Origin: Gemmatimonadales bacterium
GTDB lineage: Bacteria > Gemmatimonadota > Gemmatimonadetes > Gemmatimonadales > GWC2-71-9
Length of the DNA: 50,254 nt
Direction of reading: 5' to 3'
Assembly: GCA_030699545.1 (NCBI GenBank)
Contig: JAUYMC010000128.1
Location: 1-50,254 of the forward strand
Below, piece by piece: positions 1 through 50,254 of the stretch. A program made the translations under genes and the position numbers. The notes below the pieces were generated by a model. That model was not told where the DNA came from. It did not search any database and saw only the letters and a list, made by a program, of their open reading frames with translations. How positions within the stretch are numbered: the first letter of the stretch is position 1; the number at the start of each line of letters is the position of its first letter.

Positions 1-600
1 GGCGAGCGCAGCGAGCCGTTCGTCGCCCGCCGCTCGCGCCAGGCGGACGGCCTCTTCAGCGGCCTCCAGCGCGCGCCGAAACTCCCGCTGATCGCGCAGG
101 CTGATGCCCATGTTGTGATGGGTTTCGGCCACCCCGCGGGCGAGCCCGACCTGCTGGTAGGCCACGATGGCCAGGCGGTAACGGCCGAGGGCCGCTTCCG
201 GATCGCCGCGGATGTTGGCGAGGATGCCGAGGTTGTTGAGACAACGCGCTTCGGTGGCGTGATCGCCGAGCAGCCGCGCCAGCGCGACGCCGTCGCTGAA
301 ATGCCGCTCGGCTTCGTCCACGGCGCCGCGCGCCAAGGCGATGGCACCGTGGAAATTGCGCGCGCGCAGCTCGGCATACTGTTCACCGCGGGCGCGCGCC
401 AGCTTCAGGGCAATGTCGGCCCAGCGGGCGGCCGCCACGACGTCGCCGAGCCGCCCTTCCGCCTCGGACGCGTGCAGGGCGAGCCGGGTCCGCGCCTCGA
501 CCACGGCCGCGGGCAGTCCCCGCAGCCGGTCGCGGACATCCCCGTACCGCCCCGCGGCGGCGAGCTCATCCAGCTGCTCGAGCAATCCGGCGTCGCTCAT
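1..600 (-). CDS. TPR-like helical-repeat protein (partial; C-terminus runs off the window)
   Basis: Absent from the ORF track because no stop lies in the window. Hand translation of the minus strand from ATG 600-598 gives 200 sense codons: MSDAGLLEQLDELAAAGRYGDVRDRL...CLNNLGILANIRGDPEAALGRYRLAIVAYQQVGLARGVAETHHNMGISLRDQREFRRALEAAEEAV. The pattern is TPR-like helical repeats. Its ATG overlaps the TAA of the upstream gene (TAATG). Confidence 0.7.
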   Translation of the reverse strand, partial: MSDAGLLEQLDELAAAGRYGDVRDRLRGLPAAVVEARTRLALHASEAEGRLGDVVAAARWADIALKLARARGEQYAELRARNFHGAIALARGAVDEAERHFSDGVALARLLGDHATEARCLNNLGILANIRGDPEAALGRYRLAIVAYQQVGLARGVAETHHNMGISLRDQREFRRALEAAEEAVRLARAAGDERLAALA

Positions 601-1205
601 TACCACGCCACGGCGTATTCCGAGAATGACAGGATGTTAGCGTCGAGCTCATCGAGCTGTTCGAACTTCACCGCACCCATCTTGAACCAGAGCGCGCCCG
701 ATCCTTCGCGACGCCACAGATCGAGGAGCTGTTCTATGGCGGCGTCCTCGGCATCCTCGTCGCCGTCTTCGTCGAAATCGTGCTCGCCCTGGTAGTAGTG
801 GATCTTCAGCCGGGCGGGATGATCGGGGCTGAATTGCAGTCCGGCCGGCGCGAATTCGAACAGAAAGCGATCCGGATCGAGGACCGTGATCGTGATCTCG
901 ATCGAATCCCCAACCTGAAAGGCGCTGCCGTCCGGCTTGCGCAGCAGCCCGTCGCCGGGGACCTCGAAGCGGAGGAACTCGTCTCCCGTATCCGCCGGCG
1001 TGGCCCCCTGATAATGGATGCGGACCTCGCGGCCATCCTCGACTTTCGCCCAGAGGGTGACCTGGGTGGCGAGCAGCGGCGGCGCGAGCGTGTCCTGTCG
1101 CACGATCCGCAATTCGGCATCGGGACGTCCGACCACGCCCGGCCCGGTGTTGTCCCCGCAACCAAGCAGCAGAAGGGTGAGCGCAGCCGCTACGAAACGA
1201 CGCAT
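600..1205 (-). CDS. Lipoprotein of unknown function
   Basis: ORF 600..1241 (-). GGGAG lies 7 nt upstream of the ATG at 1205, which favours MRRFVAAALTLLLLGCGDN (signal peptide plus lipobox LLGC). There is an acidic tract DFDEDGDEDAEDA. The stop overlaps the start of the TPR gene. I recognise no family. Confidence 0.7.
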   Translation of the reverse strand: MRRFVAAALTLLLLGCGDNTGPGVVGRPDAELRIVRQDTLAPPLLATQVTLWAKVEDGREVRIHYQGATPADTGDEFLRFEVPGDGLLRKPDGSAFQVGDSIEITITVLDPDRFLFEFAPAGLQFSPDHPARLKIHYYQGEHDFDEDGDEDAEDAAIEQLLDLWRREGSGALWFKMGAVKFEQLDELDANILSFSEYAVAW

Positions 1206-1226
1206 GATCATGCTCCCGGGTAGAAG

Positions 1227-1309
1227 GGTCCGCCGGTCCACGCTGCACGCGGCGGACCACGAAAACCTGTTGTCAACAAGAGTGTTACGGCGTCCCCCCT
1301 GGTCCGCCG
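1227..1309. repeat. Three copies of a 9-mer (GGTCCGCCG / CGGCGGACC), including a perfect 9-bp inverted repeat with a 14-nt spacer
   Basis: GGTCCGCCG at 1227-1235, its reverse complement CGGCGGACC at 1250-1258, and GGTCCGCCG again at 1301-1309. All lie in the 117-nt gap between the sigma-54 activator gene and the lipoprotein gene. Function is unknown (activator site or RNA hairpin). Confidence 0.5.
1244..1259 (-). promoter_or_regulatory. Weak sigma-54-type -24/-12 candidate (TGGTCCGCCGCGTGCA)
   Basis: The minus strand reads TGG-N9-(G)TGCA with correct GG-to-GC spacing relative to TGGCACG-N4-TTGCW. It ends about 39 nt upstream of the lipoprotein ATG and directly downstream of a sigma-54 activator gene. 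It departs from consensus at several positions. Confidence 0.25.
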
Positions 1310-1322
1310 CAGCACAACTGAC

Positions 1323-2660
1323 TCACTGCGGGTCACCTTCGTCCGGCTCGCCGCCGAGCAGCCGATGGAGCCGCGAGCGGGAAATTCCCAGCCGGCGCGC
1401 CGCCTCCGAGCGGTTCCCCGCGGTCGCGTCGAGCATCGCCCGCGCGGCAGCGCGGATGATGTCGTCGAGTCGCGCGGGAAACGGAATGACCTGCGACGCG
1501 CTCGGGGCCGAGGCTCGATGCAGCTCACCCAGCATGAGCGTGCCGGGGGGGGAGAGCAGCAGGGCGCGCTCCAGAGCGTTGCGCAGCTCCCGCACGTTGC
1601 CGGGCCAGGAATGGGCCAGCAGCGCTCGGCGCGATTCCGCGGAGAGGGGGGGCCGGGGGACGGCGTACTGGGCGGCCAGCCGATCGAGGAACGCCTCGGC
1701 CAGACGCACGACGTCGTCGTCGCGCGCGCGCAGCGGCGGCAGGTGGAGACTCACGACATCGAGCCGGTAATACAGATCCTGCCGGAAACGGCCGGTCCGG
1801 ACGGCGTCCGCGAGATCGGCGTTGGTGGCCGCGATGATGCGCACGTCGAACTGTCGCGCCGTGGTGGCGCCGAGCCGCCGCGTGGTTTTCTGCTCCAGCG
1901 CGCGCAACACCTTGGATTGCAGGTCGGGCGCGAGAGAGTCCACTTCGTCGAGCAGCAGCGTGCCGCCTGCGGCGGCTTCGAACAGCCCCGGCTTGGCGGT
2001 CTTGGCGTCGGTGAACGCGCCGCGCTCGTGGCCGAACAGCTCGCTTTCGAGCAGTTGTGCCGGCATCGCCGCGCAGTTCAGCTCGATGAACGGCGCGTCG
2101 GCGCGCGGGCCGCCGTAATGCAGCGCCCGCGCCAACAGCTCCTTCCCCGTTCCGGTTTCTCCCGTGATGAGGACGGTTGCATCGGCGTGCTGGATGAGTC
2201 GAGCGGCGCGCTCCAGCGTGGCGCGGAGGGCTGAGCTATCGCCTACGATTTCCCGGAACGCATGCGCTTGGGCTTCGAGCGCCGCGAACTCCGTGCGGCC
2301 AATCGCGGCCCGCCGCTGTTCCACGGCAGCGGCCACGGCATCCCGCAGTGCGTCGCGATCCTCTGGCAGTGCGAAGTAGTCGGTGGCGCCGGCCGCCACG
2401 GCGTGCGCCGCGACCCGATGCGACGCGACCGCGCCCACGGCGAGCACCGGCGTTCCGCGGGGAAGCGCGAGCTCGGCGATGACCGCGGGGAGATCGAGCT
2501 CCCGGCCGCCCGCCGCCAGGAGGATGGCGGCGGCGCCCGTGGGGAGCGGCTCGCCACTGCCGAGCCGCCAATCGCTCAGCGTGATCTTGAGCTGTTGCGC
2601 CAGCGCGGGCCAGAATTCGGCGAACGAATCGGTCAACGCCACGACGAGGAGCACGGTCAC
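1323..2660 (-). CDS. Sigma-54-dependent Fis-family transcriptional activator with degenerate receiver-like N-terminus
   Basis: ORF 1323..2660 (-), GTG start. The AAA+ sigma-54 interaction domain shows Walker A GETGTGKE, Walker B LLLDEVD, the GAFTGA loop present as GAFTDA, and RQDLYYRL. The C-terminal HTH is [20 protein letters not shown]. Confidence 0.9.
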
Positions 2661-2730
2661 ACGAAAGACCCTATCCGGGAAATGCTGAAAAGTTCATGAA
2701 GAAAGCACGAACGGGTAGGAGGAGGGGCAG

Positions 2731-2803
<73 letters not shown>

Positions 2804-2810
2804 GGTGCGC

Positions 2811-2857
2811 GGAAAGATAATGACAACAGGACGGTAAGGGCTGTGCCCCTACCGTCC
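2811..2857 (-). terminator. Intrinsic terminator after the TonB-dependent receptor gene
   Basis: A 13-position stem with one mismatch (GGACGGTAAGGGC / GCCCCTACCGTCC, 2829-2857) and a 3-nt loop. On the minus strand it is followed by the T-rich TGTTGTCATTATCTTTCC. Confidence 0.55.
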
Positions 2858-2880
2858 TCCTCCATCCCCTCCGGTCGCTC

Positions 2881-5856
2881 CTAGAAAACCCAGTGCAGTC
2901 CGATCTGGGCCTGCTGGGGATCGCCGAGCCCGCTGCGGATCGTGCCGTCGAAGTTGAAGAGCAGGCTCGTCGAGGCGGGGTCACGGAAGTTTTCGTTCCC
3001 CAGCACGTTGAACACCTGCACGATCGCCTCGAGGCGCCCCTGCCGGCCGAGGTTGAAGGGGACCGTCAGCCCGAGGTCCCAGGAGAAGTAGCCGTTGTCC
3101 TTCCGCAGCGTGTTGCGGGGCAGAATCGAGCCGTTGGGGCAAATGCGCTCCGCCGGGCTGGCCGCGCGCTGCCCGCTCCCCTCGTTGTTGCTGCCGCAGC
3201 GCTCGGAGACGGGCTGGGCCGAGTACACGCTCACCCGGCTGTTGAGGAACACACCCGAACCGACGTGTGCCAGCATCCAGCCGTTGATCCGGTGGCGCTG
3301 GTCGCGATCGCTCCAGTTGTATTCGGCGTGCAGCGAATCGGCGCGCGCGTACCGGAAACTGAACGGATCGCGCTCGTTGTCGTCATCGGACTTGTCGAAC
3401 GACAGCGTGTAATTGAGCTGGAATTGGAAGTTGGGATCGAGCACGCGCTTGACCCCCACGGTGATGCCGTTGTAACGCGACTTGGCCGTGGATTCGACGG
3501 TAGTCAGCGTGAAGATGCCGTTCGTCGTGCCGCCGACATAGTCGTCGAGTCCCGCGCCCCACGGGCTGCCGAACACCGCGTCGTTGCGATTGATGAACCG
3601 CGTCACGTTGTCGGTGCGCGCGTGCGTAAAGCTGATCAGTCCGGCGAGATCGCCCGCGAGCTGCCACTCGTAGCCGAGGCTCAGGTTGAGCGTGCGCGGG
3701 TTGCGGAAGTCCTTGTCGAACACGAAGACGTCCGGAAAGAAGACGTCGGTGGGCGCCACGTTGTCGGGCAGCTGGGTGCCGAACGCCGGCACGCCGCCGG
3801 TGAAGTTGGCCCGGAAATAGGTCATGCCCACGGAGCCGTTGGTGCTGCGGCTCGAGGCCAGGTTGAGTCCCGGGATGCGGGCGTAGTAGAGTCCCGCGCT
3901 GCCGCGCAGCACGCGGCGGCCGTCGCCGTCGGGATCGAAGGCGAACCCGAAGCGCGGCTGGAACATCTGCTTGTCCGACGGGATCGTGCCGTCGGAGGGG
4001 AAGGTGTACGTCCCGGTCCCGTTCGTCACCGTCTGACCGATGAAGGCGGCGTAGTAGACCTGGGACGGCGCCGTGATCGGGTCGGCCTGGATCTGCGCTT
4101 CCCAGCGCAGCCCGTAGTTGAACGTCCACTTGGGACTGGGCTTCCACGTGTCCTGGATGTAGAGCGCGTATTCGGTTTGCGGGATGTCCTGGGTTCCCGC
4201 CTCGCGCACCGACCGGCCGATGCCCGCCTGCTGCAGATACAGCAAGACGCCGCCGCTCTGATTGGGATCGGCGGCAAAGGCGAGGAAATCGTCGACCGAC
4301 GCGAAGATGTACCGGGAGTTCGCGAACCCGACGAACGTCTGGATCGAATGCACCCGGTTGTACTCGAAACCCATCTTGAAGAAATGATCGCCCCGCGCAA
4401 ACGAAATGTTGTCGAGCAGCTGGACCCGCGTATCGTAATACTCGACCGGAATGAAGAACGGCATCCCGAATCGATAGCCGCCGGCGAAATCCATGGCGAC
4501 GTCGGGGAAGGGGCGCGCCGCCGGCGGATCCGAGGGATTGGTGCCGAGCAGCGTCGAGCGCGGGCCCTCATAGGGCCGCGGCCGGTCTTCGCGCGAATAC
4601 TGGAACCGGAACTCGTTCGAGAGATTCGCGCTGAGATAGGAGATGAGACTCCCGTTGATCGCGTTGGAGAAGTCCCGCTCCAGCGCGTTGGCGCTGCGCG
4701 CCCAGCTATCGACGTCAAACGTGCCGTTCGCCTGCTCCGACCAGGCGTAGTTGTACTTGAGGGAAAGGTTGTGCCGGTCCGACAGCCGCAGATCGAGCTT
4801 GGCCATCAGCGCGCGCGCGTCGTTGGTGCGGGCGATCGGCCCGTAGTCGTCGGCCAGCGCGCCCCCGTACGCCATGTCCATCCACGCGCGCAACGCGGGA
4901 TCGATCCGGCTGGCATCCGTCTGTTTGGTCTCGTCGAAGATCTGCTGATCGTAGGCGACGAAGAAGAACGCCCGGTCGCGCCGAATCGGACCGCCGAGCG
5001 TGAAGCCGAACTGATGCTGGCTGAAGTCGGGGGGATCGAGGATGATGCCGCCGTGCCGCGGCTGGCCCGACAGCGCGCCGTCCTTGCCGTAATAGTGCGC
5101 CGAGCCGTGGAATTCGTTCGTGCCCGACTTCGTGATGACGTTCACGAACCCGCCCGACGAGCGCCCGAACTCGGCATTGGCGCCGCCCGCCACGACCACG
5201 ATTTCCTGCACCGCGTCGAGGTTGAACGTGAAGGGGGGACGCTGGCCGCCGCGGTGCTCGCCGAAGAAGGGATTGTTGAAATCGGCGCCGTCCACCGACA
5301 CGTTGTTGTGAATCCCCTTCTGTCCCCCGATCGACAGCTCGTCGCCGTCCGGCCCCTGGACGATCGCGACGTTCGGCGTGAGCAACGTGAGGTTCAGATA
5401 GTTGCGGCCGTTGTTCGGCAGGCCGCTCACGGCTTCGGTCGGGAGCCGGGTCGCACTTTCGATCCTCGTGGCGTCCACGATCTGCTCGGTCGCCTCGATC
5501 GTGACCGCCTGCAGCTCCACCGCCGTCAGCGTCAGCGCCAGATCGACCGTCTCGCCGACGCGGAGCGGAATGCCGGTCCGCCGAACCTCGTTGAGGCCCA
5601 CGGAGCGCGCAGTGACGTCATAGATGCCGAGCGGCAGGAGCGACGCCGTGAAGACGCCCCGCGCGTTGGTCGTCAGCTGCCGTTGAAAGCCCGTCTGCGT
5701 TTCCCGCAGCAGCACCGTGGCATTGGGGACCGGCGCGCCCGCGGGATCCGACACGACGCCGCGGATCACGCCGGTGGTGGCCTGCGATTGGGCGGCAGCG
5801 ACGGCCGGCAGGACGAGGGCCAGAACCAGCGACCCGAGCAACAACGCGCGCACCAT
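2881..5856 (-). CDS. TonB-dependent outer-membrane receptor with N-terminal carboxypeptidase-regulatory-like domain
   Basis: 991-aa ORF. The signal peptide is MVRALLLGSLVLALVLPAVAAAQ. The CarboxypepD_reg-like segment is GVIRGVVSDPAGAPVPNATVLLRETQTGFQRQLTTNARGVFTASLLPLGIYDVTA. A plug-like region follows, the barrel is long, and the terminal residue is aromatic (...GLHWVF). GGAGG lies 7 nt upstream of the ATG. Confidence 0.9.
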   Translation of the reverse strand: MVRALLLGSLVLALVLPAVAAAQSQATTGVIRGVVSDPAGAPVPNATVLLRETQTGFQRQLTTNARGVFTASLLPLGIYDVTARSVGLNEVRRTGIPLRVGETVDLALTLTAVELQAVTIEATEQIVDATRIESATRLPTEAVSGLPNNGRNYLNLTLLTPNVAIVQGPDGDELSIGGQKGIHNNVSVDGADFNNPFFGEHRGGQRPPFTFNLDAVQEIVVVAGGANAEFGRSSGGFVNVITKSGTNEFHGSAHYYGKDGALSGQPRHGGIILDPPDFSQHQFGFTLGGPIRRDRAFFFVAYDQQIFDETKQTDASRIDPALRAWMDMAYGGALADDYGPIARTNDARALMAKLDLRLSDRHNLSLKYNYAWSEQANGTFDVDSWARSANALERDFSNAINGSLISYLSANLSNEFRFQYSREDRPRPYEGPRSTLLGTNPSDPPAARPFPDVAMDFAGGYRFGMPFFIPVEYYDTRVQLLDNISFARGDHFFKMGFEYNRVHSIQTFVGFANSRYIFASVDDFLAFAADPNQSGGVLLYLQQAGIGRSVREAGTQDIPQTEYALYIQDTWKPSPKWTFNYGLRWEAQIQADPITAPSQVYYAAFIGQTVTNGTGTYTFPSDGTIPSDKQMFQPRFGFAFDPDGDGRRVLRGSAGLYYARIPGLNLASSRSTNGSVGMTYFRANFTGGVPAFGTQLPDNVAPTDVFFPDVFVFDKDFRNPRTLNLSLGYEWQLAGDLAGLISFTHARTDNVTRFINRNDAVFGSPWGAGLDDYVGGTTNGIFTLTTVESTAKSRYNGITVGVKRVLDPNFQFQLNYTLSFDKSDDDNERDPFSFRYARADSLHAEYNWSDRDQRHRINGWMLAHVGSGVFLNSRVSVYSAQPVSERCGSNNEGSGQRAASPAERICPNGSILPRNTLRKDNGYFSWDLGLTVPFNLGRQGRLEAIVQVFNVLGNENFRDPASTSLLFNFDGTIRSGLGDPQQAQIGLHWVF

Positions 5857-5957
5857 GCGCAGCCTCCGACTGGAGTGAGGACTCTAGGGACCGGTTAGCG
5901 TATCACCCCCTCGGGGCCTCCGCAAGGACGGCCGCGCCGGTGCTACTTTCCGGGCGC

Positions 5958-7685
5958 ATGCAGAATCCCGACATCGCACGCCAGCTCGACGACGTCGCCG
6001 ACCTGCTGGAGATCTCCGCGGCCAATCCGTTTCGCGTCCGGGCCTACCGCAACGCCGCCCGCACGGTCCGCGACCAGCCCGACTCGATCTCCGACCTCGT
6101 TCGCGGCGGCGATTTCGATCTCACCCAGCTGGCGGGCGTGGGCAAAGGCATTGCGGCCGAGATTCACGCCCTGATCACCACCGGCAAACTGCCGCAGCGC
6201 CAGCAGCTCGTCGCCGAGGTGCCGCCCGGCCTGCTCGAGCTGCTGCGCCTCCCCGGGCTCGGCCCCAGGCGGGTGAAGCTGCTGCACGACATGCTGGGCG
6301 TACGCACCATCGGCGACCTCGCGCGGGTCACGAAGGCCGGGAAGGTCGCGGCCCTTCCCCGCTTCGGCGCCAAGATCATCGAGAAGATTCAGGCCGGCAT
6401 CGGGCAAGCGGGAAAGGCCGAGCGGCGCCTGCGGCTGCATGAGGCCGAGCAGTACGCCGCCGCGCTGGTCGAATACCTGAAGGCGGGCGGCGGGATCGAC
6501 GCGATCGCCGCCGCTGGGAGTTTCCGAAGGCGGCGTGAAACCATCGGCGACCTCGACCTCGTCGTCACCGGTCCCGAGCCGGCGCACATCCTCGAGCGCT
6601 TCGCGCACTTCCCCGACGTCACGCACGTTGCGTCGCAGGGACCGACCCGCGCCACCGTCCGGCTGTCGGGCGGCCTGCAGGTCGATTTGCGCGCCGTCGA
6701 GCCGGGTGCGTATGGCGCCGCGCTGCAGTACTTCACCGGCTCCCAGGCCCACAACATCGAGCTGCGGAAGATCGCGCTCGCCAAGGGACTGAAGCTGAAC
6801 GAGTACGGCGTCTTCCGCGGCGCCACGCAGATCGCGGGACGGACCGAAGCGGACGTGTACGCGGCGCTCGGCCTGGACTGGGTGCCGCCGGAGCTGCGCG
6901 AGGCGCGCGGCGAGATCGCGCTCGCCCAACGGCACGCGCTGCCCCGGCTCGTGACGCTCGAGGACATGCGCGGCGATCTGCAGATGCATACCGACGCGAG
7001 CGACGGCAAGGACACCCTGGCCGAGATGGTCGCCGCCGCGCAGTCGCTGGGATACGCCTATATCGCCATCACCGAGCACTCGCCCCGCGTGTCGATGGCG
7101 GGCCTCGACGCCCGGGAGCTGCGCGCGCAATGGCGGGCGATCAACCGCCTCAACAAGGGCCTGCGCAACCTTCGCGTCCTGAAAAGCGTGGAATGCGACA
7201 TCCTGGAAACCGGCCGGATGGATCTGTCCGACGACGTGCTGCGGGAGGCCGACTACGTCGTCGCCACCATTCATTACGGACAGAAGCAGCCGGAGCGCCA
7301 GATCACCGACCGCCTGCTCGGCGCCATCGCGCACCCCTGGGTGGACGCCATCGGCCATCCGACGGGACGGATCGTGAACGGCCGGCCGCCTTACGCGCTC
7401 GATTTCGACGCGGTCGCCCGTGCGGCGGCCGCCGCCGGCTGCCTCCTCGAGATCAACGGCAGCGAGCGGCTCGATCTGTCCGACACGCTGGCGGCGGCGG
7501 CGAAGGCGCAGGGGGTGCGGTTCGTGCTGTCGACCGATGCGCACAACACCCGCGAGCTCGGCTTCATGCGATTTGCGATCGCGATGGCGCGCCGCGCCGG
7601 CCTCACGCCGGGCGATATCGCCAACACGGGGCCGCTGCGGGATTTCCTGAAGTCGCTAAAGCGCGCCCGCCACGGCGGCCGCTAG
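5958..7685 (+). CDS. polX: Family X DNA polymerase with C-terminal PHP domain (PolX)
   Basis: ORF 5940..7685. The ATG at 5958 gives MQNPDIARQLDDVADLLEISAANPFRVRAYRNAARTV, a typical PolX helix-hairpin-helix N-terminus. The nucleotidyltransferase motif is GSFRRRRETIGDLDLVV. The PHP region has HTDASDG...ITEHS...STDAH. Confidence 0.9.
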   Translation: MQNPDIARQLDDVADLLEISAANPFRVRAYRNAARTVRDQPDSISDLVRGGDFDLTQLAGVGKGIAAEIHALITTGKLPQRQQLVAEVPPGLLELLRLPGLGPRRVKLLHDMLGVRTIGDLARVTKAGKVAALPRFGAKIIEKIQAGIGQAGKAERRLRLHEAEQYAAALVEYLKAGGGIDAIAAAGSFRRRRETIGDLDLVVTGPEPAHILERFAHFPDVTHVASQGPTRATVRLSGGLQVDLRAVEPGAYGAALQYFTGSQAHNIELRKIALAKGLKLNEYGVFRGATQIAGRTEADVYAALGLDWVPPELREARGEIALAQRHALPRLVTLEDMRGDLQMHTDASDGKDTLAEMVAAAQSLGYAYIAITEHSPRVSMAGLDARELRAQWRAINRLNKGLRNLRVLKSVECDILETGRMDLSDDVLREADYVVATIHYGQKQPERQITDRLLGAIAHPWVDAIGHPTGRIVNGRPPYALDFDAVARAAAAAGCLLEINGSERLDLSDTLAAAAKAQGVRFVLSTDAHNTRELGFMRFAIAMARRAGLTPGDIANTGPLRDFLKSLKRARHGGR

Positions 7686-8303
7686 CAGATCGAGCTGGGC
7701 GACGGGAGCGAAGCTGTAGCGGTGATGGCGGGTGGGGCCGAGGCGCTGCAGCGCCTCGAGGTGCGCGGGCGTCGCGTAGCCCTTGTTGGTTTCCCAGCAG
7801 TAGCCGGGATGCCGCGCGGCGAGCCGGTCCATGAGCAAGTCGCGAATCGTTTTGGCGATCACCGACGCCGCGGCGATCGAATGGCAGCGCGCGTCGCCGT
7901 CGATGATCGCTTCGTGCGCGCAGCCCAGCTCGGGACACGGCAGGCCGTCGATGAGCACGTAGGCGGGGACGAAGCCGAGCCGGCGGAGCGCGCGCTCCAT
8001 CGCCAGGATCGACGCGCGGCGGATGTTCAGGCGGTCGATCTCGCGCACACTGGCCGCGCCGACGGCGATGGCCTGCGCGCGCTCGCGGATCTTCTGCGCG
8101 TACTTCGCCCGTTGCAGCGCGGTGAGCATCTTGGAGTCATCGAGCCCGCGAATCGGCCTCACGCCTACCGGAAAGACGACGGCCGCGGCAACCACCGGAC
8201 CCGCCAGTGGACCGCGGCCGACTTCATCGATGCCGGCGACGCTGCTCCGCCCTTCGCACCACAACGCCGCCTCGCGTGTCAGCGACGGGCGGCGGTGCCT
8301 CAC
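7656..8303 (-). CDS. rnhB: Ribonuclease HII
   Basis: ORF 7656..8552 contains [19 protein letters not shown] and DDSKML. The N-terminal 83 codons overlap rplS and look like a GC artefact. The GTG at 8303 overlaps the rplS TGA (GTGA) and gives a typical ~215-aa protein. Confidence 0.85.
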
Positions 8304-8686
8304 GCCGGCGACTGCTCCTGTTCGACCGCGGCCTCGGGCGCCATGCCGCGCTTTTCGCGGATGCGGGCGGCCTTGCCGGCCAGCCGGCGCAGGAAGTACA
8401 GCTTGGCGCGGCGCACGCGCCCTTTGCGCATCAGGCCGATCTCGGCGATGGACGGCGCGTGCAGCGGAAAGATCCGTTCCACGCCGACGCCCGCCGAAAT
8501 CTTGCGCACCGTGAAGGTCTCGTTGATGCCGCCCCCGCGCCGGGCGATGCACACGCCCTCGAACGCCTGGAGCCGCTCCTTTTCCCCTTCGCGCACCCGC
8601 ACCATCACGCGCACCGTGTCGCCGGGGACAAAGGCGGGAATGTCGGCCTTCAGTCCCTCGCGCTCGATTGCTCTCAGCTTTTCCAT
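8300..8686 (-). CDS. rplS: 50S ribosomal protein L19
   Basis: [64 protein letters not shown] is the classic L19 sequence. The ATG at 8686 matches the usual N-terminal length better than the ATG at 8698. Confidence 0.95.
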
Positions 8687-8687
8687 G

Positions 8688-9368
8688 CTATTCCCCATGT
8701 TCCGACCAGAGATCCGGTCTGCGCTCGCGTGTCAGGCGCCGTGCCTCGGCCGCCCGCCATGCCGCAATGCGCTCGTGATCGCCACCCAACAATACGTCCG
8801 GGACGTCGAGGCCGCGATAGCTGGGTGGCCGCGTGTAGCTCGGCGGCGCGAGCAACCCCTCGTAGTGCGAGTCGCTCGAGGCCGACTCGTGATCGCCCAG
8901 CGCTCCCGGCAGGAGCCGCACGACCGCGTCCACCACACACAGCGCGGCGGGCTCGCCCCCCGTGAGGACGAAGTCGCCGATCGACAGCTCCTCGGCGTGC
9001 AGCCCGTCCGCCACCCGTTGATCCACATCCTTGTAATGCCCGCACAACAGCGTCAGCGTGGTCCCGACCGTGTAGCGCACCGCGGTGTCGTGCGTGAACG
9101 GCCGGCCGCGGGCCGACAGCAGCACGATCGGCGGCGGCGCGCCGAGGTCCTCGACCGCCTCGAAGAACGGCTCGGGTTTGAGCACCATCCCGGCGCCGCC
9201 CCCGTAGGGCGCGTCGTCCACCGTGTGATGCCGGTCGTGCGTGTAGTCCCGCAGCTGCACGACGCGGTAGCGCACCAACCCCGCCGCCTGCGCCCGGCCC
9301 AGAATGCTGCCGCCGAGCGGGGCCGCGAACCATTCCGGAAACAGCGTGACGATGTTGACGGTGAGCAT
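8688..9368 (-). CDS. trmD: tRNA (guanine37-N1)-methyltransferase
   Basis: [67 protein letters not shown] matches TrmD. The gene sits in the conserved rpsP-rimM-trmD-rplS context. Confidence 0.95.
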
Positions 9369-9371
9369 CGC

Positions 9372-9617
9372 CTACTCGTCCACGGCCACGAGCTGATCCC
9401 GCCACACCTCGACGGCCGCTCGCGACGTGATGCCTTCGAAGCCCAGCAGCCATTCCCGGTGATAGACGCGGCGCCGCGCGATCACCAGCGGCCCCGCGAG
9501 CACCGCGCGATTCTCGTCCAGCACGTAGACCTGCGCCTTGGGGCCGAAGATGGCGCCCGGGTTCGCGACGAGGGGAATGACCGCCACTTCCCCCTGTTGG
9601 CCGTGCGGCTTGCGCAG
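9372..9617 (-). CDS. rimM: RimM N-terminal-domain-only protein (start uncertain; no PRC-barrel domain)
   Basis: It occupies the syntenic slot between rpsP and trmD. The in-frame translation VVGRLRKPHGQQGEVAVIPLVANPG... carries the RimM N-terminal signature. The first canonical start (GTG 9587) lies after that motif, and CTG 9617 is the only plausible in-frame start. The ORF ends 3 nt before trmD. Confidence 0.55.
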   Translation of the reverse strand: MRKPHGQQGEVAVIPLVANPGAIFGPKAQVYVLDENRAVLAGPLVIARRRVYHREWLLGFEGITSRAAVEVWRDQLVAVDE

Positions 9618-9625
9618 CCGCCCGA

Positions 9626-9883
9626 CTACGCGGTGCGTTTGCCCAGAACGCCAGCCTTCTTGAGCAGCGAGCGCACCGTGTCGGTGGGCGTCGCCCCCTT
9701 GGCCAGCCAGGCCAGCGCCTGCTCGGCGTTCACGACAATGACCGCCGGATTGGCGCGGGGATTGTAGTTGCCGATCGTCGCCACGAACCGACCGTCCCGT
9801 GGTGACTTGGAGTCGGCGATGACGATCCGAAAATGCGACTGCCCTTTCCGTCCCACCCGACGCAGCCGAATACGAGTTGCCAT
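9626..9883 (-). CDS. rpsP: 30S ribosomal protein S16
   Basis: MATRIRLRRVGRKGQSHFRIVIADSKSPRDGRFVATIGNYNP is the classic S16 sequence. Confidence 0.95.
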   Translation of the reverse strand: MATRIRLRRVGRKGQSHFRIVIADSKSPRDGRFVATIGNYNPRANPAVIVVNAEQALAWLAKGATPTDTVRSLLKKAGVLGKRTA

Positions 9884-9889
9884 ACGTTG

Positions 9890-11176
9890 CTAAATCCTCT
9901 TGATGAGCTTGCGCATCTGCTGGAACTGTTCCAGCAACCGATTCACGTCCTGGACCGTCCGCCCCGCCCCCTTCGCGATCCGCAGCTTGCGCGACCCGCT
10001 GAGGATCGCGGGGTCGGCCCGCTCCGCCGGCGTCATCGACAGCACGATCGCTTCCACGTGCTTGAGCCGCTTCCCGTCCACCGCCGCACCCTGCAAGGCC
10101 TTCGCCTTGATGCCCGGCAGCAGGCCCAGCACCTGCTTGAGCGGCCCCATCGCCTGCATCTGCTTCAGCGCGACGAGGAAATCTTGCAGATCCATGCCCC
10201 GCTTGGAGCGCGCCTTCTGCTCCAACTTCTTCGCGGCGACCGGGTCGATCGTCGACGCCGCTTTCTCCACCAGCGCCACCACGTCGCCCTGCCCCAAAAT
10301 CCGCCCCGCCATGCGCGCGGGATCGAACGGCTCGAGGGCTTCGGGCTTCTCACCGACGCCGATGTACTTGATCGGCACGCCGGTGACGCCGTGAATGGAC
10401 AGCGCGGCACCGCCCCGCGTATCCCCATCGAGCTTCGTCAGAATCACGCCCGTCAGGCCGACACCGTCGTGAAATCCGCGCGCGATGTTCACCGCGTCCT
10501 GTCCCGTCATGCCGTCGGCGACCAGCAGCACTTCGCGCGGCGGCACCGCGGCTTGGAGCGCGCGGAGCTCGTCCATCATCTCGGCGTCGATCTGCAGGCG
10601 GCCGGCGGTGTCGACGATCACCGTCCGTGCCCGCGCGGACTCCGCCTGCTTCAGCGCGTCGCGCACCAGCGCGACCACGTTTCCCGTTCCCCGTTTCCCG
10701 AAAACCGGGACCCCCACCTGCTCCCCGAGCTGCTGTAACTGCTCGGCCGCGGCGGGGCGGTAGACGTCCGCCGCAACGAGGCACGGCGCTTTCTGCTCGA
10801 GCTTGAGCCGGCGCGCCAGCTTGGCGGCCGTCGTCGTCTTCCCCGACCCCTGCAGGCCGACCAGAAAAACCACCGTCGGACCGACCGAGGCGAACTCCAA
10901 CCCCGCCTTGGTGCCGCCCAGCAGCGCCGTCATCTCGTCGTGGACGAGCTTCACCACCTGCTGGCCGGGGCTGACGGTGTTGACCTGGAGCGCGCCGATG
11001 GCCCGCTCGCGCACCCGTTCGACGAATCCCCGCGTGACCTCGAAGCTGACGTCTGCCTCGAGCAGATGCCGGCGGATCTCCCGGAGCGCGTCGGTGACGT
11101 CGCTTTCCGACAGCACGCCCCGGCCGGTAATGCGGTTTAGTACGCCGGACAGCTGTTCGGAAAGGGCCGTAAACAT
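9890..11176 (-). CDS. ffh: Signal recognition particle protein Ffh
   Basis: The NG domain shows FLVGLQGSGKTTTAAKLA, DTAGRL and LTKLDGDTRGGAALS. The methionine-rich M domain follows. It lies upstream of rpsP as in many bacteria. Confidence 0.95.
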   Translation of the reverse strand: MFTALSEQLSGVLNRITGRGVLSESDVTDALREIRRHLLEADVSFEVTRGFVERVRERAIGALQVNTVSPGQQVVKLVHDEMTALLGGTKAGLEFASVGPTVVFLVGLQGSGKTTTAAKLARRLKLEQKAPCLVAADVYRPAAAEQLQQLGEQVGVPVFGKRGTGNVVALVRDALKQAESARARTVIVDTAGRLQIDAEMMDELRALQAAVPPREVLLVADGMTGQDAVNIARGFHDGVGLTGVILTKLDGDTRGGAALSIHGVTGVPIKYIGVGEKPEALEPFDPARMAGRILGQGDVVALVEKAASTIDPVAAKKLEQKARSKRGMDLQDFLVALKQMQAMGPLKQVLGLLPGIKAKALQGAAVDGKRLKHVEAIVLSMTPAERADPAILSGSRKLRIAKGAGRTVQDVNRLLEQFQQMRKLIKRI

Positions 11177-11238
11177 AAGCGTTCCAAAATAGTTAGCGAG
11201 TTGCCGTAATCACAGGGGGGGGTGTTATTTCGACGGTC

Positions 11239-12660
11239 ATGGACCCCTCCGTGTGGCTGCAAGGGCTCGTAACGGTCGGCGTCGGAGCGATTTCCGGAGG
11301 CATCACCAACGCCGTCGCCGTCTGGATGCTGTTTCATCCGTACGAGCGCCGCGGCATCGGCCCGCTCGCGATCCAGGGCGCCATTCCCAAGAGCAAAGGC
11401 CGGCTGGCCAAGAGCATCGGCAAGACCGTCGGCCAGCGGCTGCTCACCGAGGACGACCTCGCCCGCCAGCTGGGGGCGCCCGGCCTGCGCGAGGCCTTCG
11501 ACCGGGCCATCACCGCCTTTCTCGACCGCGCGTTGCAGACGCCGCGCGGGGCCCTGCGCGACGAGCTCCCCCCCGCCCTCCTCGCCGAGCTCGAAGCCTC
11601 GCTCGAACCGATGGCTGAGTCGCTGGCCGAGCGCCTCGCCGCGTTCGTCGCCGGACCCGGCTTCGACGAAGCGGCGGAGAAATACGTGCAGCTGGAGCGG
11701 TGGGTGGGTGAAGGGGTGGCGCGGCCGGAGCTGGAGCAGGCGGTGCGCCGGTTTCTCGCGACGCACCGCGCCGCGCTGCTGCGCGATGAAACGCCGCTGC
11801 TCGATCGTCTGCCCGCCGGCCTGATCGCCGCGCTGCAGCAGGCGATCGCGGACTACCTGCCGATCGCGGTCGAGCGTCTGGGCGCGATGCTGGCCGACCC
11901 TGACGCGCGCGAGCGCATTCGCGGCGGCCTGAAGCGCTTCCTCGATCGCGCGATCAAGAACCTCATGGTGCACGAGCGGGTGATGGCGAAGCTCGTGATC
12001 ACGGAGAAGCGGCTCGATCGCGTGCTCGACGGCCTCGAAGAAGGGGGACTCTCCGACCTCGCCGAAGTGCTCGAGACGCCCGACTTCCGGGCGCAGGTCG
12101 CCCGCGCCGTGAACGATGCGGTCGTGCGGTTTCTGCGCGCACCGCTCGCGGACCGGCTCTGGGCGCTCGGGCCCGAGCGGCTCGACGGACTGGAGCGCAC
12201 CGCCGCCGAGTACATCCTCAGCGCGCTGCGCGCGCCCGAGACGCGCGCGTGGGCGGTCGCGCGCGCGCGCGACGCCATGGTGCTCGGCCGCGAGATGCTC
12301 ACGGGCGAAACGGGCCAGGAGCGCGTCGCGGCGGCGGCCCAACGCGCCGTGCGCGCGTTGCTCGAGCGGCCCATCGGCCGGCCGGCGGACCTCCTGCCGC
12401 CCGACGCCGAACAGCGACTGCGCCGCGCGCTGAGCGAGCCGTTATGGGGCTGGATGCAGCGCCAGGTGCCGATCGTAGTGTCGCAGCTGTCGATTCAGGA
12501 TGTCGTCGAGCAGAAGGTGCTGGGCTTCTCGGTGCAGCGCATGGAGGAGATCATTCGCGGCGTGACGCAGCGCGAGCTGCGGCTGATCGTGCAGCTGGGC
12601 TATGTGTTGGGGGCGGTCGTCGGTCTCATGGCGTGGGGCCTGAATCTGCTGTTCAACTGA
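11239..12660 (+). CDS. DUF445-like membrane protein
   Basis: 473-aa ORF. The N-terminus is GAISGGITNAVAVWMLFHPYE and the C-terminus is RELRLIVQLGYVLGAVVGLMAWGLNLLF, resembling the DUF445/YheB-type family. This assignment is from memory and is not verified. Confidence 0.7.
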   Translation: MDPSVWLQGLVTVGVGAISGGITNAVAVWMLFHPYERRGIGPLAIQGAIPKSKGRLAKSIGKTVGQRLLTEDDLARQLGAPGLREAFDRAITAFLDRALQTPRGALRDELPPALLAELEASLEPMAESLAERLAAFVAGPGFDEAAEKYVQLERWVGEGVARPELEQAVRRFLATHRAALLRDETPLLDRLPAGLIAALQQAIADYLPIAVERLGAMLADPDARERIRGGLKRFLDRAIKNLMVHERVMAKLVITEKRLDRVLDGLEEGGLSDLAEVLETPDFRAQVARAVNDAVVRFLRAPLADRLWALGPERLDGLERTAAEYILSALRAPETRAWAVARARDAMVLGREMLTGETGQERVAAAAQRAVRALLERPIGRPADLLPPDAEQRLRRALSEPLWGWMQRQVPIVVSQLSIQDVVEQKVLGFSVQRMEEIIRGVTQRELRLIVQLGYVLGAVVGLMAWGLNLLFN

Positions 12661-13884
12661 CTACTCCAGGATGCGCACCGTCACCGGCCGGCTCCACCCG
12701 CTCCACCCGGCCGGCGCATCCGTCAGACGCACCGCCGCCCGGCCGCCGATCACCAGCCGCTCGACTTTCCACCGCCGCGCCGCCGGCCCGCCGGCCCGAA
12801 ACCGGGCCCACGCCCGCTCCAGTCCCCGGTGGAACCGATCCGCCGTGGCCGCGTCGTCCCAGATACTGACCCACACCAGCGCGTCCCCCGCCGTTCCCCG
12901 AAGCGCACGATAGCGATCGCCATCCCATCCGGTAGCGAGGAGCGCGGCTTCGGATTCATCACCCAGGTGCTGCTGCAACAGCAACCGCGTCTCGAACTCA
13001 CCAAGGCCGTCTTCCCACAGCACCGAATCAGCGCCGGCGTCGTCGAAGACGAGTTCCGTCGGCACGTCGGCGGCGCCGTAGCGCTCCGGATGCAGAATCT
13101 GCTCCGTAGACACGGGCATGCGCTCCAGGATCGAGCGATCGGGATAGGTACGCTTGAACCACACGAGGAACTCGGCGCCCCCGAGGTAGGGGAAGATGAG
13201 ACCCTCGCGCAGCCACAGCGGGGCCTTCGCGAACTCCGCCATCTGATCCTGCTGCCGGGCCATGACCGCGCGCTGCCGCCAGAACCAGCCGGCGGGAAGC
13301 GTTTCCGGTTTTTGCTCGGGCATGAGGACCGGGATCTGCGAGACCGTGGCCTGGCCTTCGAGCACCGCCTGCGCGGCGGTGCGGCGATCGTTGCGCCGCT
13401 GCTGGAGCATGATCGAATCGAGCCGCACATACTGATCCTGCAGCGCATGCACCAGCTCGTGTGAGACGACGATGCGCATCTGGAACGGCTCGATGTCGGC
13501 CGGAACGTAGAGCGCGTTGGAGTCGGGGTCGTAGTACCCGGCGATCTGCTCGGTGAGCAGATCGATCATCGTGGTGCGGAGATCGAGCGTCTCGGGCACG
13601 AGGCCAAACAGTCGCAGCGCGACTTGCAGCCCCGCGATCTCGCTCGCCGGGAGGTCCTGATCGAACTTGTGGATCACGTAGTCGCGGACCTGCTCGCGCG
13701 AGCGCCGCAGGACGACGGGATCGCGCTTGAACGGCAGGCCGGTGGCCCGCGCGACGAGCGGCTGCATCCGTTGCACCATCTCCCGCAGGTCGGCCTCGTT
13801 CTGGACCGCCTCGGCGCGCTCGCGACACGCGCCCGTCACGCCGAGGGCGACGGCGACGGCCAGGCCGGCGGTCAGCCGGCCCAC
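12661..13884 (-). CDS. Putative secreted or lipoprotein zinc metallopeptidase (HExxH)
   Basis: ORF 12661..14268. The upstream 128 codons overlap the AAA+ gene and are Arg/Ala/Gly junk. The GTG at 13884 gives VGRLTAGLAVAVALGVTGAC (signal peptide with a weak lipobox). The HExxH motif is in IVVSHELVHALQDQY. Confidence 0.7.
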   Translation of the reverse strand: MGRLTAGLAVAVALGVTGACRERAEAVQNEADLREMVQRMQPLVARATGLPFKRDPVVLRRSREQVRDYVIHKFDQDLPASEIAGLQVALRLFGLVPETLDLRTTMIDLLTEQIAGYYDPDSNALYVPADIEPFQMRIVVSHELVHALQDQYVRLDSIMLQQRRNDRRTAAQAVLEGQATVSQIPVLMPEQKPETLPAGWFWRQRAVMARQQDQMAEFAKAPLWLREGLIFPYLGGAEFLVWFKRTYPDRSILERMPVSTEQILHPERYGAADVPTELVFDDAGADSVLWEDGLGEFETRLLLQQHLGDESEAALLATGWDGDRYRALRGTAGDALVWVSIWDDAATADRFHRGLERAWARFRAGGPAARRWKVERLVIGGRAAVRLTDAPAGWSGWSRPVTVRILE

Positions 13885-15020
13885 TCGATGCCTTTCCCCA
13901 CCGCCACGCCCACGACGCGCGCGACGTCCTTGCCCGTGACGACAATCCCCTGGCGCTCGAGCTCCGCGCGCAGCAGCCGATCGAGCTCGGCGCGCTGCTC
14001 TTCGAGAGGCGGCCGGACGGTCTGACGGTCTGACGGCCTTTCCTCGGACTCGGCCGCCTTGGCCGTCGGACCGTCCGGCCGCCCGCCGAGGAGACCCTGC
14101 AATTCTTCCCCCAGCTGCTGCAGCACCGTCGCGAGATCGGCGATGGGCTCCTCGGCGGGGGGCTCTTCGGTCAGCCCGCGGCGGATCTGGGCCTCGACGC
14201 GGCGGCGCTCGCGAATCAGGCGATCGAGCTCGGCGGAGACCTGGGCCGTGGCCTGCGCGTGGGCGCACGCCTCATCCAGGACGTCGATCGCCTTGTCGGG
14301 GCGCGCGCGCTCGGGGACGAACCGGTCGGTCAGGACGATCGCGGCCTTCAGGGCGTCGTCCGCGATCGCGACCGCGTGATGGCGCTCGAGCCGCGGGCGG
14401 CGCGCGACCAGCACTTCCCACGCTTGAATCGCGTCCAGCTCGTCGATGGTGACCGGCTGGAAGCGGCGCTCCAGGGCGGGGTCGGAGCGGATCCACTTGT
14501 CGTACTCTTCGCCCGTGGTGGCGCCGACGACGCGGACGTCGCCGCGGACCAGCGCGGGCTTGAGCATGTTCGCGGCGTCCATGGCCGCGCCCATCGCGGT
14601 CCCCTGCCCGATGAGGTTGTGCAGCTCATCCACGAACAGAATGAGATTGGGATCCGCGCCGAGGGCGCGCATCAGCTGCCGGATGCGCTCCTCGTACTGC
14701 CCGCGGAACGACGTGCCCGCGAGCAACGCGACGTGGTCGAGCTGCAGCACGCGGGCATCCTTCAACGCGGGCGGGACGGTCCCCGCGGCAATGCGCTGGG
14801 CCAGTCCCTCGACGACCGCCGTCTTGCCCACGCCGGCGCGGCCGACGAGGGCGGGATTGTTCTTGCCCTGGCGCAGCAGAATATCGATGACGCGGGAGAT
14901 TTCTGCGTCGCGGCAGCGGACGGGCTCGAGATCCTGACGGCGGGCGAGCGCGGTGAGATCGATACCCACGCGTGCCAGCACGTCACCGGAATCGAACAGC
15001 CCCTCGAACGGATTCGCCAC
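13872..15020 (-). CDS. Clp/Hsp100-type AAA+ ATPase consisting of the D1 (NBD1) module only
   Basis: The 382-aa sequence aligns by eye to ClpB/ClpC NBD1. Matches are LEPVRCRDAEISRVIDILLRQGKNNPALVGRAGVGKTAVVEGLAQRI (Walker A), LILFVDELHNL (Walker B), GATTGEEY, ALERRFQPV and DKAIDVLDEA. A short coiled-coil tail follows. There is no Clp_N domain and no second AAA module. Confidence 0.85.
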   Translation of the reverse strand: MANPFEGLFDSGDVLARVGIDLTALARRQDLEPVRCRDAEISRVIDILLRQGKNNPALVGRAGVGKTAVVEGLAQRIAAGTVPPALKDARVLQLDHVALLAGTSFRGQYEERIRQLMRALGADPNLILFVDELHNLIGQGTAMGAAMDAANMLKPALVRGDVRVVGATTGEEYDKWIRSDPALERRFQPVTIDELDAIQAWEVLVARRPRLERHHAVAIADDALKAAIVLTDRFVPERARPDKAIDVLDEACAHAQATAQVSAELDRLIRERRRVEAQIRRGLTEEPPAEEPIADLATVLQQLGEELQGLLGGRPDGPTAKAAESEERPSDRQTVRPPLEEQRAELDRLLRAELERQGIVVTGKDVARVVGVAVGKGIEWAG

Positions 15021-15794
15021 TCAGCCTTCTCCACCCAGGAAATGGGCGTACCACGCGATGATGGCGTCGCCGAACACGAAGGTCACCGCGGCGCCCACAG
15101 CGAGGAATACCCCGAACGGCACGAGACGCTTCTTCTTGAGCGATAGGGGGATGAAGATCAGCGACCCGAGGGCGGCCCCGGCGAAGACGGTGAGCAGCAC
15201 ACCGCGCCAGCCGACGAAGCTGCCGACCATCGCCATCATTTTGATGTCGCCGCCGCCCATCGCTTCTTCTTTGAACACCCATTCGCCGGCGCGCGCCACG
15301 ACCCAGAGCAGCGCGAACCCCACCGCGGCCCCGAGCAGCGCCTCGAGGAACCCCGGGACGCCGCCTCCCAGCGACAGCAGCATGCCGATGACCAGCCCGC
15401 CGAGCGAGAATTCGTCGGGGATGAGGTAGTGCCGCGCATCGGTGATCGCGATCCCCAGCAGGAGCGTCCCGAACAGCGCCGCGCTCGCCGCCTGGAACGT
15501 CACGCCGTAGGCGAACAGCAAGGCGCCGAACAGCAGCCCGACCAGCGCTTCGATCAGCGGGTACTGCCGGGAGATCGGCGCGTGACACCAACGGCATTTC
15601 CCGCGCAGCCACAGCCAGGAAAAGACGGGAATGTTGTCGCGCCAGGCGATCGGCTGCTTGCAGCTCGGGCACGTCGAGCGTGGCCGCGTGAGCGAGCGGT
15701 CGAACGGCAGCCGCAGGATACAGACATTGAGAAAGCTGCCGATGCAGAGGCCGAGGACCACCGCACCGGCGAGCAGTACCGGATCAACGGTCAC
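15021..15794 (-). CDS. pilD: Prepilin (type IV leader) peptidase, A24 family
   Basis: It has the zinc-ribbon cysteines CPSCKQPIAWRDNIPVFSWLWLRGKCRWCHAPI and catalytic Asp contexts ITDARHYLIPDE and GGGDIKMM. The GTG at 15794 gives VTVDPVLLAGAVVLGLCIGSFLNV. The longer ORF N-terminus overlaps the upstream gene. Confidence 0.85.
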   Translation of the reverse strand: MTVDPVLLAGAVVLGLCIGSFLNVCILRLPFDRSLTRPRSTCPSCKQPIAWRDNIPVFSWLWLRGKCRWCHAPISRQYPLIEALVGLLFGALLFAYGVTFQAASAALFGTLLLGIAITDARHYLIPDEFSLGGLVIGMLLSLGGGVPGFLEALLGAAVGFALLWVVARAGEWVFKEEAMGGGDIKMMAMVGSFVGWRGVLLTVFAGAALGSLIFIPLSLKKKRLVPFGVFLAVGAAVTFVFGDAIIAWYAHFLGGEG

Positions 15795-16644
15795 GCAGGA
15801 CCTCGTACAGGAGAATGCCGGCGGCCACCGCGACGTTGAGGGACTCGGCGCCGTGGGCCAGCGGAATCGCGACGCGCTGCGCCGCGATGGCATTGAGCTG
15901 CGGGCGGATGCCCGCGCCTTCGTTTCCGACAATCACCGCGATCAGCTCCGCTCCACCTTTGTCTCCGGTGGCGTGCAGGGCGCGCGCCAGTGGAACGCCG
16001 TCCGATGCCGCGGCCCACAGCGTGAGACCGGCCGCGCGCGCCCAGGCGATGAACGGCGCGTCATCCAGCGCGATGACCGGATGGCGGAACGTCGCCCCCA
16101 TCGCCGCCCGCAGCGCCTTGGGGTTCATCGGGTCGGCGGTGCCGCGCAGCAGGATCGTCGCGGCCCCGCCGAGGGCGTCCGCCGTGCGGATCAGGGTGCC
16201 GACGTTCCCCGGGTCCTGCACGCCGTCCACCACGAGCACGGCGCCCCCCCCCCCCCGCGTCCCGGTGGGAACGTCGGCGACGGTCCAGTGCCGCGGCTCC
16301 ACGATGGCGAGCACGCCCTGCGGCGTGTCGGTCCCCGCGAGCGCGCTGAACACGCGGCTGCCGACTTCTTCGACCGGGACGGCGTGATTCGCGAGCTCGG
16401 TCACCAGCGCCTGGCCGCGGGTGGTGCGCGCCAGCTCCGGGGCGACGAGCGCGCCCTTGAAGGCGAGCCCGGCGGCGAGCGCCTCCTCGATCAGCCGGAC
16501 GCCTTCGAGGACGGCGAGGCCACGCCGGCCCCGCGCCTTGCGGCGTTGAAGATCCCGGACCGTTGACTGCAGATTACTGGCGATGCAACCCCTCGCGCCG
16601 TTCGGTCGTGGCCCTAAGATCGCGCCCCAGGTGGGTTTCGCCAA
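15784..16644 (-). CDS. TrmH/SpoU-family RNA 2'-O-methyltransferase (RlmB-like)
   Basis: The C-terminal part of ORF 15784..17469 shows NLQSTVRDLQRRKARGRRGLAVLEG, VVDGVQDPGNVGTLIRTADALG, VGNEGAGI and IPLAHGAESLNVAVAAGILLYE. The start is uncertain. TTG 16644 is the first candidate that does not overlap thiD. Confidence 0.75.
   Translation of the reverse strand: MAKPTWGAILGPRPNGARGCIASNLQSTVRDLQRRKARGRRGLAVLEGVRLIEEALAAGLAFKGALVAPELARTTRGQALVTELANHAVPVEEVGSRVFSALAGTDTPQGVLAIVEPRHWTVADVPTGTRGGGGAVLVVDGVQDPGNVGTLIRTADALGGAATILLRGTADPMNPKALRAAMGATFRHPVIALDDAPFIAWARAAGLTLWAAASDGVPLARALHATGDKGGAELIAVIVGNEGAGIRPQLNAIAAQRVAIPLAHGAESLNVAVAAGILLYEVLRDR
16244..16256. repeat. 13-nt C (plus strand) / G (coding strand) homopolymer inside the methyltransferase CDS
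   Basis: Read directly as gcg-ccccccccccccc-gcg. On the coding strand it encodes the Gly run in TRGGGGAV. Confidence 0.95.
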
Positions 16645-16680
16645 GCGACGGAGGGGGGGAGTGGGAGGGGGACCGCCCGC

Positions 16681-17511
16681 ATGAACATCGCCCTCACCAT
16701 CGCCGGATCGGACTCGGGGGGCGGGGCCGGCATTCAGGCCGACCTCAAGACGTTTCATCAGTTCGGCGTCTTTGGCACGAGCGCCATCACCGCCATCACC
16801 GCGCAGAACACCGCCGGCGTGTCGGCCTGGGAGGCGGTCAGCACGGCGCTGATCGCGCGCCAGATCGACGCGGTCGCCGCGGATCTGCCGCCCGCCGCGG
16901 TGAAGAGCGGGATGCTGGGATCGGCCGCCATCATCGCGGTCGTCGGGGAGGGGATCGCGCGGCATCGGCTCCCGCATTACGTGCTCGACCCCGTGATGGT
17001 GGCAACGTCGGGCGACCGGCTGCTCGAGCCGGCCGCGGAATCGGCGATCGCGCGCCACCTGGTGCCGCTCGCGGCGGTCGTGACGCCGAACCTCGACGAG
17101 GCGGCGATGCTCGTGGGCCACGAGGTCGCGACGCCCGATCAGATGGAGCGCGCCGGACGCGCGCTGGTGGCGATGGGCGCGCGCGCCGCGTTGATCAAGG
17201 GCGGCCATCTCGCCCGCGGAAATACGATCGTCGATGTGCTGGTGACGACGGGCGGCGGCGCGCGGTTCACGCACCCGCGCCTCGTGACTGCGTCGACGCA
17301 TGGAACCGGGTGCACCCTGTCCGCCGCGCTCGCCGCGGGGTTGGCACTCGGCCGGCCGCTCGAGCGCGCGGTGACCGACGCGCTGGATTTCGTGCACCGC
17401 GCGATCGCGGCGGCGCCCGGGTTGGGAACCGCGCAACAACAGGGGGCCGGTCACGGCCCCCTGAACCACTTTGTTCCCGCCCCGCCCCGTCCGCCGACCG
17501 ACGGGTTATAG
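16681..17511 (+). CDS. thiD: Hydroxymethylpyrimidine/phosphomethylpyrimidine kinase
   Basis: MNIALTIAGSDSGGGAGIQADLKTFHQFGVFGTSAITAITAQNT and GTGCTLSAALAAGLA are typical ThiD motifs. Confidence 0.9.
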   Translation: MNIALTIAGSDSGGGAGIQADLKTFHQFGVFGTSAITAITAQNTAGVSAWEAVSTALIARQIDAVAADLPPAAVKSGMLGSAAIIAVVGEGIARHRLPHYVLDPVMVATSGDRLLEPAAESAIARHLVPLAAVVTPNLDEAAMLVGHEVATPDQMERAGRALVAMGARAALIKGGHLARGNTIVDVLVTTGGGARFTHPRLVTASTHGTGCTLSAALAAGLALGRPLERAVTDALDFVHRAIAAAPGLGTAQQQGAGHGPLNHFVPAPPRPPTDGL

Positions 17512-17516
17512 GACGG

Positions 17517-20093
17517 TTACGGGTTCCACCAGTACGTCGCCTTGATCATGAAGATGTTCTCGGCCGGCGCGCGCAGCATCCGGCGCATCGAGGGGCCGAA
17601 CGCGAAGTCCCCGACGTCGTCGGACGCCGAACGGCTCTGGGTCCAGACGAAATAGAGCGTCGAACCGGACATATACTCCCACCGCAGCACGGCGTTGCCG
17701 CGCAATGACTTGAAGTTGAAATCGGGACTGGCGATCGCCGCCGTCGGATCGAACGCATAGCTCCGCGGTCGCGCGAGCTGCTTGAACTCGTCGAACTTCC
17801 CCGCCGAGATGAGGGGCTGGGCGTAGACCTGCAGCGACAGAGTCGGGCTGTAGGTCCAATTCAGGCGGATGCCCGCCGACAGCTCCGTCTGGCGCAGCCG
17901 CGCGAACACGTACCGCGTCCCGTAGGTCGCGGTGGCGGCCGTGTCGGGAATGGCGTCCACGTACTGGAGCGGATTCAGCACCCTGGAGAAGCTCGGGCCC
18001 GCGCTGACCGACACGTTGGGCGCGGGACGGTACTGGACGTCGATCCCGCCCCGCCACTCGTGGTCGTCGGCATTGCGGTAATACGTGCCGGCGTAGCCGC
18101 TCAGCGTCCACGCCTTGCGGCCGTCGCTGCCCGCATTGATGCCCAGCTGATAGCCCGGGGGCGTGAGCGTGAGCGGGCCGCCGCGTGTGCGCCGGTTGTT
18201 CACGGTCCACGGGTTGTAGGCCAGATCCCAGTTGATCCAGTAGTAGTTGAGGAACTGCACGTACCCGAAGTTGAAGACGCCCGACCAGTTGATGTTGCCG
18301 TCCCAGTCGTAGTTGCGGAACAGCGCGCCGCCGGTCTCCGCATAGCGGAACACCTTCCCCGGCTTGGTCCAGGTGCGCCCGCCGCCCGCGTGCATGTTGA
18401 TCAGCCCGGTGCGCGACAGGAAGCCGAGGTCGTTGAGGTCGAAGCCGGGCGAGATCACGCCCACCGCCGCGTTGGCAAACGTCTTTCCGCGCTGCTTCGC
18501 CAGCGTGACGCGCCCCGCCATACCCGTGAGCGCGGTCGCATCCGGATCGACCGAGAGGTGCTCCGCGTCCGGCTGCTGGAAGTAATGGGTGGAGCTCCGC
18601 TGCACCGCCAGGATTCGCGCCGTGGTGCCCGAAATGCGCGAGGCGCCGATCCACCCGGTCGTCACCCACGTCTTGCTGCTGTCGAGGAACGTCCAGCCGT
18701 CCGCGCCGACCATCACGGAGCTGGCGTTCCGGGTATCGCGGAGCGCCGGCTCGTCGAACACGCGCGTCACCACGGTCGAGAGGAACCCCAGCCCCTGCGC
18801 GCCCTGATGGAACTCCTTTTGCGCCCGGTAGACGCCGTAGCCCGCGAGCGGCTCGATCTCCTGCGACCAGCGCGCGCCCAGGCTGTCGACCAGGGTCGCC
18901 CGCTCGCGCGCGGTGACGGCGGTCAACCCACCCACGTTCCAGCTGCCGCCCACCTTGCCGGTGAGCTTCACGGCGCCGAGGATGTGCGCGCCGCTCGGTC
19001 CGTCGGCAAAGCCCTTGGGCGGCGCCCCGACCGAGAGCGCCCGGCCGATGCGGCGGCTGTAGAAGAAACGCGGCCCGGGCCAGTTGAACCCCCAGAAGTT
19101 GCGCTGGCCGCCGAAGCCGAAATCGAAGACCGACGACCCTTCGACGAAGAACGGCCGCTTCTCGCCGAAGACCGTTTCGACGTCGCTCAGGTTCACGACG
19201 GCCGGGTCCACCTCGACCTGCCCGAAATCGGGGTTCACGGTCGCGTTGATCGTCAGATTCGATCCGAGGCCGATTTTTACATCCGCCCCCATGCCGGGCG
19301 CCAGCTCCGACCCGTCGTTGAACGGATCACCCGCACGATGCGGCGTGAACTCGGCACGCCCCGTCACGTACGGCAGCACCTCGAGGCGGCGCGGCGGCTC
19401 GATCCGCGTGATCCCTACGAGGTCGGGGAACCGCGAGACGAAGCCGCTCTGGTTCTTGGGTGTGTACACGAGGTACGCGTACTCGTTCTTGCGCGCGATG
19501 TCCCGCTTGAAGTTGATGCCCCACACGTACTCGGTTTGCTTGACGAACCGCAGCTGCGAGTAGGGAATGCGCAGCTCCGCCGTCCACCCCAGCGAATCGC
19601 GGCCGACTTTGCCCTCCCACACGCCGTCCCAACTGTTGTCGTCCCACACGTCGTTGTAGAGCGTGCCGTCGAACAGCGTGCCGGCCGCGCTGATGCCGAA
19701 GTAGAAGCCGCTCCGCTTGTCGTGATAGGGATCGATGAAGACGGTGAACCGGTCGGAGCTGGTGCCCTGATCGCGCCGCGCGAGGCGGGCGACGATGGAA
19801 TCGGGATGCGCGTCGTACAGCCGCGCGCCGATGTACAGCGCGGCGTCGTCGTACGCGATGTAGACGACCGTGCTCTCCGTCGCGGCCGCCCCCTCGACCG
19901 GATCGCGCTGCAACAAGCCCGACACCCGCTCGGCCGTCCGCCACAGCGGCTCGCGCAGATCGCCGTCCACGGTGAACGGGTGGGCCACCCGCACCGCCCG
20001 GACCTGGAGCGGCGCCGTCGCGGGCGAGTCGGCTGGAGCGGCCGCCGGCTGAATCGCGGCCAGAAGCGCAACGAGGGGAAGCGTCGTCGGCAT
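17517..20093 (-). CDS. CBM9-like / DUF5916-like outer-membrane protein of unknown function
   Basis: 858 aa with a signal peptide. The N-terminal segment is FTVDGDLREPLWRTAERVSGLLQRDPVEGAAATESTVVYIAYDDAALYIGARLYDAHPDSIVARLARRDQGTSSDRFTVFIDPYHDKRSGFYFGISAAG. A long beta-rich region ends in an aromatic-rich C-terminus. The family name is recalled from memory. Confidence 0.7.
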   Translation of the reverse strand: MPTTLPLVALLAAIQPAAAPADSPATAPLQVRAVRVAHPFTVDGDLREPLWRTAERVSGLLQRDPVEGAAATESTVVYIAYDDAALYIGARLYDAHPDSIVARLARRDQGTSSDRFTVFIDPYHDKRSGFYFGISAAGTLFDGTLYNDVWDDNSWDGVWEGKVGRDSLGWTAELRIPYSQLRFVKQTEYVWGINFKRDIARKNEYAYLVYTPKNQSGFVSRFPDLVGITRIEPPRRLEVLPYVTGRAEFTPHRAGDPFNDGSELAPGMGADVKIGLGSNLTINATVNPDFGQVEVDPAVVNLSDVETVFGEKRPFFVEGSSVFDFGFGGQRNFWGFNWPGPRFFYSRRIGRALSVGAPPKGFADGPSGAHILGAVKLTGKVGGSWNVGGLTAVTARERATLVDSLGARWSQEIEPLAGYGVYRAQKEFHQGAQGLGFLSTVVTRVFDEPALRDTRNASSVMVGADGWTFLDSSKTWVTTGWIGASRISGTTARILAVQRSSTHYFQQPDAEHLSVDPDATALTGMAGRVTLAKQRGKTFANAAVGVISPGFDLNDLGFLSRTGLINMHAGGGRTWTKPGKVFRYAETGGALFRNYDWDGNINWSGVFNFGYVQFLNYYWINWDLAYNPWTVNNRRTRGGPLTLTPPGYQLGINAGSDGRKAWTLSGYAGTYYRNADDHEWRGGIDVQYRPAPNVSVSAGPSFSRVLNPLQYVDAIPDTAATATYGTRYVFARLRQTELSAGIRLNWTYSPTLSLQVYAQPLISAGKFDEFKQLARPRSYAFDPTAAIASPDFNFKSLRGNAVLRWEYMSGSTLYFVWTQSRSASDDVGDFAFGPSMRRMLRAPAENIFMIKATYWWNP

Positions 20094-20205
20094 AGTACGC
20101 CCGGCTGGTGTTGGATGGTGAACTCCGATCGCGGACGCTGACGGCGGGCGCGCGGTGGTTACCGATCCATATGACAGGGGGTGAAGCGAAAAGGTTGCAA
20201 CAGGC

Positions 20206-21000
20206 TTAAACGCGGCGGAGCACCCCGCGAATGACCGTGCCCAGGCTCGTGGCGACCTTCGCGCCGACTGTCAGGACTTCGTCATGAGATAGCCCGGCCC
20301 CCGCCGCCGCATTGGTAATCGACGAAAATCCCAGGCACCGAATGCCCCTGGATCGGGCCACGATCACCTCCGGGACCGTCGACATCCCCACGGCATCCCC
20401 ACCCCACCGTTCCAACATGCGCACTTCCGCCGGCGTCTCGTACGACGGCCCCAGGAGACCCACGTACACTCCCTCTTCGAGCGGGACTCCGGCTTCGCGC
20501 GCGGCCGCGCGAGCGTGCGCGCGCAGTGTCGCGTCGTACGGCTCGTGCAGCAGCGGGAAGCGCTGTTCCCCCGCCCGCACCGGCCCGGTCAGCGGATTGC
20601 GCCACATGAGATTGATGTGGTCGGCGATCAGCATCAGCGTCCCGGCCTGAAACGTCCGGCGCAGCGCGCCCGCGGCGTTGGTGACGATCAGGATTTCGAC
20701 GCCCAGGCCCGCGAACACCCGCGTCGGCAGCGCGGCGACCGCGGGGGCATGGCCCTCGTATAGATGAAAGCGCCCGGACTGGGCGATGACCCGAACGCCT
20801 TCGAGCGTCCCGGCGACGAGCTCGCCGTTGTGCCCGGCGACGCCCGGCTCGGGAAACCCCGGGATCTCGGCGTAGGGGATGCGCAGGGGGTGGTCGATCT
20901 CCTCGGCGAGGAAGCCCAGACCCGATCCCAGCACGATGGCGACCCGAGGCCGGAAAGACCCCAACCGGTTCGCCACGGCCGCGGTGCTTTCCTGCACCAC
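20206..21000 (-). CDS. punA: Purine nucleoside phosphorylase (inosine/guanosine type)
   Basis: GTG start. It shows VAIVLGSGLG, PGFPEPGVAGHNGELVAGTLEGVRVIAQSGRFHLYEGH, GPSYETPAE and GMSTVPEV. Confidence 0.9.
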   Translation of the reverse strand: MVQESTAAVANRLGSFRPRVAIVLGSGLGFLAEEIDHPLRIPYAEIPGFPEPGVAGHNGELVAGTLEGVRVIAQSGRFHLYEGHAPAVAALPTRVFAGLGVEILIVTNAAGALRRTFQAGTLMLIADHINLMWRNPLTGPVRAGEQRFPLLHEPYDATLRAHARAAAREAGVPLEEGVYVGLLGPSYETPAEVRMLERWGGDAVGMSTVPEVIVARSRGIRCLGFSSITNAAAGAGLSHDEVLTVGAKVATSLGTVIRGVLRRV

Positions 21001-21038
21001 GCTTCCCGCTGCCCCCTTCCCGTTTCCCGGCTTTTTCG

Positions 21039-22388
21039 TCAGACGAGCATTCCCGCGATCGAGGCGCTCATGAACGCCGCCAGGTTGCCGGCGATCATCG
21101 CGCGCAGCCCCAGCCGGGCGACATCGGGGCGGCGCTCGGGCGCGAGCCCGCCGATCCCGCCGATCTGGATCGCGATGGACGAGAGGTTCGCGAACCCCAG
21201 CAGGCAGTACGTGGTCATGACCGCGGCCTTGGGGCTGATCACCAGGCCTTCGCTCATTTGCCTGCCGAAATCGGCATACGCCACGAACTCATTCAAGATC
21301 GCCTTCACGCCGATGAACGACCCGACGGTGTCGGCGTCCGCGGGCGGCACGCCCATGAGGACCGTGATCGGCCAGAGGGCCTTCCCGAGCAGCCACTGCA
21401 GCGTGACTTCCGGATGTCCGAACAGCCCCGCGACCCAGCTGACGCCGAAGTTCAGCAGCGCGACGAGCGCGACGAACGCCATGAGCATGGCGGCGACGTT
21501 GATCGCGAGCTGCACGCCGGTGGCGGCGCCTGACGCGGCCGCTTCGATGACGTTGGCCTCGCGTTTCTCCACCACGATGTGCAGCGTGTCCCGCGTCTCG
21601 GGAACACCCGTTTCCGGAAGCAGCATCTTGGACAGGAGGAGTCCCGCCGGCGCATTCATCACGCTGGCGGTGAGCAGATGACCCGCGATGTCGGGGAAGT
21701 ATCCCTTCAGCATGCCGACGTACGCCGCCATGACCCCGCCGGCCACGGTCGCGAAGCCGCCGACCATCACGGTGTTCAGCTCGGAGTTCGTCATTTTCGA
21801 GACGAACGGCTTGATCAGGAGCGGCGCCTCGGTCTGCCCCAGGAAGATGTTGCCGGCGGCCGACAGCGTCTCCGCACCCGACGTGCGCAGCGTCTTCTGC
21901 ATCACCCAGGCGATCCCTTTGACGATCCACTGCATGATGTTCAGGTAGTACAGCACCGTCATCAGCGCCGAGAAGAAGATGATCGTAGGCAGCACGTTGA
22001 AGGCGAAGAACGCGCCGGTCAGCGCGAAGCCCTCGGCGCCCCCGCCCAGCGGGACGGTGTTCTGCACCAGGTTGCCGAACACGAACCGGGCGCCCTGCTC
22101 CTGAAACGACAGCAGTCCGGTCACCACGTTGTTTGCAAAGCTGAACAGCGCGCGGCCGACGGGCGTCTTGAGGACGAGGGCGCCGAGCGCGATCTGCAAC
22201 AGCACGCCGGCCCCCACCATCCGCCAGTTGATCCGTTTGCGGTCGTAGGAGATGGCATAGGCGATGGCCAGCATCGTGGCGATGCCGACGAGGCCCATGA
22301 GACGCTCGAGGAATGGCGTGTCCAGCGTCGCCCCGCGCGCTTCGGCCAGCCGCTCCGCGGCGGTCTGCAGCAGAAACCAACCGGTCAT
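21039..22388 (-). CDS. nupC: NupC/CNT-family nucleoside transporter
   Basis: A 449-aa polytopic protein with FVFGNL, GGFATVAGGVMAAYV and a C-terminal SASIAGML-type segment. Its start overlaps the add stop (ATGA). Confidence 0.9.
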   Translation of the reverse strand: MTGWFLLQTAAERLAEARGATLDTPFLERLMGLVGIATMLAIAYAISYDRKRINWRMVGAGVLLQIALGALVLKTPVGRALFSFANNVVTGLLSFQEQGARFVFGNLVQNTVPLGGGAEGFALTGAFFAFNVLPTIIFFSALMTVLYYLNIMQWIVKGIAWVMQKTLRTSGAETLSAAGNIFLGQTEAPLLIKPFVSKMTNSELNTVMVGGFATVAGGVMAAYVGMLKGYFPDIAGHLLTASVMNAPAGLLLSKMLLPETGVPETRDTLHIVVEKREANVIEAAASGAATGVQLAINVAAMLMAFVALVALLNFGVSWVAGLFGHPEVTLQWLLGKALWPITVLMGVPPADADTVGSFIGVKAILNEFVAYADFGRQMSEGLVISPKAAVMTTYCLLGFANLSSIAIQIGGIGGLAPERRPDVARLGLRAMIAGNLAAFMSASIAGMLV

Positions 22389-23626
22389 CGCAACGCCTCC
22401 AATTCGCTTTGGACGCGGGACACCAGGGCGACCTTCTCGAACTCCGGCAGGAACGCGCTCTCGCAGGTGTTGAGCACCACCCGGGCCAGCTCGGCCGGCG
22501 ACAATCCGAGGGCGGTGTGCGCGAGGAAATACTCGTCGGTCAGCGTGATGCCGTCAGTCAGCCGACCGTCGGTGTTGAGGGTGACGACGACGCCCTGCTG
22601 GAGATACCGCTTGAATGGATGCTCCGCCACCGACGCCACGGCGTGCGTATGCACGTTACTGGACAGGCACATCTCCAGGGGAATCCGGCGCGCGATCACC
22701 TCTTCCAGCAATCCCGGGTCTTCGCCCAGGCGCGTCCCATGCCCGATGCGCTGCGCGCCGACCTCGTGCAGCGCCTGATGAATCGAATGCGGGCCGTCGC
22801 CTTCGCCGGCGTGACAGGTGCAGGCCATTCCGTGCGCCGCGGCGTACTCGAACGCGGCGCGATGCTCGGCCGCGGGATGCCCCCGCTCCGCCCCTGCGAG
22901 ATCGAACCCCAGCACCCCGCTGGCGAGATAGTCGGCCGCGGCATGCGCCAGCTCCAGCGACTCGGCCGGCGGGCGCGTGCGGATCGCGCAGACGATGAGC
23001 CCGACCTTGATGCCGGTCTCGGCCGCGCCGCGGCGGATTCCCGCGAGCGGCGCCTCGATCGCCTGTGACAGCGTGAGCGCGGGACGGTGCAGCAACGGCG
23101 AGTAGCGCACTTCGACGTAGCGGACGTTCTCGGCGGCGACGTCGAGCACGAATTCGTAGGCCACGCGCTCCAGCGCGGCCGCCGACTGCAGCACCGACAA
23201 CGTCACGTCGTAGATCTGGAGATACTCTTCGAGATTGCGGGCGTCGCGGACCAGCATGGCCTTCGCCAGAGCCTCGGGCGTATCGGCCGGCAGCCGGATG
23301 CCGGCATCACGCCCGAGCTCCAGCATCGTGGCCGGCCGGAGCGCCCCATCGAGATGCACATGCAGCTCCGCCTTGGGCCAGCGCCGCAGCGCGTCGCGGG
23401 TCAGGCGAGGCGCCGTCTCGCGGCGGGCGGACACGACTACGCGCAGAACGGCGCCCGCCTCCCCGACTGCGTCGGCGGCATCGAGGGTCCGCCCCATCGC
23501 GTCGGTTACATAGGCGTGCGCCTCTTCAAGCAGCCGGGCCAGCGCGCTGTCGGCGACGGCCACCGCGTCGCGTACCGACGCGCCGCGGGGGACGTCGATC
23601 GGTTGTTCATTGACGAAAACGCGCAT
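22385..23626 (-). CDS. add: Adenosine deaminase with ~85-aa N-terminal extension
   Basis: PKAELHVHLDGALRPATMLELG, CHAGE and TLNTDG are metal and catalytic motifs of adenosine deaminase. The ATG at 23626 overlaps the upstream TGA (TGATG). The extra N-terminal segment is MRVFVNEQPIDVPRGASVRDAV... Confidence 0.9.
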   Translation of the reverse strand: MRVFVNEQPIDVPRGASVRDAVAVADSALARLLEEAHAYVTDAMGRTLDAADAVGEAGAVLRVVVSARRETAPRLTRDALRRWPKAELHVHLDGALRPATMLELGRDAGIRLPADTPEALAKAMLVRDARNLEEYLQIYDVTLSVLQSAAALERVAYEFVLDVAAENVRYVEVRYSPLLHRPALTLSQAIEAPLAGIRRGAAETGIKVGLIVCAIRTRPPAESLELAHAAADYLASGVLGFDLAGAERGHPAAEHRAAFEYAAAHGMACTCHAGEGDGPHSIHQALHEVGAQRIGHGTRLGEDPGLLEEVIARRIPLEMCLSSNVHTHAVASVAEHPFKRYLQQGVVVTLNTDGRLTDGITLTDEYFLAHTALGLSPAELARVVLNTCESAFLPEFEKVALVSRVQSELEALR

Positions 23627-26600
23627 CAACTGCCGGCTCGATGGAACCGGCCGTCCGCCGGCGCCTCCACCGGGGCGCGCAGCACGCCCAGATAGCGGAT
23701 CAGGGCCTCGATATCGAGGATGTCGAGATCCTGGGCGGGGAGGCCGCGCAGCATCGCGAACCCCGAGCCCCCCGTCGCCATGAAGTCGCTCACGGCGATG
23801 GCGTAGATGCGACTATTCTCGACGCCTCGACCATTGTCGAGGCGGGTCCGCGTAATCCGCCGCCCCGCCGGCCGGCGCGGGTCGTACCACACTTCCACCC
23901 CCGCGATGTGGCAGTCCACACGGCTCCCCGAGACGCAGTGCTCCAGCGCCGCCAGGATCACCGAGCCGCGCGCCTGCAACCGCTGCAGCCGGTTGTTGAA
24001 CGGCTGGACCTGATAGACGTCGCCCCACGTGATCGCGCCGGCCGGCAGATCGGCGCGGATGCCGCCGTTGTTCATGATCGCGATATCGGCCTTGCCGACG
24101 TTGCGCTGCGCGTCGGCGATCAGCCGGCCGAGGGCGTACTCCTCCCCTTCCCGCTTCAGCGGAAACTTCAGCCGGCCCACCACGCGGCTCGTCACATTGC
24201 GAATGGCCTGCTGCTGGCGCGCGAGCGCCGCCACGAGCGCCGGATCGGGGCGCACCTGATCGGCGAACGGCGTCACATGCTGCACGCGGACTTCGCGCTT
24301 CCCGGCCACGCGGACGAAATCGACGATCGCGATCGACCGCGCGCTCGACGCCGCTTCGACGATCGGGATGCCGTTGACAACGGTGTTGACCCGGGTGTGC
24401 GTGTGCCCCGCAACGATCAGGTCCACGGAGCCGGAATCGAGCTGGCGCGCGACGTCGATGATCTCGCCGCGGCAGGCGAGCGAATCGCAGAACGCCCCTT
24501 CGTGCGCCACGACGATGACAAAGTCCGCGGCGTCGCGCGCCATCGGCAGATAGCGGCGGACCGCCTGTGCGCCATTGCCGAAGGCGAGCCCGCGCACGTT
24601 GCGGGGCGCGGTATTGGTGGGCGTGGCTTGCAGCGCGAGGCCGATCACCGCGATGCGTGTACCGTCCTTCGTCACCACCGCCCACGGCCGCGCCCACTCC
24701 GGCCGCGCCGATCCGATCGAGTCGGTGATGTTCGCGGCGAGGAACGGATACCGCGCCTCGCGCATCCGCTGGCGCAGCGTGTCGATCGACCAGTCGAACT
24801 CGTGGTTCCCGATCGCCGCGGCATCGATGCCGAGCGCGTTCAGCGCTTCGATGGTGGCGCGGCCGTAGGTCACGTTGGAGAGCGGCGTCCCCTGCATCTG
24901 ATCGCCCGCGTCGAGGCGGACGCTGGTGCAGCCGCAGGCGCGGGCGAGGCTGTCGAGCCACGGCTTGAGGGCGGCCGCGCCGCCGACCGGCCGGTTGGCG
25001 GACCAGTCCCAGACGCGCGCCTCGAGCTGGCCGTGGAAGTCGGCGATCGCGAGGACACGCAGCACCGTGCTGTCGGCGGCGCGGGTGACCGGTGTCGCAG
25101 GAGCGAACGCCGCTCTGGCCGCGGCTCGCGCCTCCGGCGGCACGATGCCCCAGCTCGGCCGCAAATACGCGCGCGCAGCGATCGCGCGCGCCCGCCGGAT
25201 CTCGTCGGCGAGCAGCGTCCGAATGTCCTCGCCCCGGTCGTAGATCACCGGGGCCCCTGCGAGCATCGAGTAGCCGCCGCCCCCGGCCTGGCGGTAGCTG
25301 TTGATCGCCAGCGTGAAGCTGTCGCCCGGCTGCACGATCCGCCCTTCATACGCCAGCCCGCGAATGCGCTGCCCCACCGGACGCGACAGATCGATGTTGT
25401 ACGCGACGCCGCTGACGACGTCGAAGTTGTAGCCCGGCACGCTGTCGTTGATGATCCGCGATCGGCCGTCGTAGGTGCGGAAGTAGCGGGCGGAATGCTC
25501 GAGGAATTGCCGCAGCTGCAAGCCCGAGATGCGCACCGCGCGGAGGGTGTTTTCGTAGGGATAGATCCCGGCGAGATCGCGCAGATGCACTTCGCCCGCC
25601 GGCAGACCCCCCCGTGCATCGAACGCCGCGGCCGCCGAGAGCTGCGCGCCGGTTTGGCGCCGCTGGACTTCGTTGATGAAGTCGAGCAGCGGCGTGTCCT
25701 GCACGCGCGCATATCGCGCCTCGAAGCCGGCGCCGGCCGTGCCGAGGGGGGTGGCGGCCCAGAGACGCACCGCTTCGTGCGCCGCTTCCAACCGCCGCAC
25801 GAAGCGTGGCAGTTGGGGCACGGTGGCCAGCGGGATGAGATCGGCGCGGACATCCGTGACGCGCCACCTGCTCCCGGCTCCCTGCTCCCGGCTCATTCGT
25901 ACGTGCACCACCGACAGACTCTGCGCCCAGTTCTTCGGCTGCACGAAGTGGACACCGTTGATGACGGTGTCGCGGATCTCGCGGTGACTGTGGCCGACGA
26001 TCACCACGTCGGGTTTGGGAGAGGCGGTCGCGAGCGCCGCCGCGTCGTCTTCCGGTCCGATGCCGGTGGTGTCGTAGCTCGATGGTCCGCTGAGGCCGCT
26101 GTGCACGATCGCGATCTTGAGATCGGCGCCCTCGCGCTCCAGTCGCGCGAACGCGGCCGGCGCCGCCTCGGCGATCCGGCGCACGCGCGCCTTTCCGGCG
26201 AGATGCGCCCGGTTCCACACCATGACGCCGGGCGTCGTGAAGCCGGTGACGCCGACCCGGACAGGCCCGCGGAGGAGAATCGCCGTGGGCTTGAGGAGCG
26301 GCGCTCCGGTCGAGTCATCGACGTTCGCCGCCACGTACTGATAGGTCGCGACGAGTCCCGCGCGCCGTAGCAGCGGCAGCCCGAAGTCGAAGTCGTGATT
26401 GCCGGGCGTGGCGACGTCATACTGGAGCGCGTTGAGCGCGTCCACCACGGAGTGCGGCTGGCGTCGATCTTCCCGGGCGAAGAAGGCCGCGAACGGATTG
26501 CCCTGCAGCAGGTCGCCCGCGTCGAGCAGCACGATGCGGCCGGGGTAGCGAGCGCGCAGGGTCTCGAGCATCGTCGCGGCGCGGGCGAGGCCGCCGGGCG

Positions 26601-26754
26601 CCGCGGCGTCCCGGACGTAGTCCCAGCCGAACACGCGGCCGTGCACGTCGGTCGTGGCGATGATGACGATGTGGGCCGTATCGGCGGCGGAAGACGGCGC
26701 GGGCGTCTGAACGGCGGCGAGCAGCAACGCGCACACGAGATGCATAGTGCGCAC
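23626..26754 (-). CDS. Secreted tandem (duplicated) metallophosphatase/5'-nucleotidase
   Basis: 1042 aa with signal peptide MHLVCALLLAAVQTPAPSSA. Module 1 shows TTDVHGR, DAGDLLQGNP, GNHDFDFG and VGHSH plus a 5'-nucleotidase C-domain. Module 2 shows IADFHGQ, DAGDQMQGTP, GNHEFDW and AGHTH plus NNGGIRADLPAGAITWGDVYQVQPFNN. Confidence 0.85.
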   Translation of the reverse strand: MRTMHLVCALLLAAVQTPAPSSAADTAHIVIIATTDVHGRVFGWDYVRDAAAPGGLARAATMLETLRARYPGRIVLLDAGDLLQGNPFAAFFAREDRRQPHSVVDALNALQYDVATPGNHDFDFGLPLLRRAGLVATYQYVAANVDDSTGAPLLKPTAILLRGPVRVGVTGFTTPGVMVWNRAHLAGKARVRRIAEAAPAAFARLEREGADLKIAIVHSGLSGPSSYDTTGIGPEDDAAALATASPKPDVVIVGHSHREIRDTVINGVHFVQPKNWAQSLSVVHVRMSREQGAGSRWRVTDVRADLIPLATVPQLPRFVRRLEAAHEAVRLWAATPLGTAGAGFEARYARVQDTPLLDFINEVQRRQTGAQLSAAAAFDARGGLPAGEVHLRDLAGIYPYENTLRAVRISGLQLRQFLEHSARYFRTYDGRSRIINDSVPGYNFDVVSGVAYNIDLSRPVGQRIRGLAYEGRIVQPGDSFTLAINSYRQAGGGGYSMLAGAPVIYDRGEDIRTLLADEIRRARAIAARAYLRPSWGIVPPEARAAARAAFAPATPVTRAADSTVLRVLAIADFHGQLEARVWDWSANRPVGGAAALKPWLDSLARACGCTSVRLDAGDQMQGTPLSNVTYGRATIEALNALGIDAAAIGNHEFDWSIDTLRQRMREARYPFLAANITDSIGSARPEWARPWAVVTKDGTRIAVIGLALQATPTNTAPRNVRGLAFGNGAQAVRRYLPMARDAADFVIVVAHEGAFCDSLACRGEIIDVARQLDSGSVDLIVAGHTHTRVNTVVNGIPIVEAASSARSIAIVDFVRVAGKREVRVQHVTPFADQVRPDPALVAALARQQQAIRNVTSRVVGRLKFPLKREGEEYALGRLIADAQRNVGKADIAIMNNGGIRADLPAGAITWGDVYQVQPFNNRLQRLQARGSVILAALEHCVSGSRVDCHIAGVEVWYDPRRPAGRRITRTRLDNGRGVENSRIYAIAVSDFMATGGSGFAMLRGLPAQDLDILDIEALIRYLGVLRAPVEAPADGRFHRAGS

Positions 26755-26798
26755 AAAATTGCCAAACGGTCCGCCCCTTCGCTACCTTCCGCCTCGAC

Positions 26799-27530
26799 AT
26801 GCCGCCGACCTACCGCGTGCTGGTCGTGGACGACGAGCCCGACATCACCGCGCTCGTCGCCTATCATCTGGCCAAAGAGGGGTACCGGGTCTCGACCGCC
26901 GCCACCGGGACGGAAGCGCTGCGCGCGGCGCGCGAAGAGCGGCCCGACCTCGTCGTGCTCGATCTCATGTTGCCGGGCCACTCGGGGTACGACGTGCTCG
27001 CCGAGCTGCGGCGCCGCGATGAAACGCGCGAGGTCGGGGTGCTGTTGCTGACGGCGCGCAAGGAAGAGGCGGACCGCATCAAGGGGCTCACGCTCGGGGC
27101 CGACGACTACCTGGCGAAGCCGTTTTCCCCCCGCGAGCTGGTGCTGCGGGTCGGCGCCGTCCTGCGGCGGCTCGCCGCACCGCCCGTCGCCAGTGGGGGC
27201 CGCCTCACCGCGGGACCGTTGATCCTCGACCGCACCGCGCATCGCGTGACGGTCGACGGCGGCGAGATCGACCTCACCGCGACCGAGTTCAATCTGCTGG
27301 AGCGGCTGATCGAGCGCCGCGACCGCGTGCAGACCCGCATGCAGCTGCTCGAATCGGTCTGGCAGGCACAACCCGACATCCAGACTCGGACGGTGGACAT
27401 GCACGTGCAGCGGCTGCGGGCCAAACTCGGCGCCGCCGGTGCATGGATCGAGACGATCCGCGCGGTCGGCTACCGGTTCCGTGAGCCGCCCGCGCCAAAG
27501 GCGTCCTCTCACCGCCGCAAGCGCTCATGA
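26799..27530 (+). CDS. phoB: OmpR/PhoB-family response regulator (phosphate regulon)
   Basis: The receiver shows VLVVDDEPDI, DLVVLDLMLPG and LTARKEEADRIKGLTLGADDYLAKPF. A winged-helix C-terminus follows. Its stop overlaps the PhoR start (ATGA), and the gene lies in pst context. Confidence 0.85.
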   Translation: MPPTYRVLVVDDEPDITALVAYHLAKEGYRVSTAATGTEALRAAREERPDLVVLDLMLPGHSGYDVLAELRRRDETREVGVLLLTARKEEADRIKGLTLGADDYLAKPFSPRELVLRVGAVLRRLAAPPVASGGRLTAGPLILDRTAHRVTVDGGEIDLTATEFNLLERLIERRDRVQTRMQLLESVWQAQPDIQTRTVDMHVQRLRAKLGAAGAWIETIRAVGYRFREPPAPKASSHRRKRS

Positions 27531-29257
27531 GCATGGCGACGCGGCTGTTCGCGAGCGTCAGCCTGCTCGTGGCGGCCGCGGTGATCGGATCGATCATCGC
27601 CGCGGATCTCGTCCTGCGGCGTCAGCTCGAGGCCGGGTTCGCGGCCGAGCTGGAGCGGGAGGCGCGGCTCGTGGCCGCCGTCGTGCCGGCCGACTCCGCC
27701 GCCTGGCCGGATTTTGCCCGGCACACCGGCAGCCGGCTCGGGCGGCGCGTCACCCTGATCGATGCGAGCGGGCGCGTCCGCGGCGACTCCGAGTTCGACC
27801 GCGCGGCGCTCGCGCGCCTCGAAAACCACGGCCGGCGCGCGGAAATCCGCATGGCGCTCGACGGGGGCGTGGGCACCGACGCACGCCTCAGCGCCTCCAC
27901 CAATGAGCGCCAACTATACGTCGCCGTCCGGATCGACGGTGGGCCGCGTGGCCTCGCCGTCAGTCGCGTCGCGACGTCCCTTGGCGCAGTAAACGCGGCC
28001 GTCCATGGCGTGCAGCGCGCCGTCGCCGTCGTGGGGTTGCTCCTCTTGCTTGCGGCGGGACTGCTTGCCTGGATCCTGTCCCGTGCTCTGGCCCGTCCGC
28101 TCGTCGCGATCGCGGGCGCGGCACGCGAGATTGCGGCCGGCCGTCCCGCGACGTTCCCCGACGTCCGGGTCCCCGAACTGGCCCACCACGTGGACACGCT
28201 CCGCGGCATGCAGCGGGAGCTGGAGACGCGATTCGCGTCGCTCAGCCGCGAGCGGGAGGAGTCCCGCATACTGCTCGAGGCGCTCTCGGACGGCGTCGTC
28301 GCCGCGGATGATCGGGGCGCCATCGTCTCCTGCAACGCGTCGGCACGGCGGCTGCTGGGCTACCGTCTTGAGGAGGCGCTGCCGCCGCTGGCGGCACTGT
28401 TTCACGATCGCCCGCACCGCGCCCTGATCGCCGAGCTGCTGGCGGGTGAGACCATCGAGGGGCATGAGCTGCAGCTCGGCGAGCGCACGGTGCTCGCGTC
28501 GGGACGGCCGCTCGAGGACGGCGGGAGGTTGCTCGTGCTCAACGACGTCACCGACCTGCGCCGGCTCGAGGCGGTGCGCCGCGATTTTGTCGCCAACGTT
28601 TCGCACGAGCTGAAGACGCCGCTGACCGCCATCACCGGATACGCGGAAACGTTGGCGGCCGAAGCGGCGCCCGGCACGCAGGCGGCGGGATTCGCCGACA
28701 CGATCGTCACGCATGCGCGGCGCATGCAGCGCCTCGTGGATGATCTCCTGGATCTGTCCCGCATCGAGTCGGGAAGCTGGCGGCCCGTGACGGAGGAGGT
28801 GCCGCTCGAGACGGCCGCGCAGGACGCGTGGCGTCCGATGGCGGACCGGGCGGCCACCGCCGCTGTGCGGTTGGACGTCGCGATCGCCGCCGATGTCCGG
28901 ACGCTCGAGGCCGACCCCGAGGCGGTGCGCCAGATCCTGACGAATCTCTTCGACAACGCGCTGCGCCACACGCCAGGCGGGGGGACGATCCGGCTCGAGG
29001 CCCGCCGGGCGCGGGGTCGAGCCGCAGGCGTCGAGCTGATCGTGGCCGATAGCGGGAGCGGGATCCCCGCCGAGCACCTGCCGCGCATCTTCGAGCGATT
29101 CTATCGCGTGGACGCCGGCCGGGCTCGGCACCAGGGTGGCACCGGACTCGGCCTGGCGATCGTCAAGCATCTGGTGGAGGCGCATGGCGGCCGAGTCGTC
29201 GCGGAGAGCGCCGTCGGGCGCGGCACGACGATCCGGATACACTTTCCGGACGCCTAG
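27527..29257 (+). CDS. phoR: PhoR-like sensor histidine kinase with ~135-aa extracytoplasmic loop
   Basis: Two TM segments (LFASVSLLVAAAVIGSIIAADLVL and VAVVGLLLLLAAGLLAWILS) bracket a loop. These are followed by a HAMP-like region, a PAS-like region, the HisKA motif VSHELKTPLTAITGYAETL, and HATPase motifs DSGSGIP and GGTGLGLAIVKH. Confidence 0.8.
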   Translation: MSMATRLFASVSLLVAAAVIGSIIAADLVLRRQLEAGFAAELEREARLVAAVVPADSAAWPDFARHTGSRLGRRVTLIDASGRVRGDSEFDRAALARLENHGRRAEIRMALDGGVGTDARLSASTNERQLYVAVRIDGGPRGLAVSRVATSLGAVNAAVHGVQRAVAVVGLLLLLAAGLLAWILSRALARPLVAIAGAAREIAAGRPATFPDVRVPELAHHVDTLRGMQRELETRFASLSREREESRILLEALSDGVVAADDRGAIVSCNASARRLLGYRLEEALPPLAALFHDRPHRALIAELLAGETIEGHELQLGERTVLASGRPLEDGGRLLVLNDVTDLRRLEAVRRDFVANVSHELKTPLTAITGYAETLAAEAAPGTQAAGFADTIVTHARRMQRLVDDLLDLSRIESGSWRPVTEEVPLETAAQDAWRPMADRAATAAVRLDVAIAADVRTLEADPEAVRQILTNLFDNALRHTPGGGTIRLEARRARGRAAGVELIVADSGSGIPAEHLPRIFERFYRVDAGRARHQGGTGLGLAIVKHLVEAHGGRVVAESAVGRGTTIRIHFPDA

Positions 29258-29292
29258 GCACTGGCGGCGCCTGGGTCACGATACCCGCCTTC

Positions 29293-29332
29293 GTTACGTG
29301 GTCGTCACATCGGCGTCACCGGCGGTTGACGG
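29293..29332. promoter_or_regulatory. Candidate Pho box: four GT(T/C)AC-type half-sites at 11-bp phasing
   Basis: GTTACGT at 29293, GTCACAT at 29304, GTCACCG at 29315 and a weaker TTGACGG at 29326, each exactly 11 bp apart. They lie between the phoR stop (29257) and the GTG start at 29353. Confidence 0.4.
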
Positions 29333-29352
29333 CCCGGCCGCATCCTTGGGCC

Positions 29353-30480
29353 GTGCGTATCGCGCTCGTGACAGACACCTACACGCCGCAAGTCAACGGC
29401 GTGACGACGGTTACGGACCGCATCGTACGCGTGCTGCGCGCCGACGGCCACGCCGTGGCGATCGTGGCGCCTCGCTACCCCGCAGGACCCGACGCCCGGC
29501 CTGGGGAGTTGCGCATTGCCTCCGCCCCGTTCCCGCCCTACCCGGAGGTCCGCCTGTCGCTGCCGCGGTTCGGGGCGGTCGCCGCGTTTCTCGACGAGTT
29601 TCGTCCTGACCTGATCCACGTGGCGACCGAGGGCCCGATCGGCCTGACCGGTCGGCGCTACGCGGTGCGGCGCCAACTGCCGCTCGTGACATCGTACCAC
29701 ACGAATTTCCCGCAGTACGCCCGGCATTACGGGGCGCGACTGCTGGAGCCGTTGGTGTGGCGCTGGCTCCGCTGGTTTCACGGCCCGGCCCGCCTCACGC
29801 AGACCCCCGGGACGGCGGTCGCCGAGGACCTGACGCGGCGTCGCATCGGGCGGCCGCAGGTGTGGGGCCGAGGCGTGGACATCCGCCACTTCGATCCGGC
29901 GCGGTGGTCCGCGGGATGGCGCCGCTGGCTCGGCGGCGCAGACGATACGGCCATCGTCCTGCATGTCGGGCGTCTCGCGCCCGAGAAGAACCTCGACGTG
30001 CTCGGCGCCGCCTGGACAGCCGCAAAGGCGCGACTCGGACAGCGGGCGACATTCGTCCTGGCGGGCGAGGGGCCAGGCGCCGCGCGACTGCTCACGCGTT
30101 TGCCGTGGGTGCGCCACCTCGGCTTCCTCGATCGGGATCGGCTGGCGGACCTCTACGCGAGCGCCGATCTCTGCATGCTACCCTCCGAAACCGAGACGTG
30201 CGGCCTGGTGGCGCTCGAGGCGATGGCCTCCGGTCTCGCGGTCATCGCCGCCGATGCCGGCGGATTTCGCGAGAGCATCGTGCATGGCGACAGCGGCTGG
30301 CTGGTATCGCCGCGGGATGCCGAAGGCTTCGCGGCAGCGATCATGGCGCTCGTGGCGGCGCCCGCGCGGCGCGCCCAGCTCGGCGCCGCCGCGCGCGTGG
30401 CCGCGTTGGAGCGCGACGTCGCGATCGAGGACCTCGCGCTGATCGAGCAATACGAAGCGGCGGCTCTCTGCGCCGCGTGA
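29353..30480 (+). CDS. GT4-family (GT-B) glycosyltransferase
   Basis: VRIALVTDTYTPQVNGVTTV is an N-terminus typical of GT4 lipid and sugar glycosyltransferases. The C-terminal motif is PSETETCGLVALEAMASGLAVIAADAGG. The GTG at 29353 is preferred over TTG 29326, which lies inside the repeat array. Confidence 0.85.
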   Translation: MRIALVTDTYTPQVNGVTTVTDRIVRVLRADGHAVAIVAPRYPAGPDARPGELRIASAPFPPYPEVRLSLPRFGAVAAFLDEFRPDLIHVATEGPIGLTGRRYAVRRQLPLVTSYHTNFPQYARHYGARLLEPLVWRWLRWFHGPARLTQTPGTAVAEDLTRRRIGRPQVWGRGVDIRHFDPARWSAGWRRWLGGADDTAIVLHVGRLAPEKNLDVLGAAWTAAKARLGQRATFVLAGEGPGAARLLTRLPWVRHLGFLDRDRLADLYASADLCMLPSETETCGLVALEAMASGLAVIAADAGGFRESIVHGDSGWLVSPRDAEGFAAAIMALVAAPARRAQLGAAARVAALERDVAIEDLALIEQYEAAALCAA

Positions 30481-30482
30481 CG

Positions 30483-31286
30483 ATGGTGCTCGCCGACGGG
30501 CTGCGGCCCGACGCGGTCACACGCACGCACATGCCGTCGCTCGACGCGCTGGCGCGGGCGTATACGCAGGCGCTGCGCGCGACGACGGTGCGGCCCAGCC
30601 GGACGGTTGCCGCTTTGGCGTCACTGGCGACCGGGGTGGCTCCGGCGTCCCACGGCCTCATCGAACCCGGGCTCGGGTTTCTGACGAAGCTCACGCGCCT
30701 GCGTCCGCTGGCGCGCGAGCTGAACCGCGCCGGTCTGCCGAGCCGGATCGTCGCCAGCGATCTGTTGTTCAGCGAGCGCGCGGTGGTGCGGGTACTCGCC
30801 GCCGCCGCGGGCGTCACCGGGGTGACCTCGGCGGGCCGCCGCGCGCGCGAAGTCGCCGGCGCGGCATTGGCGGTCCACCAGACGGACGGCGTCCTGTTCG
30901 TGTACCTCAACGACGCGGATCTCGCGGGGCATCTGCACGGGTGGATGTCGCCGCAGTACCTGGAGGCCGCCGCTGAGCTCGACGCGGCCATCGGGGCGCT
31001 CGCGGTACTGGCGGACGACTCGTTGCTGATCGTTCTGGCCGACCACGGTGGCGGCGGCGTGACCTCGCACGATCACGCGGAGCCGCATCTCGTGAACGAC
31101 CGGATTCCGCTGGTGCTGGCGGGCCCCGACGTGACGCGCCGCCACCAGCTCACCGGCAAGGTCTCACTCCTCGATATTCCGCCGACGCTGCTGTGGTGGT
31201 TCGGTCTCGAGATTCCGGTGGCCTACGAGGGCCGGCCGCTGGCGCAGGCGTTTCGGACGGCGGCGCTGGCCGGGGTGGCGGGATGA
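30483..31286 (+). CDS. Alkaline-phosphatase-superfamily enzyme (type I phosphodiesterase/nucleotide pyrophosphatase-like), no signal peptide
   Basis: The real gene is the C-terminal part of ORF 29757..31286. It shows MVLADGLRPD (metal Asp), VRPSRTVAALASLATGVAPASHG (nucleophile Thr context) and VLADHGG. The start lies within 6 nt of the GT4 stop (GTGA/ATG). Confidence 0.75.
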   Translation: MVLADGLRPDAVTRTHMPSLDALARAYTQALRATTVRPSRTVAALASLATGVAPASHGLIEPGLGFLTKLTRLRPLARELNRAGLPSRIVASDLLFSERAVVRVLAAAAGVTGVTSAGRRAREVAGAALAVHQTDGVLFVYLNDADLAGHLHGWMSPQYLEAAAELDAAIGALAVLADDSLLIVLADHGGGGVTSHDHAEPHLVNDRIPLVLAGPDVTRRHQLTGKVSLLDIPPTLLWWFGLEIPVAYEGRPLAQAFRTAALAGVAG

Positions 31287-31711
31287 TGCGCTGGGTCACG
31301 CATTTGGGCGGCGCGCGCGTTACGATCGGGCTCGGGCTCGTCCTGATGGCGGCGGGTGCAGTCCGCCTGGGACTCGCCGCGCTCATCGCGAACCTCGCGT
31401 CGCATCTGGCGGTGCAGGTGCTGAAGCGGACGGTGCGCCGGCCGCGTCCCTGCGACGCCAACGGGCGGGCGCTGGCGCTGGTGGACCTGCCCGATCCGTT
31501 CTCGTTCCCCTCGGGGCACGCCGCGGCGAGCACCGCCGTGCTCGGCACCATCTGTATGCACGAGCCGCTGCTCGCGCCGGTCCTGCTTCCGATCGCGGCC
31601 GTCGTGGGCGCGTCGCGGGTGTTGCTGCGCGTCCACTACGTCGGCGACGTTCTCGCCGGCGCCCTCCTGGGCCTCGCCGGCGCAATCTCCACCGCCGTCC
31701 TCGTTCTCTAA
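31283..31711 (+). CDS. PAP2-family membrane phosphatase
   Basis: MMRWVTHLGG start, with ATGATG overlapping the upstream TGA. The PAP2 motifs are KRTVRRPRP, PSGH and SRVLLRVHYVGD. Confidence 0.85.
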   Translation: MMRWVTHLGGARVTIGLGLVLMAAGAVRLGLAALIANLASHLAVQVLKRTVRRPRPCDANGRALALVDLPDPFSFPSGHAAASTAVLGTICMHEPLLAPVLLPIAAVVGASRVLLRVHYVGDVLAGALLGLAGAISTAVLVL

Positions 31712-31723
31712 GCCGCCACAACT

Positions 31724-31763
31724 GTTACCAGCGTTCGCCATGCGCGTGACGAGATTGTGACAC
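31724..31763. promoter_or_regulatory. Candidate Pho box: GTTACCA / GTGACGA / GTGACAC in 11-bp register
   Basis: GTTACCA at 31724, GTGACGA at 31746 and GTGACAC at 31757. The register slot at 31735 is degenerate. The last repeat ends 43 nt upstream of the TonB-receptor ATG at 31806. Confidence 0.45.
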
Positions 31764-31805
31764 GCGCCGGCGAGACTCCGGTTGTCCCTAACCGTGCAAG
31801 AGACT

Positions 31806-34565
31806 ATGCCTCGCTTCGTGCAAGCTGTGCCGCTGGTGTCCCTCGTTCTCGCGCTCCTGCCGTTTCACCTTTCCGCTCAGCAAGGCACCGGCCGTATCGT
31901 CGGCCGCGCCCTCGACGCGTCGAGCGGGCAGCCGATTCCCAGCGCGCAGGTCACCGTCGAAGGGACGGCGATCACCGCGCTGACGGATTGGTCGGGCCGC
32001 TACACGCTGGACGGCGTCCCCGCCGGCATCTGGACCGTGAGTGCCCGGACGATCGGCTACGCGCCGAAGACGGTCACCGAGGTCCTGGTCCCGGAAGGCG
32101 GTGCGGTGGGTCTCGATATCACTCTCACTGCGGCCGCGATTCAGGTGACGGCGGTGGAAGTCACGGCGCAGGAGGAGCGGGGCTCGGTCGCGCGGGCCCT
32201 GAACGAGCAGCGCAATGCCAGCGGGATCATCAACGCCGTCAGCGCCGAGCAGATCCGGCGCAGCCCAGACTCCGATGCCGGGCAGGTTATGCAGCGCGTC
32301 AGCGGAGTCACCGTGCAGGACGGCAAGTATGTGTTCGTGCGCGGCCTGGGCGAGCGCTACACGACGACATCGCTCAACAGCGCCCGGTTGCCGAGTCCGG
32401 AACCGGACCGCAAGGTCGTGCCGCTGGATTTGTTTCCGGCGGGACTGCTGCAGTCGATCGTGACGTCCAAGACGTTCACCCCGGACCAGCCCGGTGACTT
32501 CTCGGGCGCGCAGGTGGACCTCCGCACGCGCGAGTTCCCGGTCGATCGGATGTTTGTGGTCTCGTTGGCCACGGGCTTCAACGGAGCCGCGCTCGCTCAA
32601 GACGTGGTCGCGGCCCCGCGCGTCGGCACGGAATGGCTCGGGTTCGCCGGAGCAGAGCGTGACATCCCCGCCCTCGCCGAGGCGGCCGGCAACCTCAGCG
32701 GACTGAGCCCCAACGAGCTGAACGACGTTGCCGCGTCGTTCCGCAGCGTATGGTCGCCGTGGACCGAGCGCGCCAAGCCCAACGGCTCATTCGGCCTCTC
32801 GCTGGGCGGCGAGGACATCGTGTTGGGACGGCCGCTGGGTTACGTCGCGTCTGCCAGCTACTCGGAAAGCCAGGAGGTCCGGCGCGACGAGCAGCGTGCC
32901 ACGACGAGCAGCTTCGGAGGCGTGGTCGCGCCGCTCGATACCTCCCGCGGCTCCACCGGTGTCCTCGCCATCCAATGGGGCGGGCTGCTCAACCTGACGA
33001 CGCGCCTCGGAGCGACAACCGCGCTGTCGCTCAACAACACGTTCACGCGGACGGCCGAGAACGAGGCCACCCGCCATTTCGCCTACGACGAAGAGTTCAG
33101 CCCGAATTACGGCGTCTTCGACGTCACGCGGCTCACCTTCGTCGAGCGCACGATGCGGTCGAACCAGCTCCGCGGGGATCACCTCCTGGCCGGTCGCCAC
33201 GCGCTCAGCTGGACGGTGACTTCGTCGGGAGTCTCGCGCTACGAACCCGACCGCTCGGACCTGCGCTACGAGACCGACAGTGCCGCCGGTGGGCGGCAGG
33301 CCACCGCGTGGTTCGGGCAGGCGCGGTCAGCGGTCCGCACGTTCAGCGACCTCAACGAGAATGCGCTCGAGGGTGCCGCGTCGCTGCGGCTCGGCTTCGG
33401 CGCACCCAATCGGCAGTGGAGCGTAAAGGTCGGTGGAAGCTATCGCCGGGTGGACCGGACCGCGGATTCGCGCGCCTTCACCCTCCTCAATCACCCGACC
33501 CAGGGCTTGAGCGACGCCGAGCGCCGGCAACCTGCCGAAGCGATCTTCACGGCCGCCTACGCGCGCGACACCGCCTTCCTGCTCTCCGCCGACGCTCAAG
33601 TGGGACGTTACGCAGCGGACGAAGGTTTGGGCGCCGGCTTTGTGCAGTTCGAAGTGCCGCTCACCGAGCGGGTCCGCGTCATCGGGGGAGCCCGCGTCGA
33701 GCGATGGGCCCTCGATCTGGACTACGCGACCGGAGCTGGGGACACGCTCGTGCTGCGCCGCAATACGGATGTGCTGCCAGCGATCTCGGTTCACGTGAAG
33801 CTGTCCAACGACCAGGCGCTGCGCCTGTCGGCGAGTCAGACCCTGGCGCGTCCGGAGTACCGGGAAATCGCCCGCGTGTACTATCGGGACTTCATTGGCG
33901 GGCTCGACGTCTTCGGTGAGCCGAGCCTCGAGCGATCGCTGATCCGGAACTTCGATGCGCGGTGGGAGTGGTATCCCAATCCCGGGGAATTGATCGGCGT
34001 GAGCGTCTTTGGCAAACAGTTCGACCGGCCCATCGAAAAGGTGATTGTCGGCACCACCGGCGGCGACGCGCTGAGCTACACCAATGCAGACGGGGCCTCG
34101 AGCGTCGGCGTGGAGCTCGAAGTACGCAAACATCTACTGACGCTCGCCGCCGCTCTTGCCCCCTTCAGCGTGTTCGCCAACGCCACCGTGATGCGCAGCC
34201 GGATCCAGCCCGGTTCGGCCAACCTCACCAACGCGAATCGGCCCATGGTGGGCCAGGCCGGTTATGTCGTGAACGGCGGCCTGACCTTCACCGAGGCGGG
34301 GGACCGGGTCAGTACCACCCTGCTCTACAACGTGGTCGGCCGCCGCGTCCGGGAAGCCGGCTCGAGCCCACGCCCCGACACCTACGAGGAGGCACGCCAC
34401 ATGATCGACTTCTCGCTCCAGGCGCCGCTCGGCGCGGGGGTCGCGCTCAAGTTCGATGCGAAGAATCTGCTCGACGCCCCGGTCCACGTCACGCAGGGTC
34501 CCGTCACGCGACACCGGTACACCACCGGTCGGGTGTTCTCCCTCGGCGCCACTTGGCAGCCGTGA
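31806..34565 (+). CDS. TonB-dependent receptor with carboxypeptidase-regulatory-like N-terminal domain
   Basis: The signal peptide is MPRFVQAVPLVSLVLALLPFHLSAQQ. The CarboxypepD_reg-like segment is GRIVGRALDASSGQPIPSAQVTVEGTAITALTDWSGRYTLDGVPAGIWTVSARTIGYAPKT. The plug region is VSAEQIRRSPDSDAGQVMQRVSGVTVQDGKYVFVRGLGERYTTT. A long barrel follows. Confidence 0.9.
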   Translation: MPRFVQAVPLVSLVLALLPFHLSAQQGTGRIVGRALDASSGQPIPSAQVTVEGTAITALTDWSGRYTLDGVPAGIWTVSARTIGYAPKTVTEVLVPEGGAVGLDITLTAAAIQVTAVEVTAQEERGSVARALNEQRNASGIINAVSAEQIRRSPDSDAGQVMQRVSGVTVQDGKYVFVRGLGERYTTTSLNSARLPSPEPDRKVVPLDLFPAGLLQSIVTSKTFTPDQPGDFSGAQVDLRTREFPVDRMFVVSLATGFNGAALAQDVVAAPRVGTEWLGFAGAERDIPALAEAAGNLSGLSPNELNDVAASFRSVWSPWTERAKPNGSFGLSLGGEDIVLGRPLGYVASASYSESQEVRRDEQRATTSSFGGVVAPLDTSRGSTGVLAIQWGGLLNLTTRLGATTALSLNNTFTRTAENEATRHFAYDEEFSPNYGVFDVTRLTFVERTMRSNQLRGDHLLAGRHALSWTVTSSGVSRYEPDRSDLRYETDSAAGGRQATAWFGQARSAVRTFSDLNENALEGAASLRLGFGAPNRQWSVKVGGSYRRVDRTADSRAFTLLNHPTQGLSDAERRQPAEAIFTAAYARDTAFLLSADAQVGRYAADEGLGAGFVQFEVPLTERVRVIGGARVERWALDLDYATGAGDTLVLRRNTDVLPAISVHVKLSNDQALRLSASQTLARPEYREIARVYYRDFIGGLDVFGEPSLERSLIRNFDARWEWYPNPGELIGVSVFGKQFDRPIEKVIVGTTGGDALSYTNADGASSVGVELEVRKHLLTLAAALAPFSVFANATVMRSRIQPGSANLTNANRPMVGQAGYVVNGGLTFTEAGDRVSTTLLYNVVGRRVREAGSSPRPDTYEEARHMIDFSLQAPLGAGVALKFDAKNLLDAPVHVTQGPVTRHRYTTGRVFSLGATWQP

Positions 34566-34597
34566 TTGTCGGTCCACTCAGCTTGGAGACAAGAGCC

Positions 34598-36277
34598 ATG
34601 TCCCTCACGTCCCGTTTTTGGAGGTCTTCCGTCACCGCCTTTGGGTTCGCGGCCGCGCTCGGCGCCTGCGGCGACGACGGCACCGGCCCGCAGCCCGTGC
34701 CCACCCCCACCGGTCTCGCGGTGCAGCAGACCTCGCTCACGTCGGCGAATGTGTCGTGGAGCGCGGTGACCGGCGCCACGAGCTACGTGTTGCAGCGCGC
34801 CGACGCGAACAACCCCGGTGTGTTCGCCGCCATTGGTGGCGCACTCACCGTGACGCAGTACGACGACAACGGCCTCACCGAGGGCCTGGCGTACAGCTAC
34901 CGCGTGGCCGCCGTGCGTGCCGGTGACTCCAGCGCATTCTCGACCACGGTGAACTTCACTTCGGGCCTCAAGGCGGCCACGATCAATGCGAACATCACCA
35001 CGAACCGTACGCTCTACGCGGACACCGTCTACACGCTGAGCGGCTATATCAAGGTGGCGAACGGCGCGACCCTGACCATCGAGGCGGGGACCAGGATTCT
35101 CGGTGATACGGTCGAGCTCGGCAGTTCGCTGTGGGTCCTGCGCGGCGCCCGGATCGAGGCGAATGGCACCGCCACCGACCCGATCGTGTTCACCTCGGCC
35201 CGCGCGCCGGGCAACCGCAAGCCGGGCGACTGGGGCGGCCTGATCATCATCGGCAACGGCATCATCAACCGCACCGGCACCGACATCCGCACCGAGGGTC
35301 CGGCCGAAACGTCCGAGAACTACGCGGGCGGCGACGACAACACCGACAACAGCGGCACGCTGCGCTACGTGCGCATCGAGTTCGCGGGCTACGACGTGTC
35401 GGGGGGCGCCGGCCAGGAGCTCAACGCCCTGTCCAGCTACGCCGTCGGCGGCGGCACCACCTACGAGTACATCCAGGCGATGGCCGGGCTCGACGACTCG
35501 TTCGAGTACTGGGGCGGGGCCGTGGACGGCCGCTACCTCGTGTCCTATGAATCCGGCGACGATCACTACGACGCCAGCGAGGGCTACGTGGGCCGCAACC
35601 AGTTCCTCATCGCACTCCAGCTCCAACGCCTCGTGCCCGCGTCCGGCGCCGGTACCGTCTCGTCCGACCCGCGTGGCTTTGAAATCGACGGCTGCGATCC
35701 AGGCGTCACGGGCTGCACGCTGTCCCCGACTGGAGCCAGCGAGCCATATACCAACGGCACCTTCGCCAACTTCACCGTGATCGGGCCCGGCGACCTCGCG
35801 GGGTTCCCGGCCGACGGGAACGGCGCCGTCATCCGGCGGGGCGCGGGCGGGTTCTGGGCCAACGGCATCCTGGCAGCCTGGAAAGGCACCGCGATCAACG
35901 TGCGCGACGCCTGGACCGACTCGCTGCTCCAGCAGTACGACTCCCTCAATATCCAGGGCGTCCTGCTTGCGCAGAACGGCGCGAATTACGACACGACGTC
36001 GAACTTCGGACAGGCCTCCAAGTTCGCCGGCGACGGCCATGTGACGTATGCGAGCGATGTGCTGGTGGACACGTTGCTGGGCATCAACATCGATCCGGCC
36101 GGGCTCGACTGGACGCCGAAGGCGGGCGCGCCGAGTAACAGCGGCGGCGTCACCGCGCCGGCGGCGCGCGTGGCCGGCTTCTTCGGCGGCACCTGGGTGA
36201 ATACGACGTACCTCGGTGCGGCCGACCCGGCCGGCGCCAAGTGGTGGCTGGGATGGACCGCCTACACCGACAACTGA
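34598..36277 (+). CDS. Lipoprotein with FN3-like domain and large Gly/Asp-rich (possibly beta-helix-like) domain of unknown function
   Basis: The real start is ATG 34598 within ORF 33962..36277, giving MSLTSRFWRSSVTAFGFAAALGAC (lipobox). The FN3-like segment is PTGLAVQQTSLTSANVSWSAVTGATSYVLQRAD...LAYSYRVAAV. Later motifs are GATLTIEAGTRILGD, GDWGGLIIIGNG, DNSGTLRYVRIEFAG and DDSFEYWGG. Confidence 0.8.
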   Translation: MSLTSRFWRSSVTAFGFAAALGACGDDGTGPQPVPTPTGLAVQQTSLTSANVSWSAVTGATSYVLQRADANNPGVFAAIGGALTVTQYDDNGLTEGLAYSYRVAAVRAGDSSAFSTTVNFTSGLKAATINANITTNRTLYADTVYTLSGYIKVANGATLTIEAGTRILGDTVELGSSLWVLRGARIEANGTATDPIVFTSARAPGNRKPGDWGGLIIIGNGIINRTGTDIRTEGPAETSENYAGGDDNTDNSGTLRYVRIEFAGYDVSGGAGQELNALSSYAVGGGTTYEYIQAMAGLDDSFEYWGGAVDGRYLVSYESGDDHYDASEGYVGRNQFLIALQLQRLVPASGAGTVSSDPRGFEIDGCDPGVTGCTLSPTGASEPYTNGTFANFTVIGPGDLAGFPADGNGAVIRRGAGGFWANGILAAWKGTAINVRDAWTDSLLQQYDSLNIQGVLLAQNGANYDTTSNFGQASKFAGDGHVTYASDVLVDTLLGINIDPAGLDWTPKAGAPSNSGGVTAPAARVAGFFGGTWVNTTYLGAADPAGAKWWLGWTAYTDN

Positions 36278-36867
36278 GTTGCTTGGCGGCAGGTCTCGGG
36301 GTCGCGCTGCTCAGCGGCCTCGCGGCCTGCGGGGCGGAGAGCGGCTCCGCCCGTGCGGCGCCGGCGCGAGTGATTGATAGCATCCTGCCGCGGGATGTCG
36401 CGGTGGCCCGCTTTCGCACCGGCGTGCCCGAAGTGACGGCGCTGGCGGGCGGCGCACCGACGCGCGAGGCGTTGGTGCGGCAGTTCGTGGAGGCGTTGGA
36501 ACGGCGGGACACCGCGGGGCTCCGGGAACTGCTGCTGACCCGGGCGGAATTCGCGTGGCTCTATTACCCCACCAATCCCCAGGGCCTCCCCCCCTACGAC
36601 TTGTCGCCGGGGCTGCTGTGGGAGATGTCGTCGCTCAATAGCGCAAAGGGGCTGCGCCGGGCCTTGCAAGAATTCGGCGGCACGTCACTCGGATACCAGG
36701 GGCATGTCTGCGACCCCCAAACGAGTCGTCAGGGGGCGAACACCGTGACGGGCCCGTGTACGGTCCGCCTGTTGCATGGCACGAGCGACAGAGAGGTTCG
36801 GCTGTTCGGCCTCATCGTCGAGCGCGGCGGCCGGCACAAGTTCGTCAGCTACGCCAACAAGCTGTAA
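36253..36867 (+). CDS. Small lipoprotein of unknown function
   Basis: The ATG at 36253 gives MDRLHRQLSCLAAGLGVALLSGLAAC (signal peptide plus lipobox). It overlaps the upstream gene by 25 nt. I recognise no family. Confidence 0.65.
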   Translation: MDRLHRQLSCLAAGLGVALLSGLAACGAESGSARAAPARVIDSILPRDVAVARFRTGVPEVTALAGGAPTREALVRQFVEALERRDTAGLRELLLTRAEFAWLYYPTNPQGLPPYDLSPGLLWEMSSLNSAKGLRRALQEFGGTSLGYQGHVCDPQTSRQGANTVTGPCTVRLLHGTSDREVRLFGLIVERGGRHKFVSYANKL

Positions 36868-36911
36868 GCGACACCCGGCGCCGGTTGCACGGCCGTCGTC
36901 CGGGTGCCAGG

Positions 36912-36945
36912 TAGCCGAGGCCCGCATGGCTCGGCTATCTGCTTT
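36912..36945 (+). terminator. Probable intrinsic terminator
   Basis: The stem is TAGCCGAG (36912-36919) / CTCGGCTA (36930-36937), followed by TCTGCTTTGTT. Confidence 0.5.
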
Positions 36946-36985
36946 GTTACACTCCCGTGACACTGGTGCATCGTCCCGGTGATGC
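36946..36985. promoter_or_regulatory. Candidate Pho box: GTTACAC / GTGACAC / (degenerate) / GTGATGC in 11-bp register
   Basis: GTTACAC at 36946, GTGACAC at 36957 and GTGATGC at 36979, all in 11-bp register. They lie upstream of the porin start at 37047. Confidence 0.45.
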
Positions 36986-37046
36986 GGGCTGGTGAGGTTT
37001 GGGTCGTCGGTGCAGTCCACAATTCAACCCAAGTCTTGAGGAATCC

Positions 37047-38201
37047 GTGCACGCAAGACTGCTGATGGGCGCCCTTGTGCTCGGGGCCGCCCCCGCGCTT
37101 CACGCCCAGGCCCCGAATGTCCGGGTGTCGGGCCGTATGCAGGCGCAGTACCGCCTCTCGTCCGGCGATTCGTCCGGGAACTTCAACCCCGCGCTGGTAA
37201 GTAACGGCTTCGAGATCCGCCGCCTGCGCATCCAGACCGACGTCCGGTTCGGCGACAACATGCTGGCCGTGATCCAACCCAGCTTCGAGATGGGCGGTAT
37301 CCGGATGCGGGACGCGTATCTCCGGGTCGGCCTCACGCCGCAGATCGGCGTCACGATCGGGCAGGAGAAGTCGCCGTTCCAGCGCTACGAGCTCACCAGC
37401 TCGAACACCCTTCCGTCCGTCGAGCGCGGCGTCCGGATCCTGCGGCTGTCGGGTCGCGAAGGCTTGAACGACCTGCTCGCCACCAACGGCTACGCCTCAC
37501 ACGACCTCGGCGCCTTCATGGACTGGACCGGCCCCGAGAACCGGTTCAGCATCAAGCTCGGCGTGCAGAACGGCTCGCGCGAGAGCACGGCCGACGTGAA
37601 CAGCGCCAAGAGCTTCTTCGGCCGCGCCACGGCGACGCTCACAACCAACGCCGCCGACCAGCCCATGCTGCAGGTGGGTGTCTCGCTGGCCGCGCGCGAC
37701 CGCGCCATCTGCTCGACTTGCACCGGCACGATCGCCTACTACGCCGACTCGTCCAAGACGACGACGGCGTTCGGACTCGACCTCGAATGGGGCGGCTTCC
37801 GGCCCGGCTTCCACGTGATCGCCGACTTTGCCACGGGCGACAACGTCCCTGCCGCCAACCGCGTAGCCTCGGGCCGCAACACGGCGAACCTGCGGACCGC
37901 GGCCGACAGCGCGCTGCGGACGTTCATGGGGTTCTCGCTGATCGGCGCCTACCGCGTCAACACCGCGGGCGCCGACACACGCCTCGTGAAATTCTTCGAG
38001 CCCGCGCTGCGGGTGGACTATCTGGACCCCGACACCGATACCGGAGACAATGAAGGAGTCCTGATTACGCCCGCGCTCAGCATCTACTTCGGCAACACCG
38101 TCGTGCTGCGCGCGGGGTTCGATTTCTACAGCTACAGGGACGCCACCGGCACGAGCCGGTCAGCCAAGGAGATCAAGTTCTCCTGGCAGGCGAACTTTTA
38201 A
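37047..38201 (+). CDS. oprP: Phosphate-selective porin (OprO/OprP family)
   Basis: The GTG at 37047 is preceded by GAGGAA. The signal peptide is ...LGAAPALHAQ. FEIRRLRIQTDVRFGDNMLAVIQPSFEMGGIRMRDAYLRVGLTPQIGVTIGQEKSPFQRYELTSSNTLPSVERG matches the Porin_O_P pattern. Confidence 0.85.
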   Translation: MHARLLMGALVLGAAPALHAQAPNVRVSGRMQAQYRLSSGDSSGNFNPALVSNGFEIRRLRIQTDVRFGDNMLAVIQPSFEMGGIRMRDAYLRVGLTPQIGVTIGQEKSPFQRYELTSSNTLPSVERGVRILRLSGREGLNDLLATNGYASHDLGAFMDWTGPENRFSIKLGVQNGSRESTADVNSAKSFFGRATATLTTNAADQPMLQVGVSLAARDRAICSTCTGTIAYYADSSKTTTAFGLDLEWGGFRPGFHVIADFATGDNVPAANRVASGRNTANLRTAADSALRTFMGFSLIGAYRVNTAGADTRLVKFFEPALRVDYLDPDTDTGDNEGVLITPALSIYFGNTVVLRAGFDFYSYRDATGTSRSAKEIKFSWQANF

Positions 38202-38212
38202 GGAGGCTAACC

Positions 38213-39283
38213 GTGAATCGCAGACTGCTCATCACGATCGGTATCGCCGGGGCGCTGGCCTGCGCCCCGCCACCCCCGGTTGCGGCGCAGGTGCGCCTCA
38301 ACGGCGCGGGCGCCACGTTTCCGAACATCATCTATCAGAACTGGATCCTGACGTACAATCAGAAGTTCGACAATGTCGAGATCAACTATCAGTCCATCGG
38401 CTCAGGCGGCGGCATCCGCCAGTTCTCCGAGAAGACGGTCGATTTTGGCGGCAGCGACGCGCCGATGACCGACTCGGCCATCGCGGCGATCGACGGCAAC
38501 GTCCTCCACATCCCCACCGTGCTGGGCGCGGTGGTCGCGACGTACAACCTTCCCGGCCTCGCGCAGGCGGTGCGGTTCACGCCCGACGTGCTCGCTGACA
38601 TCTTCCTCGGCAAGATCACGAACTGGAGCGACGCGCGGCTCACGAGCATCAACCCCGGCGTCACCCTCCCCAATCAGGACATCATCGTCGTGCACCGCTC
38701 CGACGGCTCCGGCACGACGTACGTCTGGGTCGATTACCTGACCAAAGTCAGCCCCGAATGGGCGCGCCGTGTCGGCCGGGGGACGTCCGTGAACTGGCCC
38801 GTCGGCCTCGGCGGCCGCGGCAACGAAGGCGTGACCGCGACCACCCGGCAGACGCCGGGCGCGATCGGCTACGTCGAGCTGGGCTATGCCTTGATCAACA
38901 AGATGCCGGTCGGTGTCGTCCGCAATAAATCGGGCAACTGGATCACGCCGAGCCTCGAGTCGGTGACGGCCGCGGCGGCGGGGGCGATGCGGGACATGGG
39001 CTCCGATACGGACTTCCGCGTGTCGATTACCGATCCGAGCGGCGCACAGGCGTATCCGATCGCCAGCTTCACCTGGCTGCTGGTCCGCAAGCAGTATCCC
39101 GACGCGGCGAAGTCCCGCGAGTTGGTCACGTTCGTCTGGTGGGCCCTGACCGACGGTCAGGCAAAGGCTGCGGGCCTCGGCTACGCGCCGCTGCCCGCCG
39201 CGCTGCGCCCGTGGATCCAGGCCAGGCTCACGACGATCACCGCCGGCGGGCGTCCCGTCTGGACCGGACCCTCGACCCGGTGA
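38213..39283 (+). CDS. pstS: Phosphate ABC transporter substrate-binding protein
   Basis: The GTG start lies 7 nt after AAGGAGG and 11 nt after the porin stop. It shows NGAGATFP, YQSIGSGGGI, HRSDGSGTT and GAIGYVE. Confidence 0.95.
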   Translation: MNRRLLITIGIAGALACAPPPPVAAQVRLNGAGATFPNIIYQNWILTYNQKFDNVEINYQSIGSGGGIRQFSEKTVDFGGSDAPMTDSAIAAIDGNVLHIPTVLGAVVATYNLPGLAQAVRFTPDVLADIFLGKITNWSDARLTSINPGVTLPNQDIIVVHRSDGSGTTYVWVDYLTKVSPEWARRVGRGTSVNWPVGLGGRGNEGVTATTRQTPGAIGYVELGYALINKMPVGVVRNKSGNWITPSLESVTAAAAGAMRDMGSDTDFRVSITDPSGAQAYPIASFTWLLVRKQYPDAAKSRELVTFVWWALTDGQAKAAGLGYAPLPAALRPWIQARLTTITAGGRPVWTGPSTR

Positions 39284-39290
39284 CGCGGTA

Positions 39291-39341
39291 GCCGGTCTCA
39301 CCGGCATCCCCCACCCCCCGTCGCCGGGCGGCGGGGGGGGG
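39291..39341 (+). other. Two GC-rich hairpins in the pstS-pstC intergenic region
   Basis: The first is GCCGGT-CTC-ACCGGC (39291-39305). The second is CCCCCCGTCGCC / GGCGGCGGGGGG (about 39314-39341; one G-U pair and one mismatch). Neither is followed by a U-tract. Confidence 0.5.
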
Positions 39342-39355
39342 CCGTTCCCGGCGCG

Positions 39356-39384
39356 GTGACACATCCGTTACACAATCGTGACGG
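39356..39384. promoter_or_regulatory. Candidate Pho box: GTGACAC-ATCC-GTTACAC-AATC-GTGACGG
   Basis: Three 7-mers with 4-nt spacers sit at 39356, 39367 and 39378. TACAAT at 39404-39409 lies 7 nt before the pstC ATG at 39417. Confidence 0.5.
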
Positions 39385-39416
39385 ACAGCCTCGCTGGGGC
39401 GGATACAATTCCGCCG

Positions 39417-40376
39417 ATGTCGAGTCCCGAGCCTCGCTGGACGCTGCGCGGACCCAATACGGGAGACCGCGCCTACCGGGTGGTGCTGACGGGACTGGCG
39501 CTCGTGTTGCCGCTGCTGATTCTCGTGCTGTTCGCGCAGCTCGTCGTCAGCGCCCTCCCGGCGATCGCGAAGTTCGGACCGTCATTCCTGTGGACGTCCA
39601 CATGGGATCCCGTCGCGGAAGTCTACGGCGCGGCGCCGATGATCTTCGGCACGCTGGCGTCGTCGTTCCTGGCGCTGCTCATCGCGATCCCGCTGGCGGT
39701 GGGGGTCGCGATCTTCCTGACCGAGTTCGCCCCCCGCTGGCTGCGCCAACCCGTGGCCTTCCTGGTCGAGCTGCTCGCCGCGATTCCCAGCGTGGTCTAC
39801 GGACTGTGGGGGATTTTTGTCCTTATTCCGTTTCTGCGCGCGCACGTCGTCCCGCCGCTAAAGGCCGTGCTCGGCTGGACGCCGTTCTTCCAGGGCGCCT
39901 TCTACGGGAACTCCCTCCTCGCCGGCGGAATCATCCTCGCGATCATGGTGGTGCCGTACATCGCGGCCGTGTCGCGGGAAGTGCTGCTCGCGGTGCCCTC
40001 CAGCCAGCGCGAAGCGGCGCTCGCGATGGGCGCCACGCGCTGGGAAGCGGTGCGGTCCGCGGTCCTTCCCTACGGCCGGGCCGGCATCATCGGCGCGATC
40101 ATCCTGGGGCTCGGCCGCTCGCTCGGCGAGACGATGGCGGTCACGATGGTCATCGGCAATCGCCACGACATTGGACTGTCCGCGCTCCAGCCGGCGTACA
40201 CGATGGCGGCGGCCATCGCGAACGAGTTCACCGAGGCCACGACCGACATGTATCTCTCGGCGCTGTTTGAAGTCGGCCTGATTCTGTTCATCATCACGGT
40301 AGCGGTGAACGCGCTGGCGCGGCTGCTCATCTGGCGCGTCGCGCGCGGGGCGGCCGTGGGGAGCCGCGCGCTATGA
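39417..40376 (+). CDS. pstC: Phosphate ABC transporter permease PstC
   Basis: ORF 39378..40376. The ATG at 39417 is preferred because the GTG at 39378 is the third repeat of the array. It is polytopic and carries the EAA-type loop SQREAALAMGATRWEAV. Confidence 0.9.
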   Translation: MSSPEPRWTLRGPNTGDRAYRVVLTGLALVLPLLILVLFAQLVVSALPAIAKFGPSFLWTSTWDPVAEVYGAAPMIFGTLASSFLALLIAIPLAVGVAIFLTEFAPRWLRQPVAFLVELLAAIPSVVYGLWGIFVLIPFLRAHVVPPLKAVLGWTPFFQGAFYGNSLLAGGIILAIMVVPYIAAVSREVLLAVPSSQREAALAMGATRWEAVRSAVLPYGRAGIIGAIILGLGRSLGETMAVTMVIGNRHDIGLSALQPAYTMAAAIANEFTEATTDMYLSALFEVGLILFIITVAVNALARLLIWRVARGAAVGSRAL

Positions 40377-41227
40377 GCATGCCCGCGCGCCAGGTCCGCC
40401 GCCATGCGGTGAACGGGCTCATGACCGGGCTGATCGCGATGCTCTCGGCACTCGCGGTGCTCGCGCTCGTCCTGATTCTCGGCGATCTCATCCTCAAGGG
40501 GGCGTCGTCGCTCAACTGGGCGTTCTTCACGGAGAACCCGGTGCCGGCCGGTGAAACCGGTGGCGGGGTCGCGCACGCGATCGTCGGAACCGCGATCGTC
40601 GTGGGCTTCGCCGCCCTCATCGGCCTGCCGGTCGGCATCGGCGCGGGGTTGTATCTGGCCGAGTTCGGGACGGGGCGTCTGGGATTCTTCGTGCGCTTCG
40701 TCGCGGACGTGCTCAACGGGACGCCGTCCATCGTCGTCGGCATTTTCGCCTGGACCTGGATGGTGAAGCCGGTCGGGCGCTTTTCCGCGCTCGCGGGCAG
40801 CGCCGCGCTCGCCATCCTGATGATCCCGATGATCGCGCGCACGACGGAGGAGATGGTGCGCCTGGTCCCGCATTCCTTACGCGAAGCGGCCCTCGCCCTC
40901 GGCTATCCGCGCTGGCGGACGTCGCTCCGGATCGTGGCCCGCACCGCGCTCGGCGGCATCGTCACCGGCTGCCTGGTCGGCATCGCGCGCGTCGCCGGGG
41001 AGACGGCGCCGCTGCTGTTCACCGCGCTGGGCAACCTGAACTTCTCGGTGTCGCCCACACACCCGATGCAAACGCTGTCGCTCCAGATCTACGTGTACGC
41101 GACCGGTCCATTCGACGAGTGGCACCGCTTGGCGTGGGCGTCGGCGCTTGTGCTGATGGGGCTCGTGCTGCTGCTCGCGATCGCGGCCCGCTGGGTCACG
41201 AGGCAACGGTATGGGACCGGGCGCTAA
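40373..41227 (+). CDS. pstA: Phosphate ABC transporter permease PstA
   Basis: Its start overlaps the pstC stop (ATGA). It is polytopic, with [16 protein letters not shown]. Confidence 0.9.
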
Positions 41228-41987
41228 CGCGCGCCTGCGGCTCGAGACGGTCCGGCTGACCGCGTTGTTCAACGGCCAGCCGGCGGTGCGGGACGTCTCG
41301 CTCCTGTTTCCGGCGCACACGGTGACGGCGATCATCGGCCCGTCCGGCTGCGGCAAGAGCACGTTCCTGCGCTGCCTGAACCGCATGCACGAGCTTTCGG
41401 CGGGCGGCACCGTGCAGGGTCAGGTGCTGCTCGACGAGGTCGACATTTACGCTCGCGACGTCAATCCGGTCGAGCTGCGACGCCGCATCGGCATGGTGTT
41501 CCAGCGGCCAACGCCGTTCCCCACCATGTCGATTTACGACAATGTGGCCGCCGGCCTGCGGGTGAACGGCCGCCGGTCGCGCAGCGATCTCGACACCGCC
41601 GTGGAGCGCGCCCTCGGTCAGGCCGCGCTCTGGGACGAAGTGCGGGACCGGCTGCACACCAGCGCGCTGGAATTGTCGGGCGGCCAACAGCAGCGGTTGT
41701 GCATCGCCCGCGCCATCGCGCCGCAACCGGAGATCCTGCTGCTCGACGAGCCGACGGCCTCGCTCGATCCGGCAGGGACGCAGCGCATCGAGGAGCTGTG
41801 CCACGCGCTGAAGCGGCATTATACGATCGTGATCGTCACCCACAACCTGCAGCAGGCCGCGCGGGTCTCCGACTATACGGCGTTCTTCTATCTGGGCCGG
41901 ATGATCGAGGTGGGGCGCACGGGCGAGCTGTTCACCAAGCCGCAGGTCGAGCAGACCGAGGCGTACATCACGGGCCGGTTCGGATGA
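41211..41987 (+). CDS. pstB: Phosphate ABC transporter ATP-binding protein (copy 1)
   Basis: [17 protein letters not shown] (Walker A), [26 protein letters not shown] and the C-terminal YITGRFG. Confidence 0.95.
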
Positions 41988-42748
41988 GCGCGCATCATCC
42001 CGTCCTGCAGTCGCTCGCCTACAACTTCTGGTACGGCGCCACGCAGGCCCTGTACGGAATCGATCTGGCGGTTCCCCGCCACGCCGTCACCGCCTTGATC
42101 GGCCCGTCGGGATGCGGCAAAACGACGTTCCTGCGGTCGATCAACCGGCTGCACGACCTGACGCCGGGAGCGCGGCACACGGGCGACATTCGCCTGGAAG
42201 ACACGTCGGTCTTCGCGTCGCGATCCGACCCCGTGACGCTGCGGCGCCGCGTCGGCATGGTGTTCCAGCGTCCCAATCCGTTCCCCAAGACGGTGTACGA
42301 CAACGTCGCGTACGGCCCCCGGCTCAACGCGCTGGCGCCCGACCGCGAGCTGCCCGACCGGGTGGAGCGCGCGCTGCGCCGGGCGGCGCTGTGGGACGAG
42401 GTGCGCGACCGGTTGCGGGAGCCCGGGACGTCGCTGTCCGGTGGACAACAGCAGCGCCTGTGCATCGCGCGCGCGCTCGCGAACGAGCCCGACGTGCTGC
42501 TGATGGACGAGCCCTGCTCCGCGCTCGACCCGATCGCGACGCAGCGGATCGAAGAGCTCATCGTCGAGCTCAAGCAGTCGTACACGATCGTGATCGTGAC
42601 GCACAACATGCAGCAGGCCGCGCGCGTCTCCGACTACACGGGATTCTTTTACCTGGGACGGCTCGTCGAATTCGGGCAGACCGAGCAGGTCTTCACCCGG
42701 CCCGCCGACGAGCGGACCGAAGCCTACATCACGGGGAGATTCGGATGA
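41984..42748 (+). CDS. pstB: Phosphate ABC transporter ATP-binding protein (copy 2)
   Basis: The real start is ATG 41984 (ATGA overlap) within ORF 41699..42748. It shows [43 protein letters not shown] and YITGRFG. Confidence 0.95.
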
Positions 42749-43431
42749 GCGGCACGAACCCGACGCACCGCCACTTCCACGAGGAGCTGTCCGCGCTGAA
42801 AGTCACGCTGCTCAACATGTCGGCCGCCGCCCAGGCCGCGCTCGCCGCCGCGGTCGAGGCGGTGTTGCAGCGGGACGACACCAAGGCGCGCGCCGTCATC
42901 GCGGGCGATGCCGACATCGACCACCTCGAGACGGAAGTCGAAGAGACCGTGATCCGGCTGCTCGCCACACAGCAGCCGATGGCGCGCGACCTGCGGTTCC
43001 TCATGGCGGCGATGAAGATCGCCAACGACCTCGAGCGCGTGGGCGATCATGCCGTGAACATCGCCCAATCGGCGGAACGGCTGCTCGCGTCGCGACTCAT
43101 CGTCCCCGTCCCCGAGCTGCTGGAGATGGCGCGACAGGCGCGCATGATGCTCGCCGACGCCCTCGATGCCGTCGTGCGCGGCGACCCGCAGGCGGCGCGC
43201 GCCATTTGCCGTCGCGACGACAGCGTGGACGCCCTGCATCAATCCATGTTTCGTATTCTGCTGACGCACATGATGGAAGACCCGCACATCATCGGGACCG
43301 CCATGGAGCTCTTCCTCGTGAGCCGGAATCTCGAGCGGGTCGCGGACCTCGCCACCAATATCGCCGAGGACGTCGTGTTCATGGTCGAAGGGAAGTCGAT
43401 CAAGCATCACGCCGAAGACCGGCCCGCCTAG
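42745..43431 (+). CDS. phoU: Phosphate signalling complex protein PhoU
   Basis: The real start is ATG 42745 (ATGA overlap). It shows [20 protein letters not shown] and [28 protein letters not shown], with a second repeat ending [16 protein letters not shown]. Confidence 0.95.
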
Positions 43432-43820
43432 TGCCCACGATCCTGTTCCTCTGCGTTGCCAACGCGGGGCGCAGCCAGATGGCCGAAGGCCTGGCGCGCA
43501 CCATGGCGCCGGACGGGTACCAGTTCGTGAGCGCCGGATCCGATCCGGGAACCCTGAACCCGCTCGCCGTGCAGGCACTGGCCGAGCTCCACATCGACAT
43601 CCGCCACCATCGCGCCAAGGGGATCGACACGATTGACCTCGATACCGTCGACACGGTCGTGACCCTCTGCGCCGAGGAGGTGTGTCCGGTCGTGCCGGGC
43701 ACCGTGCAGCGCCTGCACTGGCCACTGCCCGACCCGAAAGACCTGGCGAGCTTCCGCGCGATTCGGGACGAGCTGCGGCGGCGGCTACCGACGTTGTGGG
43801 ATCAGCCGAACGTGCGGTAG
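43431..43820 (+). CDS. arsC: ArsC-type (thioredoxin-coupled, LMW-PTP fold) arsenate reductase / low-molecular-weight phosphatase
   Basis: The GTG at 43431 shares its G with the phoU TAG. ILFLCVANAGRSQMAEG is the CX5R(S) P-loop. It also shows SAGSDPG, NPLAVQAL, VVTLCAEEVCP (second Cys pair) and HWPLPDP. By eye it aligns well with Bacillus-type ArsC. Confidence 0.75.
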   Translation: MPTILFLCVANAGRSQMAEGLARTMAPDGYQFVSAGSDPGTLNPLAVQALAELHIDIRHHRAKGIDTIDLDTVDTVVTLCAEEVCPVVPGTVQRLHWPLPDPKDLASFRAIRDELRRRLPTLWDQPNVR

Positions 43821-44575
43821 CGGTAGTACCCCGCCGGCGGCGTGGGCCGCCGCCGGAGCACGTCTTCCGAGACGAACAGACGGACGAGCACGAGCCCGAG
43901 CACAAACCCGCCGAGATGCGCGAAGAACGCGACCCCACCCCGGTCGAGCTCCGCGAGGCTGCCCGCCCCGCCCACCAGCTGCAACAGCGCCCAGTAGCCC
44001 AGCATCACATAGGCGGGCAGGGCCACCGACGTGATGTAGATGGGGAGAATGATCAGCGTGTGCACGCGCACGCGTGGATAGAGCAGGAGGTATGCGCCCA
44101 ACACGCCGCTGATGGCTCCCGACGCACCCACCATCGGGACGAGTGAGTCGGTGTTGAGCGCCATCTGCGCCGCGGCGGCGGCTACGCCACACAGGAGGTA
44201 GAAGACGACGAACTTCACGTGGCCCATGGCGTCCTCGATGTTGTTTCCGAACACCCAGAGAAACACCATGTTGCCGATCAGGTGAAACCACCCCCCGTGG
44301 GCGAACATCGACGTCAGCACCGTCCAGTAGCCCGGCGCCACGTCCACCAAACAGTACCGGCCGGGCGCCAGCTCGATGCCGCTGCCGGGCGGGGCCGTGC
44401 CCAGCACTTCCCCGGGAATGAGGCCGAGCGCGCAGACCGACCGGACCAACTGCTCGCCGCTCCCCGCCCCCTGCACCAACACCCAGACCAGCACGTTGAG
44501 AACGATGAAGCCAACGGTGATGATCGGCGGCCGAACGGTCGGATTCTCGTCTTTATAAGGAAACATTCGCCTCAA
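43802..44575 (-). CDS. Rhomboid-family intramembrane serine protease
   Basis: It shows FAHGGWFHLIGNMVFLWVFG, GASGAISGVLGAY (catalytic Ser) and AHLGGFVLG (catalytic His). The start is TTG 44575 or ATG 44566. Its 3' end overlaps arsC by 19 nt (convergent). Confidence 0.9.
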   Translation of the reverse strand: MRRMFPYKDENPTVRPPIITVGFIVLNVLVWVLVQGAGSGEQLVRSVCALGLIPGEVLGTAPPGSGIELAPGRYCLVDVAPGYWTVLTSMFAHGGWFHLIGNMVFLWVFGNNIEDAMGHVKFVVFYLLCGVAAAAAQMALNTDSLVPMVGASGAISGVLGAYLLLYPRVRVHTLIILPIYITSVALPAYVMLGYWALLQLVGGAGSLAELDRGGVAFFAHLGGFVLGLVLVRLFVSEDVLRRRPTPPAGYYRYRTFG

Positions 44576-44627
44576 TCTACCCGTCTGGCGCTGGAGCCGT
44601 AGACGCTGCCTTTTTGGCAGCGAAAAC

Positions 44628-44643
44628 GGGCACGATGCTTGCT
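44628..44643 (+). promoter_or_regulatory. Sigma-54-type -24/-12 promoter candidate (GGGCACGATGCTTGCT)
   Basis: GGCACG-ATGC-TTGCT matches TGGCACG-N4-TTGCW at every position except the leading T. It lies in the intergenic region, in the correct orientation, about 56 nt upstream of the dnaK ATG. Confidence 0.4.
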
Positions 44644-44698
44644 CGATGCGACGGGTGGTCAGCGGTCCGCATCAATTCCCTACCAGGAGCTTTGCGTT

Positions 44699-46645
<1,947 letters not shown>

Positions 46646-46656
46646 AGGGAGGCGCG

Positions 46657-48207
<1,551 letters not shown>

Positions 48208-48224
48208 CACCGTACGGCACACCG

Positions 48225-48260
48225 AAAGGGGCCGGGCGCTCTGCCCGGCCCCTTTTCTTT
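48225..48260. terminator. Strong bidirectional intrinsic terminator
   Basis: A 13-bp perfect stem AAAGGGGCCGGGC / GCCCGGCCCCTTT with a 5-nt loop (48225-48255) is followed by TCTTT. It lies between the convergent htrA (stop 48207) and the minus-strand gene (stop 48260). Confidence 0.8.
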
Positions 48261-48928
48261 CAGGCCCTGATGCGGCCCATGGTGAGCGCGCCCGTCGCGG
48301 CCAGCCAGACGACGACCCCCGCCTGACTGTAGTAGTACGGATTCGGCGTCGACTCCCCGACCACGAGCCCCACCATGCCGGCGACGGCGGCCACCAGGAA
48401 CCCCGCCCACGCGAGCCAGCGCGGATAGATGCCGCCGCTCAGCATCGCCCGGCTGAACAAATAGACGACCAGGCCGAGCGCGAACGTCGCCAGCCGCTCG
48501 GCGGCGAGGCCGGCCGGGTGCAGCATGTCGTAGACGAAGACCGCGTGGGACGCGGTCAGGCCCGTATCGGAGACCCGGTAGGCGCCGGCGAGGTGCCAGC
48601 CGCCGGCGGCCATGAACAAGATGTTGAGCGCCCAGACCGCAAAGGCGAACGCCGCCAGCCGGACGCCGCCGCGCGCGGCGGCTGCTCCCGCCGTGGCGCC
48701 GTGCCGCAGCGCCACCCCGCTCAGTCCGATGTACATGAACGGCAACGCGAACAGCAGGGCCCAGTGAATCGCCCGCCAGCCGCCGGTGCCGGCGATGGTG
48801 GCGAGCTGCGCCGCGCCGTCGCCCTCGAGCATCGGGTGGAACAGTCCGGCAATGCCGAACAACAGCGCGCCGAACAGGAGACACAGCCCATAGATCACGG
48901 GAGCCTCGGGTTGTCGAGTCGCGCACAA
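48260..48928 (-). CDS. Polytopic membrane protein of unknown function
   Basis: A 222-aa hydrophobic ORF (about 6 predicted TM segments by eye). The start is uncertain (TTG 48928 or GTG 48898). I recognise no family. Confidence 0.5.
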   Translation of the reverse strand: MCATRQPEAPVIYGLCLLFGALLFGIAGLFHPMLEGDGAAQLATIAGTGGWRAIHWALLFALPFMYIGLSGVALRHGATAGAAAARGGVRLAAFAFAVWALNILFMAAGGWHLAGAYRVSDTGLTASHAVFVYDMLHPAGLAAERLATFALGLVVYLFSRAMLSGGIYPRWLAWAGFLVAAVAGMVGLVVGESTPNPYYYSQAGVVVWLAATGALTMGRIRA

Positions 48929-48966
48929 TCTAGCATGCGCTTTGTCCGGCAGTATATTGACGCCCC

Positions 48967-49470
48967 ATGGAGCTCAACCGGATACTGCGCGAAGGCTTCA
49001 TCGCGGGATGCATCGGCGCCGCGGCGGTCGCGGTCTGGTTCCTCGTAGTGGACGCGATCAACGGCCAGCCGCTGTTCACGCCCGCCATGCTCGGCGGCGC
49101 GGTGTTCTGGCAACAGTACGATCCCGGCATGGTCGCGATCGAGCCCGCGCGCATCTTCGGGTACACGATGATCCACGTCAGCGCGTTCGTGGTGGTCGGC
49201 GTCATCGCCGCCGCCCTCGCGGCGGAGGTCGAGTACGCCCCCTCGACGCTGTTCCTCGTGATCGTGGGGTTCTGCTTCTTCGAAGTGGGGTTCTACATCC
49301 TGGTGGCGCTGCTCGCGAAGCCGCTGCTGGGCTACCTGGCGTGGTGGAACGTGGCGATCGGCAACGGGCTCGCGGCGCTGGCGATGGGTTATTTCCTCTG
49401 GCGCGAGCATCCGAAGATCGCCGAGGAGCTGCGCCGTCACCCGCTGGGGGAAACCGAAGACGGAGAGTAG
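48967..49470 (+). CDS. Small membrane protein of unknown function
   Basis: A 167-aa ORF with an ATG start, about 4 hydrophobic segments and an acidic C-terminus (GETEDGE). I recognise no family. Confidence 0.5.
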   Translation: MELNRILREGFIAGCIGAAAVAVWFLVVDAINGQPLFTPAMLGGAVFWQQYDPGMVAIEPARIFGYTMIHVSAFVVVGVIAAALAAEVEYAPSTLFLVIVGFCFFEVGFYILVALLAKPLLGYLAWWNVAIGNGLAALAMGYFLWREHPKIAEELRRHPLGETEDGE

Positions 49471-50254
49471 GCCTCCAACGGCACCGCCTTGTCTTCATGC
49501 CCGCGCGCTTCCCAGCGCGCCCAGCGGAACCACACCACCGTCATCGCCATCCAGAGAATCAGGCCTCCCGGCACCCACATCAGCAGGCCGCCGATCTGTT
49601 GATCGGCCAGGGGCGGCAGTCCCCAGACCCGCGGCGCCGCCGCGTAGAACGGATAGAGCACGCGGTCGGACAGCGTGATCAGCGCGCCCGTCATCGACAT
49701 CGGGATTCCCAGCACGAACAGGTACAGCATCTGGCCGGGATAGGGGAGCCGCGGCACTTCGGGCACCGGCGAGAGCACCGGCCACCACATGATTACCGCA
49801 GTGGACAGAAACACGAGGTGTTGCACGATATGCACGTCGTGATCGCGCAGCGCCGCCTCGTAGAGCACGGGCACGTGCCACAGCACGATGGGCGCGGTGA
49901 ACAGCGCGGCGGCGATGACGGGCCGCGTCACCACGCGGGCCAGGCGGAGCATCCACCGGGGGGCGAGGACCTTCCGCGCCACATGCGCCGGCGTCCCATA
50001 CAGTAGCAGCGGCGGGAACAACAGCGTCAGCAGGAGATGCTGCGCCATGTGCGCGCTGAAGAGGTACTCGTCCGACAGATTGTGGAGCGGGCCGTTCAGC
50101 GCGAAGAAGATCACCGCGAGCGCGCCCGCGAAGGCGGCGACGCGGCGGGGTTCGGCCCGAAGCCCGCCACAAAAAACGTAGAGCCCGCCCAGGAGGACGA
50201 GCCCGATCAGCACCGTGGGATGCAGGTCCCAGGTGTTCCAGGCGTTCAGACGGG
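49437..50254 (-). CDS. ctaG: Cytochrome c oxidase assembly factor CtaG (caa3-type, COG3336-like); N-terminus may lie beyond the window
   Basis: It shows SAHMAQHLLLTLLFPPLLLYG, VLWHVPVLYEAAL, HIVQHLVFL and ADQQIGGLLMWVPGGL. The reading frame stays open upstream of GTG 50213 to the window edge (RLNAWNTWDLHPT...). Confidence 0.7.
   Translation of the reverse strand, partial: RLNAWNTWDLHPTVLIGLVLLGGLYVFCGGLRAEPRRVAAFAGALAVIFFALNGPLHNLSDEYLFSAHMAQHLLLTLLFPPLLLYGTPAHVARKVLAPRWMLRLARVVTRPVIAAALFTAPIVLWHVPVLYEAALRDHDVHIVQHLVFLSTAVIMWWPVLSPVPEVPRLPYPGQMLYLFVLGIPMSMTGALITLSDRVLYPFYAAAPRVWGLPPLADQQIGGLLMWVPGGLILWMAMTVVWFRWARWEARGHEDKAVPLEAYSPSSVSPSG

Follow-up and report, generated by a model that had tools for sequence, protein, structure and literature searches.

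Between phoBR and the oprP-pst-phoU genes of this Gemmatimonadales bacterium lies a compact unit of three genes, coding for a TonB-dependent receptor (TBDR) and two lipoproteins, which raises the question of what the unit does and whether it is a new kind of system. An earlier note, made from the letters alone, had proposed an undescribed outer-membrane module for phosphorus acquisition. We analyzed the window, i.e., the whole stretch of 50,254 nucleotides, together with homologues of its proteins and related loci in other genomes. The features are collected in Table 1.

Table 1. Features of the three-gene unit and of the surrounding Pho cluster in the window.
Feature	Position	Strand	Remarks
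phoB	26799-27530	+	Pfam Response_reg and Trans_reg_C
phoR	27527-29257	+	Pfam PAS, HisKA and HATPase_c
Pho-box-like repeats	29293-29319		5' of glycosyltransferase gene
GT4 glycosyltransferase	29326-30480	+	
NPP-type phosphodiesterase	~30483-31286	+	
PAP2 phosphatase	~31286-31711	+	
Candidate Pho box	31724-31761	+	GTTAC 31724, GTGAC 31746, GTGAC 31757; 11-bp phase; upstream of TBDR gene
TBDR gene	31806-34565	+	919 aa; signal peptide, CarboxypepD_reg N-terminal domain, plug, 22-strand-type barrel
559-aa lipoprotein gene	34598-36277	+	Lipobox LGAC (Cys24), C-G-D-D tail, FN3, PF28492 beta-helix
204-aa lipoprotein gene	36253-36867	+	Lipobox LAAC (Cys26); weakly NTF2-like alpha+beta fold
Stem-loop followed by GCUUUGUU	36908-36941	+	Fold of 36868-36950: -45.4 kcal/mol, z = -3.2
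Candidate Pho box	36946-36961		5' of OprP-like porin, then pstS
Second candidate Pho box	39356-39382		Between pstS and pstC
OprP-like porin, pstS, pstC, pstA, pstB, pstB, phoU	within 36946-43431	+	Pfam

The position of the unit inside a Pho cluster was confirmed by Pfam matches for phoB, phoR, the OprP-like porin, pstS, pstC, pstA, both copies of pstB and phoU. A 5'-nucleotidase is also encoded alongside the unit, and the gene order repeats, glycosyltransferase, phosphodiesterase and PAP2 phosphatase recurs in two of the related loci (L007 and L010).

The receptor reading frame was found where the earlier note had placed it, with a signal peptide and with matches to CarboxypepD_reg, Plug and TonB_dep_Rec_b-barrel (models PF13620, PF07715, PF00593 and PF14905, Pfam scan). 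The SusC model TIGR04056 reaches 33.4 bits where 368 are required, and the match is confined to the N-terminal domain (NCBIfam scan). Over its full length the receptor is 26-27% similar (E 1e-56 to 1e-82) to the TBDR partners of Beta_helix_4 lipoproteins from Bacteroides, Sphingomonas, Indioceanicola and Pseudoalteromonas, and such partner receptors are mutually similar. A role of the TBDR in trans-envelope signalling is unlikely because it carries CarboxypepD_reg instead of a signalling extension and its surroundings contain neither ECF nor anti-sigma genes.

The second gene follows after 32 nt, with a GGAGA Shine-Dalgarno sequence before the ATG at 34598, and both this spacing and the lipoprotein character with an FN3-like domain proved to be as described: the lipobox cysteine is invariant among 75 homologues, and an fn3 domain covers residues 36-118 (E 3e-6, Pfam). 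Residues ~125-559 form a right-handed beta-helix domain, PF28492 (Beta_helix_4); this assignment is a precomputed label for the exact protein, the family being newer than the Pfam library that we scanned, and local Pfam and NCBIfam scans of both lipoproteins with that older library gave fn3 only. The motifs GDWGGLIIIGNG, DNSGTLRYVRIEFAG and DDSFEYWGG are present as claimed, and a C-terminal W-x-G-W-T motif is conserved. In about 65% of the homologues the lipid-modified cysteine opens an acidic C-(S/G)-D-D motif, presumably comparable to the surface-export signal of Bacteroidota.

The AlphaFold2 model of this protein is a beta-helix (pLDDT 87, pTM 0.81). Foldseek with the full-length model was dominated by FN3 matches, and the beta-helix matches were of a generic, pectin-lyase type, so that the structural check returned FN3 plus a generic beta-helix and no confident match to an unrelated function. 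These matches include the FN3+beta-helix exopolygalacturonase 2uve (E 1.5e-6, 11% identity, TM 0.15-0.20) and PelI 3b4n; a sequence search of the PDB gave FN3 matches only. Membership in the GH28 polygalacturonases or pectate lyases was not supported: there is no Pfam family match, and the likeness is at the fold level only. The groove of the beta-helix is lined by a conserved acidic ladder (E274, D299, D300, D321, D322, D325, E362 and N391), with family-wide Asp/Glu on consecutive rungs about 22 residues apart (DD 299-300 and DD 321-322). The homologue alignment contains no family-wide basic residue of the pectate-lyase kind.

For the third gene, the ATG at 36253, the 25-nt overlap with the preceding gene and the lipobox, whose cysteine is invariant in 64 homologues, bear out the earlier description. 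The 204-aa protein has no Pfam domain and lacks the C-(S/G)-D-D motif; its AlphaFold2 model (pLDDT 86.7) gave no significant match in a PDB fold search, the best being NTF2-like (E 0.035). Its 526 homologues, as far as they are named, all belong to Gemmatimonadota, mostly to Gemmatimonadales.

Is the arrangement a property of this genome or of a family? A genome scan for related loci, which returned Gemmatimonadota only, gave 85 loci, 45 of them with full flanks; cultured Gemmatimonas (G. aurantiaca, G. phototrophica) also carry orthologues, e.g., at locus L034. A TBDR lies upstream of the beta-helix gene in 81 of the 85, and the trio of receptor, beta-helix lipoprotein and, immediately 3', small lipoprotein is intact in all 45 loci with full flanks. 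In 34 of these 45, phoB/phoR or pst genes are found within 10 kb; the other 11 do not adjoin pho genes. The linkage is also seen in Bacteroidota, where two loci (L092 and L093) have the order pstA-pstB-phoU-phoB-phoR-TBDR-Beta_helix_4, so the homologues are not consistently tied to non-phosphorus loci; in gut Bacteroides the pair adjoins a GAF/HisKA kinase, not pho or pst genes. Among the conserved neighbourhoods examined there were no siderophore, metallophore or Fur/Zur-type genes, and the pair has no conserved neighbour that is a carbohydrate-active enzyme or a sugar transporter.

The regulatory region points in the same direction. The motif GTKAC-N6-GTKAC occurs five times in the window, at 29304 (minus strand), 31746, 36946, 39356 and 39367, against 0.25 expected, and none of 100 shuffles reached five; all five sites are intergenic within the Pho cluster or at a gene start. 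They include the sites before oprP and pstC, where the same repeats had been reported. Before the unit itself, the 11-bp phasing held in part: there is an exact match at 31746-31761, with which the GTTAC at 31724 keeps phase, but the intermediate position 31735 is empty. Among the related loci, 63 of 75 in Gemmatimonadota have the looser GTKRC-N6-GTKRC ahead of the orthologous TBDR gene (~0.03 expected per region). This motif also precedes pstS, pstC and oprP across the 85 loci surveyed, and 10 of the 11 loci without pho linkage retain it before the TBDR gene. It is a candidate for the Pho box of the whole phylum. In E. coli, the Pho box unit is CTGTCAT, from which GT(G/T)AC differs. Incidental genomic placement of the pair is rejected as improbable on the Pho linkage recurring in at least two phyla together with the repeat in 10 of the 11 unlinked loci. 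With the unit inside a Pho regulon cluster, these comparisons of gene order and motifs strongly support the phosphorus reading of the earlier note.

The claim of novelty had a different outcome. Matches to the 559-aa protein (E < 1e-30) fall into some 1,600 clusters of 50% identity, a part of the matches coming through the common FN3 alone. BLASTP gave matches in Sphingomonas (2e-24), Indioceanicola (2e-43), Marinobacter (6e-37) and Pseudoalteromonas (5e-37), of which the Sphingomonas and Indioceanicola proteins are lipoproteins of alphaproteobacterial lipoprotein-TBDR-T2SS loci, the arrangement published for elpS/cc0171 (PMC2996285). An hhalign comparison with the family of TBDT-adjacent lipoproteins of Bacteroides gave 99.8% probability (E 5e-30), and all 120 best Bacteroidales matches carry PF28492. 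The tie to ElpS, Fjoh_0546 and BT4056, which are mutually homologous according to the literature (PMC8115612; bioRxiv 10.1101/2023.03.17.533168), rests on these proxy homologues and on the shared PF28492. Since the pairs ElpS/CC0171 of Caulobacter, Fjoh_0545/0546 of Flavobacterium and BT4055/BT4056 of Bacteroides were already published and the 559-aa protein belongs to PF28492, the description of the module as undescribed is not supported; judged from its sequence, the unit is a further member of the ElpS / FI-FII / BT4056 kind and no new kind of system. A literature search on PF28492 itself gave no match.

Known homologues of the 559-aa lipoprotein respond to Pi starvation by induction and are either surface-exposed or released (PMC2996285, PMC8115612). 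In Caulobacter, ElpS (CC0170) is a Pi-starvation-induced surface lipoprotein whose gene adjoins that of the TBDR CC0171, as in our unit (Le Blastier 2010, PMC2996285), and the proxies for this locus type match the 559-aa protein with E values of 2e-24 to 2e-43. However, the Caulobacter locus has the lipoprotein first, the reverse of the Gemmatimonadota order, and has neither an FN3 domain nor a third lipoprotein; ElpS is set free by the protease of a type II secretion system to which this locus is linked. The receptor cc0171 was reported to be constitutive, and ElpS to be shed and linked to phosphatase activity (PMC2996285), which fits an enzymatic or accessory role of the lipoprotein as well as that of a lid.

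A close likeness in gene content is to PUSIV of F. johnsoniae, a phoBR operon with the glycosyltransferase Fjoh_0541, OprP (0542), PhoR (0543), PhoB (0544), the TBDT Fjoh_0545 and lipoprotein FII (Fjoh_0546), which all show strong induction on Pi depletion and under no other condition; PUSIII holds FI (Fjoh_3856) with TBDT 3857 (Lidbury 2020, PMC8115612). The gene set is nearly the same, and in both cases a TBDT with CarboxypepD_reg-like domain, plug and barrel has a pectin-lyase-fold lipoprotein directly 3'. Unlike Fjoh_0546, beside which it is set by description, the Gemmatimonadota protein has an extra N-terminal FN3; its unit adds the small NTF2-like lipoprotein, limited to its own lineage, and its cluster also holds pstSCABB-phoU, the phosphodiesterase and the PAP2 phosphatase.

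In B. thetaiotaomicron, the TBDT of the pair BT4055/BT4056 is not of the SusC type and has BT4056 as its putative lid; the pair has the same order, TBDT and then a pectin-lyase-superfamily lipoprotein, although the Bacteroides TBDT-adjacent lipoproteins are shorter (~400 aa) and have no FN3. Price (2023) proposed that the BT4056/ElpS/Fjoh_0546 homologues, which adjoin their own TBDT in 621 genera, are transporter lids; AlphaFold-Multimer seated BT4056 at the outer side of the BT4055 barrel with few high-confidence contacts, and no fitness phenotype was found for BT4055-BT4056 (bioRxiv 10.1101/2023.03.17.533168). The layout also recalls SusC/SusD and PusC/PusD of Bacteroidota, the latter likewise Pho-regulated, in which a TonB-dependent barrel works with a substrate-capturing surface lipoprotein. 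Membership in that type (PUL or PusCD) was rejected: the barrel falls outside the SusC subfamily, TIGR04056 being far under its cutoff, and the lipoproteins, a beta-helix and a weakly NTF2-like fold in place of the alpha-helical SusD, have no match to PF07980 or PF14322, so the layout "without a SusD" that had been noted stands. Function prediction for Pus3 and Pus4 is considered difficult from their content (September 2026 preprint, 10.64898/2026.09.03.749221).

The unit is probably a module for uptake across the outer membrane under the control of PhoB, and of the ElpS / FI-FII / BT4056 kind. Under Pi limitation, phospho-PhoB would bind the 11-bp-phased GTKAC repeats and switch the operon on, and the 559-aa lipoprotein would receive its lipid anchor and move to the cell surface. 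There its acidic groove would capture, and possibly trim, a phosphorus compound too bulky to pass the OprP porin and, as a lid or capture subunit, hand it on to the partner TBDR; for such a cargo, the earlier note had suggested an organophosphate, condensed phosphate or mineral-bound P. The phosphodiesterase, PAP2 phosphatase and 5'-nucleotidase would free orthophosphate in the periplasm for uptake by PstSCAB, and the small NTF2-like lipoprotein would serve as an accessory restricted to the lineage and probably facing the periplasm.

The conserved Asp/Glu on successive rungs, together with a fold shared with pectate lyases and polygalacturonases and the FN3+beta-helix architecture of 2uve and PelI, could also mean that the lipoprotein is primarily a surface or shed enzyme that attacks an anionic phosphorylated polymer (e.g., teichoic acid, phosphoglycan, polyphosphate or extracellular nucleic acid) as a depolymerase or esterase, with the TBDR importing the fragments, i.e., the "selfish" logic of polysaccharide utilization applied to phosphorus. 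The release of ElpS raises phosphatase activity in the supernatant (PMC2996285), few exoproteins match FI and FII in abundance on Pi depletion (PMC8115612), and the periplasmic phosphodiesterase, the PAP2 phosphatase and the 5'-nucleotidase of the neighbourhood also speak for it; but the lack of a glycoside hydrolase or lyase Pfam match and of a pectate-lyase-type basic residue, as well as the low TM-scores, make this a possible but rather unlikely reading. Doubtful to a further degree is an extension to all three components, in which the FN3-beta-helix depolymerase would cut an abundant soil phosphopolymer (e.g., teichoic acid, polyphosphate or phosphoglycan), the TBDR would import oligomers and the NTF2-like protein would be the obligatory partner receiving or gating the cargo; if true, it would define the cargo of the widespread Beta_helix_4/TBDT family.

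TBDRs classically transport metal chelates, and the many invariant acidic residues of the ladder might bind a cation, so that the pair would import Ca, Fe or Zn, as the metal or as a chelate, for the metallophosphatases of the Pho regulon, and not a phosphorus compound. The neighbouring phosphodiesterase and 5'-nucleotidase do belong to metalloenzyme families, and ElpS enhances alkaline phosphatase activity although it does not look like a phosphatase itself (PMC2996285). We hold this to be improbable, given the neighbourhoods free of metal-uptake and Fur/Zur-type genes and the Flavobacterium loci, which reacted to Pi alone, with tight repression under Fe and N limitation (PMC8115612). Least credible is a pair for glycans or another carbon source that came to lie in a Pho cluster incidentally: the pectin-lyase-type fold and the loci without nearby pho genes, in gut Bacteroides and in 11 of 45 cases here, would suit it, but it is strongly disfavoured by Pho linkage in at least two phyla, the repeat retained in nearly all unlinked loci and the absence of conserved carbohydrate genes beside the pair.

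The Beta_helix_4/TBDT pair is widespread, and its members are among the most induced and most abundant Pi-starvation proteins in model bacteria. Our data extend it to Gemmatimonadota, an abundant soil phylum, as a near-universal and tightly Pho-linked feature, and the FN3 domain, the weakly NTF2-like third lipoprotein and the phylum-wide candidate Pho box appear to be lineage-specific or newly noted. Together, the Pho linkage in this phylum, the candidate motif and the conserved third partner strengthen the case for the family as a core route of phosphorus acquisition. For comparative work on its cargo, they add three handles: the acidic ladder, FN3 and the third gene.

A minor point concerns the 3' end of the unit. 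A simple terminator scan did not flag the hairpin there. The earlier note had placed a terminator after the unit, and a strong hairpin followed by GCUUUGUU was indeed found 3' of the third gene; it is the probable terminator of the three-gene unit.

The earlier note had proposed that a TonB-dependent receptor (TBDR) and two lipoproteins, lying between phoBR and oprP-pstSCAB-phoU, form an undescribed outer-membrane phosphorus-acquisition module. Re-analysis of the window, which is a whole contig (50,254 bp) from a Gemmatimonadales metagenome-assembled genome, bore out all its structural claims (genes, 32-nt gap, lipobox, FN3, 25-nt overlap, repeats, and terminator). The 32-nt spacing between the first two genes contains a Shine-Dalgarno sequence, and the third gene is followed by a stable hairpin and then a short U tract. 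An identical entry for the 559-aa protein is present in NCBI.

Features of the trio and other loci in the window
Feature	Position	Strand	Description
TBDR	31806–34565	+	signal peptide; CarboxypepD_reg, plug, and barrel domains
559-aa lipoprotein	34598–36277	+	lipobox LGAC; fn3 at aa 36–118; previously noted motifs present
204-aa lipoprotein	36253 (ATG)–36867	+	lipobox LAAC; 25-nt overlap with the 559-aa gene
Na+-dependent nucleoside transporter and 1042-aa protein	21039–26754	−	divergent, upstream of phoB; 1042-aa protein with two metallophosphoesterase/5'-nucleotidase modules
Hairpin and repeats after pstS	39284–39420		G/C-rich hairpin, then three 11-bp-phased repeats (GTGAC 39356, GTTAC 39367, GTGAC 39378)
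TACAAT	39404–39409		−10-like hexamer downstream of the repeats before pstC
Tandem pstB paralogues (two)	41211–42748		between pstA and phoU; conserved across Gemmatimonadota loci
Second outer-membrane barrel	2881–5883	−	large; CarboxypepD_reg + OMP_b-brl_4, about 1000 aa
DUF5916 protein	17517–20270	−	917 aa

Gene annotation of the window shows that one large Pho supercluster surrounds the trio. It starts on the minus strand with a nucleoside transporter and a double 5'-nucleotidase, followed by phoB and phoR; a GT4 glycosyltransferase, an NPP-type phosphodiesterase, and a PAP2 phosphatase separate phoR from the trio, and an OprP-like porin, pstS, pstC, pstA, two pstB genes, and phoU follow downstream in that order. 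The 5'-nucleotidase keeps its position upstream of phoB in many related loci, and the arrangement suggests that nucleotide scavenging belongs to the same supercluster.

A scan of species-representative genomes gave 80 Gemmatimonadota loci, which with five obtained earlier made 85, and the window's Pho-cluster proteins were mapped onto them. In the full-flank subset (at least 8 kb on each side, n = 45), the TBDR, the 559-aa beta-helix lipoprotein, and the third lipoprotein occur together in 45/45 loci, and phoB/phoR or pst genes lie within 10 kb in 34 (76%). The remaining 11 resemble one another in having a different setting, for instance with a GAF-PAS kinase before the trio and a NosD-like protein after it. 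Three loci unlinked to pho (L001, L008, and L009) carry a GAF-PAS hybrid histidine kinase upstream of the trio and a convergent NosD/Beta_helix-family gene just downstream (at positions of about 12.4–14 kb within each locus). In two Bacteroidota genomes, Mangrovibacterium diazotrophicum and one other, the order is pstA-pstB-phoU-phoB-phoR-TBDR-Beta_helix_4; in gut Bacteroides the pair showed no pho/pst linkage.

The window contains five copies of the pattern GTKAC-N6-GTKAC, where 0.25 would be expected by chance, and every copy is intergenic in the Pho cluster or at a gene start: one before the glycosyltransferase operon, one before the TBDR, one before the porin, and two before pstC. In the roughly 300 nt before the TBDR start, GTKRC-N6-GTKRC was found on the forward strand in 63 of 75 loci (about 0.03 expected) and is kept in 10 of 11 loci unlinked to pho genes; in related loci it also precedes pstC, pstS, and oprP. 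Because of the pho linkage, this conserved repeat, and the Bacteroidota gene order, homologues cannot be regarded as consistently tied to non-phosphorus loci, the outcome that the earlier note had named as refuting its proposal, and the phosphorus context proposed earlier is strongly supported.

In 35 related loci the beta-helix gene has a Pho-box-like repeat of its own, at most 350 nt upstream, which suggests that the lipoprotein is regulated there separately from the TBDR, as reported for elpS and cc0171 in Caulobacter. No such repeat is present in the 32-nt gap of the window; in L009 one sits between the two genes (9882–9897).

The proposal that the module is undescribed was not supported, since the literature search found a pair of the same kind three times. 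Caulobacter ElpS (CC0170) is a surface-displayed lipoprotein made under phosphate starvation. A protease that depends on type II secretion releases it, and it is linked to phosphatase activity outside the cell; its gene neighbours those for the TBDR CC0171 and the T2SS (Le Blastier et al. 2010, PMC2996285). In Flavobacterium johnsoniae, only Pi depletion induces the TBDT Fjoh_0545 and the pectin-lyase-fold lipoprotein FII (Fjoh_0546), encoded in the phoBR operon alongside an OprP porin and a glycosyltransferase; FI and FIII rank among the most abundant exoproteins, and FI, FII, and FIII are 31–36% identical to ElpS (Lidbury et al. 2020, PMC8115612). BT4056, a homologue of Fjoh_0546 and ElpS, was proposed as the lid of the non-SusC transporter BT4055, a gene adjacency found in 621 genera (Price, bioRxiv 10.1101/2023.03.17.533168). 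According to a September 2026 preprint (10.64898/2026.09.03.749221), the content of Pus3 and Pus4 still makes their function hard to predict.

We made the comparison with ElpS, Fjoh_0546, and BT4056 through proxy homologues from Sphingomonas, Indioceanicola, and Bacteroides. The window's beta-helix domain matches hypothetical lipoproteins encoded on replicons of Sphingomonas and Indioceanicola (BLASTP E 2e-24 to 2e-43), whose neighbours (TBDR, then gspN, gspD, gspE) are exactly the ElpS locus type, and a TBDR-adjacent lipoprotein of Bacteroides finegoldii. PF28492 is present in 120/120 best relatives of the Bacteroides protein, and when the profile of the Gemmatimonadota family was aligned with that of the Bacteroides family, the probability was 99.8% (E 5e-30). 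The partner TBDRs align over their full length across phyla (E 1e-56 to 1e-82); therefore, both components are co-conserved. The trio belongs to an already known, still uncharacterised kind; its FN3 domain and invariant third lipoprotein, together with the candidate Pho box found across the phylum, appear to be lineage-specific or first noted here.

Within the 559-aa protein, the large domain is Pfam PF28492 (Beta_helix_4), assigned through precomputed annotations, the entry being more recent than the Pfam copy used for scanning. The AlphaFold2 model of the protein is confident (pLDDT 87, pTM 0.81) and consists of FN3 and then a right-handed beta-helix. With FN3 domains set aside, the top matches among solved structures are two enzymes that likewise join FN3 to a beta-helix, Yersinia exopolygalacturonase (2uve) and pectate lyase PelI (3b4n), at about 11% identity and low TM-scores. 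Relatives form 12,176 clusters (50% identity) at E < 1e-3, a count inflated by many weak matches to FN3 alone, and 1,640 at E < 1e-30. Conserved family-wide are an acidic ladder on successive rungs (E274, D299, D300, D321, D322, D325, and E362), N391, and W212. Homologues suggest that the lipoprotein is surface-exposed; about two thirds of them have an acidic C-(S/G)-D-D motif following the lipidated cysteine, which points the same way.

Some family members have at least two domain copies (among proteins P0121–P0270; loci L002 and L003). Tandem copies occur in proteobacterial lipoproteins of 900–1400 aa adjoining TBDRs and in 1000–2000-aa proteins of other lineages, many of whose C-termini, we would guess, resemble type IX secretion sorting signals. 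A C-terminal Y-x-G-A...W-x-G-W-T motif repeats at domain boundaries.

The third protein has 526 homologues, every named one from Gemmatimonadales, most of them about 200 aa long with a conserved "MD" at the start; the NCBI version (P0279, 165 aa) is N-terminally truncated, without signal peptide and lipobox. A search for Pfam domains found none, the confident predicted model gave only non-significant, NTF2-like matches, and the C-(S/G)-D-D motif is absent.

The best-supported reading is phosphorus uptake by a TBDT, putatively under PhoB control, together with a beta-helix lipoprotein that would sit at the cell surface. PhoB would switch on the TBDT operon, the lipoprotein would capture, and possibly process, a phosphorus-containing molecule too big to pass through OprP, and periplasmic hydrolases, then PstSCAB, would finish the route. 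The acidic ladder and beta-helix fold are compatible with the lipoprotein being either a passive lid or an enzyme; they fit cation binding as well. Metal import is a minor rival reading. Incidental placement in the Pho cluster was rejected, as was membership of the pair among SusCD complexes.

Neither the second barrel nor the DUF5916 protein has an obvious partner lipoprotein in the window. Based on the hairpin after pstS, the phased repeats, and the −10-like hexamer, pstC seems to have its own candidate Pho promoter. The mechanically called GTG start of pstC (39378) overlaps the repeats; the true start is more likely the in-frame ATG at 39417, from which the transcript would possibly have almost no leader.
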